A stretch of DNA of 64,000 bases, taken from contig NIVC01003105.1 in assembly GCA_002269645.1 (NCBI GenBank), positions 1-64,000 of the forward strand. Direction: 5' to 3'. A program made the position numbers and the translations under genes. The notes beneath the pieces are model-generated. The model saw nothing but the letters and a program-made list of their open reading frames with translations, made no database searches and was not told the origin of the DNA. Position 1 is the first letter of the stretch. The number at the start of each line of letters is the position of its first letter. Positions 1 through 64,000 of this stretch are shown here, piece after piece. The stretch is from Macrostomum lignano. Taxonomy: Eukaryota.

Positions 1-2790
1 GCCATTCTATCTGCCATTCCCTTTGCCATTCCATCTGCAATTTCCTTTGCCATTCCATCTGAAATTCCCCTGCCATTTTCTTTGCTATTCCATCTGCCAT
101 TCCATCTGCCATTTCCTTTGCCATTCCATCTGCCATTCCATCTGAAATTCCCCCTGCCATTTCCTTTGCCATTCCACCTGGCATTCCATCTGCCATTTTC
201 TTTGCCATTTCCCCTGCCATTTCCTTTGCTATTCCACCTGGCATTCCATCTGCCATTTTCTTCGCCATTCCCCTGCCATTTCCTTTGCCATTCCATCTGG
301 CATTCCATCTGAAATTCCCCCTGCCATTTCCTTTGCCATTCCATCTGGCATTCCATCTGAAATTCCCCCTGCCATTTCCTTTGCCATTCCATCTGCCATT
401 CCATATGAAATTCCCCCTGCCATTTCCTTTGCCATTCCATCTGCCATTTTCTTTGCCATTCCATCTGCCATTTTCTTTGCCATTCCATCTAAAATTCCAT
501 CTAAAATTCCCCTGCCATTTCCTTTGTCATTCCATCTGCCATTCCATCTGCCATTTTCTTTGCCATTCCATCTGCCATTTCCTTTGCCATTCCATCTCCC
601 ATTCCATCTGCCATTCCATCTGCCATTTTCTTTGCCATTCCCCCTGCCATTTCCTTTGCCATTCCATCTGGCATTCCATCTGAAATTCCCCCTGCCATTT
701 CCTTTGCCATTCCATCTGGCATTCCATCTGAAATTCCCCCTGCCATTTCCTTTACCATTCTATCTGCCATTCCATATGAAATTCCCCCTGCCATTTCCTT
801 TGCCATTCCACCTGGCATTCCATCTGCCATTTTCTTTGCCATTTCCCCTGCCATTTCCTTTGCTATTCCACCTGGCATTCCATCTGCCATTTTCTTCGCC
901 ATTCCCCTGCCATTTCCTTTGCCATTCCATCTGGCATTCCATCTGAAATTCCCCTGCCATTTCCTTTGCCATTACATCTGCCATTCCATCTGAAATTCCC
1001 CCTGCCATTTCCTTTGCCATTCCATCTGGCATTCCATCTGAAATTCCCCCTGCCATTTTCTTTGCCATTCCATCTGGCATTCCATCTGAAATTCCCCCTG
1101 CCATTTCCTTTACCATTCTATCTGCCATTCCATATGAAATTCCCCCTGCCATTTCCTTTGCCATTCCACCTGGCATTCCATCTGCCATTTTCTTTGCCAT
1201 TTCCCCTGCCATTTCCTTTGCTATTCCACCTGGCATTCCATCTGCCATTTTCTTTGCCATTCCCCCTGCCATTTCCTTTGCCATTCCATCTGGCATTCCA
1301 TCTGAAATTCCCCTGCCATTTCCTTTGCCATTCCATCTGGCATTCCATCTGAAATTCCCCCTGCCATTTCCTTTGCCATTACATCTGCCATTCCATCTGA
1401 AATTCCCCCTGCCATTTCCTTTGCCATTCCATCTGGCATTCCATCTGAAATTCCCCCTGCCATTTCCTTTGCCATTCCATCTGCCATTCCATATGAAATT
1501 CCCCCTGCCATTTCCTTTGCCATTCCATCTGCCATTTTCTTTGCCATTCCATCTGCCATTTTCTTTGCCATTCCATCTAAAATTCCATCTAAAATTCCCC
1601 TGCCATTTCCTTTGTCATTCCATCTGCCATTCCATCTGCCATTTTCTTTGCCATTCCATCTGCCATTTCCTTTGCCATTCCATCTCCCATTCCATCTGCC
1701 ATTCCATCTGCCATTTTCTTTGCCATTCCCCCTGCCATTTCCTTTGCCATTCCATCTGGCATTCCATCTGAAATTCCCCTGCCATTTCCTTTGCCATTCC
1801 ATCTGGCATTCCATATGAAATTCCCCCTGCCATTTCCTTTACCATTCTATCTGCCATTCCATATGAAATTCCCCCTGCCATTTCCTTTGCCATTCCACCT
1901 GGCATTCCATCTGCCATTTTCTTTGCCATTTCCCCTGCCATTTCCTTTGCTATTCCACCTGGCATTCCATCTGCCATTTTCTTTGCCATTCCCCCTGCCA
2001 TTTCCTTTGCCATTCCATCTGGCATTCCATCTGAAATTCCCCCTGCCATTTCCTTTGCCATTCCATCTGGCATTCCATCTGAAATTCCCCCTGCCATTTC
2101 CTTTGCCATTACATCTGCCATTCCATCTGAAATTCCCCCTGCCATTTCCTTTGCCATTCCATCTGGCATTCCATCTGAAATTCCCCCTGCCATTTCCTTT
2201 ACCATTCTATCTGCCATTCCATATGAAATTCCCCTGCCATTTCCTTTGCCATTCCACCTGGCATTCCATCTGCCATTTTCTTTGCCATTTCCCCTGCCAT
2301 TTCCTTTGCTATTCCACCTGGCATTCCATCTGCCATTTTCTTTGCCATTCCCCCTGCCATTTCCTTTGCCATTCCATCTGGCATTCCATCTGAAATTCCC
2401 CCTGCCATTTCCTTTGCCATTCCATCTGGCATTCCATCTGAAATTCCCCCTGCCATTTCCTTTGCCATTACATCTGCCATTCCATCTGAAATTCCCCCTG
2501 CCATTTCCTTTGCCATTCCATCTGGCATTCCATCTGAAATTCCCCCTGCCATTTCCTTTGCCATTCCATCTGCCATTCCATCTGAAATTCCCCTTGCCAT
2601 TTCCTTTGCCATTCCATCTGGCATTCCATCTGAAATTCCCCCTGCCATTTCCTTTGCCATTCCATCTGCCATTCCATATGAAATTCCCCCTGCCATTTCC
2701 TTTGCCATTCCATCTGCCATTCCATCTGCCATTCCATCTGCCATTCCATCTGCCATTGCATCTTCCATTTCCTTTGTCATTCATTTGCCA
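1..2790. repeat. Intronic minisatellite built from 12-bp units (GCCATTCCATCT, GCCATTTCCTTT, GAAATTCCCCCT and variants)
   Basis: Continuous 12-bp periodicity from the window start to just before the acyl-CoA oxidase acceptor at 2841-2842. The variant pattern at 481 recurs at 1569 (1088-bp higher-order repeat). Confidence 0.97.
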
Positions 2791-2842
2791 TTCCCTCTGC
2801 CTTCAGCCTGAGTCTCCCTCCCCTCTCCCCGCCCAAATTCAG

Positions 2843-3289
2843 ATACAGCGACATTGACGAGCAGGGCAATTTCACCACGTCAATCAAGAGCAACCGAGCT
2901 CGCTTCCTGACCGTGGCCGACCAGCTGCTCTCCGGCCGAATCTGCATTGCCAGCATGTGCATGGGTGGCGTCAAGGCCTGTCTGTCCATCGCTCTGCGCT
3001 ACGCCTCCACCCGCCTGACTGTCGGGCCGACTGGCAAATCCGACACTCCAATTCTCACCTACGAGCTGCAGAAGCGGGCCCTGGTTCCGCTGCTGGCCGA
3101 CACCGTGGCTCTGAATATCGGCCTGGACCAGGTCAAGGACGCGTTTGCTACGGCCAAGACTGAGGCAGAGCACGCCAACCTGGTGACCATGTGCTGCGCT
3201 ATCAAACCGCTCTGCGGCTGGCATATGGAGCGGGTAGCCAGCATCACTAGGGAGCGATGCGGCGGCCAGGGCTACCTGGCCTGCAATAG
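2843..3289 (+). CDS. Acyl-CoA oxidase, penultimate exon (gene starts upstream of the window)
   Basis: TTCAG acceptor 2841-2842 and GTGAGG donor at 3290. Translation [10 protein letters not shown]...[19 protein letters not shown]...[17 protein letters not shown]...[13 protein letters not shown] carries the acyl-CoA oxidase RERCGGQGY motif. Confidence 0.9.
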
Positions 3290-3461
3290 GTGAGGAATAC
3301 GGCTGCAGTTTAAATATTTTCTAAGAAACATATCTGTAATATCTGTAATATTTATAAGAAATAATTTTTTACAATTATACTCTAATGCTTTCTCTTGTCT
3401 TGTTTGGCGGGAATTCCATGGTAAATACAAGGAGTTACCATTTTTTCAAGGGGAACAAATA

Positions 3462-4130
3462 CAAGGGGAATCCCATAGTCGGAAATAGGTGGGGAATCCC
3501 ATAGTCGGAAATATGTGGGGAATCCCATAGTCGGAAATATGTGGGGAATCCCATAGTCGGAAATAGGTGGGGAATCCCATAGTCGGAAATAGGTGGGGAA
3601 TCCTATAGTCGGAAATAGGTGGGGAATCCCATAGTCGGAAATAGGTGGGGAATCCCATAGTCGGAAATAGGTGGGGAATCCCATAGTCGGAAATAGGTGG
3701 GGAATTCCATAGTCGGAAATACGTGGAGAATCCCATAGCGGGAATCCATGGGGAATCCCGTAGCCGGAAATCCGTGGGGAATCCCGTAGCCGGGAGTCCG
3801 TGGAGAATCCCGTAGCCGGAAATCCATGGGGAATCCTGTTGCCGGAAATCCGTGAGGAATCTCGTAGCCAGGAATCCGTTGGGAATCCCGTAGCCGGGAG
3901 TCCGTGGGAATCCCGTAGCCGGAAATCCGTGAGGAATCCCGTAGCCGGAAATCCGTGAGGAATCTCGTAGCCGGAAATCCGTGAGGAATCCTGTTGCCGG
4001 AAATCCGTGAGGAATCCAGTAGCTAATAATCCGTTGGGAATTCCGTAACTGGGAATCCGTGGAGAATCCCGTAGCTGGGAATCCGTGGGGAATCCCATAC
4101 CCGGGAATCCGTGTGAAATCTGTGAGAATT
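3462..4130. repeat. Intronic 26-bp minisatellite (GGGAATCCCATAGTCGGAAATAGGTG) grading into a related 25-bp unit
   Basis: Direct tandem copies visible between the two acyl-CoA oxidase exons. Confidence 0.92.
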
Positions 4131-4186
4131 CTCATCCTGGACGTCCGCAAATATCAAATTTATCAAATTTCTCCCACTTTGTCAAG

Positions 4187-4814
4187 GTTCGGCACCTACA
4201 TCGGCAACGCCCACGCCGCCCTCACCGCCGAGGGCGACAACTCGGTGCTGATGCAGAAAGTGGCCAAAGAGCGCCTGTCGCTATTCAAGCCAACCAAGCC
4301 GGCTTCAGTTGCTAAGGACGCCAGCGCAGTGAACGATCCGGCCTTCCTCGAAGCCGTCCTAGCGTCGCACGAGACGCGCCTAAATGGCGCCCTAGTTGGC
4401 GCGCTAGGCAAAGCTGGCGCCTCCGGTTTGTTTCAAGCCTGGATGTGCGAACTCAGCGACGAGGTGCAAGAAGCCGCCAAGATGTACGGCTACAGACTCA
4501 CCGCCGAGGCGGTGGCCAAGGCTGTCGCCGACTTGCCCGAAGGCTCGCCCGGTCGCGAACTGCTGTCCAGCATCCGGCATCTGTATCTGTTGAACTGCGT
4601 CGAGCGTCATCTCGGCTCAATTATGAGCACCGGACTCATCTCGCCTGAGCAGGGCGCCGCCGTCTCCAAGGCTGCCAGGCGGCTGTGCAGCACCATCGAC
4701 ACCAGGGCGGTGGTGGACGCGTTCGATCTGAGCCCGAAGCTGCTGTCCGCCCCCATTGCCGCCGACTGGGTGGCTTACAATGTCGGCGACAACCGGGGCG
4801 AGGTGGTCGGTTGA
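4187..4814 (+). CDS. Acyl-CoA oxidase, terminal exon
   Basis: AAG acceptor 4185-4186 is phase-compatible with the previous exon (AG+G = Arg). It continues NRFGTYIGNAHAALTAEGDNSVLMQKVAKE, with the catalytic Glu motif TAEGDN; stop TGA 4812-4814. Confidence 0.9.
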
Positions 4815-4934
4815 GAAGCCTTCGATAGCGAATTCATTGAACTTCACCATAATTTTATTGCTTATATATGATCACTTATATAGTTTCCGCCAGACGTAAA
4901 AATTCAACTCTACTTCCGGTTTTTCTAAGATATC

Positions 4935-5315
4935 TGGGGAATTCCCTTCGTGGGAAATCCTGAGAAATTCCCTTCTTGGGAAATCCTGAGGAATTCCCTT
5001 TTGTTGGAAATCCTGAGGAATTCCTTCCGTAGGAAATCCTAGGGAATTTCCGTACTGGAAAATCCTGGAAAATTACCGTCGTGGGAAACCCCTAGGGAAT
5101 TCCCGTTCTCGGAAATCCTGGGGAATTCTTTTCGTGGAAAATTTGAGGAATTCCCGTTGTGAAAAATTATTGGGAATTCCCGTCGTAGAAATTGTGGGGA
5201 TTTCCCATACCGGGCTATCCTGGGAATTCCCGTCAAGGTGAATCAGTGGCAGTTACCGACGTTTGGGAATTCCATTTTGTAGGAAATTTTCGGGGGATGG
5301 GAATTCCTGTCAGGC
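4935..5315. repeat. Degenerate GGGAATTCCC/GGAAATCC tandem repeat related to the 3462-4130 array
   Basis: Recurrent GGGAATTCCC...GGAAATCCTG units downstream of the acyl-CoA oxidase stop. Confidence 0.7.
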
Positions 5316-5923
5316 AATTTTAAATGAATTCACGTTCTACAAAATTGCGTAAATTTTTCTGAAAGTTAATAAAATAATTTTTTAGGTAAAAGAATTTAAT
5401 CTTTTTTTAGAATAGTTAATTGGCATAGTAACTCTTTATAAAAAATTTATTATTAAGTAAATAAATTGAGAAATGACTTCGCTTCTATCTTACTGTTAAA
5501 CCATTTATTTGTAAAGATCTATCTTAATTATTTTTTGTCTCTAACTCCGGCTCGTGAAATGTCATTTGAGATAATGAGAGCTACAATGCTCAGGGCATGC
5601 TACACTATAGAGATGGCTTCAATGGCGATGGCTGAGCATATTTTCTATTAGTTGCGAATTGCTACAACAGGGCCGCTCTCGTTTCTCCCTGATCCCTGAT
5701 CCCCCTATCCAGGCTCATTTCGTTTATGCCATGGCTGTTGTGTGCGCGCCATCGTACACCGCCTCACGCTCAGTTGCTCTCTGGAAGGGTCGGCCTATCG
5801 TTAATCCGCTCGAGCTGTTTCTGTGTGTGACAGGCCCGGGGCTCTCTGCCTGTTTGCTTTATAGCCGAGTTTCTATTCAGAAGTACTTTAGACCTTTTGC
5901 TAGCTATATATTCGCCATTTGAG

Positions 5924-5932
5924 ATGGGTGGG
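5924..5932 (+). CDS. TCEANC2: Candidate first coding mini-exon (Met-Gly-Gly) of TCEANC2
   Basis: ATG GGT GGG followed by a GTGAGA donor (5933), phase 0, matching the phase-0 acceptor at 9523/9524. Other start options are not excluded. Confidence 0.3.
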
Positions 5933-6134
5933 GTGAGAGGGATTCTAGGCGAAATTTCTCAAATTTGAGATAAGTCTTCGGTGATGCTGAATTTGTATTT
6001 ATGCTGGAAATAGCTTTTCTGCCACGTCTGGCTTCACTGTGCTAAGCTAAATGGGTCAGACCTGTTTGCTTAATGCTATCTTTGACGATTCTGACTGCCA
6101 GTAAAGCTGCTCTAGGAATGAAGGCTGTCCTATA

Positions 6135-9100
6135 AATCTCTGTAGATTTATGCTGTCTTCTAGATCTCTGTAGATTTCTACTGTCTTCTAGATCTCTGTA
6201 GATTTCTACTGTCTTCTAGATCTCTGTAGATTTATGCTGTCTTCTAGATCTCTGTAGATTTCTACTGTCTTCTAGATCTCTGTAGATTTCTACTGTCTTT
6301 TAGATCTCTGTAGATTTATGCTGTCTTATAGATCTCTGTAGATTTCTACTGTCTTATAGATCTCTGTAGATTTCTACTGTCTTCTAGATCTCTGTAGATT
6401 TCTACTGTCTTCTAGATCTCTGTAGATTTCTACTGTCTTGTAGATCTCTGTAGATTTATGCTGTCTTCTAGATCTCTGTAGATTTCTACTGTCTTCTAGA
6501 TCTCTGTAGATTTCTACTGTCTTTTAGATCTCTGTAGATTTCTACTGTCTTATAGATCTCTGTAGATTTATGCTGTCTTATAGATCTCTGTAGATTTCTA
6601 CTGTCTTATAGATCTCTGTAGATTTCTACTGTCTTATAGATCTCTGTAGATTTATGCTGTCTTCTAGATCTCTGTAGATTTCTACTGTCTTTTAGATCTC
6701 TGTAGATTTATGCTGTCTTATAGATCTCTGTAGATTTATGCTGTCTTATAGATCTCTGTAGATTTATGCTGTCTTCTAGATCTCTGTAGATTTATGCTGT
6801 CTTCTAGATCTCTGTAGATTTCTACTGTCTTGTAGATCTCTGTAGATTTCTACTGTCTTATAGATCTCTGTAGATTTCTACTGTCTTATAGATCTCTGTA
6901 GATTTCTACTGTCTTATAGATCTCTGTAGATTTCTACTGTCTTCTAGATCTCTGTAGATTTCTACTGTCTTATAGATCTCTGTAGATTTCTACTGTCTTC
7001 TAGATCTCTGTAGATTTCTACTGTCTTATAGATCTCTGTAGATTTCTACTGTCTTCTAGATCTCTGTAGATTTCTACTGTCTTATAGATCTCTAGATTTC
7101 TACTGTCTTATAGATCGCTGTAGATTTCTACTGTCTTATAGATCTCTGTAGATTTCTACTGTCTTCTAGATCTCTGTAGATTTCTACTGTCTTATAGATC
7201 TCTGTAGATTTCTACTGTCTTATAGATCTCTGTAGATTTATGCTGTCTTCTAGATCTCTGTAGATTTCTACTGTCTTATAGATCTCTGTAGATTTCTACT
7301 GTCTTCTAGATCTCTGTAGATTTCTACTGTCTTCTAGATCTCTGTAGATTTCTACTGTCTTATAGATCTCTAGATTTCTACTGTCTTATAGATCGCTGTA
7401 GATTTCTACTGTCTTATAGATCTCTAGATTTCTACTGTCTTATAGATCGCTGTAGATTTCTACTGTCTTATAGATCTCTAGATTTCTACTGTCTTCTAGA
7501 TCTCTGTAGATTTCTACTGTCTTATAGATCTCTAGATTTCTACTGTCTTATAGATCGCTGTAGATTTCTACTGTCTTCTAGATCTCTGTAGATTTCTACT
7601 GTCTTATAGATCTCTAGATTTCTACTGTCTTCTAGATCTCTGTAGATTTCTACTGTCTTATAGATCTCTAGATTTCTACTGTCTTATAGATCGCTGTAGA
7701 TTTCTACTGTCTTCTAGATCTCTGTAGATTTCTACTGTCTTATAGATCTCTGTAGATTTCTACTGTCTTATAGATCTCTGTAGATTTATGCTGTCTTCTA
7801 GATCTCTGTAGATTTCTACTGTCTTCTAGATCTCTGTAGATTTCTACTGTCTTTTAGATCTCTGTAGATTTATGCTGTCTTATAGATCTCTGTAGATTTC
7901 TACTGTCTTATAGATCTCTGTAGATTTCTACTGTCTTCTAGATCTCTGTAGATTTCTACTGTCTTCTAGATCTCTGTAGATTTCTACTGTCTTGTAGATC
8001 TCTGTAGATTTATGCTGTCTTCTAGATCTCTGTAGATTTCTACTGTCTTCTAGATCTCTGTAGATTTCTACTGTCTTTTAGATCTCTGTAGATTTCTACT
8101 GTCTTATAGATCTCTGTAGATTTATGCTGTCTTATAGATCTCTGTAGATTTCTACTGTCTTATAGATCTCTGTAGATTTCTACTGTCTTATAGATCTCTG
8201 TAGATTTATGCTGTCTTCTAGATCTCTGTAGATTTCTACTGTCTTTTAGATCTCTGTAGATTTATGCTGTCTTATAGATCTCTGTAGATTTATGCTGTCT
8301 TATAGATCTCTGTAGATTTATGCTGTCTTCTAGATCTCTGTAGATTTATGCTGTCTTCTAGATCTCTGTAGATTTCTACTGTCTTGTAGATCTCTGTAGA
8401 TTTCTACTGTCTTGTAGATCTCTGTAGATTTCTACTGTCTTATAGATCTCTGTAGATTTCTACTGTCTTATAGATCTCTGTAGATTTCTACTGTCTTCTA
8501 GATCTCTGTAGATTTCTACTGTCTTATAGATCTCTGTAGATTTCTACTGTCTTCTAGATCTCTGTAGATTTCTACTGTCTTATAGATCTCTGTAGATTTC
8601 TACTGTCTTCTAGATCTCTGTAGATTTCTACTGTCTTATAGATCTCTAGATTTCTACTGTCTTATAGATCGCTGTAGATTTCTACTGTCTTATAGATCTC
8701 TGTAGATTTCTACTGTCTTCTAGATCTCTGTAGATTTCTACTGTCTTATAGATCTCTGTAGATTTCTACTGTCTTATAGATCTCTGTAGATTTATGCTGT
8801 CTTCTAGATCTCTGTAGATTTCTACTGTCTTATAGATCTCTGTAGATTTCTACTGTCTTCTAGATCTCTGTAGATTTCTACTGTCTTCTAGATCTCTGTA
8901 GATTTCTACTGTCTTATAGATCTCTAGATTTCTACTGTCTTATAGATCGCTGTAGATTTCTACTGTCTTATAGATCTCTAGATTTCTACTGTCTTATAGA
9001 TCGCTGTAGATTTCTACTGTCTTATAGATCTCTAGATTTCTACTGTCTTTTAGATCTCTGTAGATTTCTACTGTCTTATAGATCTCTAGATTTCTACTGT

Positions 9101-9250
9101 CTTATAGATCGCTGTAGATTTCTACTGTCTTCTAGATCTCTGTAGATTTCTACTGTCTTATAGATCTCTGTAGATTTCTACTGTCTTATAGATCTCTGTA
9201 GATTTCTACTGTCTTATAGATCTCTGTAGATTTCTACTGTCTTATAAATA
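6135..9250. repeat. 28-bp minisatellite (TAGATCTCTGTAGATTTCTACTGTCTTA) with 25-bp deletion variants
   Basis: Uninterrupted 3.1-kb array. The variant series at 6241 recurs at 7795 and that at 7081 recurs at 8635 (1554-bp higher-order duplication). Confidence 0.98.
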
Positions 9251-9523
9251 GCTCCAGATCAAATGCAATCCTTGATTTTTTAGATAAAAAATGATTTTTA
9301 TTATCACCGCAGTGTATTTCCAGAAAATCGGCCCCCTAAAAATTACACAATCCTTGAGTTTTACGTCCTGTTATACTACAGTGATCCTTGGATCTATCTA
9401 TCTCTATAGATCCTGTAGGCTGTCTTATAGATCCATTTATAGGTCCCAATCGTCTTAAAGATGTCCTTAAATTTTTTTTTAATTGTCGATTGCTACTATA
9501 AACAAAACTCCCACATCCCCCAG

Positions 9524-10204
9524 TCTCCGCCCCGAGCTTCATCCAGACGGCCGCAAGGCGACGGCCGGCTGCGTCAAATTCGAATCGACAATTTTCTGAA
9601 GCGACAGCCGGACACAGGCGGCGGACTCGGCGTCTCCTCGGGCTCCAGCCGGCAGGTGCGCATCACCGACATGCGCGGCGTTGTCGTGGTGGAAGACCTG
9701 TACCGCTACAAGGAGGTACTGAGAGCTCCGGAGCGATGGAGCCCGGGTCAGCTGCTGGACACTCTGAATAAGCTAGCAGCCAAGCAGCCTAGCAGGGAGC
9801 TGCTCAAACTCACCAAGATTGGCGCTCACGTGAAACGATTGACCAACCATCCGGATGCTGAAGTTGCCAGGGCGGCTAGCGCCATCTGCGACTCCTGGCT
9901 GGCTCATTTTATCGAAGTTCAGAGCCGTCAGCAGCTGGACGTGGCCTGCGACGCCGCTTGTACAGAGCAGCGAAGGCGGACCCGACAGCTGCTGGCTGCT
10001 GCGTTGAGCTGCTCGGAGGACTCGCCAGCCGCTGTCGGCATTGAGCGACAGCTGTTCTTTAATTACCGCAGCTTAGTTGGTCATAATTATTGGCAAGCGG
10101 CCAGGCGGCTGACGGCTAAACTGAGGTCGGATGCCAGCCTGCGGGCGGCTGCCACTGCTGCTGACGCCGACTATAAGGGGCTTCTGGCTGCTCTGACTGG
10201 TTGA
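9524..10204 (+). CDS. TCEANC2: Transcription elongation factor A N-terminal and central domain-containing protein 2, main exon
   Basis: VVVVEDLYRYKEVL, PSRELLKLTKIGAHVKRLTNHPDAEVARAA and IERQLF match the remembered human TCEANC2 segments [44 protein letters not shown] and IERETF. CCCCAG acceptor 9522-9523; stop TGA. Confidence 0.88.
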   Translation, partial: SPPRASSRRPQGDGRLRQIRIDNFLKRQPDTGGGLGVSSGSSRQVRITDMRGVVVVEDLYRYKEVLRAPERWSPGQLLDTLNKLAAKQPSRELLKLTKIGAHVKRLTNHPDAEVARAASAICDSWLAHFIEVQSRQQLDVACDAACTEQRRRTRQLLAAALSCSEDSPAAVGIERQLFFNYRSLVGHNYWQAARRLTAKLRSDASLRAAATAADADYKGLLAALTG

Positions 10205-10384
10205 CAAGTTTGCTAATGCTTTAATTATATTGCGCTCCGAAATCCAATGTTACTTTTATCATTCGTCTGTTTATTGCAGTGCATTTAAATTGAAATACAA
10301 TACAAATAATACAATTTAATACGAACTTGGTTGCTTTCATTTTTTTCATTATGCTGTCTGGATTTGTGTCAATTTTTCAACTGG

Positions 10385-10755
10385 ACATTTCCTCTTTCTT
10401 TATTACCTTCCTCCCTTCCCTACTCCCCTTCCTTTATTACCTTCCTCCCTTCCCTCTTCCCCTTCCTTTATTACCTTCCTCCCTTCCCTCTTCCCCTTCC
10501 TTTATTACCTTCCTCCCTTCCCTCTTCCCCTTCCTTTATTACCTTCCTCCCTTCCCTCTTCCCCTTCCTTTATTACCTTCCTGGGTCCCTCTTCCCTCTT
10601 CCCTTTCCTTCTTCCCCTCTTCCCTTTCCCTCTTCCCCTCTTCCCTTTCCTTCCCCTCTTCCCTTCCATCTCCCCTCTTCCCCTCCTCTCATCCTCTGTC
10701 CATTCCCTCCTCCCCCCTTCCCTTCCTTTCTCCCACTCTTTCCACCCCTCCCAGT
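10385..10755. repeat. CT-rich low-complexity tract including a 34-bp tandem repeat
   Basis: CTTCCTCCCTTCCCTCTTCCCCTTCCTTTATTAC repeats followed by a polypyrimidine run, between TCEANC2 and UTP25. Confidence 0.85.
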
Positions 10756-10805
10756 TTCTAATCCCAGCAGTTATCATTACTAAAGTACATAATGTTTCAT
10801 ATTTC

Positions 10806-11926
10806 ATGGCCACCGCCGCCCAGCCGAACTCTTCGACAAAGCTGCCGCCGAAGCGACCAGCCGAGGCTCTCAAAGACGAAAGCAGCACCGACAGCGAAAC
10901 CGGCAGCGAAACTTCTGCTTCAAAAGCGAAACGATCTCGCCCTGTAGACAGTCAGTCCTCTTCAACGGCAAAGAGTTCCTCTGCCAATAGCAGTTTTCAC
11001 AGGCACTTATCTGCTGTGCTCACCGACTCGGAGACCAGCACTCTGCGCGATGGCCAGTGCCTCTCAGCCAGCCTTGAACTGCCCGGCTTTGTCGGCGAGC
11101 AGGCCTATTTCTACAAACTGCCCCGGTGTCTTGACGAACTGAAAACCCGACTAGCCTCAAACTCTGACAGTTTGTCAGCTGATTTTGTCAGCTTTCTCAG
11201 GCCAGCAGCTGAGGCGGCGGCTGGCCTGGGTGACAGATGGAGCAGTTTGCTGAGCCTGCTCACTGGCTACAGAGATTTGACACTGTGCGACCGGCGGCCT
11301 GGGCCAGAGAGTGCCGACAGGATCCGCCTGTGCTACTGTCTGCACCTGCTCAACCACCTGTATCAGACACGGCGTCTGGTGCTTAGGAATAACTCTTCAT
11401 CATCAGCTGCGGATCCTGAGAGTCTGCGCGATCAAGGCTTCGCCAGGCCCAGGGTTCTCTTGCTGCTTCCAGTCAGGGAGTCGGCATTGAAAGCCGTGGA
11501 AACTTTAATCTCCCTGCTGCCGGCCGGAGCTCTGGTCAGTCATCGGGCTCGGTTCCTTCGCGAGTTTCGCTGCAGTTCGGCTTCATCAGACTCGGACAGG
11601 CGACGCGGCAAGAAGCCGCCAGATTTTGAGGAACTGTTCGGCGCCAACTCTGATGACGATTTCCGATTGGGTATCGCCGTTGCCAAGCGGACATTGAAGT
11701 TGTACACGCCGTTTCTGGCTTCGGATCTTATTGTTGCCTCGCCTCTGGGCCTGGCGGATATTGTGGCTGAACAGCCGCGCCTGCTGAGCTCTCTGGAGCT
11801 GCTGATCATCGATCAGGCTGACTCGATTGCTGCTCAGAACTGGTGCCGAGTGCTCGACATTGTTGAGGCTGCCAACCGGATACCGGAGGACACTGGCGAG
11901 GCTGATCTGTTCCGGTGTCGGCTCTG
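10806..11926 (+). CDS. UTP25: U3 snoRNA-associated protein 25 (digestive organ expansion factor), exon 1
   Basis: YCLHLLNH, RDQGFARPRVLLLLP and DDDFRLGI...LYTPFLASDLIVASPLGL are hallmark UTP25/DEF motifs. GTGCGT donor at 11927. Confidence 0.93.
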
Positions 11927-11939
11927 GTGCGTTTGCTTG

Positions 11940-12100
11940 CTGACTGACTGACTGACTGACTGACTGACTGACCTCACCTCACCTCACCTCACCTCACCTG
12001 ACTTCACCTGACCTGACCTGACCTGACCTGACCTCACCTGACCTCACCTGACCTGACCTCACCTTACCTCACCTGACCTCACCTCATCTGACCTGATCTG
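11940..12100. repeat. (TGAC)n and (ACCTC/ACCTG)n microsatellites in UTP25 intron 1
   Basis: Directly visible short tandem repeats. Confidence 0.9.
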
Positions 12101-12158
12101 ATAGACACTAAGACAGACAGACTGGCCTAACTAACTAATCCCACGTACCACCTCTCAG

Positions 12159-12590
12159 GTACCTGGAAGGCCGAGCCAGCCTGTACCGGCAGACAGTCTG
12201 CCTGTCTGGCGTCCGCTTCCCAGAGCTGAGCGGCCTGTTTGGCGGCCACATGCGCAACTGGCGCGGCAAGCTGGCTCTGAGGCCGTACTACGCCGGTCTG
12301 TACGGCGAAGCCGGTCTGCTTGGCGGCCCGCTGGCGTCCGTCGGCGCCGGGCCCCTGGCCGTCCGGTTCGTCCAGTTCGCTTCGTCCGGCCCGGCCGAGG
12401 CTTCGACGGCTCGTCTGGCCGCTTTCCGTCGGCGCCTGTTGCCATGGCTACGCGAGGGCCAGCGCCTGATCCGGGTGCTGGTGTACGCGCCCAGCTACCT
12501 GGACTGGGCGGACCTGAGGGCGGAGCTGCGCAAGGAGAGCTTGGACTTTTGCGCGATCAGCGAGTACACGCCCGCGAATAAAGCTGCCAG
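12159..12590 (+). CDS. UTP25: UTP25 exon 2
   Basis: CTCAG acceptor 12157-12158; TG+G = Trp; YLEGRASLYRQTVCLS...ISEYT; GT donor at 12591. Confidence 0.9.
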
Positions 12591-12664
12591 GTTCGGGCTG
12601 GGGAAGGAAGGAGGGTGAATGCTTTTCCAGTGTCCGGCAGGCTAGATAGAGGTTGAGATTTCAA

Positions 12665-13970
12665 TCTTGAATGAAGATATTTCAAATCTCAGGGTGAGAT
12701 TACAAATCTCAGGGTGAGATTACAAATCTCAGGGTGAGATTACAAATCTCAAGGTGAGATTACAAATCTCAGGGAGATATTTCAAATCTCAGGGTGAGAT
12801 AAAATCTCAGGGAAAGATTGCAAATCTCAATGAGATATTTCAAATCTAAGTGTGGGATTTAAATCCCAGGGTGAGATTTCAAATCTCAGGGTGAGATTTC
12901 AAATATCAGGATGAGATTTCAAATTTCAGGGTGGGATTACAAATCTCAGGGAGAGATTGCAAATCTCAATGAGATATTTCAATTCTAAGTGTGGGATTCA
13001 AATCTCAGGGTGAGATTTCAAATCTCAAGGAAAGATAACAAATCCTAGTGTGAGATTTTAAACCTCAGGGTGAGATCAGGTGTTGATTTAGAGTGATTTT
13101 CTATCTAGGGATTAGATTTTAAATGTTGAGGGCAAGATTTTTAGCAGGATGGATATTTTCAATTTAGAAGTGTTTTTTTCTGTCTTAAGAGTAAAGATGT
13201 TTTTATCTAAAAGTGAGGTCTGAATTTTTCGGGTTGGGAATTTTAAGAATTTTGAATTTTTATTAAGAGGGATTTTAATCTGGCATTTTTATTAAAGTAA
13301 TTTGAGATTTTTCAGGATTAAGGATTTATAATCAATAAGGATGCCAAACAGCTTAAGATTCTCACATAATTTGGGATTACTTGATCTTGGGGTGAGATTT
13401 ATAAATCTTTGGGTGAGATTTGAAAATTTGTTATAGAGTGAGATTCTAGAATCTATAGGGTGAGATTCGAAAGTCTCTGTGTGAGATTTGAAAATATATA
13501 TGGGATGAGATTAGAAAATCTTTAACTGAGATTTGAAATTCCCTAGGGTGAGATTTGAAAGTCTAAGGTGAGTCTTGAAGATCTATAGGGTGAGATTTGA
13601 AAGTCTATAGGGTGAGATTTGAAAATCTATCGGGTGAGATTTGAAAGTCTATAGGGTGAGATTTGAAAATCTATCGGGTGAGATTTGAAAGTCTCTGGGT
13701 GAGATTTGTAAATATATGGGGTGAGATTTAAAAATATATGGGGTGAGATTTGAAAATCTGTTATAGGGTGAGATTTGAAAATCTATCGGGTGAGATTTGA
13801 AAATCTCTGGGTGAGATTTGAAAATATATGGGGTGAGATATAAAATATATGGGGTGAAATTTGAAAGTCTCTAGGATGAGGTTTGAAAATCTGTTATAGG
13901 GTGAGTTTGAAAGTCTCTAGAATGAGATTTGAAAGTCTCTAGAATAAGATTTGAAAGTCTTTGGGTGAGA
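12665..13970. repeat. Degenerate 20-22-bp repeats (AGGGTGAGATTTCAAATCTC family) in UTP25 intron 2
   Basis: Two blocks (~12665-13080 and ~13390-13970) of GGGTGAGATTT-cored units. Confidence 0.85.
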
Positions 13971-14046
13971 TTTTCTCTTAAAATTGTTTAATTCGACTCC
14001 AAACAATATTAGTTAAGAGTAGTCAACCCCGACCTGCTCTCCGCAG

Positions 14047-14332
14047 CTACCAAGGCCTGTTCCGCGAAGGCCAGGTTCGAATCCTGCTCTACTCTGAGCG
14101 CTACCATTTCTACCACCGGCAGCGGCTGAGAGGCATCCACAACCTGCTCTTCTACGGGCCCCCGACTCACCCGGCCTTCTTTGAGGAGCTCTGCCGCCTG
14201 GCTCTCGCCGACGCCGCGCCTGCCGCCCCCGCCTGCGCCATTCTGGTCGACAGCGCCACCGATTGGCACTCGGTGGCTCCTCTGTGCGGCCCGAGGCGGG
14301 CGGGGGAGCTGGCCAGGGCCGGTCCCGTGTGA
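14047..14332 (+). CDS. UTP25: UTP25 exon 3 (terminal); spliced CDS 612 aa
   Basis: CCGCAG acceptor 14045-14046. ILLYSERYHFYHRQRLRGIHNLLFYGPPTHPAFFEELC matches the UTP25 C-terminal motif; TGA 14330-14332. The three exons sum to 1839 nt, in frame. Confidence 0.9.
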
Positions 14333-14384
14333 CCCGCCTGTCCTACTGATCTGCTGGGACTTCCTTGACTCTATAGGATTTGTT

Positions 14385-14745
14385 TAGCATTGGAGTGTTT
14401 TGGGATTTCTAGCAGCAAATTTGGATCTTTTAGGGATTTGGATTTTATAGGGATTTGGGATTTTATAAGATTTCTGGATCTTTAAGGGATTTTGGGATCT
14501 TATAGGGATTCGGGATCTTATTAGGATTTGGAATCTTTCAGGGATTTGGGATCCTATTCAGATTTGGGATTTTATACGGATTTGGATTTGGATCCTACAT
14601 GTATAGGACTCATTATATCGATTTGGGATTTTTAAGGGATTTGGGATCTTATAGCGACTTGGGATCTTATAGGGATTTCGGATCTTTTAGGGATTTGGGA
14701 TCTTATAGGGATTTCGGATCTTATAGGGATTTGGGATCTTATATG
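14385..14745. repeat. Degenerate 18-bp repeat (GGGATTTGGGATCTTATA) downstream of UTP25
   Basis: Tandem GGGATTT/GGATCTT units. Confidence 0.8.
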
Positions 14746-15157
14746 ATTTCTTTTCTTGGGATGTTAAGTAAATATGGATTTCAGCAGTAGGGATTTATAA
14801 TCAGCATGGATGCCAAAATAAGTTGAGATTCTCACATAATTTGGGATTCCTTGATCCGCGATTTTAAGAAAATTTAGGTATTTTCATTGATAAGTTTAGG
14901 ATTCGCAGCCTCAGTTGACGGGTGACTCCTATCAAGACAATTTAATGATTTGGAAAAAATGTTTGTCCTTTAAAATGCACTGCTCCAAGTTGTTGTTCTG
15001 TAGAAAGCATTTGACAGTAAAAAGTATACTAATTATTATGACTGATTCGGGAAACTGCATTTTTCGCATAAAGAATTGAAAAAACTTGCCTTATTATCCG
15101 TATTTTTGTGTTAATTATTTCTTAATTTTTTTTGAAATAATACATGTTTGCTCAAGT

Positions 15158-15475
15158 ACACAAATTGTTCCAGTGGGTCAGCAGAGCATTGGACTCACGA
15201 CTGAAAGGTCGGGGGTTCGATTCTCAACCTACTCGGAACAATTTGTGTCCTTGAGCAAGACACTTAACTCTGCAATGCTTCAGTTCACCCAGCTGTAAAA
15301 TGGGTGCCAGCATTAGCTGGGGTAATTGAGGGTGTGTGGCGACCCCCCAGTCCTTGGACTGAACAGCCGTACTCAGCCTTCAGATGCGCCGCGCAATAGC
15401 TGCGACTGAGCTGTCGGTTGCACATCTGCACATTAGGGAAGGTGTAATCAGATATTATTATTATTATCATTATTG
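15158..15475 (+). mobile_element. tRNA-derived SINE with CORE-like central domain and (ATT)n tail, near full length
   Basis: A-box-like TGTTCCAGTGG (15166) and B-box GGTTCGATTC (15214). TGTGTCCTTGAGCAAGACACTTAACTC...CAGTT...CTGTAAAATGGG resembles the MIR/CORE domain. (ATT)n tail; a second copy lies at 47011-47260. Confidence 0.85.
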
Positions 15476-16264
15476 TTGACATACATGTAGAATGTAGATA
15501 CAAAGAGGGCCAGCGCCTGTAAAAGTTAAGCAGAGGTGGCCGCGGTTAGTACATCACTTACGCAGTCCCCCTCAAGTCAGCCATTTTGTGAGCAATCATC
15601 AAATCTCCCAGTTCACCCACTGCCACGGAACTGCATTCGACAACAACCAATAAAGTCTGCGGTCAGAATACAGGCTTTGAAATTCTCTACTTGATTGTCT
15701 TTTTAACAGTAGAAATTAAAAAGGGGATTTTCCCTGGCGTCCATAGTTACATGTACTTGCATGGTGTCACCTGTCGAAGTTCCAGAAGCAGAAATCAGAG
15801 CTGATGCAGACAGGTGGTCAACGCTGATAAAATTTGAAGGCTTTAATTGGCAAGACCGCACTGAGGGGTGTATTGAATACAACTGGCGCTTAAGGGAAAA
15901 AATCCGACCTGGCAGAACTGTTGAATATCTCTAGACGGTCCGGTGGGCTGGCTACAATTGATTCTTGTTTGAGAAGGTGCGCAACAAAAACTTTAACCCG
16001 TGTTCTTGAATTTCCTGAGTCTATGAGAGAGTGCAGCTTGGAATTGCGAGCTTGATTACGCGATTCAGCTGTATCGAAATAATCCATAAGCCGAAGCCAA
16101 GAATTGGAATACATTGCATTTTTATGCGTATATTTTGCAATGAAATATGCCAAAGTTATTGTCTGTTAAACGGTTTAATCTCCAAGTTTAAAAACTATTT
16201 TAGGTACATTCCATTTTATTATTGTGTTGCAATTTTGTCTGAGATATGCGCAATTGTATTGGGC

Positions 16265-16420
16265 AAATGGGATGGGGAAGTGAGATCCCATCTCATAGTG
16301 TATTGGGAGAATGGGATGGGGAAGTAAGATCCCATCCCATAGTGTATTGGGAGAATGGGATGGGGAAGTGAGATCCCATACCATCAAGTGTTTGGATTGA
16401 GGAAAGTGAGATCCCATTGT
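16265..16420. repeat. Short ~44-bp tandem repeat (GGGATGGGGAAGTGAGATCCCA...)
   Basis: About three direct copies. Confidence 0.75.
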
Positions 16421-16617
16421 GTATTAGGACAGAATCAGCAATATGAGCTGAGATCCCATTAGCAATATGAGTCTATTGCCTCCTCCACGCGGTAAATTGT
16501 GATTAATTACTGGCATGCACAGAATCAGGGGGGGGGACAAAGTCTCTCATTCGCTGATTAATTACCGCCGGCTCTCTAATCTCCAAAACACGATCCATTA
16601 ATCCTTAATCCCTTCGG

Positions 16618-19600
16618 CTAGCCCTTCAGCAGAGTCGCCTGTGCCGCCATGCCGCAGCCCTCGGACACTGTCCGCTTGTACCTGCGCTGCTGTTTCGTCC
16701 GGTTGCTGGCCCGCTGCTGCTGCAGGCAGCCCACCTGGTCCTCAGTTGACTGCAGCGGCAGGTCGTCCTTCCCCCCTGCCGATCCCGCAGGCGGCTCGTC
16801 CGAGTCCAACATGCCCGTGAGCTCGGAGGACTCTACGCTGCTCAAGGTCGGCATCGAGTTGGCCCGCATCATCTGGCCGAGATGGCCGTCCAGCTGCAGT
16901 TGGCGGACAAATCGCAGGACGTCCTGGCCGTCCGTGAGCAGCAGCGGCTGGTCCATGGCGACCACGGTCTCCGGACAGATCGAGTGCCGGTCCTCGCGTA
17001 GGCGACTCACGGCTGACTGCATCTCCTTCCACAGGTCCGAGTGGTCTGGGGGGGGGGTTATCAGTGCCGGTTAGATAAAAAGATAATGAGAGTTGAAGTC
17101 GGTCAGATCAAAGGATAGGGAGATGGGAGAGTGAAGCGGTCTCAGATCAAAAGACAAGGATCGAGAGTGAGGCGGTCAGATCAATTGGATCGAGAGTGAA
17201 GCGGTAATATCAAAAGATAAGGATCGAGAGTGAGGCGGTCAGATCAAAAGGATCGAGAGTGAAGCGGTAATATCAAAAGGATCGAGAGTGAGGCGGTCAG
17301 ATCAAAAGAAAAGGATCGAGAGTGAGGCGGTCAGATCAAAAGAAAAGGATCGAGAGTGAGGCGATCAGATCAAAAGATAAGGATCGAGAGTGAGGCGATC
17401 AGATCAAAGATAAGGATCGAGAGTGAGGCGGTAAGATCAAAGATAAGGATCGAGAGTGAGGCGGTAAGATCAAAGATAAGGATCGAGAGTGAGGCGGTAA
17501 GATCAAAAGTAAAAAAAGAGAAGTGCGTGCGACAGATCAAACGGCTGGAAGAGTCGGGTATCTAGGTGATTTTCAGTAGTCTCTTAAGAAATCAGTTAAT
17601 GTGTGGGCGTAATTTTTGAGAACTTTCAGAGTTTGAGCGAATTTGGTGGCTTATTTTCAATTTTATTGATCTCCGCTCACGTGAATGTAAAATCGTGGCT
17701 GCAGTTGCAATGGAGATCAAGTTAAATAGCGCGATGAGCCTGCGATTGAAACGGTTGCTCAGCTTTATCACTTCATCATCTATTTATGCGCTGAACTGTA
17801 ATTGTAAAACACGGCCTGTCAATGTATTCCATTGCATCCAGTCCTAGATGTTTGAGAATAATGTGATTTGCAATGACTGGCACATCCTGGAGAGGACATC
17901 TTGTGGTATTTTTTATAAGGGAATATGAAAATTGTTTAGAGTATTTTCCTATGAGAATATAAAAACTTTGGGGTATTTTCGGGTATTAATTTGGATATTT
18001 CGATTTTTTTCGAGTGCGCTTAGAGGAAGCCCATTTTAAAAATAATTAAAAATGAATAATGAAAGCCTACTGCACCTGGCTTGCCCTCATATTCTGAGGC
18101 ATAATTACTGACTAACAGTTTCGCACGAGGTAAGGGCCACTTAGTCTGAAGGAGCTGCTGCTGCTGCAGCTGGGCCCCAGCCACTTTGCCATCTATAATG
18201 TCACAGTGTACACAAATGTGAGGCAGAGGCGAAGGATACAGCCTGGTTATTCCTGCATTCGATCGGATATGGAGACTCGGATGTGAGCTGGCGGAGAAGT
18301 GCTGCGCTGCTCCTGCGTGATTCGATTCTTCTATAATATCCCTGATACTGGCCGCTTGCTTACCTCTCTCCCCTCCCTCTCCCCTCTCTCTCTCCCCTCT
18401 CTCTCTCTCCCCTCTCTCCCTCTCCCCCTCTCCCTCTCCCCTCCCTCCCAGTCCCCCTCTCCCTCTCCCTCCCTCTCCACCCTCCCTCTCTCCCCTCCCC
18501 TCCGTCTCTCCCCTCCCTCTCTCCCCCTCCCTCTCTCCCCTCCCTCTCTTCCCCTCCCTCTCTACTCATCGCCTCTCTCCCATCTTTATTCTCCCCCTCC
18601 CTCTCTACTCATCTCCTCTCTCTCATCTCCTTTCTTCCCCTTGCTCTCCCCCTCGCTCTCTACCCCTCCCACTCAACCATTTTCTCCCCCTTTCTGCTTT
18701 CTCTCTCCCTCCCCTTCTGTATCTCTATTTCTCAAGTCAAAATTTCTAGCTACTTTAACGAACCTGCATTATACAGAGCCTTTAAATTTTCGCGCTTGTG
18801 AAATTTTTCCCATTGCAGAGCCGTCCGGTCCGTCTGCATCTTATAATTCACATCAAAATATTGATTTTATGAGACGATACTGCTAATAAAGAATTATTTT
18901 TTCCGCACCAAGCGACATCGGGTTGCGAATTCCCAGTTGGGGATAATTTGATGTTGATTCTGCTGCGGCCGCTGTCCATGTCTGTGGCTAGCAAGAAAAT
19001 TATTTTTGATGGAGTCATGCCAACAAATGCCATCATGCTTGAACCCGCGATGGCTCTTTCTCGGGCAATGCCTAACTTTTCTCTCTCTCTCTTCCTCTCC
19101 ATCTTCTTTCTCTCTAAGCCTTTTCCCATATTCCCCTTCGCTCCTTCCCTTCCTCGCCTCTTTCCTTTCAATCTCTTCCCTTCAGTGCCCCTCACTTCCC
19201 TATCTACCCTTCCCTATCTACCCTTCCCTATCTACCCTTCCCTATCTACCCTTGCCTATCTACCCTTCCCTATCTACCCTTCCCTATCTACCCTTCCCTA
19301 TCTACCCTTGCCTATCTACCCTTGCCTATCTACCCTTGCCTATCTACCCTTGCCTATCTACCCTTCCCTATCTACCCTTGCCTATCTACCCTTGCCTATC
19401 TACTCTTCCCTATCTACTCTTCTCTATCTACCCCTCCCTGCTTACCCTACCCCTCTCCTTTTCGTTTTTTACCCTGCCCCATCGCCTAATCCTCCTGCAG
19501 ATTTGAAATCTCTATAATTTTCAAACCCATCTACGTTTCCATTTCCCGTCTCCCCGCGAAATCTTAGGCTTCAATTATTTCCAATAAATGTCCCTACACT

Positions 19601-22600
19601 GCATTGATCTGTTGTTGGATTTCACTGTATGATAAGCTCTTGTATTCTCTTACAAAAATAGCCACTCAAATATTTCTCTCATGCAGAACTTCTCTAAAAA
19701 TTCCGATTCAATGCCAAAGAGAGCCAAGCAAGCTTCAAGAAGCCCCTGTTCCATCAGGATTAGAAGCCTTTTCGCGAAAACCTCTTTTCTGCGCTTTCAG
19801 ATTATAAAAAATGTGTGTTGATATGCGAGGATTATTGCATAGACTCGGGGACTTACACGCCATTGTGATACATGTATTTATAGGAAAATCTCTATTAGGA
19901 AAAAGCCACCCTCAGCTTGCAGAGTTACTTAGATCAGGTAGGCTTGCGTGTGAATAAATTATTGATCAACGGCGACATCGTAAAAAAAGTTTATAAGCGA
20001 GTGGTTTGCCTGGCTGCTTTTACAATTTAGTGTGGCTAGTAATGGTGTAGTATGATCTGTCGTAGCTCTGTTGGGATTAAAGTGTTCAGAATTCCAAAAC
20101 TTATAGTTCATATAATAAAAAGTACACTATGTACTATACATCAAAGTGACTATGATGTATAGTAGTATACAGAATACAGCATTCAGTAAACAGCATACAG
20201 CATACAGCATACAGTAAACAGCATACAGCATACAGCATACAGTAAACAGCAAACAGCATACAGTAAACAGCATGCAGCATACAGTAAACAGCAAACAGCA
20301 TACAGCATACAGCATACAGCATACAGCATACAGCAAACAGCATACAGTAAACAGCATACAGTCAACAGCATACAGTCAACAGCATACAGCATACAGTAAA
20401 CAGCATACAGCATACAGCATACAGCATACAGCATACAGCATGCAGCATACAGTAAACAGCAAACAGCATACAGCATACAGTAAACAGCATACAGTCAACA
20501 GCATACAGCATACAGCATACAGCAAACAGCATACAGTAAACAGCATACAGTCAACAGCATACAGCATACAGTAAACAGCATACAGCATACAGTATACAGC
20601 AAACAGCAAACAGCAAACAGTAAACAGCATACATTAAACAGCATACAGCAAACAGCATAAAGCATACAGTAAACAGCAAACAGTATACAGCATACAGTAA
20701 ACAGCATACAGTCAGTCTGTCTCACCTGACTCGTCCCCAGATTCGGCCTCCTCGCTAACCAGTTCACTGTACTGCAGTCGCTTGGTGCGATGCTTCTGCA
20801 ACTGCTGTTGCTGCGGCTGCTGCTGCTGCAATTGCTGCTCCTTCTGCAGCACAAAACTGCGACTCTCTCGGCTGAAGAGCCGCCTCAGAGCTGGCTTCTT
20901 GCGCACCGCTGCTGCCCCCGCTGCTGCCACCTCAGATGACGAGGAGGTGGACTCGGAGGCGTGCGATGTACATGTGAGCGGGATGTCGTCTTGCTGAGCC
21001 GAGTCTGAACCATTTATGACATTTGGGATGCAGAAGTGAAACTTGGAAATTGGGGTTCAAAGTGTAAAAATGGGGATTCGGAATGGGGAAATGAGGATTC
21101 GGAATGGGGAAATGAGGATTCGGAATGGGGAAATGAGGATTCGGAATGGGGAAATGAGGATTCGGAATGGGGAAATGAGGATTCGGAATGGGGAAATGAG
21201 GATTCGGAATGGGGAAATGAGGATTCGGAATGGGGAAATGAGGATTCGGAATGGGGGAATGAGGATTCGGAATGGGGAAATAGGGATTCGGAATGGGAAA
21301 TGACGATTCGGAATGGGGGAATTGGGATTCGGAATGGGGAAATGAGGATTCGGAATGGGGAAATGAGGATTCGGAATGGGGAAATTAGGATTCGGAATGG
21401 GGAAATGAGGATTCGGAATGGGGAAATGAGGATTCGGAATGGGGAAATTAGGATTCGGAATGGGGGAATTAGGATTCGGAATGGGGAAATGAGGATTCGG
21501 AATGGGGAAATGAGGATTCGGAATGGGGGAATGAGGATTCGGAATGGGGAAATAGGGATTCGGAATGGGAAATGAGGATTCGGAATAGTGAAATGACGAT
21601 TCGGAATGGGGGAATGGGGATTCGGAATGGGGAAATGATGATTCGGAATGGGGAAATTGGGATTCGGAATGGGGAAATGAGGATTCGGAATGGGGAAATG
21701 AGGATTTGGAATGGGGAAATGAGGATTCGGAATGGGGAAATGAGGATTCGGAATGGGGAAATGAGGATTCGGAATGAGGAAATGAGGATTCGGAATGGGG
21801 AAATGAGGATTCGGAATGGGGAAATGAGGATTCGGAATGAGGAAATGAGGATTCGGGATGGGGAAATGGGGATTCAGAATGGGGAAATGAGGATTCGGAA
21901 TGGGGAAATGGGGATTCGGAATAGGGAAATGAGGATTCGGAATAGGGAAATGGGGATTTGGGATTTAGAAATTGGGATAGGCGTTGAAAATTCAAATTTT
22001 GAAAAAGTAGAATGAATTTCATAGCACTGTATCCTATCTTGTTTTTGCAATGGAAGTGAGGCACCAAATATGGATGGTCTGACCGAAGTTAAACCCTGAA
22101 TTTCCTACTTCTCACCAACCGACGCATAGCAACACATTGTTTCATTCTCGCGGCTTCTTTGATGTGAAGCTGGCGGTACATAGCAGCATCGTCTTGGAAA
22201 GAATAAATTTTCACATCAAATATTCAGTCGTGCTTGAGCATGCGATTCCAACTGCTGAGCTGCTTTGAGTACAATATCAGTGTGTAATTACACTTGAAGA
22301 CAGGGGATCTGACCATATTTAGACTCTAACCTAGAAATATGAGGTGATGGATCTGAGAGTGTGGGATCTAAGAGTGTGGGATCTGAGAGTGTGGGATCTG
22401 AGAGTGTGGGATCTGAGAGTGTGAGATATGAGAGTGTGGGATCTGAGAGTGTGGGATCTGAGAGTGTGGGATCTGAGAGTGTGGGATCTGAGAGTGTGGG
22501 ATCTGAGAGTGTGGGATCTGAGAGTGTGGGATCTGAGAGTGTGGGATCTGAGAGTGTGGGATCTGAGAGTGTGGGATCTGAGAGTGTGGGATCTGAGAGT

Positions 22601-25600
22601 GTGGGATCTGAGAGTGTGGGATCTGAGAGTGTGGGATCTGAGAGTGTGGGATCTGAGAGTGTGGGATCTGAGAGTGTGGGATCTGAGAGTGTGGGATCTG
22701 AGAGTGTGGGATCTGAGAGTGTGGGATCTGAGAGTGTGGGATCTGAGAGTGTGGGATCTGAGTCATCGACACCTACAGAATTCGGCATCGTCGCAGTTCT
22801 CCAACCAGATGAGAATGTCCTCGCGGGTGAGTCGGTCAGCAGCTGCGGCGGCTGTGGCATCCGCGTTGTCCCCGGCGGCCCCCAGCAGCTCATCCCGGCG
22901 GTGTAGGCGATGTCTGCGGATTTTCCGCACCAGTTTCCGGCCGCCATAATAGAACGGGCTGGCGAGGCCGTAGGCAACAATAGCGGTGGCGCCCAGGCCA
23001 GCAGCGATCGTGCAGACTGGCACCCCGATCACTGCGGGTTGCGGTAGAGTTGGGGTAGAGTTGCGGTAGAGTTGGGGTAGAGTTGGGTAGGGTTGGAGTA
23101 GGGTTGTGGTAGGGTTGGGGTAGGGTTGGGGTAGAGTTGGGGTAGAGTTGGGGTAGAGTTGGGGTAAAGTTGGGGTAGAGTTGGGGTAGGGTTGGGGTAG
23201 GGTTGGGGTAGGGTTGGGGTAGGGTTGGGGTAGGGTTGGGGTAGAGTTGGGGTAGAGTTGGGGTAGAGTTGGGGTAAAGTTGGGGTAGAGTTGGGGTAGG
23301 GTTGGGGTAGGGTTGGGGTAGGGTTGGGGTAGGGTTGGGGTAGAGTTGGGGTAGAGTTGGGGTAGAGTTGGGGTAAGCTTAGGGTAGGATTAGGAAGGGT
23401 TAGAATAGGGTTGGGTAGGGATGGGTAGGGTTCAGAGAGCACTTTACTGTCCGTAATAATAAATAAGAAAAATAAGAGAGAGAAAACGGAGGGCAAAGAG
23501 AGGGAGAAAGGAGTGGAAGGAGAGGGAGAAAGGAGGGCAAAGAGAGGGAGAAAGGAGGGCAAATAGAGGGAGAAAGGAGGGCAAAGAGAGGGAGAAAGGA
23601 GGGCAAGGAGAGGGAGAAAGGAGGGCAAAGAGAGGGAGAAAGTAGGGCAAAGAGAGGGAGAAAGGAGGGCAAAGAGAGGGAGAAAGGAGGGCAAGGAGAG
23701 GGAGAAAGGAGGGCAAAGAGAGGGAGAAAGGAGGGCAAAGAGAGGGAGAAAGGAGGGCAAGGAGAGGGAGAAAGGAGGGCAAAGAGAGGGAGAAAGGAGG
23801 GCAAAGAGAGGGAGAAAGGAGGGCAAAGAAAGGGAGAAAGAAGGGGAAGGAGAGGGAGAAAGGAGGGCAAAGAGAGGGAGAAAGGAGGGAAAAGAGAGGG
23901 CAAAGAGAGGGAGAAAGGAGGGCAAAGAGAGGGAGAAAGGAGGGAAAAGAGAGGGCAAAGAGAGGGAGAAAGGAGGGCAAAGAGAGGGAGAAAGGAGGGC
24001 AAAGAAAGGGAGAAAGGAGGGCAAAGAAAGGGAGAAAGAAGGGGAAGGAGAGGGAGAAAGGAGGGCAAAGAGAGGGAGAAAGGAGGGCAAAGAGAGGGAG
24101 AAAGGAGGGCAAAGAGAGGGAGAAAGGAGGGCAAAGAGAGGGAGAAAGGAGGGCAAAGAGAGGGAGAAAGGAGGGCAAAGAGAGGGAGAAAGGAGGGCAA
24201 AGAGAGGGAGAAAGGAGGGCAAAGAGAGGGAGAAAGGAGGGAAAAGAGAGGGCAAAGAGAGGGAGAAAAAGTGGCTGAAAGAGGCGTCTGTTTGGAGGAG
24301 AAATTTTCATAAACTATGCAAAAATATTTTTCAAAGAAATGTTTCTTTAAATCTTCAATGCCCATTATGAATTTTTTAAAGAATGGATTATTAAGTCAAT
24401 AAAAATTTTTCAAAAAAATTAATTTCTGTTTTCTCAAAAAAGCTTTTAAATAACGTCAAAGCAATTATGCTCATGCATCTTATTCCCAAGATAGGTACTC
24501 TACAAAAATGTTGTGGGATCAAATTTGCTCCGCAATTACTGGGGATTGATTGATTTTCGATATTGCAAGGCGCCTCCTGCTTGCGGGGGCAGCAAAAAGG
24601 TTAGATAAAAATTTAGGAAAGCTTTTTCATAGATTATTTAATCCCACCAGTACCTAAGTGGTGACTGGCTTTCGGTTTTTGTCCTGCCTATTCACCAGCA
24701 AATTTGATTTCTCCCTGCACTCTCACACCCTGCATTTAGCTCCCTGCACTCTCACACCCTGCATTTAGCTCCCTGCACTCTCACACCCTGCATTTAGCTC
24801 CCTTCACTCTCACACCCTGCATTTAGCTCCCTTCACTCTCACACCCTGCATTTAGCTCCCTGCACTCTCACACCCTGCATTTAGCTCCCTGCACTCTCTC
24901 ACACCCTGCATTTAGCTCCCTGCACTCTCTCACCCTGCATTTAGCTCCCTGCACTCTCTCACACCCTGCATTTAGCTCCCTACACTCTCTCACACCCTGC
25001 ATTTAGCTCCCTGCACTCTCTCACACCCTGCATTTAGCTCCCTGCACTCTCTCACACCCTGCATTTAGCTCCCTACACTCTCTCACACCCTGCATTTAGC
25101 TCCCTGCACTCTCTCACCCTGCATTTAGCTCCCTGCACTCTCTCACCCTGCATTTAGCTCCCTACACTCTCTCACACCCTGCATTTAGCTCCCTACACTC
25201 TCTCACACCCTGCATTTAGCTCCCTGCACTCTCTCACACCCTGCATTTAGCTCCCTGCACTCTAACACCCTGCATTTAGCTCCCTGCACTCTCACACCCT
25301 GCATTTAGCTCCCTGCACTCTCACACCCTGCATTTAGCTCCCTGCACTCTCACACCCTGCATTTAGCTCTCTTCACTCTCACACCCTGCATTTAGCTCCC
25401 TTCACTCTCACACCCTGCATTTAGCTCCCTGCACTCTCACACCCTGCATTTAGCTCCCTGCACTCTCTCACACCCTGCATTTAGCTCCCTGCACTCTCTC
25501 ACCCTGCATTTAGCTCCCTGCACTCTCTCACACCCTGCATTTAGCTCCCTACACTCTCTCACACCCTGCATTTAGCTCCCTGCACTCTCTCACACCCTGC

Positions 25601-27867
25601 ATTTAGCTCCCTGCACTCTCTCACACCCTGCATTTAGCTCCCTACACTCTCTCACACCCTGCATTTAGCTCCCTGCACTCTCTCACCCTGCATTTAGCTC
25701 CCTGCACTCTCTCACCCTGCATTTAGCTCCCTACACTCTCTCACACCCTGCATTTAGCTCCCTACACTCTCTCACACCCTGCATTTAGCTCCCTGCACTC
25801 TCTCACACCCTGCATTTAGCTCCCTGCACTCTAACACCCTGCATTTAGCTCCCTGCACTCTCACACCCTGCATTTAGCTCCCTGCACTCTCACACCCTGC
25901 ATTTAGCTCCCTTCACTCTCACACCCTGCATTTAGCTCCCTGCACTCTCACACCCTGCATTTAGCTCCCTGCACTCTCTCACACCCTGCATTTAGCTCCC
26001 TGCACTCTCTCACCCTGCATTTAGCTCCCTGCACTCTCTCACACCCTGCATTTAGCTCCCTACACTCTCTCACACTTTGCATTTAGCTCCCTGCACTCTC
26101 TCACACCCTGCATTTAGCTCCCTGCACTCTCTCACACCCTGCATTTAGCTCCCTGCACTCTCTCACACCCTGCATTTAGCTCCCTGCACTCTCTCACACC
26201 CTGCATTTAGCTCCCTGCACTCTCTCACCCTGCATTTAGCTCCCTGCACTCTCTCACACCCTGCATTTAGCTCCCTGCACTCTCTCACACCCTGCATTTA
26301 GCTCCCTACACTCTCTCACACCCTGCATTTAGCTCCCTGCACTCTCTCACACCCTGCATTTAGCTCCCTACACTCTCTAACACCCTGCATTTAGCTCCCT
26401 GCACTCTCACACCCTGCATTTAGCTCCCTGCACTCTCACACCCTGCATTTAGCTCCCTGCACTCTCACACCCTGCATTTAGCTCCCTGCACTCTCACACC
26501 CTGCATTTAGCTCCCTGCACTCTCACACCCTGCATTTAGCTCCCTGCACTCTCACACCCTGCATCTAGCTTCCTGCACTCTCACACCCTGCAATTAGCTC
26601 CCTACACTCTCACACCCTGCAATTAGCTCCCTACACTCTCACACCCTGCATCTAGCTCCCTGCACTCTCACACCCTGCATTTAGCTCCCTGCACCCTCAC
26701 ACCCTGCAATTAGCTCCCTACACTCTCACACCCTGCAATTAGCTTCCTACACTCTCACACCCTGCATTTAGCTCCCTGCACTCTCACACCCTGCAATTAG
26801 CTCCCTACACTCTCACACCCTGCAATTAGCTCCCTACACTCTCACACCCTGCATTTAGCTCCCTGCACTCTCACACCCTGCAATTAGCTTCCTGCACTCT
26901 CACACCCTGCAATTAGCTCCCTACACTCTTACACCCTGCAATTAGCTCCCTGCATTCTCACACCCTGCATTTAGCTCCCTGCACTCACACACCCTGCATC
27001 TAACTCCCTGCACTCTCACACCCTGCATCTAACTCCCTGCATTCTCACACCCTGCATTTAGCTCCCTACACTCTCACACCCTGCATTTAGCTCCCTGCAC
27101 TCTCACACCCTGCAATTAGCTCCCTACACTCTCACACCCTGCATTTAGCTCCCTGCACTCTCACACCCTGCATTTAGCTCCCTGCACTCTCACACCCTGC
27201 ATTTAGCTCCCTGCACTCTCACACCCTGCAATTAGCTCCCTGCACTCTCACACCCTGCAATTAGCTCCCTACACTCTCACACCCTGCATCTAACTCCCTG
27301 CACTCTCACACCCTGCATCTAGCTCCCTGCACTCTCACACCGTGCATTTAGCTCCCTGCACTCTCACACCCTGCATTTAGCTCCCTGCACTCTCACACCC
27401 TGCATTTAGCTCCCTGCACTCTCTCACCCTGCATTTAGCTCCCTGCACTCTCACACCCTGCATCTAGCTTCCTGCACTCTCACACCCTGCATCTAGCTTC
27501 CTGCACTCTCACACCCTGCATCTAGCTTCCTGCACTCTCACACCCTGCAATTAGCTCCCTGCACTCTCACACCCTGCATTTAGCTCCCTGCACTCTCACA
27601 CCCTGCATTTAGCTCCCTGCATTCTCACACCCTGTACTCTTCCTGCACTCTCACACCCTGCATCTCTCCCTCCACTCTCACACCCTGCATCCCTCCCTCC
27701 ACTCTCACACCCTGCATCTCATGAGCCATTGCTCCCCACAACCGCAACTCACCAATCATCGCGGTTCCCTTGGCCACTCCGACGGCAACTTTACCAAATG
27801 TGACATTCTTGTGCCTGTGCGCGATGGATCCCGGATACCTGCGACCTCCGGCCAGTGTTGAGAACAT
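16618..27867 (-). CDS. Uncharacterised single-pass membrane protein, 358 aa; exons 27867-27753, 23031-22777, 21004-20726, 17045-16618
   Basis: All three introns are GT-AG (GTGAGT, GTAGGT, GTGAGA donors) and all are phase 1, giving a 1077-nt open frame. Hydrophobic segment TAMIVIGVPVCTIAAGLGATAIVAYGLASPFYYGG is followed by a basic RKLVRKIRRHR stop-transfer run. No domain was firmly recognised. Confidence 0.72.
17085..17512. repeat. 33-bp minisatellite (AAGGATCGAGAGTGAGGCGGTCAGATCAAAGAT)
   Basis: Tandem copies directly beside the acceptor at 17046-17047. Confidence 0.9.
18364..18720. repeat. CT-rich low-complexity tract
   Basis: Almost pure C/T sequence. Confidence 0.85.
19190..19452. repeat. 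14-bp minisatellite (CCTATCTACCCTTC/G)
   Basis: Tandem copies. Confidence 0.9.
20180..20712. repeat. 7-bp satellite (CAGCATA with CAGTAAA and CAGCAAA variants)
   Basis: Tandem heptamers ending about 13 bp from the donor at 20725. Confidence 0.93.
21070..21960. repeat. 21-bp minisatellite (GGATTCGGAATGGGGAAATGA)
   Basis: Tandem copies. Confidence 0.95.
22348..22762. repeat. Highly homogeneous 15-bp minisatellite (GATCTGAGAGTGTGG)
   Basis: Near-identical copies ending 14 bp from the donor at 22776. Confidence 0.96.
23040..23380. repeat. 11-bp G-rich repeat (TAGAGTTGGGG / TAGGGTTGGGG)
   Basis: Tandem copies running into the minus-strand acceptor at 23033-23032. Confidence 0.93.
23480..24270. 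repeat. 22-bp purine-rich minisatellite (AAAGGAGGGCAAAGAGAGGGAG)
   Basis: Tandem copies. Confidence 0.95.
24712..27720. repeat. 29/31-bp minisatellite (CCCTGCACTCTCACACCCTGCATTTAGCT)
   Basis: 3-kb array. The CTAACAC variant recurs at 25261 and 25830, consistent with a ~570-bp block duplication. Confidence 0.97.
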
Positions 27868-28129
27868 GACGCCAGCAGAAATGCCGAACCGACTGCTCAG
27901 ATTTATGATAGCTTTTTACTATCTACAGATATATCTGCGTTAATGATTGAGGAAAAGGCAAATCAGCGGTTGAGAAGGCTGTATGAAGGGAGCATTTATC
28001 CCAACTAACGATTTGAGCACTGCCAATACGGGGCCGCCTGCACTGCCGCTCTTCTATTGGCCGTAAGAGTATGAGGAAAGAGCTGAAGAGCTGAGCTGAA
28101 TGTTTGCCTTACTAACCCACTCATGAACT

Positions 28130-28525
28130 CATGAACTCACTCATGAACTCATGAACTCACTCATGAACTCATAAACTCTCTCATGAACTCATGAACTCAC
28201 TCATGAACTCATGAACTCACTCATGAACTCACTCATGAACTCATGAACTCACTCATGAACTCATGAACTCACTCATGAACTCACTCATGAACTCACTCAT
28301 GAACTCACTCATGAACTCATGAACTCACTCATGAACTCATGAACTCACTCATGAACTCACTCATGAACTCACTCATGAACTCACTCATGAACTCATGAAC
28401 TCACTCATGAACTCATGAACTCACTCATGAACTCACTCATGAACTCACTCATGAACTCACTCATGAACTCATGAACTCACTCATGAACTCATGAACTCAC
28501 TCATGAACTCATGAACTTATGAACC
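28130..28525. repeat. 12/8-bp minisatellite (CATGAACTCACT / CATGAACT), left half
   Basis: Same unit and orientation as 30406-30800; split by the 1.88-kb insertion. Confidence 0.93.
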
Positions 28526-30405
28526 TGATGTAACCGCCCTTGATGACCGTCTGCTCAGCGGGGAGGAGGGCGTATGACCATAGGGGGCAATGACCGTAGG
28601 CTGCCTATGACCGGGCAATGACCTGACGGACCTCCAGCACCAGACTGTCCTGCCCACATGATTGATAGCTTTGGTAGCGCTTTCGTGACCAGAGGGCCAA
28701 GGACCCACATGGACCCCTCCTGTAGCCAAGGTGCAATAGTTGGTCACTCGGTCATAGAATGACCGAGTGGCTGCCACCACTCTATGTGACCTGGCGCACC
28801 TGGATCTCACTACCAGACCTCTCGAGGCTAGAGCCCCGCCTGGATTGGTTACCAGGGGATTTAGGCTAACAGGGGAGACGCATGCAGCCGTGTACAGGGA
28901 CTCTGCTCTATTCGGGAACTCTGGGCTCAATCTGGAGGATTTCTCAGCAGGGGATCCTTTGTGGCTGTGAACGAGGCGGACTTGCGGTTTCAATTACTAA
29001 GAGTAGGGTGAGGCGAACATGTACTGTCTATAGTTTAGATTGCTCCGGGCGAAGGGACGCGTCAGCATGGGGTTGCAACCTTCCTGCCGCCATTCTGTGC
29101 CAAGACCCGCTAATCCCCTCTACAGCACGCACACACGGCCCCGCAGCACGCACACACAGGCGGGCTTCGCACGGGGAGAGGCCATTAGCTTACCCAAACT
29201 TCCTTATGCTTTGCCACCCAGGGAGAAATGGTGAATGTGTGAATAATGAGGAGTTTAGTAATGGTTAATAATTAGGCCCTTAGGCAAAATAAACAGGCAA
29301 TTAGGCGGCTTCACCATTGAGTAAAATACAGCAAAGATACGGTATCACAATTGGCTCAGCTCTCTAATCAAGCAATGAGAAATAAGCAAACCCCAGATAA
29401 GCAAAGGCAATTAGAGCACAAATTAGTACAGGAACTTACCGGCGGCTGCACAGAGAGAGAGAGAGAGCGATGGAGTGACCGAGGGCGGCCGTTGGCTGCG
29501 GACAGGCAGGTAGTGAAGCGGCGATGCGCTGGAGCGACGAGGCGCTGATGTAGCTCAGGCGATGCTGAGGATGCTGGGCGGTATCAGATCGCGGGCCGGC
29601 AGAGATTCGTCCTATAGACGAATGGGGGGTCAGATCAACGTCTGGCGGAAAGTACTATTCACGGCAAGTAGTGTTCTCACGCCGAAAATCACTCCCTTAA
29701 ATAGTCCTCACGGCCGCTGCTCCAAGGTCGTTTCCATGACTCCCTCTCTCTGATTGGCTGCCGGCAGAATGACGTCAGAATGAGTCATGATGAGAAGCAT
29801 GAGAACGGCATAGCAACATAAGAAATGGGAAAACTGCGCAATCTGGAGGTAGGGTGGGTGGATAATGAGCACAGCGGGGGGTCGAGATAGTGTTGCGCAA
29901 GCAAACACTGAGAACAATGGGAATCAGACCGAGAACAAAGGAAATGGAAATCGGAGATAATTGGCGGGAGAGCCGAGAACAATAGAAAAGTAAACATTGG
30001 AGAAAAGGTGCTAATCGGGTGCGAAAACGAGAACAAAAGAATCAAAAACGAGAACAATAGAAGCGGAGGTGGGGTGGGTGTCGCATGAGAAGGGGACAGC
30101 GCAAGAAAAATGGGCTAAAACATGGTGAAGAAGATGAGGAACATGATAAGTTCATGATACATGGGGTGAAACGCGTGAAAAATGGGGGAGGCAGACGAGG
30201 TGCAGTAGAAAAGGGGCTTCGGAAAGGCACGTGTGGCTGAGTGGGAGACGGAACCGAGCCGGCAGGGGAATGCAACAGAGCGGGAGTCAGGTGGTCAGGT
30301 ACCCGGCCCAGTCTCGACAGCTGTGCCCGGTGAGTCAAGGGAGATCTGGGAGATTCCGAAAAATTTCCCCCCACCAGATCCCGCGACCAGAGCATGGTTA
30401 CATCA
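28526..30405 (-). mobile_element. Solo-LTR-like (or short-TIR non-autonomous) element, 1880 bp
   Basis: Termini TGATGTAACC (28526-28535) and GGTTACATCA (30396-30405) form a perfect 10-bp inverted repeat with TG...CA ends. It sits inside a minisatellite, has no coding capacity and carries minus-strand promoter motifs. The target-site duplication is at best imperfect (AACC/AACT). Confidence 0.68.
29697..29790 (-). promoter_or_regulatory. Candidate RNA pol II promoter inside the LTR-like element: AP-1, CRE, CCAAT and TATA-like motifs
   Basis: The minus strand reads TGACTCA...TGACGTCA...AGCCAATCAG...TATTTAAGG in canonical order. Activity is untested. Confidence 0.45.
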
Positions 30406-30800
30406 AACTCATGAATTCATGAACTCACTCATGAACTCACTCATGAACTCGCTCATGAACTCACTCATGAACTCACTCATGAACTCACTCATGAACTCAC
30501 TAATGAACTCACTCATGAACTCACTAATGAACTCACTCGTGAACTCACTCATGAACTCACTCTTGAACTCACTCATGAACTCACTCATGAACTCACTCAT
30601 GAACTCACTCATAAACTCATTCTTGAACTCACTCATGAACTCACTCATGAACTGACTCGTGAACTCACTCATGAACTCACTCATGAACTCACTCATAAAC
30701 TCATTCTTGAACTCACTCATGAACTCACTCTTGAACTCACTCATGAACTCACTCTTGAACTCACTCATGAACTCACTCTTGAACCCACTCATGGACTCAT
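30406..30800. repeat. 12-bp minisatellite (CATGAACTCACT), right half
   Basis: Continuation of the 28130-28525 array. Confidence 0.93.
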
Positions 30801-31221
30801 TGAGTCACTCTGCTATCGTCTGCCACTCGGCTCAGGCGTGTACTCTGTAGCCAATTATAAATCATTATCTCTATATTAAATTAGTAAGGACATTAGCTGG
30901 GCAGCAGGCTACGGATCCATAAAAGTCTGCCACTAGCCCCATACAGTATGCACACATCCGTGACCGACTGAAAAGCTTTCACTAGAACGATATAATATAT
31001 AGCTGGTCTTAGCTTAAGACGACATCGTGAATAAATAATGTGCCCAGCATGAGCTATCCATGTGTATTAAAGCTCTGCTATGCGACTGAATACGCTGCTT
31101 ATGAAGCTCTGCATCTACATTCGAGATCGAAGTAAAATTGCACTTTTATGCTAAAGTGTAATTATACGCTCGTAATTCACTAAAATCAAACACACTTCAT
31201 GCAGTAGGGATCCTGGCTTTA

Positions 31222-31640
<419 letters not shown>

Positions 31641-31648
31641 GCCTACAG

Positions 31649-32898
31649 CAGTTCAGAGAATCTGCTTCAGCAGCTGCTGGGTACGGGGCCTGTCTATGGC
31701 CAGAATTTACAACGCGTATTGAAGTGGATGCAGAAGAGAACACAAGATAACAGCTATTTGTAATGCATAATGCATGAGACGTACTCTCGTACCGTAGCAG
31801 CTTGTGAATTGAATATAATATAGCATATATATACCTACTAAAATCAGAGCATACAATAAACATGTCAGACAAGAAAGTCTTCTGCACCCAGGCTTCGGCC
31901 TCTTCGGGTCAATGATCGACTTAGGCTTGGACTTGGCGCCATTGCGCAGTAAAATTCGCGAATGCAAACTGCGCTACCATCGCGAAGTTTGGAAAGTGAT
32001 CTGCGAGCTGGGCATGCAGGGCGGCAACTCCTCCGGCTGGAAGAAGCGCGACGAAGCCGGCGAGGATGGAGGCGGCGGCGGTGACGATGGCGGCGGTGAC
32101 GATGGCGGCGGTGGCGAAGGAGGCGGCGGTGAAGGCGGCGGTGGCGAAGAAGGTGGCGGCGAGGAGGCCAACCAGAGTAACACTCTTGCGGTACGTCGAG
32201 GCGGCGGTCGCTCAGCAGGCAACCGAAACAAGTCCAATGCGTCACAGTTGGCTGCGTCAAACAGTTTTTCCCAGCTAGCAAATCCAATGACCCCGTCAAT
32301 TTTGAAGCAACAACAAAAACAGCAGCAGCGTCAGAAGCATCAGCAGCAGGCATGGAAGCAGCAGCCGCCGCAATGGCCGCAGCAGTCAGCAGCACTATGG
32401 GGGCAGCAACAGCAGCAGCTGCTGCTTCAGCAGCAACAGCAGCAACTGCTGCTTCAGCAACAACAGCCGCAACTGCTTCATCAGCAGCAACTTTCGCTGC
32501 TTCAGCCCAGCTTGGGCCCGCCTGTGCCAGCAAAGGATCCTCAGTATTATTCATCACACGCACGAGCCAAGCTGGCCGTGAGCCGGAAGAATTCCAGCAA
32601 CATTGGCAGCAGAGGAGTTCCCTATGGTGGCAACTGCGGCAGCAGCTGCAGCAACAGCAGCTTGCCAACCACGGCAGACGACGTGACCACGGCCGGATTG
32701 GACTTCGCTGAGCTGCCATCCCTGCCAGACATTGATGTTCCGCCGAGAGCTTCGTTGCTGGATGAGACAAGGTTTGTGCCGCTCCGCTGCGGCGATTGGT
32801 CTTCGCAAAAACCGGCTGCGACGAAAACCAGAGCCGATGATCGACCGGAGCCATCGAAGCGCAGGCACGGTAAGCAAGAGAGGCACAGGCGGTTGTGA
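31649..32898 (+). CDS. Uncharacterised Gly/Glu- and Gln-rich protein, paralog A (exons ~31649-31680 and ~31850-32898; 5' end unresolved)
   Basis: The 328-aa ORF from 31912 is homologous to paralog B. Similarity continues in frame upstream of the Met (QESLLHPGFGLFGSM vs QEGLLHPGFGLFGTM, with third-position changes). Shared G|GTACGG donor and similar intron size (169 vs 164 nt). Confidence 0.7.
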
Positions 32899-33302
32899 CG
32901 CAACCAGGCTTGCAGATGACATTGCGCCCTATTTCTATTTTCAAAGTGAACCAACATCCCCCCAACCCGAAGTTGCACCGGTAAAAAATGTATTATAAAA
33001 GAACCGCACCCGACTCTCACTCATTTTATCTTAAAACTGTAATTCACTGTTTCTATTGGCTCTTTAAAAAGTATTCTTTGCAAGATTGCAGTCGCAATTG
33101 TTACTCTTAACACTGAGTTGGACTTATATTTATGTTTATGCACCTGATAAAAATTAAACTTGTGCAGCATAAGTACCTTAAATTGTTGTCTTAACTTTGT
33201 AGCATTTGTTTATAGACAACTTGAACATTTTTATTACAAAATTTTACATTACAAGTACTTCAATAAACACCTTCTGAATGTACTTATTTCCTGAAATTCT
33301 AA

Positions 33303-33304
<2 letters not shown>

Positions 33305-33385
<81 letters not shown>

Positions 33386-33425
33386 ATAGTAGTAGTAGTA
33401 GTAGTAGTAGTAGTAATAGTAGTAA
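33305..33425. repeat. (AGT)n microsatellite
   Basis: Trinucleotide run between the paralogs. Confidence 0.97.
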
Positions 33426-33547
33426 TGTCCCCTAATGTCCACTAGTAATGTCCCATGTTACAATATGTCCTGAATTACACTAACGCATTAACGACATCAT
33501 GACGTCGTACTGTATCGTACTAGGCGACCTCTTTCTCTTCCGCAGCA

Positions 33548-34182
33548 ATGAATCAACTGCTTAAACTTGTGCGTTGTAAAGTAGACCACAACTATCCCAA
33601 GGAAGTGAGACTATTTTTGAATTTGATCGCTCATTCTAACAGACAAGATATGGAAATATTATTGAGCACCGAGTCAGAGCTGATCGGTACGGGTTTGTCT
33701 ATGGCAAATAGTATTTATTATATAATTTATATCTTTATACCAATATTGTTAGTTAATTGAAGTGCACAAATTAACGCGAAGCAGCAAGTCATTATAAATC
33801 CGTAACAGTGGAATCATACGTACCAGCTAGTACTTAATCGTATAAACCAGCGCCTAGCTTATCACACTATGGCAAACCATGCTGTGGACAAGAAGGTCTT
33901 CTGCACCCAGGCTTCGGCCTCTTTGGAACTATGGTGGACTTAGGCTTGGACTTGGCGCCATTGCGCAACAAAATTCGCGAATGCAAACTGCGCTACCATC
34001 GAGAGATTTGGCAGATCATCTGCGAGCTGGGCATGCAGGGCGGCAACTCCATCGGCTGGACGAAGCGCGACGAAGATGGAGACGAAGAAGCTGGCGAAAG
34101 CGGCGAAAGCGGCGAAGGAGGCAAAAGCGGCGAAAGCGGCGAAGGAGGCGAAGGAGGCGAAGGAGGTGAAAGCGGCGAAGGG

Positions 34183-34213
<31 letters not shown>

Positions 34214-35247
34214 CAGAGGATGGCGGAGGCGAAACCGAGGAAGGAGAAAGTGGCGATGAGGCAGGCGAAGGTGGCGGTGAGGCAAGACAGGGCAAAACCC
34301 CAGCTTCAACCGGCAAAATGGGCGGCGGCAAAGTGGTCGGTGGCAAAGCTGGCGGCGGCAAAGCTGGCGGCGGCAAAGCGGGTGGCGGCAAAGCGGGTGG
34401 CGGCAAAGCGGGCGGCAGCAAAGCGGGCGGCAGCAAAGCGGGTGGCGGCAAAGCGGGCGGCGGCAAAGTGACTGGTGGCAAAGCGGGCGGCGGCCAGACG
34501 GGCGGTGGCAAGACAGGCGGCGGCAAAGCGACTGGCGGCAAAGCGGGTGGCAAAGCGGGCGGCAAAGCGGGCGGCAAAGCGGGCGGCAAAGCGGGCGGCA
34601 AAGCGGGTGGCAAGGCGGGCGGCGGGAATCGAAACAAGTCGAACTCATTGCAATTGGTGTCGAACAATTTCGCCCAGCCAGCCTATCAAGTGCCGCCGGC
34701 AATTTTGATGCAGCAACAGCAGCAGGAGCTGTGGCAGAGGTGGCAACAGCGGCAACAGGAATGGCAACAGCAGATGCAGCAACAACAGCCGAACTGGCCG
34801 CCGCCCCAGCCAGCGAGCGAACTATGGGAGCAGCAGCCTGTGGAACTTTTGCAACAGCAACAACAACCGCAACTGCTTCATCAGCAGCAACTTCCGATGC
34901 TTCAGCCCAGCTTGGGCCCGCCTGTGCCAGCAAAGGATAATCAGTATTATTCGTCACACGCACGAGCCAAGCTGGTTGTGGGTCGAAGGAGGAATTTTAA
35001 CAACTTCTGCAGCAATGCCGTCAGCTTTGGCGGCGGCTGCGGCAGCAGCTACAACAGCAGCAGCTTGCCTACTACTGCGGACGATGGCAGCACGGCGGGA
35101 CTGGACTTCGCTGAGCTGCCAGCCCTGCCAGACATTGACGAACCGTCGAGGACTTCATTGTTAGACGACGAGGAAAAGTTTGTGCCGCTGTGGGTAGGCG
35201 ATTGGTTTTCGCGGAGAAGCAAGCACGGGAAGCACAGGCGACCGTGA
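33548..35247 (+). CDS. Uncharacterised Gly/Glu-, Gly/Lys- and Gln-rich protein, paralog B, ~511 aa (exons 33548-33686, 33851-35247)
   Basis: ATG directly after a strong polypyrimidine-CAG acceptor. The phase-1 GTACGG donor and CCAG acceptor give an in-frame 1536-nt CDS. Conserved blocks DLGLDLAPLRxKIRECKLRYHRE and SLGPPVPAKDxQYYSSHARAKL are shared with paralog A. Confidence 0.72.
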
Positions 35248-36350
35248 CTGAGAGCGAGGCCAGGCATGCCAGGTAAGACAGGCAGAATCGATTTGGTTTC
35301 AGTAATAATGCGCGCGCAGTTGTCACTTTTTGTGAACTTACTAATATTATCTACCCGCGTACCAAGAAGTGGAGCCAGCATTACACGCACACCAAATTTG
35401 GGCTTTAAATACAGATAAGAAAAACCGCACCATTCTCTACATTCTTTCCTTTTTTAAACTGTAATACGCACCTGTTTTATTGCTCCTTAAAAAATATTGT
35501 TTACAATATTGCATTTACTTGTTATTGTTATACTCAATATCCTGAGTTGGACTGGACTTATCTTTACGTTTATGCACCAGAACGGAATAAACTTGGGCAT
35601 ATTCAACGTAAGTAATTAAAGTTGTTGTTTCAGTGTGTCTTGCGCATTATTTGCATGGTCACGTTTGTCCATTTATTATAACTATTTTATTTATGCACTG
35701 ACCTATACGGAATACTTGCCAATAACCCCTGTTCACATACATAGCCCACGATGCCCATTGTATTTTTATTAAGAGCAATTACAGATTTGCAAGTTCCTGG
35801 CTTGAACGAAATCGATATTTATCTTGCTTTTCATAAAAAGGTAATTTACGAGCAATAGGAATCGGTACAATCGACATTTTAGTGATTAATTTCTGTCTGG
35901 GTGAGGCAGTAGTGTTGAATTGTACGGTAGGACTGAGAAAAGTGCTCTCTTGAGAGCTACTTGGCTGATCTTATTTATTAGTTTAGCAATGAGGTGGTGG
36001 GTGCAGACAGATACAAGCGCGCATGGGGTGGGGGTTGATATAATACCATTCAAAAATTACTAAGCCGGTTAACAACAATCGCCACATGCTGGTGAGTCAA
36101 AAATTCAGTGCATGCAACCTATTGCAAAGTCCATCGTGTCACTGTGTCACATCTCCCCCCTTAGATAACGCCCTCACTGCAGCATCAATCTGTCAGGTGG
36201 TGCTCGAACTCGAGTCGGGTAGCGCCGGGATGTCTCGTCAGCAGAGTCAGCCGTGTCTGCCTGCGGCGAGGCCGACGTTCCGCTAGCGTCAGGTGCCGGC
36301 ATGCCAGTCCTCGTTCGATTCGGCCAGCTGGTCAGCGTGTCGCGCTTATA

Positions 36351-37254
36351 CTACGCCGCGTCCGGAATCGACTGTGCAGTTGCGAGTGCCGGCATTGACG
36401 ATGACACCTTCGGCCCAGCGGCTGCTTTCTCCAGTACAAGCAGCAGTGCTGAAATCGCGGTAGAGCACACGATCTCCAGGCTGGAACTGGCGTGCTGGCC
36501 GCTGCTGCTGAACGACGGGGTCAGGAGATCCAGCACCTGGACGAAGCGCTCGGCCTGGTCGTTGGTCGCTGGTTGGAATGGCGCCGAGAAGATGTGTCGG
36601 ATGTCGTTGGAACTGACGAACTCAGCGAACTCGGCTGAAGCGAATTGTGGCCCGTTGTCCGGCACCAAAGTCTTCGGTACTAGGCCGAGACGAGCGAAGA
36701 TTTCTCGCAGGCAGTTGCTCGTCGCAGTTGCAGTGGTGCTGCTCATCTTGTGCACCTCTGGCCACTTGCTGTGCGCGTCGACCAGGACCAGGACAGTGCA
36801 GCCGTCCACAGGTCCGCGAAGTCGATGTGCAACCGCTCCAATGGCTCAGTCGGGAATGGCCAGGGCTGCACCGGGCCTTGGATGGATCCGCCTGATTGAG
36901 CTGGCAGGTGCGTCAGGCTTTTACTGCGGCCTCGAGGTCTTTGTCGATACTTGGCCACCAGACGTAGCTTCTCGCGAGGGCGCGCATGCGGCTGATGCCA
37001 GGGTGGGCTTGGTGCAGCTCGTTCAACACTTGTTGTTGTATGGCGGCTGGCACCACAACTCGAGCGCCCCACAGCACGCAGCCCTGGTCAATGGACAGCT
37101 CGCTCTGGCGCCTGGCGAAGTCGGTCAGGTCGGCGCAGATGGTCGAACTCGTCTGCACGCAGTGCAGCACGCGACCTAGCACCGCATCCGTCCTGGTGAG
37201 CCGCGCCACCGTCGCTGCAGTGGCGGCCAAACCTGCGCCCTCATCGATCAGCAA
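36351..37254 (-). pseudogene. Integrase remnant (zinc-binding region plus rve core)
   Basis: VLNELHQAHPGISRMRALARSYVWWP and RLHIDFA...VDAHSKWPEV...DNGPQFAS...AERFVQ. An in-frame TGA replaces a zinc-finger Cys (36915-36913), and a frameshift follows near 36815. Confidence 0.9.
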
Positions 37255-37260
37255 CGAGTT

Positions 37261-37911
37261 TTAATCGGTGTATCCTCCTCGAACTGTGTCGATATTCGCC
37301 AAGTCAGTCCCTGGACACCGCAGCGAATCTCTCATGCAGGTCGCTGATAACACCGCGTGCACCTGGGCGAAAATAGTCGAAGGTGAGCCAGCCAGTCTCG
37401 TCTCAGCAGCGCCATGTCTCCCTTGTCGACTACAAGCAGCGGTAGCTGTAGCTGCTGGGAGTTGTGCTGGACGCAAACTGTGGCTTGGCCTCGCGGATGA
37501 AAACGTTCGTTGGTGAAAGTTCGCAGAACTGAAGCTGATGGAGCCAGTTGTAGCTGAGGGAGAAACTATTGCTGCAGCTGCTCCGGCATCAGGGTGACTG
37601 CAGAACCGAAGTTGCAGTCAGCTGACAGAGCCTGGAGCCCCGCGATGAATGCCGTGAAGCTCTTGGAAACGGAACCTCGCAGCTAGCTCCGAAGGCTTGG
37701 GTGCAAAGTGCGTTGTCAGTAGCTTCCTCATATCAGCGCAAGACTTCGCGCAACTTTGTCCGATGGGACAGACTCCGTAGTAAAGTGGGACGATGGAGCC
37801 AGTAAGTGGCATAGAAAAAAATGCGAGCGAATACTGCTTGAGACGCTCAAGGAATATCTCGATGCTTGTAGATGGTAACAGTTGGCCCAGCGTGGGCGGA
37901 CTCGTCGCCAT
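37261..37911 (-). pseudogene. Gag remnant of the Gypsy element
   Basis: MATSPPTLG...FLERLKQY...HFAPKPSELAARFRFQ resembles Mag-clade gag; frame-disrupted. Confidence 0.7.
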
Positions 37912-40482
37912 TGTGATATCTTAATAACTGCGAGGCAGTATAGTGTTGAATTGTACGAGTAGGACTGAGAAAAGTGCTCTCTGAGAGCTACTTGGCTGAT
38001 CTTATTTTATTAGTTTAGCAATGAGGTGGTGGGTGCAGACAGATACAAGCGCGCATGGGGTGGGGGTTGTTATAATAGTTAATACCATTCTCGTTCACAT
38101 GCTAGTGAGTCAACAATTAAGTGCACGCAAGCTATTGCAAAGTTCATAGTGTCACTGTCACAAGTTCTATTGAAGCTTCAATGATGAAATGCTGCAAAGT
38201 ATATGTTCCAGTTTTACGATTGAGAAACACTAGCACTTTAGCTTACATGTACATAGGATCCGCCTCCTATCAATAGAAATACAATATTTGTGCTGAAAAA
38301 TGAAAAGCCTCCATTTCCGTCAAGTATTTTTTCTAAAAAACGTGCACCCTAATTTTTTAAGAAACGAGGTCTCCCGTGCTTCTACTTAAGCAGTCATTAA
38401 CATGCACATGTAGCTACTACATGTACGTAGTGGTATTTATACATGTAGTTGTATAGCTTTTTACATGCACATGTATGGACTCTTCCCAGTTAATTTATCA
38501 AATTCAAAGTAAAGCATAAAATGCAGACATATCTATCAGTATTAGCTCATTCATACCAAGGTCACATGTCGTATAGCTTACTGAGATATTATGTGGAAGA
38601 TCTTACCGGTGGAAGAGCCTGTTACCGATATATTAACGTGATTACAACATCAAAAGGCCACGTTTCATAACACAAGCAAACGGGTTTTCTAAGCAGATAA
38701 TAGAATGGTTTTTTTCAGTATGAATAATATCTTTTTTGATGCCCATTTTTTACATTTTGAGGATATATTTCCGCCTTTGCAGTTAAAAAGCAGTATGATT
38801 TGTTTATACGTACTTACACGTTTAATAACACAAATGGCACTGATTTAACGTAATCTGTTACACGTCTAGCAAATTATATTAATCTGTTCTTCACAGATTT
38901 GCAGCCCATGTATAAAATACCCTACACCCAACACCCGACATACCCTACACCCGATTGCTATTAATCGGTCCCATTACATTAGTATGTCGAACTTGCCTAG
39001 TTCATAAGTAGATTGTACGTGCAACATAATAGATTCTACAGCTTTTTTGTATTTTGAAAATGCCGAATTGTCTAAGTTTAGCTTATAAATTTTTATGCAA
39101 ACACTGCTGAACAGGCAGGCTTGTGTACCTTTTATCTATCTAGCATGACCTAGCTAAAGTTTTAGTGTAATTTTTAATAAATTACTAGGTATTAAACACA
39201 AAAACTACAGTACTACCTGTTCAGTATTCTAATCTATATCAAATGAAAGTGGTCCAATAATGTATAATTCAAACAAATACTTTGAGTTTTAATTTTGTTC
39301 TATAAATCATATAGACATAAATATTTTGATTTTTAAACAATATAGAAATTCCCTAAATTCTCTATCATTGTCTTTGTTATAATGTAATGTATACTTTTTT
39401 GAATTATGAATATTATTATTTGGTAGTCTATTTGATTTTTAATTATTGAAATAGTTAAAATATTACAGAGCCAAAAGGAGGTTGTATTTTTCTTCTAAGA
39501 TCAACTAAGCTAAAAATAATGAGAAATTATACCCACAATTTGTATTTGTTTACCATATTGCTAAAGGTTTTCTGTGTACACTGGACACATTTTTATTGAA
39601 TTTTCAATTGTACGCCAACAGATTTTAAATGCACGCCAACTTAAAAAACAGTAAAAAAAAATCAATGAATATTTAAATTTAAATTAAACTACAAAAAATT
39701 GATAATGACATGACCATTGTCGTGACAATTCCAATAATTAAAATGATTGGTAAATGAGAAAATAGTAGCAGAAAAAATGGTTTTTGAAATAACTTAACAT
39801 AGAAAAAGCACAAAAAATTCTTTATATTAATTTCTACGCCAGTTGCTATACACCACGCTGTACACCACACTGTACATAGCCAAGAAATGTATGCTAGTGT
39901 ACGCCACAGAAATCAAGTGTACGTCTACACCCCACCATCCACAAAATGGTTTGTTTATATTATTAATATTTTAGTCTAGATTTTTGTCAATTTTTTAATT
40001 ATTAGAATTTGATATACAATAGTTTTGTTTTTGTCACCTTTTATTTGCTAGCAGACAAAATATCTATTTCTATTAGATAAATAATTATTCCTAGTTATAT
40101 AAACTATATGCTATATCTCTGTAGTATTTTATATTTTATAATAAGTATACTATATAATAGTAAATAATATTAGTGTGCAATGCAAAGTATAAAATCTAGT
40201 AATTAAGAATCTACTAAGTTATTTATAATTATAGGACCTGTGTATATATTAAAAGTGCAGAAGTGCAACTTACCCTGGTCTACTACAAATTATAGTGGCT
40301 ATTGGCCAGGTCAGCCAGTAATTGCCCATATATGTAGATTTATATAGAACTTTTTATAAGCAAAATAAAATTTATGAAATTTATTAATTATATGTTTGCT
40401 ATAGATATTAGACAATTTAATCATAGCCTTTTATTTTACAATTCCTAAATTCTATCTATATATTGCTTCAGATTGCAGCAAA

Positions 40483-43400
40483 ATGAAAATCATCATCACA
40501 ATATTACTACTTGCTTCAGTTATTTATAGAAGTGGTAAGTTCTGGAACTGAATTAAATTTCTAGTATTAATATAGTAAGAATTTAATTATTTATCTAAGT
40601 TTTTAACTATCAATATTATAGATGCAATTGCCACTATGGCAATTGATTTGGGTTCTGAGTTCATGAAAATTGCTATTGTGAAGGTAAGTAAACTTGTGAA
40701 TTCAATCTATTGTTTAAAAATTCATTCTGTTCATAAGTCCACAAGTTATATCCTTACACTATTTTTTAGCCTGGTGTTCCAATGGAGATTGCACTAAACA
40801 GGTATGTTGAAAATATGTTAATAAATGATTTAGAAGCCTTATATTTTTAGTTGGCTTGTAAAATAATGAAAACTAATTCCATAATAACACAATGATGTTT
40901 GCAGGGAGTCACAAAGGAAAACACCTGTTGTTGTTGGCATGCGAAATGATGAACGCCAAATTGGTGATCCAGCCCTGTCTATGGTAAATATTCATTCATC
41001 TGTACATTTCTATGCCTTAGTATGCAATAACAAATTCTAGACATTGTTTCTCTCAATATTTTCATTTTTCAGGCTGTGAAATTCCCACAAAATGCTTTCA
41101 TTTTCATACCAACACTGATTGGTCAGTCACTTAATAGTCCAGCTGTGAAGCTGTTCCAGGAGCGCTTCCCTTATTATAAGCTCTCTGAGGACAATGAGGG
41201 CGTTCTGACCTTTACTACTGTGAAGTAAGTTTTTGTTTTATGCCAAGCATTTTAAACTGTTTAGATTTGCGTGCAATGTCAAATAGTATGCACATGATCT
41301 ATGTCTTTTCTTTCTTCGTCTAATAGTGTACATCGCTCAGTGTACATCAGTGTTGATCATCTCCCTAATAATGTACATTGCTGAGTGTACATCAGTCTAG
41401 GTTATCTTCCTAATAATGTACATTGCTGAGTGTACATCAGTCTAGGTTATCTCCCTAATAGTGTACATTGCTCAGTGTACATCAGTCTTGGTCATCTCCC
41501 TAATAGTGTACATTGCTCAGTGTACACCAGTCTTGATCATCTCCCTAATAGTGTACATTGCTCAATGTACACCAGTCTTGATCATCTCCCTAATAATGTA
41601 CATTAGTCTTCGTCATCTCCCTAATTATGCAAATTGCATCAGATGTACCACCATCTTTACCTCCAATCTTTATTTTAATTTCATAAACATTTTCAGCAAC
41701 AAGAAGCTAACTGTAGAAGAGATCCTTGCCATGCTGCTGGAGAATGCCCAGGAGACTGCTCAGAAATTCGCTGACCAACCCATCAAAGATGCGGTGATCA
41801 CGGTGCCGCCGTACTTTAGCCAAGCCGAGCGCCTCGCCGTCCTTCGGGCAGCGGATTATGCCGGCATCACCGTGCTGCAACTAATGAACTCCAATGCTGC
41901 GGGTAAATATCATTTCTCGTCCTGATTAGTCTACTGTGAGTAGCAATCAAAGAATATTAGTACTATATATTATTCTTTCTTATATCTAAACTTGTAAACA
42001 GTGGCTCTGAACTTCGGCATCTTTCGATCGAAAAGTTTCAACAAGACCGCGCAGTACTACATGTTCTACGATATGGGATCTTCATCAACTATTGCCACCG
42101 TTGTCTGTAAGTGTTGTTTTTTGGTATAGTCTGTTTGTTCCTGTTGTCAGCAGAAAGTGAATTTGTTAGTATTCATAAAACAGCTTACACACTCCTCCTA
42201 GCTACTGAACATAAGTAGCCAACAAGCTATAATCTCCCCTCCCCCCTTGCGAACCCCATGGCAGCCTATCAAGTGGCTCGAATCCGCGAGCACGGCATGG
42301 CTGAAGAGCATCCTCAGCTGCAGGTACTCGGCGTTGGCTACGACGAGACACTTGGCGCCAGCGCTTTCATTCTTCGGCTGCGCGACCACCTGGCGAAGGA
42401 GTTCAACGCTAAGAAGTTGTCTAAGAAAGACATCACGGGCAATGCGAGGGCTATGGCTAAACTGTTTAAGGAGGCTGGCAGAGTCTACAGGGTGCTCAGC
42501 GCTAATAAGGAGGTCTATGCTCAGGTGAGACAGTCTGCGATTTTGAAAGTGCATATTGGGATAATTTTCCCATATGTATCTTTTTTAAGCCTGTCTTTTT
42601 AGCATCTTAAATGGCCTTTGTTTCTAAAAGGCCTTTGTGAACTCATAATCCTTAGTGGGATAATTTCCCCAAATTTCTCTTTAAGGTCATAATCCTTTAA
42701 TGGGATCTCATCCTAATTCTTCAATCTTCAATGGGATGATTATCCCTAATCTCTCCTTAATTCTTCAATCTTCAATGGGATGATTATCCCTAATCTGTCC
42801 CTAATTCCTTAATCTTCAATGGGATAATTATTCCTAATCTCTCCCTAATTGCTCAATCTTCAATGGGATAATTATCCCTAATCTCTCCCTAATTCCTCAA
42901 TCTTCAATGGGATGATTGTTCAATGGGTAAAACGTCGGTTGAACCTCAATCCAGATCGAGAGCGTATTCGAGGACAAAGACTTCAAAGTGAAGGTCACCC
43001 GCGAGGAGCTGGAGAACATCTGCTCGGACCTGTTCGAACGGGTCACCAGACCGATTGAAAGCGCGCTAAATATGGCCCAGATCTCGATGGACCTGATCAA
43101 AGAAGTGCTGCTCATGGGCGGCGGCACCCGCAATCCCAAGGTGCAGTCGGCTCTGCTCAAAGCCACCGGAAGGTAACGCTTGGCCTTCTAGAATGGATGA
43201 ATTCGATACACCCATCCTTAATTTCTGACCCTTAAGTATTTTATATACTTTATTGTTCCCAGAACTGAGCTGGGCAAGTCCATCAACACGGACGAAGCCG
43301 CTGCACTGGGCGCCGTGTACCAGGCCGCCCATCTGAGTCCGGGCTTTCGGGTTAAGCGATTCGTTGTCAAGGACGCCGTTTTGTTCCCCCTAGCAGTGAG

Positions 43401-46400
43401 TGATTGTTGCTGCTGTTAATTTTATTGGCGCAGCCCCACGCCACTTCAGGCTCTCCCTGACACCAATCCAGGCTTTCCATGACACCAATCCAGGCTGTCC
43501 CTGACACCAATCCAGGCTGTCCCTGACACCAATCCAGGCTGTCCCTGACACCAATCCAGGCTGTCCCTGACACCAATCCAGGCTGTCCCTGACACCAATC
43601 CAGGCTTTCCATGACACCAATCCAGGCTGTCCCTGACACCAATCCAGGCTGTCCCTGACACCAATCCAGGCTGTCCCTGACACCAATCCAGGCTGTCCCT
43701 GACACCAATCCAGGCTGTCCCTGACACCAATCCAGGCTGTCCCTGACACCAATCCAGGCTGTCCCTGACACCAATCCAGGCTGTCCCTGACACCAATCCA
43801 GGCTTTCCCTGACACCAATCCAGGCTGTCCCTGACACCAATCCAGGCTTTCCCTGACACCAATCCAGGCTCTCCCTGACACCAATACAGGCTGTCCCTGA
43901 CCCCAATCCAGGCTTTCCATGACACCAATCCAGGCTGTCCCTGACACCAATCCAGGCTCTCCCTGTTACCAATCCAGGATCTCCCTGACACCAATACAGG
44001 CTGTCCCTGACCCCAATCCAGGCTTTCCATGACACCAATCCAGGCTGTCCCTGACACCAATCCAGGCTGTCCCTGACACCAATCCAGGCTGTCCCTGACA
44101 CCAATCCAGGCTGTCCCTGACACCAATCCAGGCTTTCCCTGACACCAATCCAGGCTCTCCCTGACACCAATACAGGCTGTCCCTGACACCAATCCAGGCT
44201 CTCCCTGACACCAATCCAGGCTCTCCCTGACACCAATCCAGGCTGTCCCTGACACCAATCCAGGCTGTCCCTGACACCAATCCAGGCTTTCCCTGACACC
44301 AATCCAGGCTCTCCCTGACACCAATACAGGCTGTCCCTGACCCCAATCCAGGCTTTCCATGACACCAATCCAGGCTGTCCCTGACACCAATCCAGGCTGT
44401 CCCTGACACCAATCCAGGCTGTCCCTGACCCCAATCCAGGCTTTCCATGACACCAATCCAGGCTGTCCCTGACACCAATCCAGGCTGTCCCTGACACCAA
44501 TCCAGGCTGTCCCTGACACCAATCCAGGCTTTCCCTGACACCAATCCAGGCTCTCCCTGACACCAATACAGGCTGTCCCTGACACCAATCCAGGCTCTCC
44601 CTGACACCAATCCAGGCTCTCCCTGACACCAATCCAGGCTTTCCCTGACACCAATCCAGGCTCTCCCTGACACCAATCCAGGCTGTCCCTGACACCAATC
44701 CAGGCTTTCCCTGACACCAATCCAGGCTCTCCCTGACACCAATACAGGCTGTCCCTGACACCAATCCAGGCTCTCCCTGTTACCAATCCAGGATCTCCCT
44801 GACACCAATACAGGCTGTCCCTGACACCAATCCAGGCTCTCCCTGACACCAATCCAGGCTCTCCCTGACACCAATCCAGGCTCTCCCTGACACCAATCCA
44901 GGCTCTCCCTGACACCAATCCAGGCTCTCCCTGACACCACTTCAGGCTCTCCCTGACACCAATCCAGGCTCTCCCTGACACCAATCCAGGCTCTCCCTGA
45001 CACCACTCCAGGCTCTCCCTGACACCAATCCAGGCTCTCCCTGACACCAATCCAGGCTCTCCCTGACACCACTCCAGGCTCTCCCTGGCACCAATCCAGG
45101 CTCTCCCTGACACCAATCCAGGCTCTCCCTGACACCAATGCAGACCCCCAGACTATATTCGTCATTTACTGCTCAATGCTAATTCAGGTGGACTTCAAAA
45201 CCGCCGAGGACGGCAAAGAGATCAAACGCTTGCTATTTAACCTTGGCAACCACTATCCCCAGCGTAAGGTCATGACCTTCAATAAGCACACGCAGGATTT
45301 CGACTTCTCTGTAGGCTATACTAGCCTCAACCATTTGAACGAGTTTCAACAAAAGTAAGTAGTAGCTTTAATTTGGTGTTGGAGTTGTGTATAGTGCTGT
45401 CAGATACACCCCTGTGGCCTAATTACCTCTCCGCCAATTTTCAGAGCCCTTGGCGACCCGCTGCTGTACAAATTCAGTCTGAAAGGCGTAGCCCAGGCTA
45501 TTGGCAAATACGATGGCCAACCGGGCGCCTCTAGCAAAGGCGTCAAGGCGCACTTCCGTATGGACGATAACGGCATTGTGCACCTGGATCGGGCCGAGGC
45601 TCAGTTTGAGATTCTGCCGCAGGCTGCCGGCTCGGATGGGGAAGCCAAAAAAGAGGAGGGATCCGCGTTTGCCAGTGAGTTTCGGGGTCCTTGTAATACT
45701 CTATGATAGTTTTCGTCATGTCTTAAGCAAGATATAATGCCCCCTCCATGACCTCATCTCTGCTTTCATCATTAAACTAATGACTAATCCCGTCATCGCT
45801 TTTTAAATTGCCATCCTGGATGACCGCATCCCGGATGACCGCATCCCGGATGACCCCATTCCAGATGACCCCATCCCAGAATTGATTTTTAAATTGCCAT
45901 CCTGGATGACCGCATCCCGGATGACCGCATCCCGGATGACCGCATCCCGGATGACCGCATCCCGGATGACCGCATCCCGGATGACCCCATCCCATTTGAC
46001 CCCATCCCAGATGATCCCATCCCATATGACCCCATCCCATATGACCCCATCCCAGAATTGATCCCATCCCAAATGACCCCATTTCAGATGACCCCATTCC
46101 AGAATTCAACCCATCCCAGAATTCACCCCCTTCCAGACGACCCCAATCCCATACCAAATGACCCTTTACATTGACCCCTAGCTGACATGATCTGGTCTCT
46201 ATGACTGCCACCATGATGTCCCTAAAAGCGCTTTCGCACTATGCCTACCCCTTATTAAACACGTGAGAGCTGAAAATACTTCATGGCACTGCCTGCAGAA
46301 ATTGGCGAATCTCTTGGCAGCCTCTTCGGGTCCAGCGAAGCGGACAAGGTGAGCAAGTTGTCTATTTCTGATATCCTTTGTATAGCAGTGCATATATCCT

Positions 46401-49400
46401 GATCCCCGATCCCCACTCCAATCTCTCTCTATCAGAAAGCCGATGAAGCCAGCGGCGCTGACAAGCAGCAGGAGAAATCAAAGGAAGATTCTTCGAGTAA
46501 ACCAGCTGACAAAGACTCGACAAAGACTAATGCTGAGCCGGGAGAGGTGAGCCACTGAGGTCTGTTCTAGATTTGCGTTGTAGAAATCTTGGAAAATTTT
46601 CATTTTTAAATAATTTGCAGAAAACCGGCGACTCGACCGCGTCAGGCAACGCTTCGAAAGCTTCCGGCGACAAGGCCGCTCAGAGTAATAATAATACTAA
46701 TAAGTCGGAATCCGCCGCCACGCCCGCCAAGCCTGAGCTGCGCAGAGAATCCATTGAATTTGTTGTCGCTGACAAAACTCTGGTGCATCCGTCCGATGCT
46801 AGTCAGCAGAAATCTCGAAGCACGTGAGTTAATGCCGACTCGAGCCTAGGACCTTCTCTTAGTATTCAATCGCCAATATTTTAGTCCCTAAACTGAGGAC
46901 AGAATGTTTAGAATTTTCAAGCTGGATATTCGAACTCAGGACCTCTGTAAAATTATCATCGCTAAAATATTTAATTCCAACTTGTGTATCCCTAAAATGT
47001 TTTTACCTGACTTGAAGGTCGGGGGTTCGATTCCCGAACCCACTGGAACAATTTGTGTCTAAGCAAGTCCGCATGGCTTCAGTTCACCCAACTGTAAAAT
47101 GGGTGCCAGAATTAGCTGGGGTAATTGAGGGTGTGTGGCGACCCCCCCAGTCCTTGGACTGAACAGCCGTACGCAGCCTTCAGATGCGCCGCGCAATAGC
47201 TGCGGCTGAGCTGTCGGTTGCACATCTGGCCATTAGGACAGGTGTAATCAATTATTATTACCTGATGGAATCGAACTCAGGACCACAGCCGTTTACCATA
47301 GTCAAGTAATGCCACCCCGTCATCAATTCAACACGCGTCACAGAATTCAAGAGCTGCGCAAACGCGAAGATGCCAAACGCCAATTGGAGAAGGCTCGCAA
47401 CGAATTAGAGGCTTTCATCTTCGAGTCCAAGGATCGGCTGAGCTCGGCTGACTATGAGAAGTGCTCAACTGAGTCCGAACGTCAAGGCTATATGGAAAAG
47501 CTGTCCGCTGCTCAGGTGCGCTCCTCGCAACTGTTTGTGTTACCAGCTATGATCTTCTGAAATTAAAATTGACTCAATCCTTCGTAACAACCTGTTTATC
47601 ATCAAATGACCTATTATGGCCTGTGCATCATAAAAATATCGCATTATGACCCAGTTTGACCCATTTTTTAGCCAGTTGGATTCCATTTGACCCATTATGA
47701 CCCAGTTTGACCTACTCACCCATTTTGACTCAGTTTGACCCATTATGACCCAGTTTGGCCCTTTATGACCTAGTTTGACCCATTATGACCTAGTTTAACC
47801 CTTTTTGACCCAGACACTTTATGACAATGACACCTTATGACTCAGAGTCTTTATGACCCAGACCCATTATAACCCAGTCGGCCCCTTTATGGCCAAGAGT
47901 CTTTTTTTGACCCAGACACTTTATGACCCAGTTTGACCCATATTTATCTCTCCCTTGACCCCAAGTGACCCAAAATGACCTTTGACCTTATTTACACCCT
48001 ACTGCCAGGACTGGTACGACGAGCAGGGCATGGACACAACGCAGGAGCAATTCGCGGCCAAAACCGCCGAACTAAAAGCCATGCTAGGCGATCTGACGCT
48101 TCGTGTTCGAGAAATGCTCGAACGACCGAAAGCTTTTAAACTGCTGAAGGATATGCTGAATCATACTCGAACTTTCTGGGACACCATGCAGAACATGACA
48201 GGAGATGGCAACGTGTTCACGCAGGCTGAGTACAACACGCTGGGAAATCTGATCAATGACACTGAGGTGAGCGCCTCTATTAATGTCTTTTTTCAAGCTT
48301 TCCTCTTCTTTATTCATAATAATTACAGTAATTCTCTACTCAATTTCATTTTTGGTGACAAAGACGTCTATAAGCTGGATTCGGAGTACATTGCTTAACA
48401 GTCAGTCAGTCAGTCAGTCAGTCAGTCAGTCAGTCAGTCAGTCAGTCAGTCAGTCAGTCAGTCAGTCAGTCAGTCAGTCAGTCAGTCAGTCAGTCAGTCA
48501 GTCAGTCAGTCAGTCAGTCAGTCAGTCAGTCAGTCAGTCAGTCAGTCAGTCAGTCAGTCAGTCAGTCAGTCAGTCAGTCAGTCAGTCAGTCAGTCAGTCA
48601 GTCAGTCAGTCAGTCAGTCAGTCAGTCAGTCAGTCAGTCAGTCAGTCAGTCAGTCAGTCAGTCAGTCAGTCAGTCAGTCAGTCAGTCAGTCAGTCAGTCA
48701 GTCAGTCAGGCACATACGTGCGCAACCTTGGGAATCACCCGGCCGTTTCTATTGGCAACACACACATGTAAGTCGCTATTGGCTGAGAGCAGTCACGTGA
48801 CTACTTTTCTGTCCAATAGCGACATACATGTGTGTGTGTTGCCAATAGAAACGGCCGAGTGAATCCCAAGGTTGCGCCCAAGCATGGTCAGGCAGTCAGG
48901 CAGTCAGACAGGCAGTCAGTCAGTCAGTCAGTCAGTCAGTCAGTCAGGCAGTCAGTCAGTCAGTCAGGCAGTCAGGCAGTCAGTCAGTCAGTCAGGCAGG
49001 CAGTCAGTCAGTCAGTCAGTCAGTCAGTCAGTCAGTCAGGCAGTCAGTCAGTCAGGCAGTCAGTCAGGCAGGCAGTCAGGCAGTCAGTCAGTCAGTCAGT
49101 CAGTCAGTCAGGCAGTCAGTCAGTCAGGCAGGCAGTCAGTCAGGCAGTCAGTCAGGCAGTCAGTCTCCCACATTTTTTAAATAGTGCCGAGTCAGTTGAC
49201 TCCTACTCATAGTAGTGCTTTATTACTGGTGGGAGCTTTACTTATTATTTTATTCTAATTTTGCTACTATACAAAAGGACTGGCAGAAGGCCAGACAGTT
49301 GGAGGTGGACGGCCAGGACCTCACCAAGGAGCCGCTGGTTCGGGTTGAAGACATCAGGCTGAAGATGTCAGCCCTGGAGAGGGAGATCAGCTATCTGCTA

Positions 49401-52400
49401 GGCAAAATCAAGTACTATGTGCCGCCAACTCCGAAACCAACTGAGCAGCCTAAGCAGGGTGAGTCATTCGGTCCAATAGGTCTTTGTCGTTGCCAGTCCG
49501 CTAAATTTTGTCGAGAGTTGAACCTTTCCTCTGCTTTTTTGCCTCAATTCGTTTTTTGGTTTTTCATTTTTACACGGCATTTTTTCGGCTCAATTTTGTT
49601 CTTATTTAACCCTTTTTTCTGTGTCAACCGTGATAAATTTTTGGCTTGTGATCAACTAGGACTCTATTTAAATAACTTACGTATTACTCAAATGAATACG
49701 AAATGCTCTGTCATGACCCACTGTGACCTATCATAGCCCGATATGACCCGTCATAACCTGCTCTCACCTGTTTTATGACTCAAGCTGACCTCTCTGTCGT
49801 GACCCCTATCTGACCTATCATGACTCTTATCTGACCTATCATGGCCCCTATCTGACCTATCATGACCCCTATCTGACCTATCATGACCCTTATCTGACCT
49901 ATCATGACCCCTATCTGACCTATCATGACCCTTATCTGACCTATCATGACCCTTATCTGACCTATCATGACCCCTATCTGACTTATCATGACCCCTATCT
50001 GACTTATCATGACCCTTATCTGACCTATCATGACCCCTATCTGACCTATCATGACCCTTATCTGACCTATCATGACCCCTATCTGACCTATCATGACCCT
50101 TATCTGACCTATCATGACCCCTATCTGACCTATCATGACCCCTATCTGACCTATCATGACCCCTATCTGACCTATCATGACCCCTATCTGACCTATCATG
50201 ACCCCTATCTGACCTATCATGACCCCTATCTGACCTATCATGACCCCTATCTGACTTATCATGACCCTTATCTGACCTATCATGACCCTTATCTGACCTA
50301 TCATGACCCCTTTCTGACCTATCATGACCCCTATCTGACCTATCATGACCCTTTTCTGACCTATCATGACCCTTATCTGACCTATCATGACCCTTATCTG
50401 ACCTATCATGACCCCTATCTGACCTATCATGACCCTTATCTGATCTATCATGACCCCTATCTGACCTATCATGACCCCTATCTGACCTATCATGACCCTT
50501 ATCTGACCTATCATGACCCTTATCTGACCTATCATGACCCTTATCTGACCTATCATGACCCCTATCTGACCTATCATGACCCTTATCTGATCTATCATGA
50601 CCCCTATCTGACCTATCATGACCCCTATCTGACCTATCATGACCCTTATCTGATCTATCATGACCCCTATCTGACCTATCATGACCCCTATCTGACCTAT
50701 CATGACCCTTATCTGATCTATCATGACCCCTATCTGACCTATCATGACCCTTATCTGATCTATCATGACCCCTATCTGACCTATAACAGCCTCTATCTAT
50801 AACCTTTCCTGACTCAATATTGCATCCTTTATGAGCCATTTCTAATTTTCATGACCTATTTTCATCCACCTTGACCATCTGTAAGCCGTCATGACTCAAT
50901 TCATTCTAACCATCAATCCTCGGTTTATGACGGGTCATCGTATGAGCGTATGACTAGGTAGTCTTTATCCCAGCCTATGCCCAGAGGCTCTGCGTAGCCA
51001 GCGCAGCCTCAGGCAACAGTCCGCACTCACTCGCGCGTCCTCAACAATTGCTACTCAATAATAATCAACTCAAAGCTTTGGCAAAGCGAGGCCGAACGGT
51101 CGATTAACCGGTCGGGCTGCCACCTGCCGCCAACCGTGACGTCTGCCGAAATTATTCAACGCGGCGAAGGCCTGCGAGCCCGCCTTGGCCAGTTGCTAAG
51201 GGACAAGCTGGTCCGGGTGGCCGAGTTAGAAAAGAAACGACAAGAAGCCGCCGCGGCTAAGCTGAAAGCCGAAAAGGAAGCTAAGGCTACGGCTAAGGCT
51301 AAGGCCCAGGCTAAAGCCGAACAGGCTAAGGCTAGGGCTAAAGCCGAGGCTAAGGCTAGGGCTAAAGCCGAGGCTAAGGCTAAGCGACGCAGAGGCCGAT
51401 TTATTCGACCTGGCGCCGACGGCAGCTACCGATTGGGTCGAAGGGATCGGCGCCGACTGCGCGAGATGATGCTGAGGGCGGCCATCATGCGGGAGCTGTC
51501 CGGCACGAGAACTGCTTCTTCTGGTTGCTTTTTTACCCTGATCCATTTTTTCTCCGTTTTTCTCTTTTTTGCTTCTATTTTCGGATTCAGCTGTTATTAT
51601 TTGGCGATATGCAGATTGTTTCTCGCGTCCAAGGTTTTATTCCTTTATTATGTAACATTTTGACCGTTTCCATTAATTTTCTTCATTTTTGTGGCGATTG
51701 TAATATCATTTTTTAGTAATCCCCCGATCCTTCAGTTCCCTTCTGGTATCAGTTCCCCCGATCCTTCAGTTCCCTTCTATCAGTTCCCCCCGATCCTTCA
51801 GTTCCCTTCTATCAGTTCCCCCCGATCCTTCAGTTCCCTTCTATCAGTTCCCCCCGATCCTTCAGTTCCCTTCTATCAGTTCCCCCCGATCCTTCAGTTC
51901 CCTTCTATCAGTTCCCCCCGATCCTTCAGTTCCCCCGATCCTTCAGTTCCCTTCTATCAGTTCCCCCGATCCTTCAGTTCCCTTCTGGTATCAGTTCCCC
52001 CCGATCCTTCAGTTCCCTTCTATCAGTTCCCCCCGATCCTTCAGTTCTCCCCGATCCTTCAGTTCTCCCCGATCCTTCAGTTCCCTTCTATCAGTTCCCC
52101 CCGATCCTTCAGTTCCCTTCTATCAGTTCCCCCGATCCTTCAGTTCCCCCGATCCTTCAGTTCCCCCCGATCCTTCAGTTCCCTTCTATCAGTTCCCCCG
52201 ATCCTTCAGTTCCCCCCGATCCTTCAGTTCTCCCCGATCCTTCAGTTCCCTCGATCCTTCAGTTCCCCCGATCCTTCAGTTCTCCCCGATCCTTCAGTTC
52301 CCCCCGATCCTTCAGTTCCCTTCTATCAGTTCCCCCCGATCCTTCAGTTCCCCCCGATCCTTCAGTTCTCCCCGATCCTTCAGTTCCCCTCGATCCTTCA

Positions 52401-55400
52401 GTTCCCCTCGATCCTTCAGTTCCCCTCGATCCTTCAGTTCCCCTCGATCCTTCAGTTCCCCCCGATCCTTCAGTTCCCCTCCCATCAGTTCCCCCCGATC
52501 CTTCAGTTCCCTTCTATCAGTTCCCCCCGATCCTTCAGTTCCCCTCCCATCAGTTCCCCCCGATCCTTCAGTTCCCTTCTATCAGTTCCCCCCGATCCTT
52601 CAGTTCCCTTCTATCAGTTCCCCCCGATCCTTCAGTTCCCTTCTATCAGTTCTCCCCGATCCTTCAGTTCCCCTCGATCCTTCAGTTCCCCCCGATCCTT
52701 CAGTTCCCCCGATCCTTCAGTTCCCCCGATCCTTCAGTTCCCCCGATCCTTCAGTTCCCCACGATCCTTCAGTTCCCCCGATCCTTCAGGTTCCCCCGAT
52801 CCTTCAGTTCCCCCCGATCCTTCAGTTCCCCCCGATCCTTCAGTTCCCCCGATCCTTCAGTTCCCCCGATCCTTCAGGTTCCCCCGATCCTTCAGTTCCC
52901 CCCGATCCTTCAGTTCCCCCCGATCCTTCAGTTCCCCCCGATCCTTCAGTTCCCCCCGATCCTTCAGTTCCCTTCTATCAGTTTCCCCCGATCCTTCAGT
53001 TCCCCTCCCATCAGTTCCCCCCGATCCTTCAGTTCCCCCCGATCCTTCAGTTCCCCCGATCCTTCAGTTCCCCCGATCCTTCAGTTCCCCCGATCCTTCA
53101 GTTCCCCCGATCCTTCAGTTCCCCCCGATCCTTCAGTTCCCCTCGATCCTTCAGTTCCCCGATCCTTCAGTTCCCCTCGATCCTTCAGTTCCCCCCGATC
53201 CTTCAGTTCCCCCGATCCTTCAGTTCCCTTCTATCAGTTCCCCCGATCCTTCAGTTCCCTTCTTGTATCAGTTCCCCCCGATCCTTCAGTTCCCTTCTAT
53301 CAGTTCCCCCCGATCCTTCAGTTCTCCCGATCCTTCAGTTCCCTTCTATCAGTTCCCCCCGATCCTTCAGTTCCCTTCTATCAGTTCCCCCCGATCCTTC
53401 AGTTCCCCCCGATCCTTCAGTTCCCCCGATCCTTCAGTTCCCTTCTATCAGTTCCCCCGATCCTTCAGTTCCCCCGATCCTTCAGTTCTCCCCGATCCTT
53501 CAGTTCCCCTCGATCCTTCAGTTCCCCCCGATCCTTCAGTTCTCCCCGATCCTTCAGTTCCCCCCGATCCTTCAGTTCCCTTCTATCAGTTCCCCCCGAT
53601 CCTTCAGTTCCCCCCGATCCTTCAGTTCTCCCCGATCCTTCAGTTCCCCTCGATCCTTCAGTTCCCCTCGATCCTTCAGTTCCCCTCGATCCTTCAGTTC
53701 CCCCCGATCCTTCAGTTCCCCTCCCATCAGTTCCCCCGATCCTTCAGTTCCCTTCTATCAGTTCCCCCGATCCTTCAGTTCCCCTCCCATCAGTTCCCCC
53801 CGATCCTTCAGTTCCCTTCTATCAGTTCCCCCCGATCCTTCAGTTCCCTTCTATCAGTTCCCCCCGATCCTTCAGTTCCCTTCTATCAGTTCTCCCCGAT
53901 CCTTCAGTTCCCCTCGATCCTTCAGTTCCCCCCGATCCTTCAGTTCCCCCCGATCCTTCAGTTCCCCCCGATCCTTCAGTTCCCCCCGATCCTTCAGTTC
54001 CCCGATCCTTCAGTTCCCCCGATCCTTCAGTTCCCCCCGATCCTTCAGTTCCCCCGATCCTTCAGTTCCCCCGATCCTTCAGTTCCCCCCGATCCTTCAG
54101 TTCCCCCGATCCTTCAGGTTCCCCCCGATCCTTCAGTTCCCCCGATCCTTCAGTTCCCCCGATCCTTCAGTTCCCCCGATCCTTCAGTTCCCCCGATCCT
54201 TCAGTTCCCCCGATCCTTCAGTTCCCTTCTATCAGTTCCCCCCGATCCTTCAGTTCCCCTCCCATCAGTTCCCCCCGATCCTTCAGTTCCCCCGATCCTT
54301 CAGTTCCCCCCGATCCTTCAGTTCCCCCGATCCTTCAGTTCCCCCGATCCTTCAGTTCCCCCGATCCTTCAGTTCCCCCCGATCCTTCAGTTCCCTCGAT
54401 CCTTCAGTTCCCCCGATCCTTCAGTTCCCCTCGATCCTTCAGTTCCCCCGATCCTTCAGTTCCCCCGATCCTTCAGTTCCCTCGATCCTTCAGTTCCCCC
54501 GATCCTTCAGTTCCCCGATCCTTCAGTTCCCCTCGATCCTTCAGTTCCCCCGATCCTTCAGTTCCCCTCGATCCTTCAGTTCCCCCGATCCTTCAGTTCC
54601 CCCGATCCTTCAGTTCCCCTCGATCCTTCAGTTCCCCCGATCCTTCAGTTCCCCTCGATCCTTCAGTTCCCCCGATCCTTCAGTTCCCTCGATCCTTCAG
54701 TTCCCCCGATCCTTCAGTTCCCCCGATCCTTCAGTTCCCCTCGATCCTTCAGTTCCCCTCGATCCTTCAGTTCCCCTCGATCCTTCAGTTCCCCTCGATC
54801 CTTCAGTTCCCCTCGATCCTTCAGTTCCCCCGATCCTTCAGTTCCCCCCGATCCTTCAGTTCCCCCGATCCTTCAGTTCTCCCCGATCCTTCAGTTCCCC
54901 CGATCCTTCAGTTCCCCCGATCCTTCAGTTCCCCTCGATCCTTCAGTTCCCCCGATCCTTCAGTTCCCCTCGATCCTTCAGTTCCCCGATCCTTCAGTTC
55001 CCCCGATCCTTCAGTTCCCCCGATCCTTCAGTTCCCCCGATCCTTCAGTTCCCCCGATCCTTCAGTTCCCCCGATCCTTCAGTTCCCCCGATCCTTCAGT
55101 TCCCCCGATCCTTCAGTTCCCCCGATCCTTCAGTTCCCCCCGATCCTTCAGTTCCCCCGATCCTTCAGTTCCCCCGATCCTTCAGTTCCCCTCGATCCTT
55201 CAGTTCCCTTCTATCAGTTCCCCTCGATCCTTCAGTTCCCTTCTATCAGTTCCCCCGATCCTTCAGTTCCCCTCGATCCTTCAGTTCCCTTCTATCAGTT
55301 CCCCCCGATCCTTCAGTTCCCTTCTATCAGTTCCCCCCGATCCTTCAGTTCCCTTCTATCAGTTCCCCCCGATCCTTCAGTTCCCTTCTATCAGTTCCCC

Positions 55401-58400
55401 CCGATCCTTCAGTTCCCTCGATCCTTCAGTTCCCCCCGATCCTTCAGTTCCCTCGATCCTTCAGTTCCCCCGATCCTTCAGTTCCCCTCGATCCTTCAGT
55501 TCCCCCCGATCCTTCAGTTCCCCTCGATCCTTCAGTTCCCCCCGATCCTTCAGTTCCCCTCGATCCTTCAGTTCCCCCGATCCTTCAGTTCCCCTCGATC
55601 CTTCAGTTCCCCCCGATCCTTCAGTTCCCCCGATCCTTCAGTTCCCCCGATCCTTCAGTTCCCCCCGATCCTTCAGTTCCCCTCGATCCTTCAGTTCCCC
55701 CGATCCTTCAGTTCCCCTCGATCCTTCAGTTCCCGATCCTTCAGTTCCCCTCGATCCTTCAGTTCCCCCGATCCTTCAGTTCCCCGATCCTTCAGTTCCC
55801 CCCGATCCTTCAGTTCCCTTCTATCAGTTCCCCCCGATCCTTCAGTTCCCTTCTGGTATCAGTTCCCCCCGATCCTTCAGTTCCCTTCTATCAGTTCCCG
55901 CCGATCCTTCAGTTCCCTTCTATCAGTTCCCCCCGATCCTTCAGTTCCCTCTATCAGTTCCCCCCGATCCTTCAGTTCCCTTCCTTCAGTTCCCCCGATC
56001 CTTCAGTTCCCTTCTATCAGTTCCCCCGATCCTTCAGTTCCCCCGATCCTTCAGTTCTCCCCGATCCTTCAGTTCCCTCGATCCTTCAGTTCCCCTCGAT
56101 CCTTCAGTTCCCCCAATCCTTCAGTTCCCCTCGATCCTTCAGTTCTCCCCGATCCTTCAGTTCCCCTCGATCCTTCAGTTCCCCTCGATCCTTCAGTTCC
56201 CCCGATCCTTCAGTTCCCCCGATCCTTCAGTTCCCCCGATCCTTCAGTTCTCCCCGATCCTTCAGTTCCCCTCGATCCTTCAGTTCCCCCCGATCCTTCA
56301 GTTCCCCTCGATCCTTCAGTTCTCCCCGATCCTTCAGTTCCCCTCGATCCTTCAGTTCCCCCCGATCCTTCAGTTCCCCCGATCCTTCAGTTCCCCCGAT
56401 CCTTCAGTTCCCCGATCCTTCAGTTCCCCCCGATCCTTCAGTTCCCCCCGATCCTTCAGTTCCCCCCGATCCTTCAGTTCCCCCGATCCTTCAGTTCCCC
56501 CGATCCTTCAGTTCCCCCGATCCTTCAGTTCCCCTCGATCCTTCAGTTCCCTTCTATCAGTTCCCCTCGATCCTTCAGTTCCCTTCTATCAGTTCCCCCG
56601 ATCCTTCAGTTCCCCTCGATCCTTCAGTTCCCTTCTATCAGTTCCCCCCGATCCTTCAGTTCCCTTCTATCAGTTCCCCCCGATCCTTCAGTTCCCTTCT
56701 ATCAGTTCCCCCGATCCTTCAGTTCCCTTCTATCAGTTCCCCCCGATCCTTCAGTTCCCCTCGATCCTTCAGTTCCCCCGATCCTTCAGTTCCCTTCTAT
56801 CAGTTCCCCCCGATCCTTCAGTTCCCCTCGATCCTTCAGTTCCCCCCGATCCTTCAGTTCCCCTCGATCCTTCAGTTCCCCCCGATCCTTCAGCTCCCCT
56901 CGATCCTTCAGTTCCCCCCGATCCTTCAGTTCCCCTCGATCCTTCAGTTCCCCCCGATCCTTCAGTTCCCCTCGATCCTTCAGTTCCCCCGATCCTTCAG
57001 TTCCCCCCGATCCTTCAGTTCCCTTCTATCAGTCCCCCCCGATCCTTCAGTTCCCCTCGATCCTTCAGTTCTCCCCGATCCTTCAGTTCCCCTCGATCCT
57101 TCAGTTCCCCTCGATCCTTCAGTTCCCCTCGATCCTTCAGTTCCCCCCGATCCTTCAGTTCCCCTCGATCCTTCAGTTCTCCTCGATCCTTCAGTTCCCC
57201 TCGATCCTTCAGTTCCCCCCGATCCTTCAGTTCCCCCCGATCCTTCAGTTCCCTTCTATCAGTTCCCCCCGATCCTTCAGTTTCCTTCTATCAGTTCTCC
57301 CCGATCCTTCAGTTCCCCTCGATCCTTCAGTTCCCCTCGATCCTTCAGTTCCCCTCGATCCTTCAGTTCCCCCCGATCCTTCAGTTCCCCTCGATCCTTC
57401 AGTTCTCCTCGATCCTTCAGTTCCCCTCGATCCTTCAGTTCCCCCCGATCCTTCAGTTCCCCCCGATCCTTCAGTTCCCTTCTATCAGTTCCCCCCGATC
57501 CTTCAGTTCCCTTCTATCAGTTCTCCCCGATCCTTCAGTTCCCCTCGATCCTTCAGTTCCCCCGATCCTTCAGTTCCCCCGATCCTTCAGTTCCCCCGAT
57601 CCTTCAGTTCCCCCCGATCCTTCAGTTCCCCACGATCCTTCAGTTCCCCCGATCCTTCAGGTTCCCCCGATCCTTCAGTTCCCCCGATCCTTCAGTTCCC
57701 CCCGATCCTTCAGTTCCCCCGATCCTTCAGTTCCCCCCGATCCTTCAGGTTCCCCCGATCCTTCAGTTCCCCCCGATCCTTCAGTTCCCCCGATCCTTCA
57801 GTTCCCCCCGATCCTTCAGTTCCCCCGATCCTTCAGTTCCCCCGATCCTTCAGTTCCCTTCTATCAGTTCCCCCGATCCTTCAGTTCCCCTCCCATCAGT
57901 TCCCCCGATCCTTCAGTTCCCCCCGATCCTTCAGTTCCCCCGATCCTTCAGTTCCCCCGATCCTTCAGTTCCCCTCGATCCTTCAGTTCCCCCCGATCCT
58001 TCAGTTCCCCCCGATCCTTCAGTTCCCCTCGATCCTTCAGTTCTCCCCGATCCTTCAGTTCCCCTCGATCCTTCAGTTCCCCCCGATCCTTCAGTTCCCC
58101 TCGATCCTTCAGTTCCCCCCAATCCTTCAGTTCCTCTCGATCCTTCAGTTCTCCCCGATCCTTCAGTTCCCCTCGATCCTTCAGTTCCCCTCGATCCTTC
58201 AGTTCCCCCCGATCCTTCAGTTCCCCTCGATCCTTCAGTTCCCCCCAATCCTTCAGTTCCCCTCGATCCTTCAGTTCCCCTCGATCCTTCAGTTCCCCCC
58301 GATCCTTCAGTTCCCCTCGATCCTTCAGTTCCCCCCAATCCTTCAGTTCCCCTCGATCCTTCAGTTCTCCCCGATCCTTCAGTTCCCCTCGATCCTTCAG

Positions 58401-61400
58401 TTCCCCTCGATCCTTCAGTTCTCCCCGATCCTTCAGTTCCCCTCGATCCTTCAGTTCCCCTCGATCCTTCAGTTCCCCTCGATCCTTCAGTTCCCCCCGA
58501 TCCTTCAGTTCCCCTCGATCCTTCAGTTCTCCCCGATCCTTCAGTTCCCCCCGATCCTTCAGTTCCCCCCGATCCTTCAGTTCTCCCCGATCCTTCAGTT
58601 CCCCTCGATCCTTCAGTTCCCCCCGATCCTTCAGTTCCCCTCGATCCTTCAGTTCTCCCCGATCCTTCAGTTCCCCTCGATCCTTCAGTTCCCCCCGATG
58701 CTTCGGTTCCCCCCGATCCTTCAGTTCCCCCGATCCTTCAGTTCCCCTCGATCCTTCAGTTCCCCCGATCCTTCAGTTCCCCCGATCCTTCAGTTCCCCC
58801 GATCCTTCAGTTCCCCCGATCCTTCAGTTCCCCCCGATCCTTCAGTTCCCCCCGATCCTTCAGTTCCCCTCGATCCTTCAGTTCCCTTCTATCAGTTCCC
58901 CTCGATCCTTCAGTTCCCTTCTATCAGTTCCCCCCGATCCTTCAGTTCCCCTCGATCCTTCAGTTCCCTTCTATCAGTTCCCCCCGATCCTTCAGTTCCC
59001 TTCTATCAGTTCCCCCCGATCCTTCAGTTCCCTTCTATCAGTTCCCCCCGATCCTTCAGTTCCCTTCTATCAGTTCCCCCCGATCCTTCAGTTCCCCTCG
59101 ATCCTTCAGTTCCCCCCGATCCTTCAGTTCCCTTCTATCAGTTCCCCCCGATCCTTCAGTTCCCCTCGATCCTTCAGTTCCCCCCGATCCTTCAGTTCCC
59201 CTCGATCCTTCAGTTCCCCCGATCCTTCAGCTCCCCTCGATCCTTCAGTTCCCCCCGATCCTTCAGTTCCCCTCGATCCTTCAGTTCCCCCCGATCCTTC
59301 AGTTCCCCTCGATCCTTCAGTTCCCCCCGATCCTTCAGTTCCCCCCGATCCTTCAGTTCCCTTCTATCAGTCCCCCCCGATCCTTCAGTTCCCCTCGATC
59401 CTTCAGTTCTCCCCGATCCTTCAGTTCCCCTCGATCCTTCAGTTCCCCTCGATCCTTCAGTTCCCCTCGATCCTTCAGTTCCCCCCGATCCTTCAGTTCC
59501 CCCCGATCCTTCAGTTCCCCCCGATCCTTCAGTTCCCTTCTATCAGTTCCCCCCGATCCTTCAGTTCCCTTCTGGTATCAGTTCCCCCCGATCCTTCAGT
59601 TCCCTTCTATCAGTTCCCCCCGATCCTTCAGTTCTCCCCGATCCTTCAGTTCCCTTCTATCAGTTCCCGCCGATCCTTCAGTTCCCTTCTATCAGTTCCC
59701 CCCGATCCTTCAGTTTCCCCCGATCCTTCAGTTCCCCCCGATCCTTCAGTTCCCTTCTATCAGTTCCCCCCGATCCTTCAGTTCCCCCCGATCCTTCAGT
59801 TCTCCCCGATCCTTCAGTTCCCCTCGATCCTTCAGTTCCCCTCGATCCTTCAGTTCCCCCCAATCCTTCAGTTCCCCTCGATCCTTCAGTTCTCCCCGAT
59901 CCTTCAGTTCCCCTCGATCCTTCAGTTCCCCTCGATCCTTCAGTTCCCCCGATCCTTCAGTTCCCCCGATCCTTCAGTTCCCCCGATCCTTCAGTTCTCC
60001 CCGATCCTTCAGTTCCCCTCGATCCTTCAGTTCCCCCGATCCTTCAGTTCCCCTCGATCCTTCAGTTCTCCCCGATCCTTCAGTTCCCCTCGATCCTTCA
60101 GTTCCCCCGATCCTTCAGTTCCCCCCGATCCTTCAGTTCCCCCGATCCTTCAGTTCCCCTCGATCCTTCAGTTCCCCCCGATCCTTCAGTTCCCCCGATC
60201 CTTCAGTTCCCCCGATCCTTCAGTTCCCCCGATCCTTCAGTTCCCCCGATCCTTCAGTTCCCCCGATCCTTCAGTTCCCCTCGATCCTTCAGTTCCCTTC
60301 TATCAGTTCCCCTCGATCCTTCAGTTCCCTTCTATCAGTTCCCCCGATCCTTCAGTTCCCCTCGATCCTTCAGTTCCCTTCTATCAGTTCCCCCGATCCT
60401 TCAGTTCCCTTCTATCAGTTCCCCCCGATCCTTCAGTTCCCTTCTATCAGTTCCCCCGATCCTTCAGTTCCCTTCTATCAGTTCCCCCCGATCCTTCAGT
60501 TCCCCTCGATCCTTCAGTTCCCCCCGATCCTTCAGTTCCCTTCTATCAGTTCCCCCCGATCCTTCAGTTCCCCTCGATCCTTCAGTTCCCCCGATCCTTC
60601 AGTTCCCCTCGATCCTTCAGTTCCCCCCGATCCTTCAGCTCCCCTCGATCCTTCAGTTCCCCCCGATCCTTCAGTTCCCCTCGATCCTTCAGTTCCCCCG
60701 ATCCTTCAGTTCCCCTCGATCCTTCAGTTCCCCCGATCCTTCAGTTCCCCCGATCCTTCAGTTCCCTTCTATCAGTCCCCCCCGATCCTTCAGTTCCCCT
60801 CGATCCTTCAGTTCTCCCCGATCCTTCAGTTCCCCTCGATCCTTCAGTTCCCCTCGATCCTTCAGTTCCCCTCGATCCTTCAGTTCCCCCCGATCCTTCA
60901 GTTCCCCTCGATCCTTCAGTTCTCCTCGATCCTTCAGTTCCCCTCGATCCTTCAGTTCCCCCCGATCCTTCAGTTCCCCCCGATCCTTCAGTTCCCTTCT
61001 ATCAGTTCCCCCGATCCTTCAGTTTCCTTCTATCAGTTCTCCCCGATCCTTCAGTTCCCCTCGATCCTTCAGTTCCCCTCGATCCTTCAGTTCCCCTCGA
61101 TCCTTCAGTTCCCCCCGATCCTTCAGTTCCCCTCGATCCTTCAGTTCTCCTCGATCCTTCAGTTCCCCTCGATCCTTCAGTTCCCCCCGATCCTTCAGTT
61201 CCCCCCGATCCTTCAGTTCCCTTCTATCAGTTCCCCCCGATCCTTCAGTTTCCTTCTATCAGTTCCCCCCCGATCCTTCAGTTCCCCCCGATCCTTCAGT
61301 TCCCCTCGATCCTTCAGTTCCCCTCGATCCTTCAGTTCCCCCCGATCCTTCAGTTCCCCTCGATCCTTCAGTTCCCCCCGATCCTTCAGTTCCCCTCGAT

Positions 61401-62434
61401 CCTTCAGTTCCCCCCGATCCTTCAGTTCCTTTCGATCCTTCAGTTCCCCCTGATCCTTCAGTTCCCCCCGATCCTTCAGTTCCCTTCTATCAGTTCCCCC
61501 CGATCCTTCAGTTCCCCTCGATCCTTCAGTTCCCCCCGATCCTTCAGTTCCCTTCTATCAGTTCCCCCCGATCCTTCAGTTCCCTTCTATCAGTTCCCCT
61601 CGATCCTTCAGTTCCCCCCGATCCTTCAGTTCCCTTCTATCAGTTCCCCTCGATCCTTCAGTTCCCCACGATCCTTCAGTTCCCCCCGATCCTTCAGTTC
61701 CCCCCGATCCTTCAGTTCCCCCGATCCTTCAGTTCCCTTCTATCAGTTCCCCCGATCCTTCAGTTCCCCCCGATCCTTCAGTTCTCCCCGATCCTTCAGT
61801 TCCCCCGATCCTTCAGTTCCCCCGATCCTTCAGTTCCCCTCGATCCTTCAGTTCCCCCCGATCCTTCAGTTCCCCCCGATCCTTCAGGTTCCCCCGATCC
61901 TTCAGTTCCCCCGATCCTTCAGTTCCCCCCGATCCTTCAGTTCCCCTCGATCCTTCAGTTCCCCCCAATCCCTAAAATATTTAATTATATGTTATTCCTT
62001 ATTTCTTATTCCATCTTTCAATCTCATAATCCAATTTGTCAGACGCCCGCTTACTCATTACTGATTATAAATGCAACCAATTCATAATTTTCCTCATCAA
62101 CTCGCTTCCAGATTCCGACCCCAAGAAGCCCGATGCAGATTCGACTTCGTCCTCTTCTGAGCAGCAGAAGCCACCCGGCAGTGCTGAGGAGCAAAAGCCG
62201 CAGGACGAAGGCGCCACTCCGCCGCCGACAATTCCGCCGCCGCCGCCACCACCGCCGCAGCAGCAGCCCTCAGCTGATGAGGTGGAGTCTGGCGACATCG
62301 ATTCGAACTCGGGCAGCTCCCGAGACGAGTCGTCGTCTCAAAGTCGGGGTCGTGACGACGAGCGCGACCACCGCGACGACGGCGAGGACCGGCGCTCGTC
62401 CCGCGGCAGCCACGACCCAGACGATGAGCTGTGA
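40483..62434 (+). CDS. HYOU1: Hypoxia up-regulated protein 1 (GRP170/ORP150), ER-luminal Hsp110-type chaperone, ~997 aa, 19 exons
   Basis: Exons 40483-40534, 40622-40683, 40770-40801, 40905-40983, 41073-41224, 41697-41902, 42002-42106, 42265-42524, 42955-43172, 43263-43395, 45188-45354, 45445-45674, 46299-46348, 46436-46546, 46621-46823, 47344-47515, 48009-48266, 49278-49458, 62112-62434. All introns are GT-AG and phase-consistent, summing to 2994 nt. Signal peptide, [58 protein letters not shown] and C-terminal DDEL. Confidence 0.95.
41322..41625. repeat. 45-bp minisatellite in HYOU1 intron 5
   Basis: GTGTACATTGCTCAGTGTACA(T/C)CAGTCTTG(G/A)TCATCTCCCTAATA copies. Confidence 0.9.
42700..42925. 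repeat. ~43-bp repeat in HYOU1 intron 8
   Basis: AATCTTCAATGGGATAATTATCCCTAATCTCTCCCTAATT copies. Confidence 0.85.
43445..45140. repeat. 22-bp minisatellite (CCCTGACACCAATCCAGGCTGT) filling HYOU1 intron 10
   Basis: 1.7-kb array occupying nearly the whole intron. Confidence 0.97.
45790..46160. repeat. 15-bp repeat (CATCCCGGATGACCG) in HYOU1 intron 12
   Basis: Tandem and degenerate copies. Confidence 0.88.
47011..47260 (+). mobile_element. 5'-truncated copy of the CORE-like SINE in HYOU1 intron 15, with 8-bp target-site duplication
   Basis: Closely matches 15205-15465, with a deletion in the core. TTACCTGA occurs at 47003-47010 and 47258-47265; (ATT)n tail. Confidence 0.88.
47640..47985. repeat. 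Degenerate GACCCAGTTTGACCCATTAT repeat in HYOU1 intron 16
   Basis: Recurrent TGACCC-cored units. Confidence 0.8.
48399..49165. repeat. (AGTC)n microsatellite (48399-48708) and (AGTC/AGGC)n (48890-49165) flanking a palindrome
   Basis: Direct reading. Confidence 0.97.
48720..48877. other. Palindromic fold-back element (63/65-bp arms), MITE-like
   Basis: 48720-48782 is the reverse complement of 48813-48877 with 3 mismatches and one 2-nt indel. Central perfect palindrome AGTCACGTGACT at 48791-48802. Confidence 0.9.
49278..49458 (+). CDS. HYOU1: HYOU1 exon 18a (canonical C-terminal helical segment)
   Basis: DWQKARQ...[28 protein letters not shown] aligns with remembered human AWKNAT...KPVLLSKDIEAKMMALDREVQYLLNKAK. 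Phase 0 to phase 1. Confidence 0.9.
49790..50790. repeat. 21-bp minisatellite (GACCCCTATCTGACCTATCAT) between exons 18a and 18b
   Basis: 1-kb homogeneous array. Confidence 0.97.
51076..51523 (+). CDS. HYOU1: HYOU1 candidate alternative exon 18b (diverged duplicate of 18a with Lys/Ala/Arg-rich extension)
   Basis: GC-rich open frame in intron 18 that aligns without gaps to exon 18a. AAAG acceptor in phase 0; weak phase-1 donor G|GTTGCT at 51524. The exact 3' boundary is uncertain. Confidence 0.62.
51720..61970. repeat. 10.2-kb satellite of 16-17-bp units (GATCCTTCAGTTCCCC[C]) with CCCTTCTATCAGTT insertions, in the last HYOU1 intron
   Basis: Continuous array. Diagnostic variants (CAGCTCCC at 56891, 59228, 60636) mark higher-order block copies. 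Confidence 0.99.
62112..62434 (+). CDS. HYOU1: HYOU1 terminal exon, acidic tail ending in ER-retention signal DDEL
   Basis: TTCCAG acceptor 62110-62111, phase 1; ...HDPDDEL-stop. Confidence 0.9.
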
Positions 62435-62706
62435 GCAGGATCACCCTACCTTATTTAGAAGCTGCGAGCGTAAAATGGTACTTGAAAACATGAGTAATAT
62501 TAATTTAAATCGCGTTTCGTTTGTTGCTCCTGTGTAACGCCTGCATTGACTTTTAGCTCTGGTTGTTCCTCTGATCTTAAAATTTTATCTACTATTAAAA
62601 ATACGACTAAAAAATGTCTGTCTGTATTATCCAGTTACTCCAGAATTTCAACTGAAGCCTACTATGAGTAGTAAGCTGCAGTTCAGTTCCGATCTTTCAA
62701 TTAGAA

Positions 62707-62717
62707 AATAAAATAAA
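62707..62717 (+). terminator. Candidate polyadenylation signals of HYOU1 (tandem AATAAA)
   Basis: AATAAAATAAA about 270 nt after the stop; an ATTAAA also occurs at 62594. Confidence 0.5.
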
Positions 62718-63169
62718 ATTCGGTTGCACTACTGCCAGTAGACAGGTCAGTGCCAAGTCCGTACTACTATAATTAATGTATAATGCAGTGTCGCTCCGAT
62801 AATTTCGGTTCTCATTCCGAATTTTACACCTGCCGCTGTGTGTTTGTGATTTTCTGGTTAAAAAAATCAAACAAAATAAGCTGTTGCTACTACTAGCAGC
62901 AGTAGCAACAATGTTTTTTCTCAGTGGTTTTTTCCCGATTCGACTTGTCAAAAAAACTTGTTAATTGTGTTTAATCTTGTTTTGCCTGCTAGTTGAATAT
63001 CCTGCGCACCCTATGAAATTCCTCCGTCTGTCTGATCTGCCTGTCTTTTTCTGGATTTTTGCCTGCATTTTGCTATTGCGCCCATCTTCTATGCTTTGAT
63101 TGGCCCAGCTGCTCTCTTTGAGCTCCTTCATCTTGCTTTGTCCTGGTCCTGTCTTGATCCCACTTTCCC

Positions 63170-64000
63170 CATATCCAGTTTGATCCCATTCTCCCCAATA
63201 TCCAGTCCGATCCCATTCTTCCCAATATCCAGTCCGATCCCATTCTCCCCAATATCCAGTCTGATCCCATTCTTCCCAATATCCAGTCCGATCCCATTCT
63301 CCCCAATATCCAGTCTGATCCCATTCTTCCCAATATCCAGTCTGATCCCATTCTCCCCAATATCCAGTCTGATCCCATTCTCCCCAATATCCAGTCTGAT
63401 CCCATTCTCCCCAATATCCAGTCCGATCCCATTTTCCCCAATATCCAGTCTGATCCCATTTTCCCCAATATCCAGTCCGATCCCATTCTCCCCAATATCC
63501 AGTCCGATCCCATTCTCCCCAATATCCAGTCCGATCCCATTTTCCCCAATATCCAGTCCGATCCCATTCTCCCCAATATCCAGTTTGATCACATTTTCCC
63601 CAATATCCAGTCCGATCCCATTTTCCCCAATATCCAGTCCGATCCCATTCTCCCCAATATCCAGTTTGATCACATTTTCCCCAATATCCAGTCCGATCCC
63701 ATTCTCCCCAATATCCAGTTTGATCACATTTTCCCCAATATCCAGTCCGATCCCATTTTCCCCAATATCCAGTCCGATCCCATTCTCCCCAATATCCAGT
63801 CCATTCTCCCCAATATCCAGTCCATTCTCCCCAATATCCAGTCCATTCTCCCCAATATCCAGTCCATTCTCCCCAATATCCAGTCTGATCCCATTCTCCC
63901 CAATATCCAGTCTGATCCCATTCTCCCCAATATCCAGTCCGATCCCATTCTCCCCAATATCCAGTCTGATCCCATTCTCCCCAATATCCAGTCTGATCCC
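63170..64000. repeat. 27-bp minisatellite (GATCCCATTCTCCCCAATATCCAGTCC) with 21-bp variants, running off the window
   Basis: Tandem copies. Confidence 0.96.

Follow-up and report, generated by a model that had tools for sequence, protein, structure and literature searches.

The window analysed here, a stretch of 64,000 nucleotides of Macrostomum lignano contig NIVC01003105.1, contains the gene HYOU1, whose 19 exons (40474-62434, forward strand) were located by mapping the annotated protein P0122 exactly onto the window and by a junction search. HYOU1 (GRP170, ORP150) of animals and Lhs1 of yeast are large Hsp70-like chaperones of the ER lumen that serve as nucleotide-exchange factors for BiP. 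The M. lignano gene is an unambiguous orthologue: HYOU1 orthologues are its best matches, the Pfam HSP70 family scores 298 bits, and the protein, which contains Hsp70-type domains, is 42-57% identical to named HYOU1 proteins. It also has the conserved exon W...KP.L.VEDI..K..ALDREVKYL.NKAK and a KDEL-like C-terminus, DDEL. By eye, the N-terminus shows a hydrophobic leader. The annotated product of 1000 residues follows the path from exon 18a to exon 19. Exon 18a scores 50.1 bits against a Grp170 profile of 102 orthologues from which M. lignano was left out, and has the weakest acceptor of the gene (ACAAAAG/, leave-one-out acceptor score -0.9).

The last intron is largely satellite DNA, interrupted by a unique island with a long open frame, here termed 18b (Table 1). 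The initial annotation had proposed that 18b is a diverged duplicate of exon 18, used in mutual exclusion with 18a. Its sequence-level statements were all reproduced, and its exon numbering was borne out by the mapping of P0122. The frame from 51076 reads LWQSEAERS..., with AKAE-type repeats and an Arg-rich stretch; a phase-0 acceptor with AAAG precedes both exons (TTGCTACTATACAAAAG/GAC for 18a, TTGCTACTCAATAATAATCAACTCAAAG/CTT for 18b); and the gapless 41-residue alignment of the two gives exactly the eight identities listed. The open frame holding 18b comprises 221 codons, longer than expected (P ~0.0005-0.005 in Markov simulations), and its codon usage is exon-like only from ~51076 to 51523; measured against a soluble-protein model, the tail has a codon score like that of non-coding DNA. 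A single-sequence AlphaFold2 model predicts one uninterrupted helix from residue 23 to residue 109, most of which has pLDDT values of 82-93. The first genomic ATG of the frame does not occur before residue 131, and no polyadenylation signal of the AATAAA or ATTAAA type was found after the stop codon.

Table 1. Features of the 3' part of HYOU1 in the window (slashes mark splice junctions).
Feature	Position	Strand	Basis and remarks
Exon 17, last common exon, ending ...NLINDTE in phase 0; donor GAG/GTGAGC	48009-48266	+	P0122 mapping and sequence
Exon 18a, canonical last-helix exon (DWQKARQ...EQPKQ(G)); phase-1 exit AGG/GTGAGT	49278-49458	+	P0122 mapping
21-bp satellite, 47 copies, last intron, 5' flank of unique island	49800-50784		TRF
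Unique island with 18b open frame, between the two satellites	50785-51720	+	Shared by the three HYOU1 copies of M. lignano
Putative 18b AG acceptor CAACTCAAAG/CTT, phase 0	51074-51075	+	PWM 3.5 bits, inside the range of true acceptors
18b N-terminal module, 47 residues	51076-51216	+	Shares homology with the first part of the Lineus alternative exon and, at a greater distance, with canonical exons of the exon-18 type
Lys/Ala/Glu-rich helical spacer, including 24-bp tandem repeat (51296-51382)	51208-51384	+	Sequence, AlphaFold2
Arg-rich basic stretch, net charge +11	51385-51522	+	Sequence; Lineus counterpart exists
Previously proposed donor CTG/GTTGCT, probably not functional	51524-51525	+	PWM -2.5 bits
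Hydrophobic C-terminal tail, 45 residues, predicted membrane anchor	51526-51660	+	Sequence; AlphaFold2 helix, pLDDT ~95
TGA stop ending the 18b frame	51661-51663	+	Sequence
18-bp satellite, 10.2 kb, ~598 copies, occupying the remainder of the last intron	51721-61971		TRF
Exon 19, canonical acidic tail, ...HDPDDEL and stop codon	62112-62434	+	P0122 mapping, junction search, sequence

Taken alone, the resemblance between 18a and 18b is at chance level. Their gapless score is 23, versus a median best chance match of 24 for 192 other HYOU1 41-mers, and the 18b frame provides the best chance match for nine unrelated HYOU1 segments, some at 32-39. BLASTP and hhalign found no match between the two exons, and 18b alone scores 4.4 bits against the canonical exon-18 profile. 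An 8-mer common to both regions (TTGCTACT) was discarded as evidence of homology, there being many equally long chance matches between them.

A counterpart of 18b is found in the nemertean Lineus longissimus, among NCBI's predicted 'hypoxia up-regulated protein 1-like' isoforms (e.g. XP_064650565.1 and XP_064650568.1), which are automatic gene predictions from the locus OU343009.1:10197097-10221727. In isoforms X1-X8 and X10 the branch point comes after ...LINDTT, at the same residue and phase (0) as the M. lignano exon 17/18 boundary, and they use one alternative exon of 259 codons (L004:18659-19435). This exon sits between a canonical 18a-type exon (~17441-17668) and the canonical exon that follows (20385); as in M. 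lignano, it lies in the intron directly after the canonical last-helix exon and has an AAG-type acceptor. Probes made from its first 23-47 residues have their single best match at 51076 on the forward strand, out of 38,000-57,000 six-frame window segments (scores of 36, 30, 30 and 41 versus 22, 27, 26 and 21), and a reciprocal 18b probe ranks L004:18659 first. Because the exon-start probes match exactly 51076, the start of 18b is independently fixed by homology. In-register shuffles of the two exons give P<=2e-5; over their full length the alternative exons have no significant BLASTP match (E=4), significance being limited to the in-register N-terminal comparison.

The similarity extends over the first 47 residues in register (W2, E7, N11, C15 and P19, among others), and both exons have the same layout: a W-helix, a Cys/Pro loop and a long charged helix, followed by an Arg-rich stretch, a hydrophobic tail and the exon's own stop. 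In Lineus the helical spacer has a Lys/Glu-rich counterpart, the Arg-rich stretch corresponds to RRMLRHRGRAARRRGKH, and the tail reaches a maximum hydropathy of 2.53. The tail motif R-x-F-LASK-V of 18b resembles RSWLASKL of Lineus (together R-x-[WF]-LASK-[LV]), and a 10-mer probe of the motif ranks third of 84,096, at 51607. The exons differ in length and composition, with 259 codons and a Lys/Glu-rich sequence in Lineus compared to 195 codons and an Ala/Lys-rich sequence in M. lignano.

Comparison with other species indicates that the resemblance between 18a and 18b is real homology. Against a canonical exon-18 profile built without M. lignano and without Lineus, the Lineus alternative exon aligns in register with 17.8 bits (E=1.2e-4 among 497 ORFs), whereas no significant match is obtained with the M. 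lignano exon on its own. When both alternative exons were compared jointly to the canonical profile with hhalign, the alignment followed the register originally proposed for 18a and 18b (probability 78%, E=1.9e-5). In Lingula and in Capitella, the Lineus alternative-exon probe matches best at the start of the canonical exon. The M. lignano 18b probe does so, in register, in chiton (27 vs 11), and on the Lineus canonical exon it ranks second, likewise in register. The proposed duplication thus finds support through the Lineus exon and the chiton and Lineus canonical exons, but not through the M. lignano pair itself. Since the frame matches a predicted alternative exon of Lineus, 18b is probably a real, old and diverged copy of exon 18. 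The alternative exon was not found in the Capitella, Lingula or chiton locus, and none of ~45 isoforms predicted for molluscs, Lingula and amphioxus contains it; the cross-species comparison therefore rests on one other species.

Mutual exclusivity, as originally suggested, also holds up. If 18a is spliced to 18b, the frame shifts and a stop follows after 10 codons, and the same join in the predicted Lineus isoform X11 likewise produces a premature stop; X1-X8 and X10 splice the common LINDTT exon straight to the alternative exon. The view of 18b as a coding module in the correct position and phase is likewise supported.

M. lignano has three HYOU1 copies, in all of which the frame is intact up to ~51540 and open over 195-221 codons. 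Indels within the intact part are all in frame, including changes in the number of 24-bp repeats (+51 nt in one copy, +12 and -24 nt in another). In copy L001, a 1-bp insertion just past 51523 shifts the hydrophobic tail. Divergence between copies is 0.23% for the island, versus 1.9% for introns and 0.40% for exons; this exon-like value is no more than suggestive, because divergence differs from intron to intron. The deposited annotation lacks exon 18b in each of the three copies, its peptide does not occur among 5.8 billion database proteins, and a complete HMMER search against 1.84 billion representatives returned only low-complexity AKAE matches.

How a transcript containing 18b would end is a point on which our reading departs from the initial annotation, which had 18b exit at 51523 to the DDEL exon as an internal cassette, exclusive with 18a, giving a soluble protein of ~1086 residues. 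The phase arithmetic is correct (51076-51523 is 448 nt, a phase-1 exit, with exon 19 starting at 62112), exon-like codon usage ends near 51523, and the 1-bp indel of L001 falls just beyond it. Moreover, the predicted Lineus isoform X7 (P0133) uses its exon in exactly this way, leaving through a strong internal donor G/GTAAAG in phase 1 to the canonical tail and ending ...HDPSDL. However, the Lineus donor follows residue 112 rather than preceding the tail and has no counterpart in M. lignano, and the donor at 51523 scores -2.5 bits, versus 2.4-14.9 for the 18 real HYOU1 donors, a value equalled by 32% of the GT dinucleotides in the gene. All 18 real donors have GTR and 17 have A at +4; no phase-1 donor within 18b scores above zero. 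Since the 51523 donor falls below every real one, 18b is more likely an alternative last exon than a cassette, and rejoining of exon 19, which one predicted nemertean isoform shows, is improbable in M. lignano, where no usable donor exists. The frame instead continues through the hydrophobic tail to the TGA, as it does in most Lineus isoforms, so that the second isoform is more likely ~1025 residues long, membrane-anchored and devoid of DDEL.

It is also conceivable, if somewhat doubtful, that 18b is a relic, a once functional alternative exon from an ancestor common with nemerteans, which M. lignano has ceased to splice and which is slowly decaying. Such decay would fit the lack of annotation in all three copies, the weak acceptor, the missing donor and polyadenylation signal, and the shifted tail of L001; it accords poorly with a frame that stays open in every copy for longer than chance allows, with exon-like codon usage and divergence, and with the fact that exon 18a, which is used, has a still weaker acceptor. 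Trans-splicing would offer another route to expression. The M. lignano spliced leader, CGGTCTCTTACTGCGAAGACTCAATTTATTGCATG, ends in ATG, and ~30% of genes are trans-spliced (PMC8629364). Joined at 51076, its ATG would be exactly in frame, supplying the start codon that the genome lacks before residue 131 and yielding M+LWQSE..., a tail-anchored protein of 196 residues from a nested gene independent of HYOU1. We consider this very unlikely, given that every predicted Lineus isoform with the orthologous exon has it spliced to the HYOU1 body, that the acceptor TCAAAG departs from the trans-splice motif [T/C]TNCAG (PMC8629364), and that the annotation contains no nested gene. That the frame arose by chance in GC-rich, repeat-containing intronic DNA, its likeness to 18a being coincidental, is barely credible: the chance-level score of the pair, the lack of database homologues and the AKAE repeat, which keeps two frames open, would agree with it, but an independent Lineus probe ranks exactly 51076 on the forward strand first among up to 57,000 segments, the reciprocal search agrees, the 18b probe finds the canonical chiton exon first, and an ORF of this length has P ~1e-3.

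On balance, we favor the interpretation that HYOU1/GRP170 possesses in 18b, from 51076 to the stop codon, an old and genuine alternative coding exon, which arose by tandem duplication of exon 18, was then extended, and serves as an alternative last exon for a membrane-anchored form. The duplicated exon would have encoded the last helix of the C-terminal helical domain, and the copy would subsequently have gained the long charged helix, the Arg-rich stretch and the hydrophobic tail. The exon-17 donor at 48266 may select between two weak AAG acceptors, at 49278 and 51076. Selection of 18a would give the annotated soluble ER-luminal chaperone with its DDEL end, while selection of 18b would give a transcript ending inside the intron. 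In the resulting protein, the nucleotide- and substrate-binding domains would stay unchanged, as would most of the helical lid; the diverged copy would replace the last helix, and a C-terminal anchor on a long helical spacer would hold the protein at a membrane. We infer the use of 18b in M. lignano, the termination of its transcript in the intron and the membrane anchoring; the protein most likely ends in a predicted membrane anchor in place of the ER-retention signal. A protein that retains its signal peptide would have the strongly basic segment preceding the anchor on the lumenal side, contrary to the positive-inside rule.

To our knowledge, HYOU1 isoform variation is only N-terminal, consisting of signal-less cytosolic forms, and our literature searches found no membrane-anchored HYOU1 form derived from a duplicated alternative exon. 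Tandemly duplicated, mutually exclusive exons occur in tropomyosin, Dscam and many ion-channel genes. Like such pairs, 18a and 18b are adjacent, equal in 5' phase and related in sequence, and break the frame if both are included. Classic pairs, however, are similar in length and both rejoin the same downstream exon, whereas 18b has ~150 extra codons, its own stop and no usable donor in M. lignano, and thus behaves as an alternative last exon. In this respect it resembles the immunoglobulin mu heavy chain, where secreted and membrane forms are produced through alternative last exons and the choice of 3' end sets a soluble body against a C-terminal hydrophobic anchor. The predicted HYOU1 switch differs in that it would also drop an ER-retention signal and swap a helix of the chaperone lid, with putative poly(A)-site use.

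The window is identical to contig NIVC01003105.1 of the Macrostomum lignano assembly GCA_002269645.1. The annotated protein PAA53296.1 (1000 aa) maps exactly onto it as 19 HYOU1 exons on the + strand (40474-62434), with GT-AG boundaries in 18 of 18 introns. The exon numbers and junctions proposed in the initial annotation agree with this mapping. The Pfam HSP70 model matches residues 27-625 (298 bits), in agreement with Hsp70-type nucleotide-binding and substrate-binding domains that have the long insertions specific to Grp170, and PF27508 (HYOU1_C) is among the precomputed database matches for the HYOU1 protein. The best 120 matches of the M. lignano protein are HYOU1-named proteins (42-57% identity), indicating orthology to HYOU1 rather than to Hsp110 or Hsp70. 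As for ER signals, the C-terminal ...HDPDDEL is present and the 17-residue N-terminus resembles a signal peptide, as judged by eye alone.

Features of the last HYOU1 exons and of the satellites within the final intron
Feature	Position	Strand	Remarks
HYOU1 exon 17	48009-48266	+	ends ...LINDTE
HYOU1 exon 18a	49278-49458	+	mapping of PAA53296.1
HYOU1 exon 19	62112-62434	+	ends ...HDPDDEL
21-bp satellite	49800-50784		TRF; borders the 18b island opposite the 18-bp satellite
18-bp satellite, ~598 copies, 10.2 kb	51721-61971		TRF; most of the last HYOU1 intron

The assembly contains three near-identical HYOU1 loci: L001 (on NIVC01000930.1), L002 (the window) and L003. Downstream, each is followed by the same two neighbours, a CDP-alcohol phosphatidyltransferase gene and a gene of 233 aa. 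Divergence between the copies is ~0.4% in exons and ~1.9% in introns. The gene spans 15.2, 22.0 and 22.8 kb in the three copies, and repeat lengths differ strongly. Three copies of such similarity fit with the hidden polyploidy described for M. lignano (PMC10468722).

An open frame starting at 51076 in the last HYOU1 intron had been interpreted as 18b, a diverged duplicate of exon 18a, which encodes the last helix of the C-terminal helical region. The quoted sequence of the frame is reproduced exactly, and 18b lies on the same strand in the intron directly following 18a, and both exons are preceded by AAAG and begin in phase 0. The stop-free frame is longer than originally used, extending from 50998 to a TGA at 51661-51663 (221 codons), and is contained in a unique island (50785-51720) between the two satellites. 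Its length exceeds that seen in simulated sequences of equal composition (P=0.0005-0.005). Codon usage in this frame is like that of real exons (0.70-0.97 bits per codon, compared to ~0.13 for the other frames), and the signal falls off on both sides of 51076-51523. In all three M. lignano copies, the frame is open from 51076 through residue 156 (~51540), and changes in repeat number are in frame. The island differs by 0.23% between the copies (exons 0.40%, introns 1.9%), an exon-like conservation that is suggestive only, because divergence varies from intron to intron (0-5%) and the copies are too similar; the three-copy selection test covers 1-3 substitutions within the 18b exon. A 1-bp insertion at L001:23135-23140 (~window 51541; CCCTGGATCC vs CCCTGATCC) shifts the frame of the hydrophobic tail in that copy only, puts the hydrophobic tail out of frame in that copy only, and reflects either an assembly or long-read homopolymer error or the onset of decay in one copy.

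The 18b peptide gave a single low-complexity match against 5.8 billion proteins in a word-indexed search, and a full HMMER search of 1.84 billion representatives returned three AKAE-repeat matches, with no homologue beyond low complexity. In Pfam, no significant match was found, with weak, sub-threshold hits to unrelated families; the library searched did not contain PF27508, so this result is uninformative for HYOU1_C. The spliced C-terminal peptide of exons 17, 18a and 19 also gave no matches, an effect of the word index. Rfam found nothing in 50700-51800, an exact look-up of the 175-aa ORF of 18b in the assembly index was negative, and no mention of these Mlig gene IDs was found in the literature searched.

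In the direct comparison of 18a and 18b, the gapless 41-residue alignment underlying the proposed duplication is reproduced with its eight listed identities. Its BLOSUM62 score of 23 is the best non-self match of 18a in the window and is rarely reached by shuffled sequences (P=5e-5). When calibrated with 192 other HYOU1 41-mers, the median best chance match is 24, and nine HYOU1 segments unrelated to the exon have their best chance match, scoring as high as 39, in the 18b frame, which is charged and helical; the similarity of the two exons, taken from this pair alone, is at chance level. A profile of the canonical exon 18, built from 102 orthologues excluding M. lignano, assigns only 4.4 bits (E=3.1) to the 18b frame, against 50.1 bits to 18a. 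The DRE..Y..NK motif, invariant in the family, is missing from 18b. BLASTP aligns 18a and 18b with E=1.0 in a different register and finds nothing in the proposed one, while hhalign of 18b against the full Grp170 alignment places it in the wrong region with a probability of 0.3%. At the nucleotide level, the two exon regions have merely chance 8-10-mers in common, and TTGCTACT, previously noted in both, is one of many chance 8-mers. With the pairwise and profile tests at chance, the interpretation would have been rejected before the comparison across species.

That comparison draws on HYOU1 isoforms of other invertebrates as predicted automatically by NCBI. HYOU1 of the nemertean Lineus longissimus has two predicted isoform families, which part exactly after ...LINDTT. 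The canonical forms (X9, X12-X14) continue with DWRKKAL...ALDREVKYLLNKAK... and end in ...HDPSDL, whereas the alternative forms (X1-X6, X8, X10) continue with MWMNTMEEAQNKTACTKTPVLL..., followed by a Lys/Glu-rich and then an Arg-rich stretch, and end in ...LLSVSLNLRIFILLLAILILVRSWLASKLWP before the stop. The alternative C-terminus is encoded by a single exon of 259 codons with its own stop (18659-19435 in L004, the Lineus locus on OU343009.1), preceded by the canonical exon of 18a type (~17441-17668) and followed by another canonical one at 20385. By tblastn, the junction into this exon maps to L004 16772^18659 (+/-1 nt). M. lignano and Lineus share an arrangement in which the alternative exon lies in the intron after the 18a-type exon. 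The Lineus acceptor, TTTTCAAG immediately before the exon, ends in AAG, like the unannotated acceptor of 18b.

The similarity between the two alternative exons is significant only when the comparison is anchored at the exon start. The first 23, 30, 41 and 47 residues of the Lineus exon were compared, without gaps, to all stop-free six-frame segments of the window, 38,000-57,000 in number. The best match was always on the + strand at 51076, with scores of 36, 30, 30 and 41 against 22, 27, 26 and 21 for the respective runner-up (in-register shuffles, P<=2e-5). Reciprocally, the start of M. lignano 18b ranks L004:18659 first (36 and 41), and with 47 residues the start of the canonical Lineus exon is second (22), in register. 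The two exons occupy the same gene position and phase, and match at the exact nucleotide in both directions. When a canonical-exon profile is built with both species excluded, it still matches the alternative exon of Lineus in register, with 17.8 bits and E=1.2e-4 in a set of 497 ORFs. In Lingula (scores of 44 and 33) as well as Capitella, the Lineus alternative probe has its top match at the canonical exon start, and so does the 18b probe of M. lignano in Liolophura, a chiton (27 vs 11 among 5,395 segments). When both alternative exons are aligned to the canonical profile by hhalign (probability 78%, E=1.9e-5), W2, P19 and I26 are placed as in the initial annotation, whose register is thus upheld by way of the Lineus exon. 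BLASTP of the full alternative exons of the two species against each other is not significant (E=4 and 25).

These cross-species tests indicate that the alternative exons of M. lignano and Lineus are orthologous and that both go back to a duplicated exon of the exon-18 type. Overall, 18b is most likely a genuine and ancient exon, duplicated and mutually exclusive with 18a. What can be said of its age and distribution is based on two species: no such exon is present in Capitella, which lacks an intron at this position, in Lingula, where the intron is just ~420 bp, at the Liolophura locus, or in ~45 predicted isoforms of molluscs, Lingula and amphioxus. The deposited gene models of M. lignano lack 18b, and similarity alone does not reveal it; it came to light only through a comparison of isoform layouts between species.

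The probable use of 18b was assessed with splice-site PWMs built from the gene's own 18 sites. The 18b acceptor is ordinary (3.5 bits). The 18a acceptor (ACAAAAG at 49271-49277) scores lower than any other in the gene (-0.9) and, of the 18 that are annotated (introns 1-18), it alone is neither CAG nor TAG; that of 18b is also AAG. Weak competing acceptors of this kind would suit a regulated choice between the two exons. Mutual exclusivity, as originally proposed, is borne out in that joining 18a and 18b breaks the frame, such that a productive mRNA would contain one or the other. The predicted Lineus isoform X11 (P0136) is the same kind of product: its 18a-type exon is joined out of frame to the alternative exon and ends prematurely, and such a transcript would be a target of nonsense-mediated decay.

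The initial annotation had 18b leave at 51523 to the DDEL exon, as a cassette. The phase arithmetic is correct (51076-51523 is 448 nt, giving a phase-1 exit), and the predicted Lineus isoform X7 follows just this scheme, using the first 112 codons of the exon and an internal G/GTAAAG donor (the slash marks the splice point) to join the canonical tail in phase 1 (L004 18992^20385, +/-1 nt, by tblastn). However, the proposed M. lignano donor, CTG/GTTGCT, scores -2.5 bits, below every real donor (2.4-14.9), about one third of the GT sites in the gene score as well, and no phase-1 donor within 18b scores above zero; joining of 18b to the downstream exon used by 18a is not supported. Instead, the 18b frame stays open through a hydrophobic tail and closes with a stop of its own, a pattern shared by most Lineus isoforms. 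Together with the lack of a usable donor, this favors an alternative last exon. The AATAAA and ATTAAA signals and close variants are absent from 51600-52000, a weak negative since M. lignano signals may differ. It is also conceivable that 18b belongs to a nested gene started by the M. lignano spliced leader, whose terminal ATG (PMC8629364) would fall in frame at 51076, but the Lineus gene models, where the exon is part of HYOU1, speak against it. From its sequence, M. lignano 18b most likely ends the protein in a predicted membrane anchor and does not rejoin the DDEL exon. Its 195 residues, added to the 830 that exons 1-17 encode from the Met onwards, would then yield a membrane-anchored protein of ~1025 aa without DDEL. 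In a form that retains the signal peptide, the basic stretch would lie luminal to the anchor, contrary to the positive-inside rule.

The order of elements in the alternative module is alike in M. lignano and Lineus: a short W-helix, a Cys/Pro loop, a long charged helix, a strongly basic stretch, a hydrophobic tail and an own stop. An AlphaFold2 single-sequence model of the M. lignano exon contains helices at residues 3-10, 23-109 and 122-194, with pLDDT of 82-93 over most of the spacer and ~95 over the tail; the model is consistent with this layout, although it carries little weight. The 18b frame ends with a predicted anchor plus stop, i.e. a 45-residue hydrophobic tail followed by TGA (frame-shifted in L001), and the Lineus tail has a hydropathy of 2.53. 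In both tails, the hydrophobic core is followed by R-x-[WF]-L-A-S-K-[LV]. A 10-mer probe of this motif ranks the window position 51607 third among 84,096, a match that is supportive, not decisive. BLASTP of the C-terminal tails was swamped by low-complexity noise.

The large ER chaperone GRP170/HYOU1 recharges BiP, holds unfolded clients, and is regarded as a soluble luminal protein retained by a KDEL-type signal. Choice of 18b would replace the last lid helix, introduce a membrane anchor as well as a spacer that is rigid and charged, and remove the retention signal. We give somewhat less than an even chance to a scenario in which, before the split between nemerteans and flatworms, a duplicate of the last-helix exon of GRP170 acquired a spacer in the form of one long helix, together with a basic stretch and a membrane anchor, the gene having since made two forms by exon choice, one soluble and KDEL-retained, the other membrane-tethered. 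If so, the tethered form would bring holdase activity and nucleotide exchange on BiP to the ER membrane, where it could sit near translocons or the ERAD machinery; if the signal peptide is skipped, it would be a tail-anchored protein on the cytosolic face of the ER. An exon conserved in two phyla would mean that some animals regulate the location of GRP170 activity, in addition to its amount. The literature searched contains no description of a membrane-anchored or mutually exclusive-exon form of GRP170, or of a membrane-tethered form of a large Hsp70-type chaperone. Since M. lignano is transformable and amenable to RNAi, isoform-specific knock-down and tagging are feasible. For annotation, the case illustrates an exon that is lacking in deposited models and is missed when sequence similarity is used alone.

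Tandem repeats make up ~52% of the window (TRF), including 43447-45139 and 49001-49165 in addition to the two satellites of the last intron. Intron 15 is the most diverged HYOU1 intron between the gene copies. A tRNA-like segment in this intron (GGTTCGATTCCCGAACC..., ~47016-47160) resembles a tRNA-derived SINE. Upstream of HYOU1, coding-looking open frames are present at 2682-4811, 9443-10201 and 12139-12615, all on the + strand, and by eye include acyl-CoA-oxidase-like and TFIIS-N/IWS1-like sequences.
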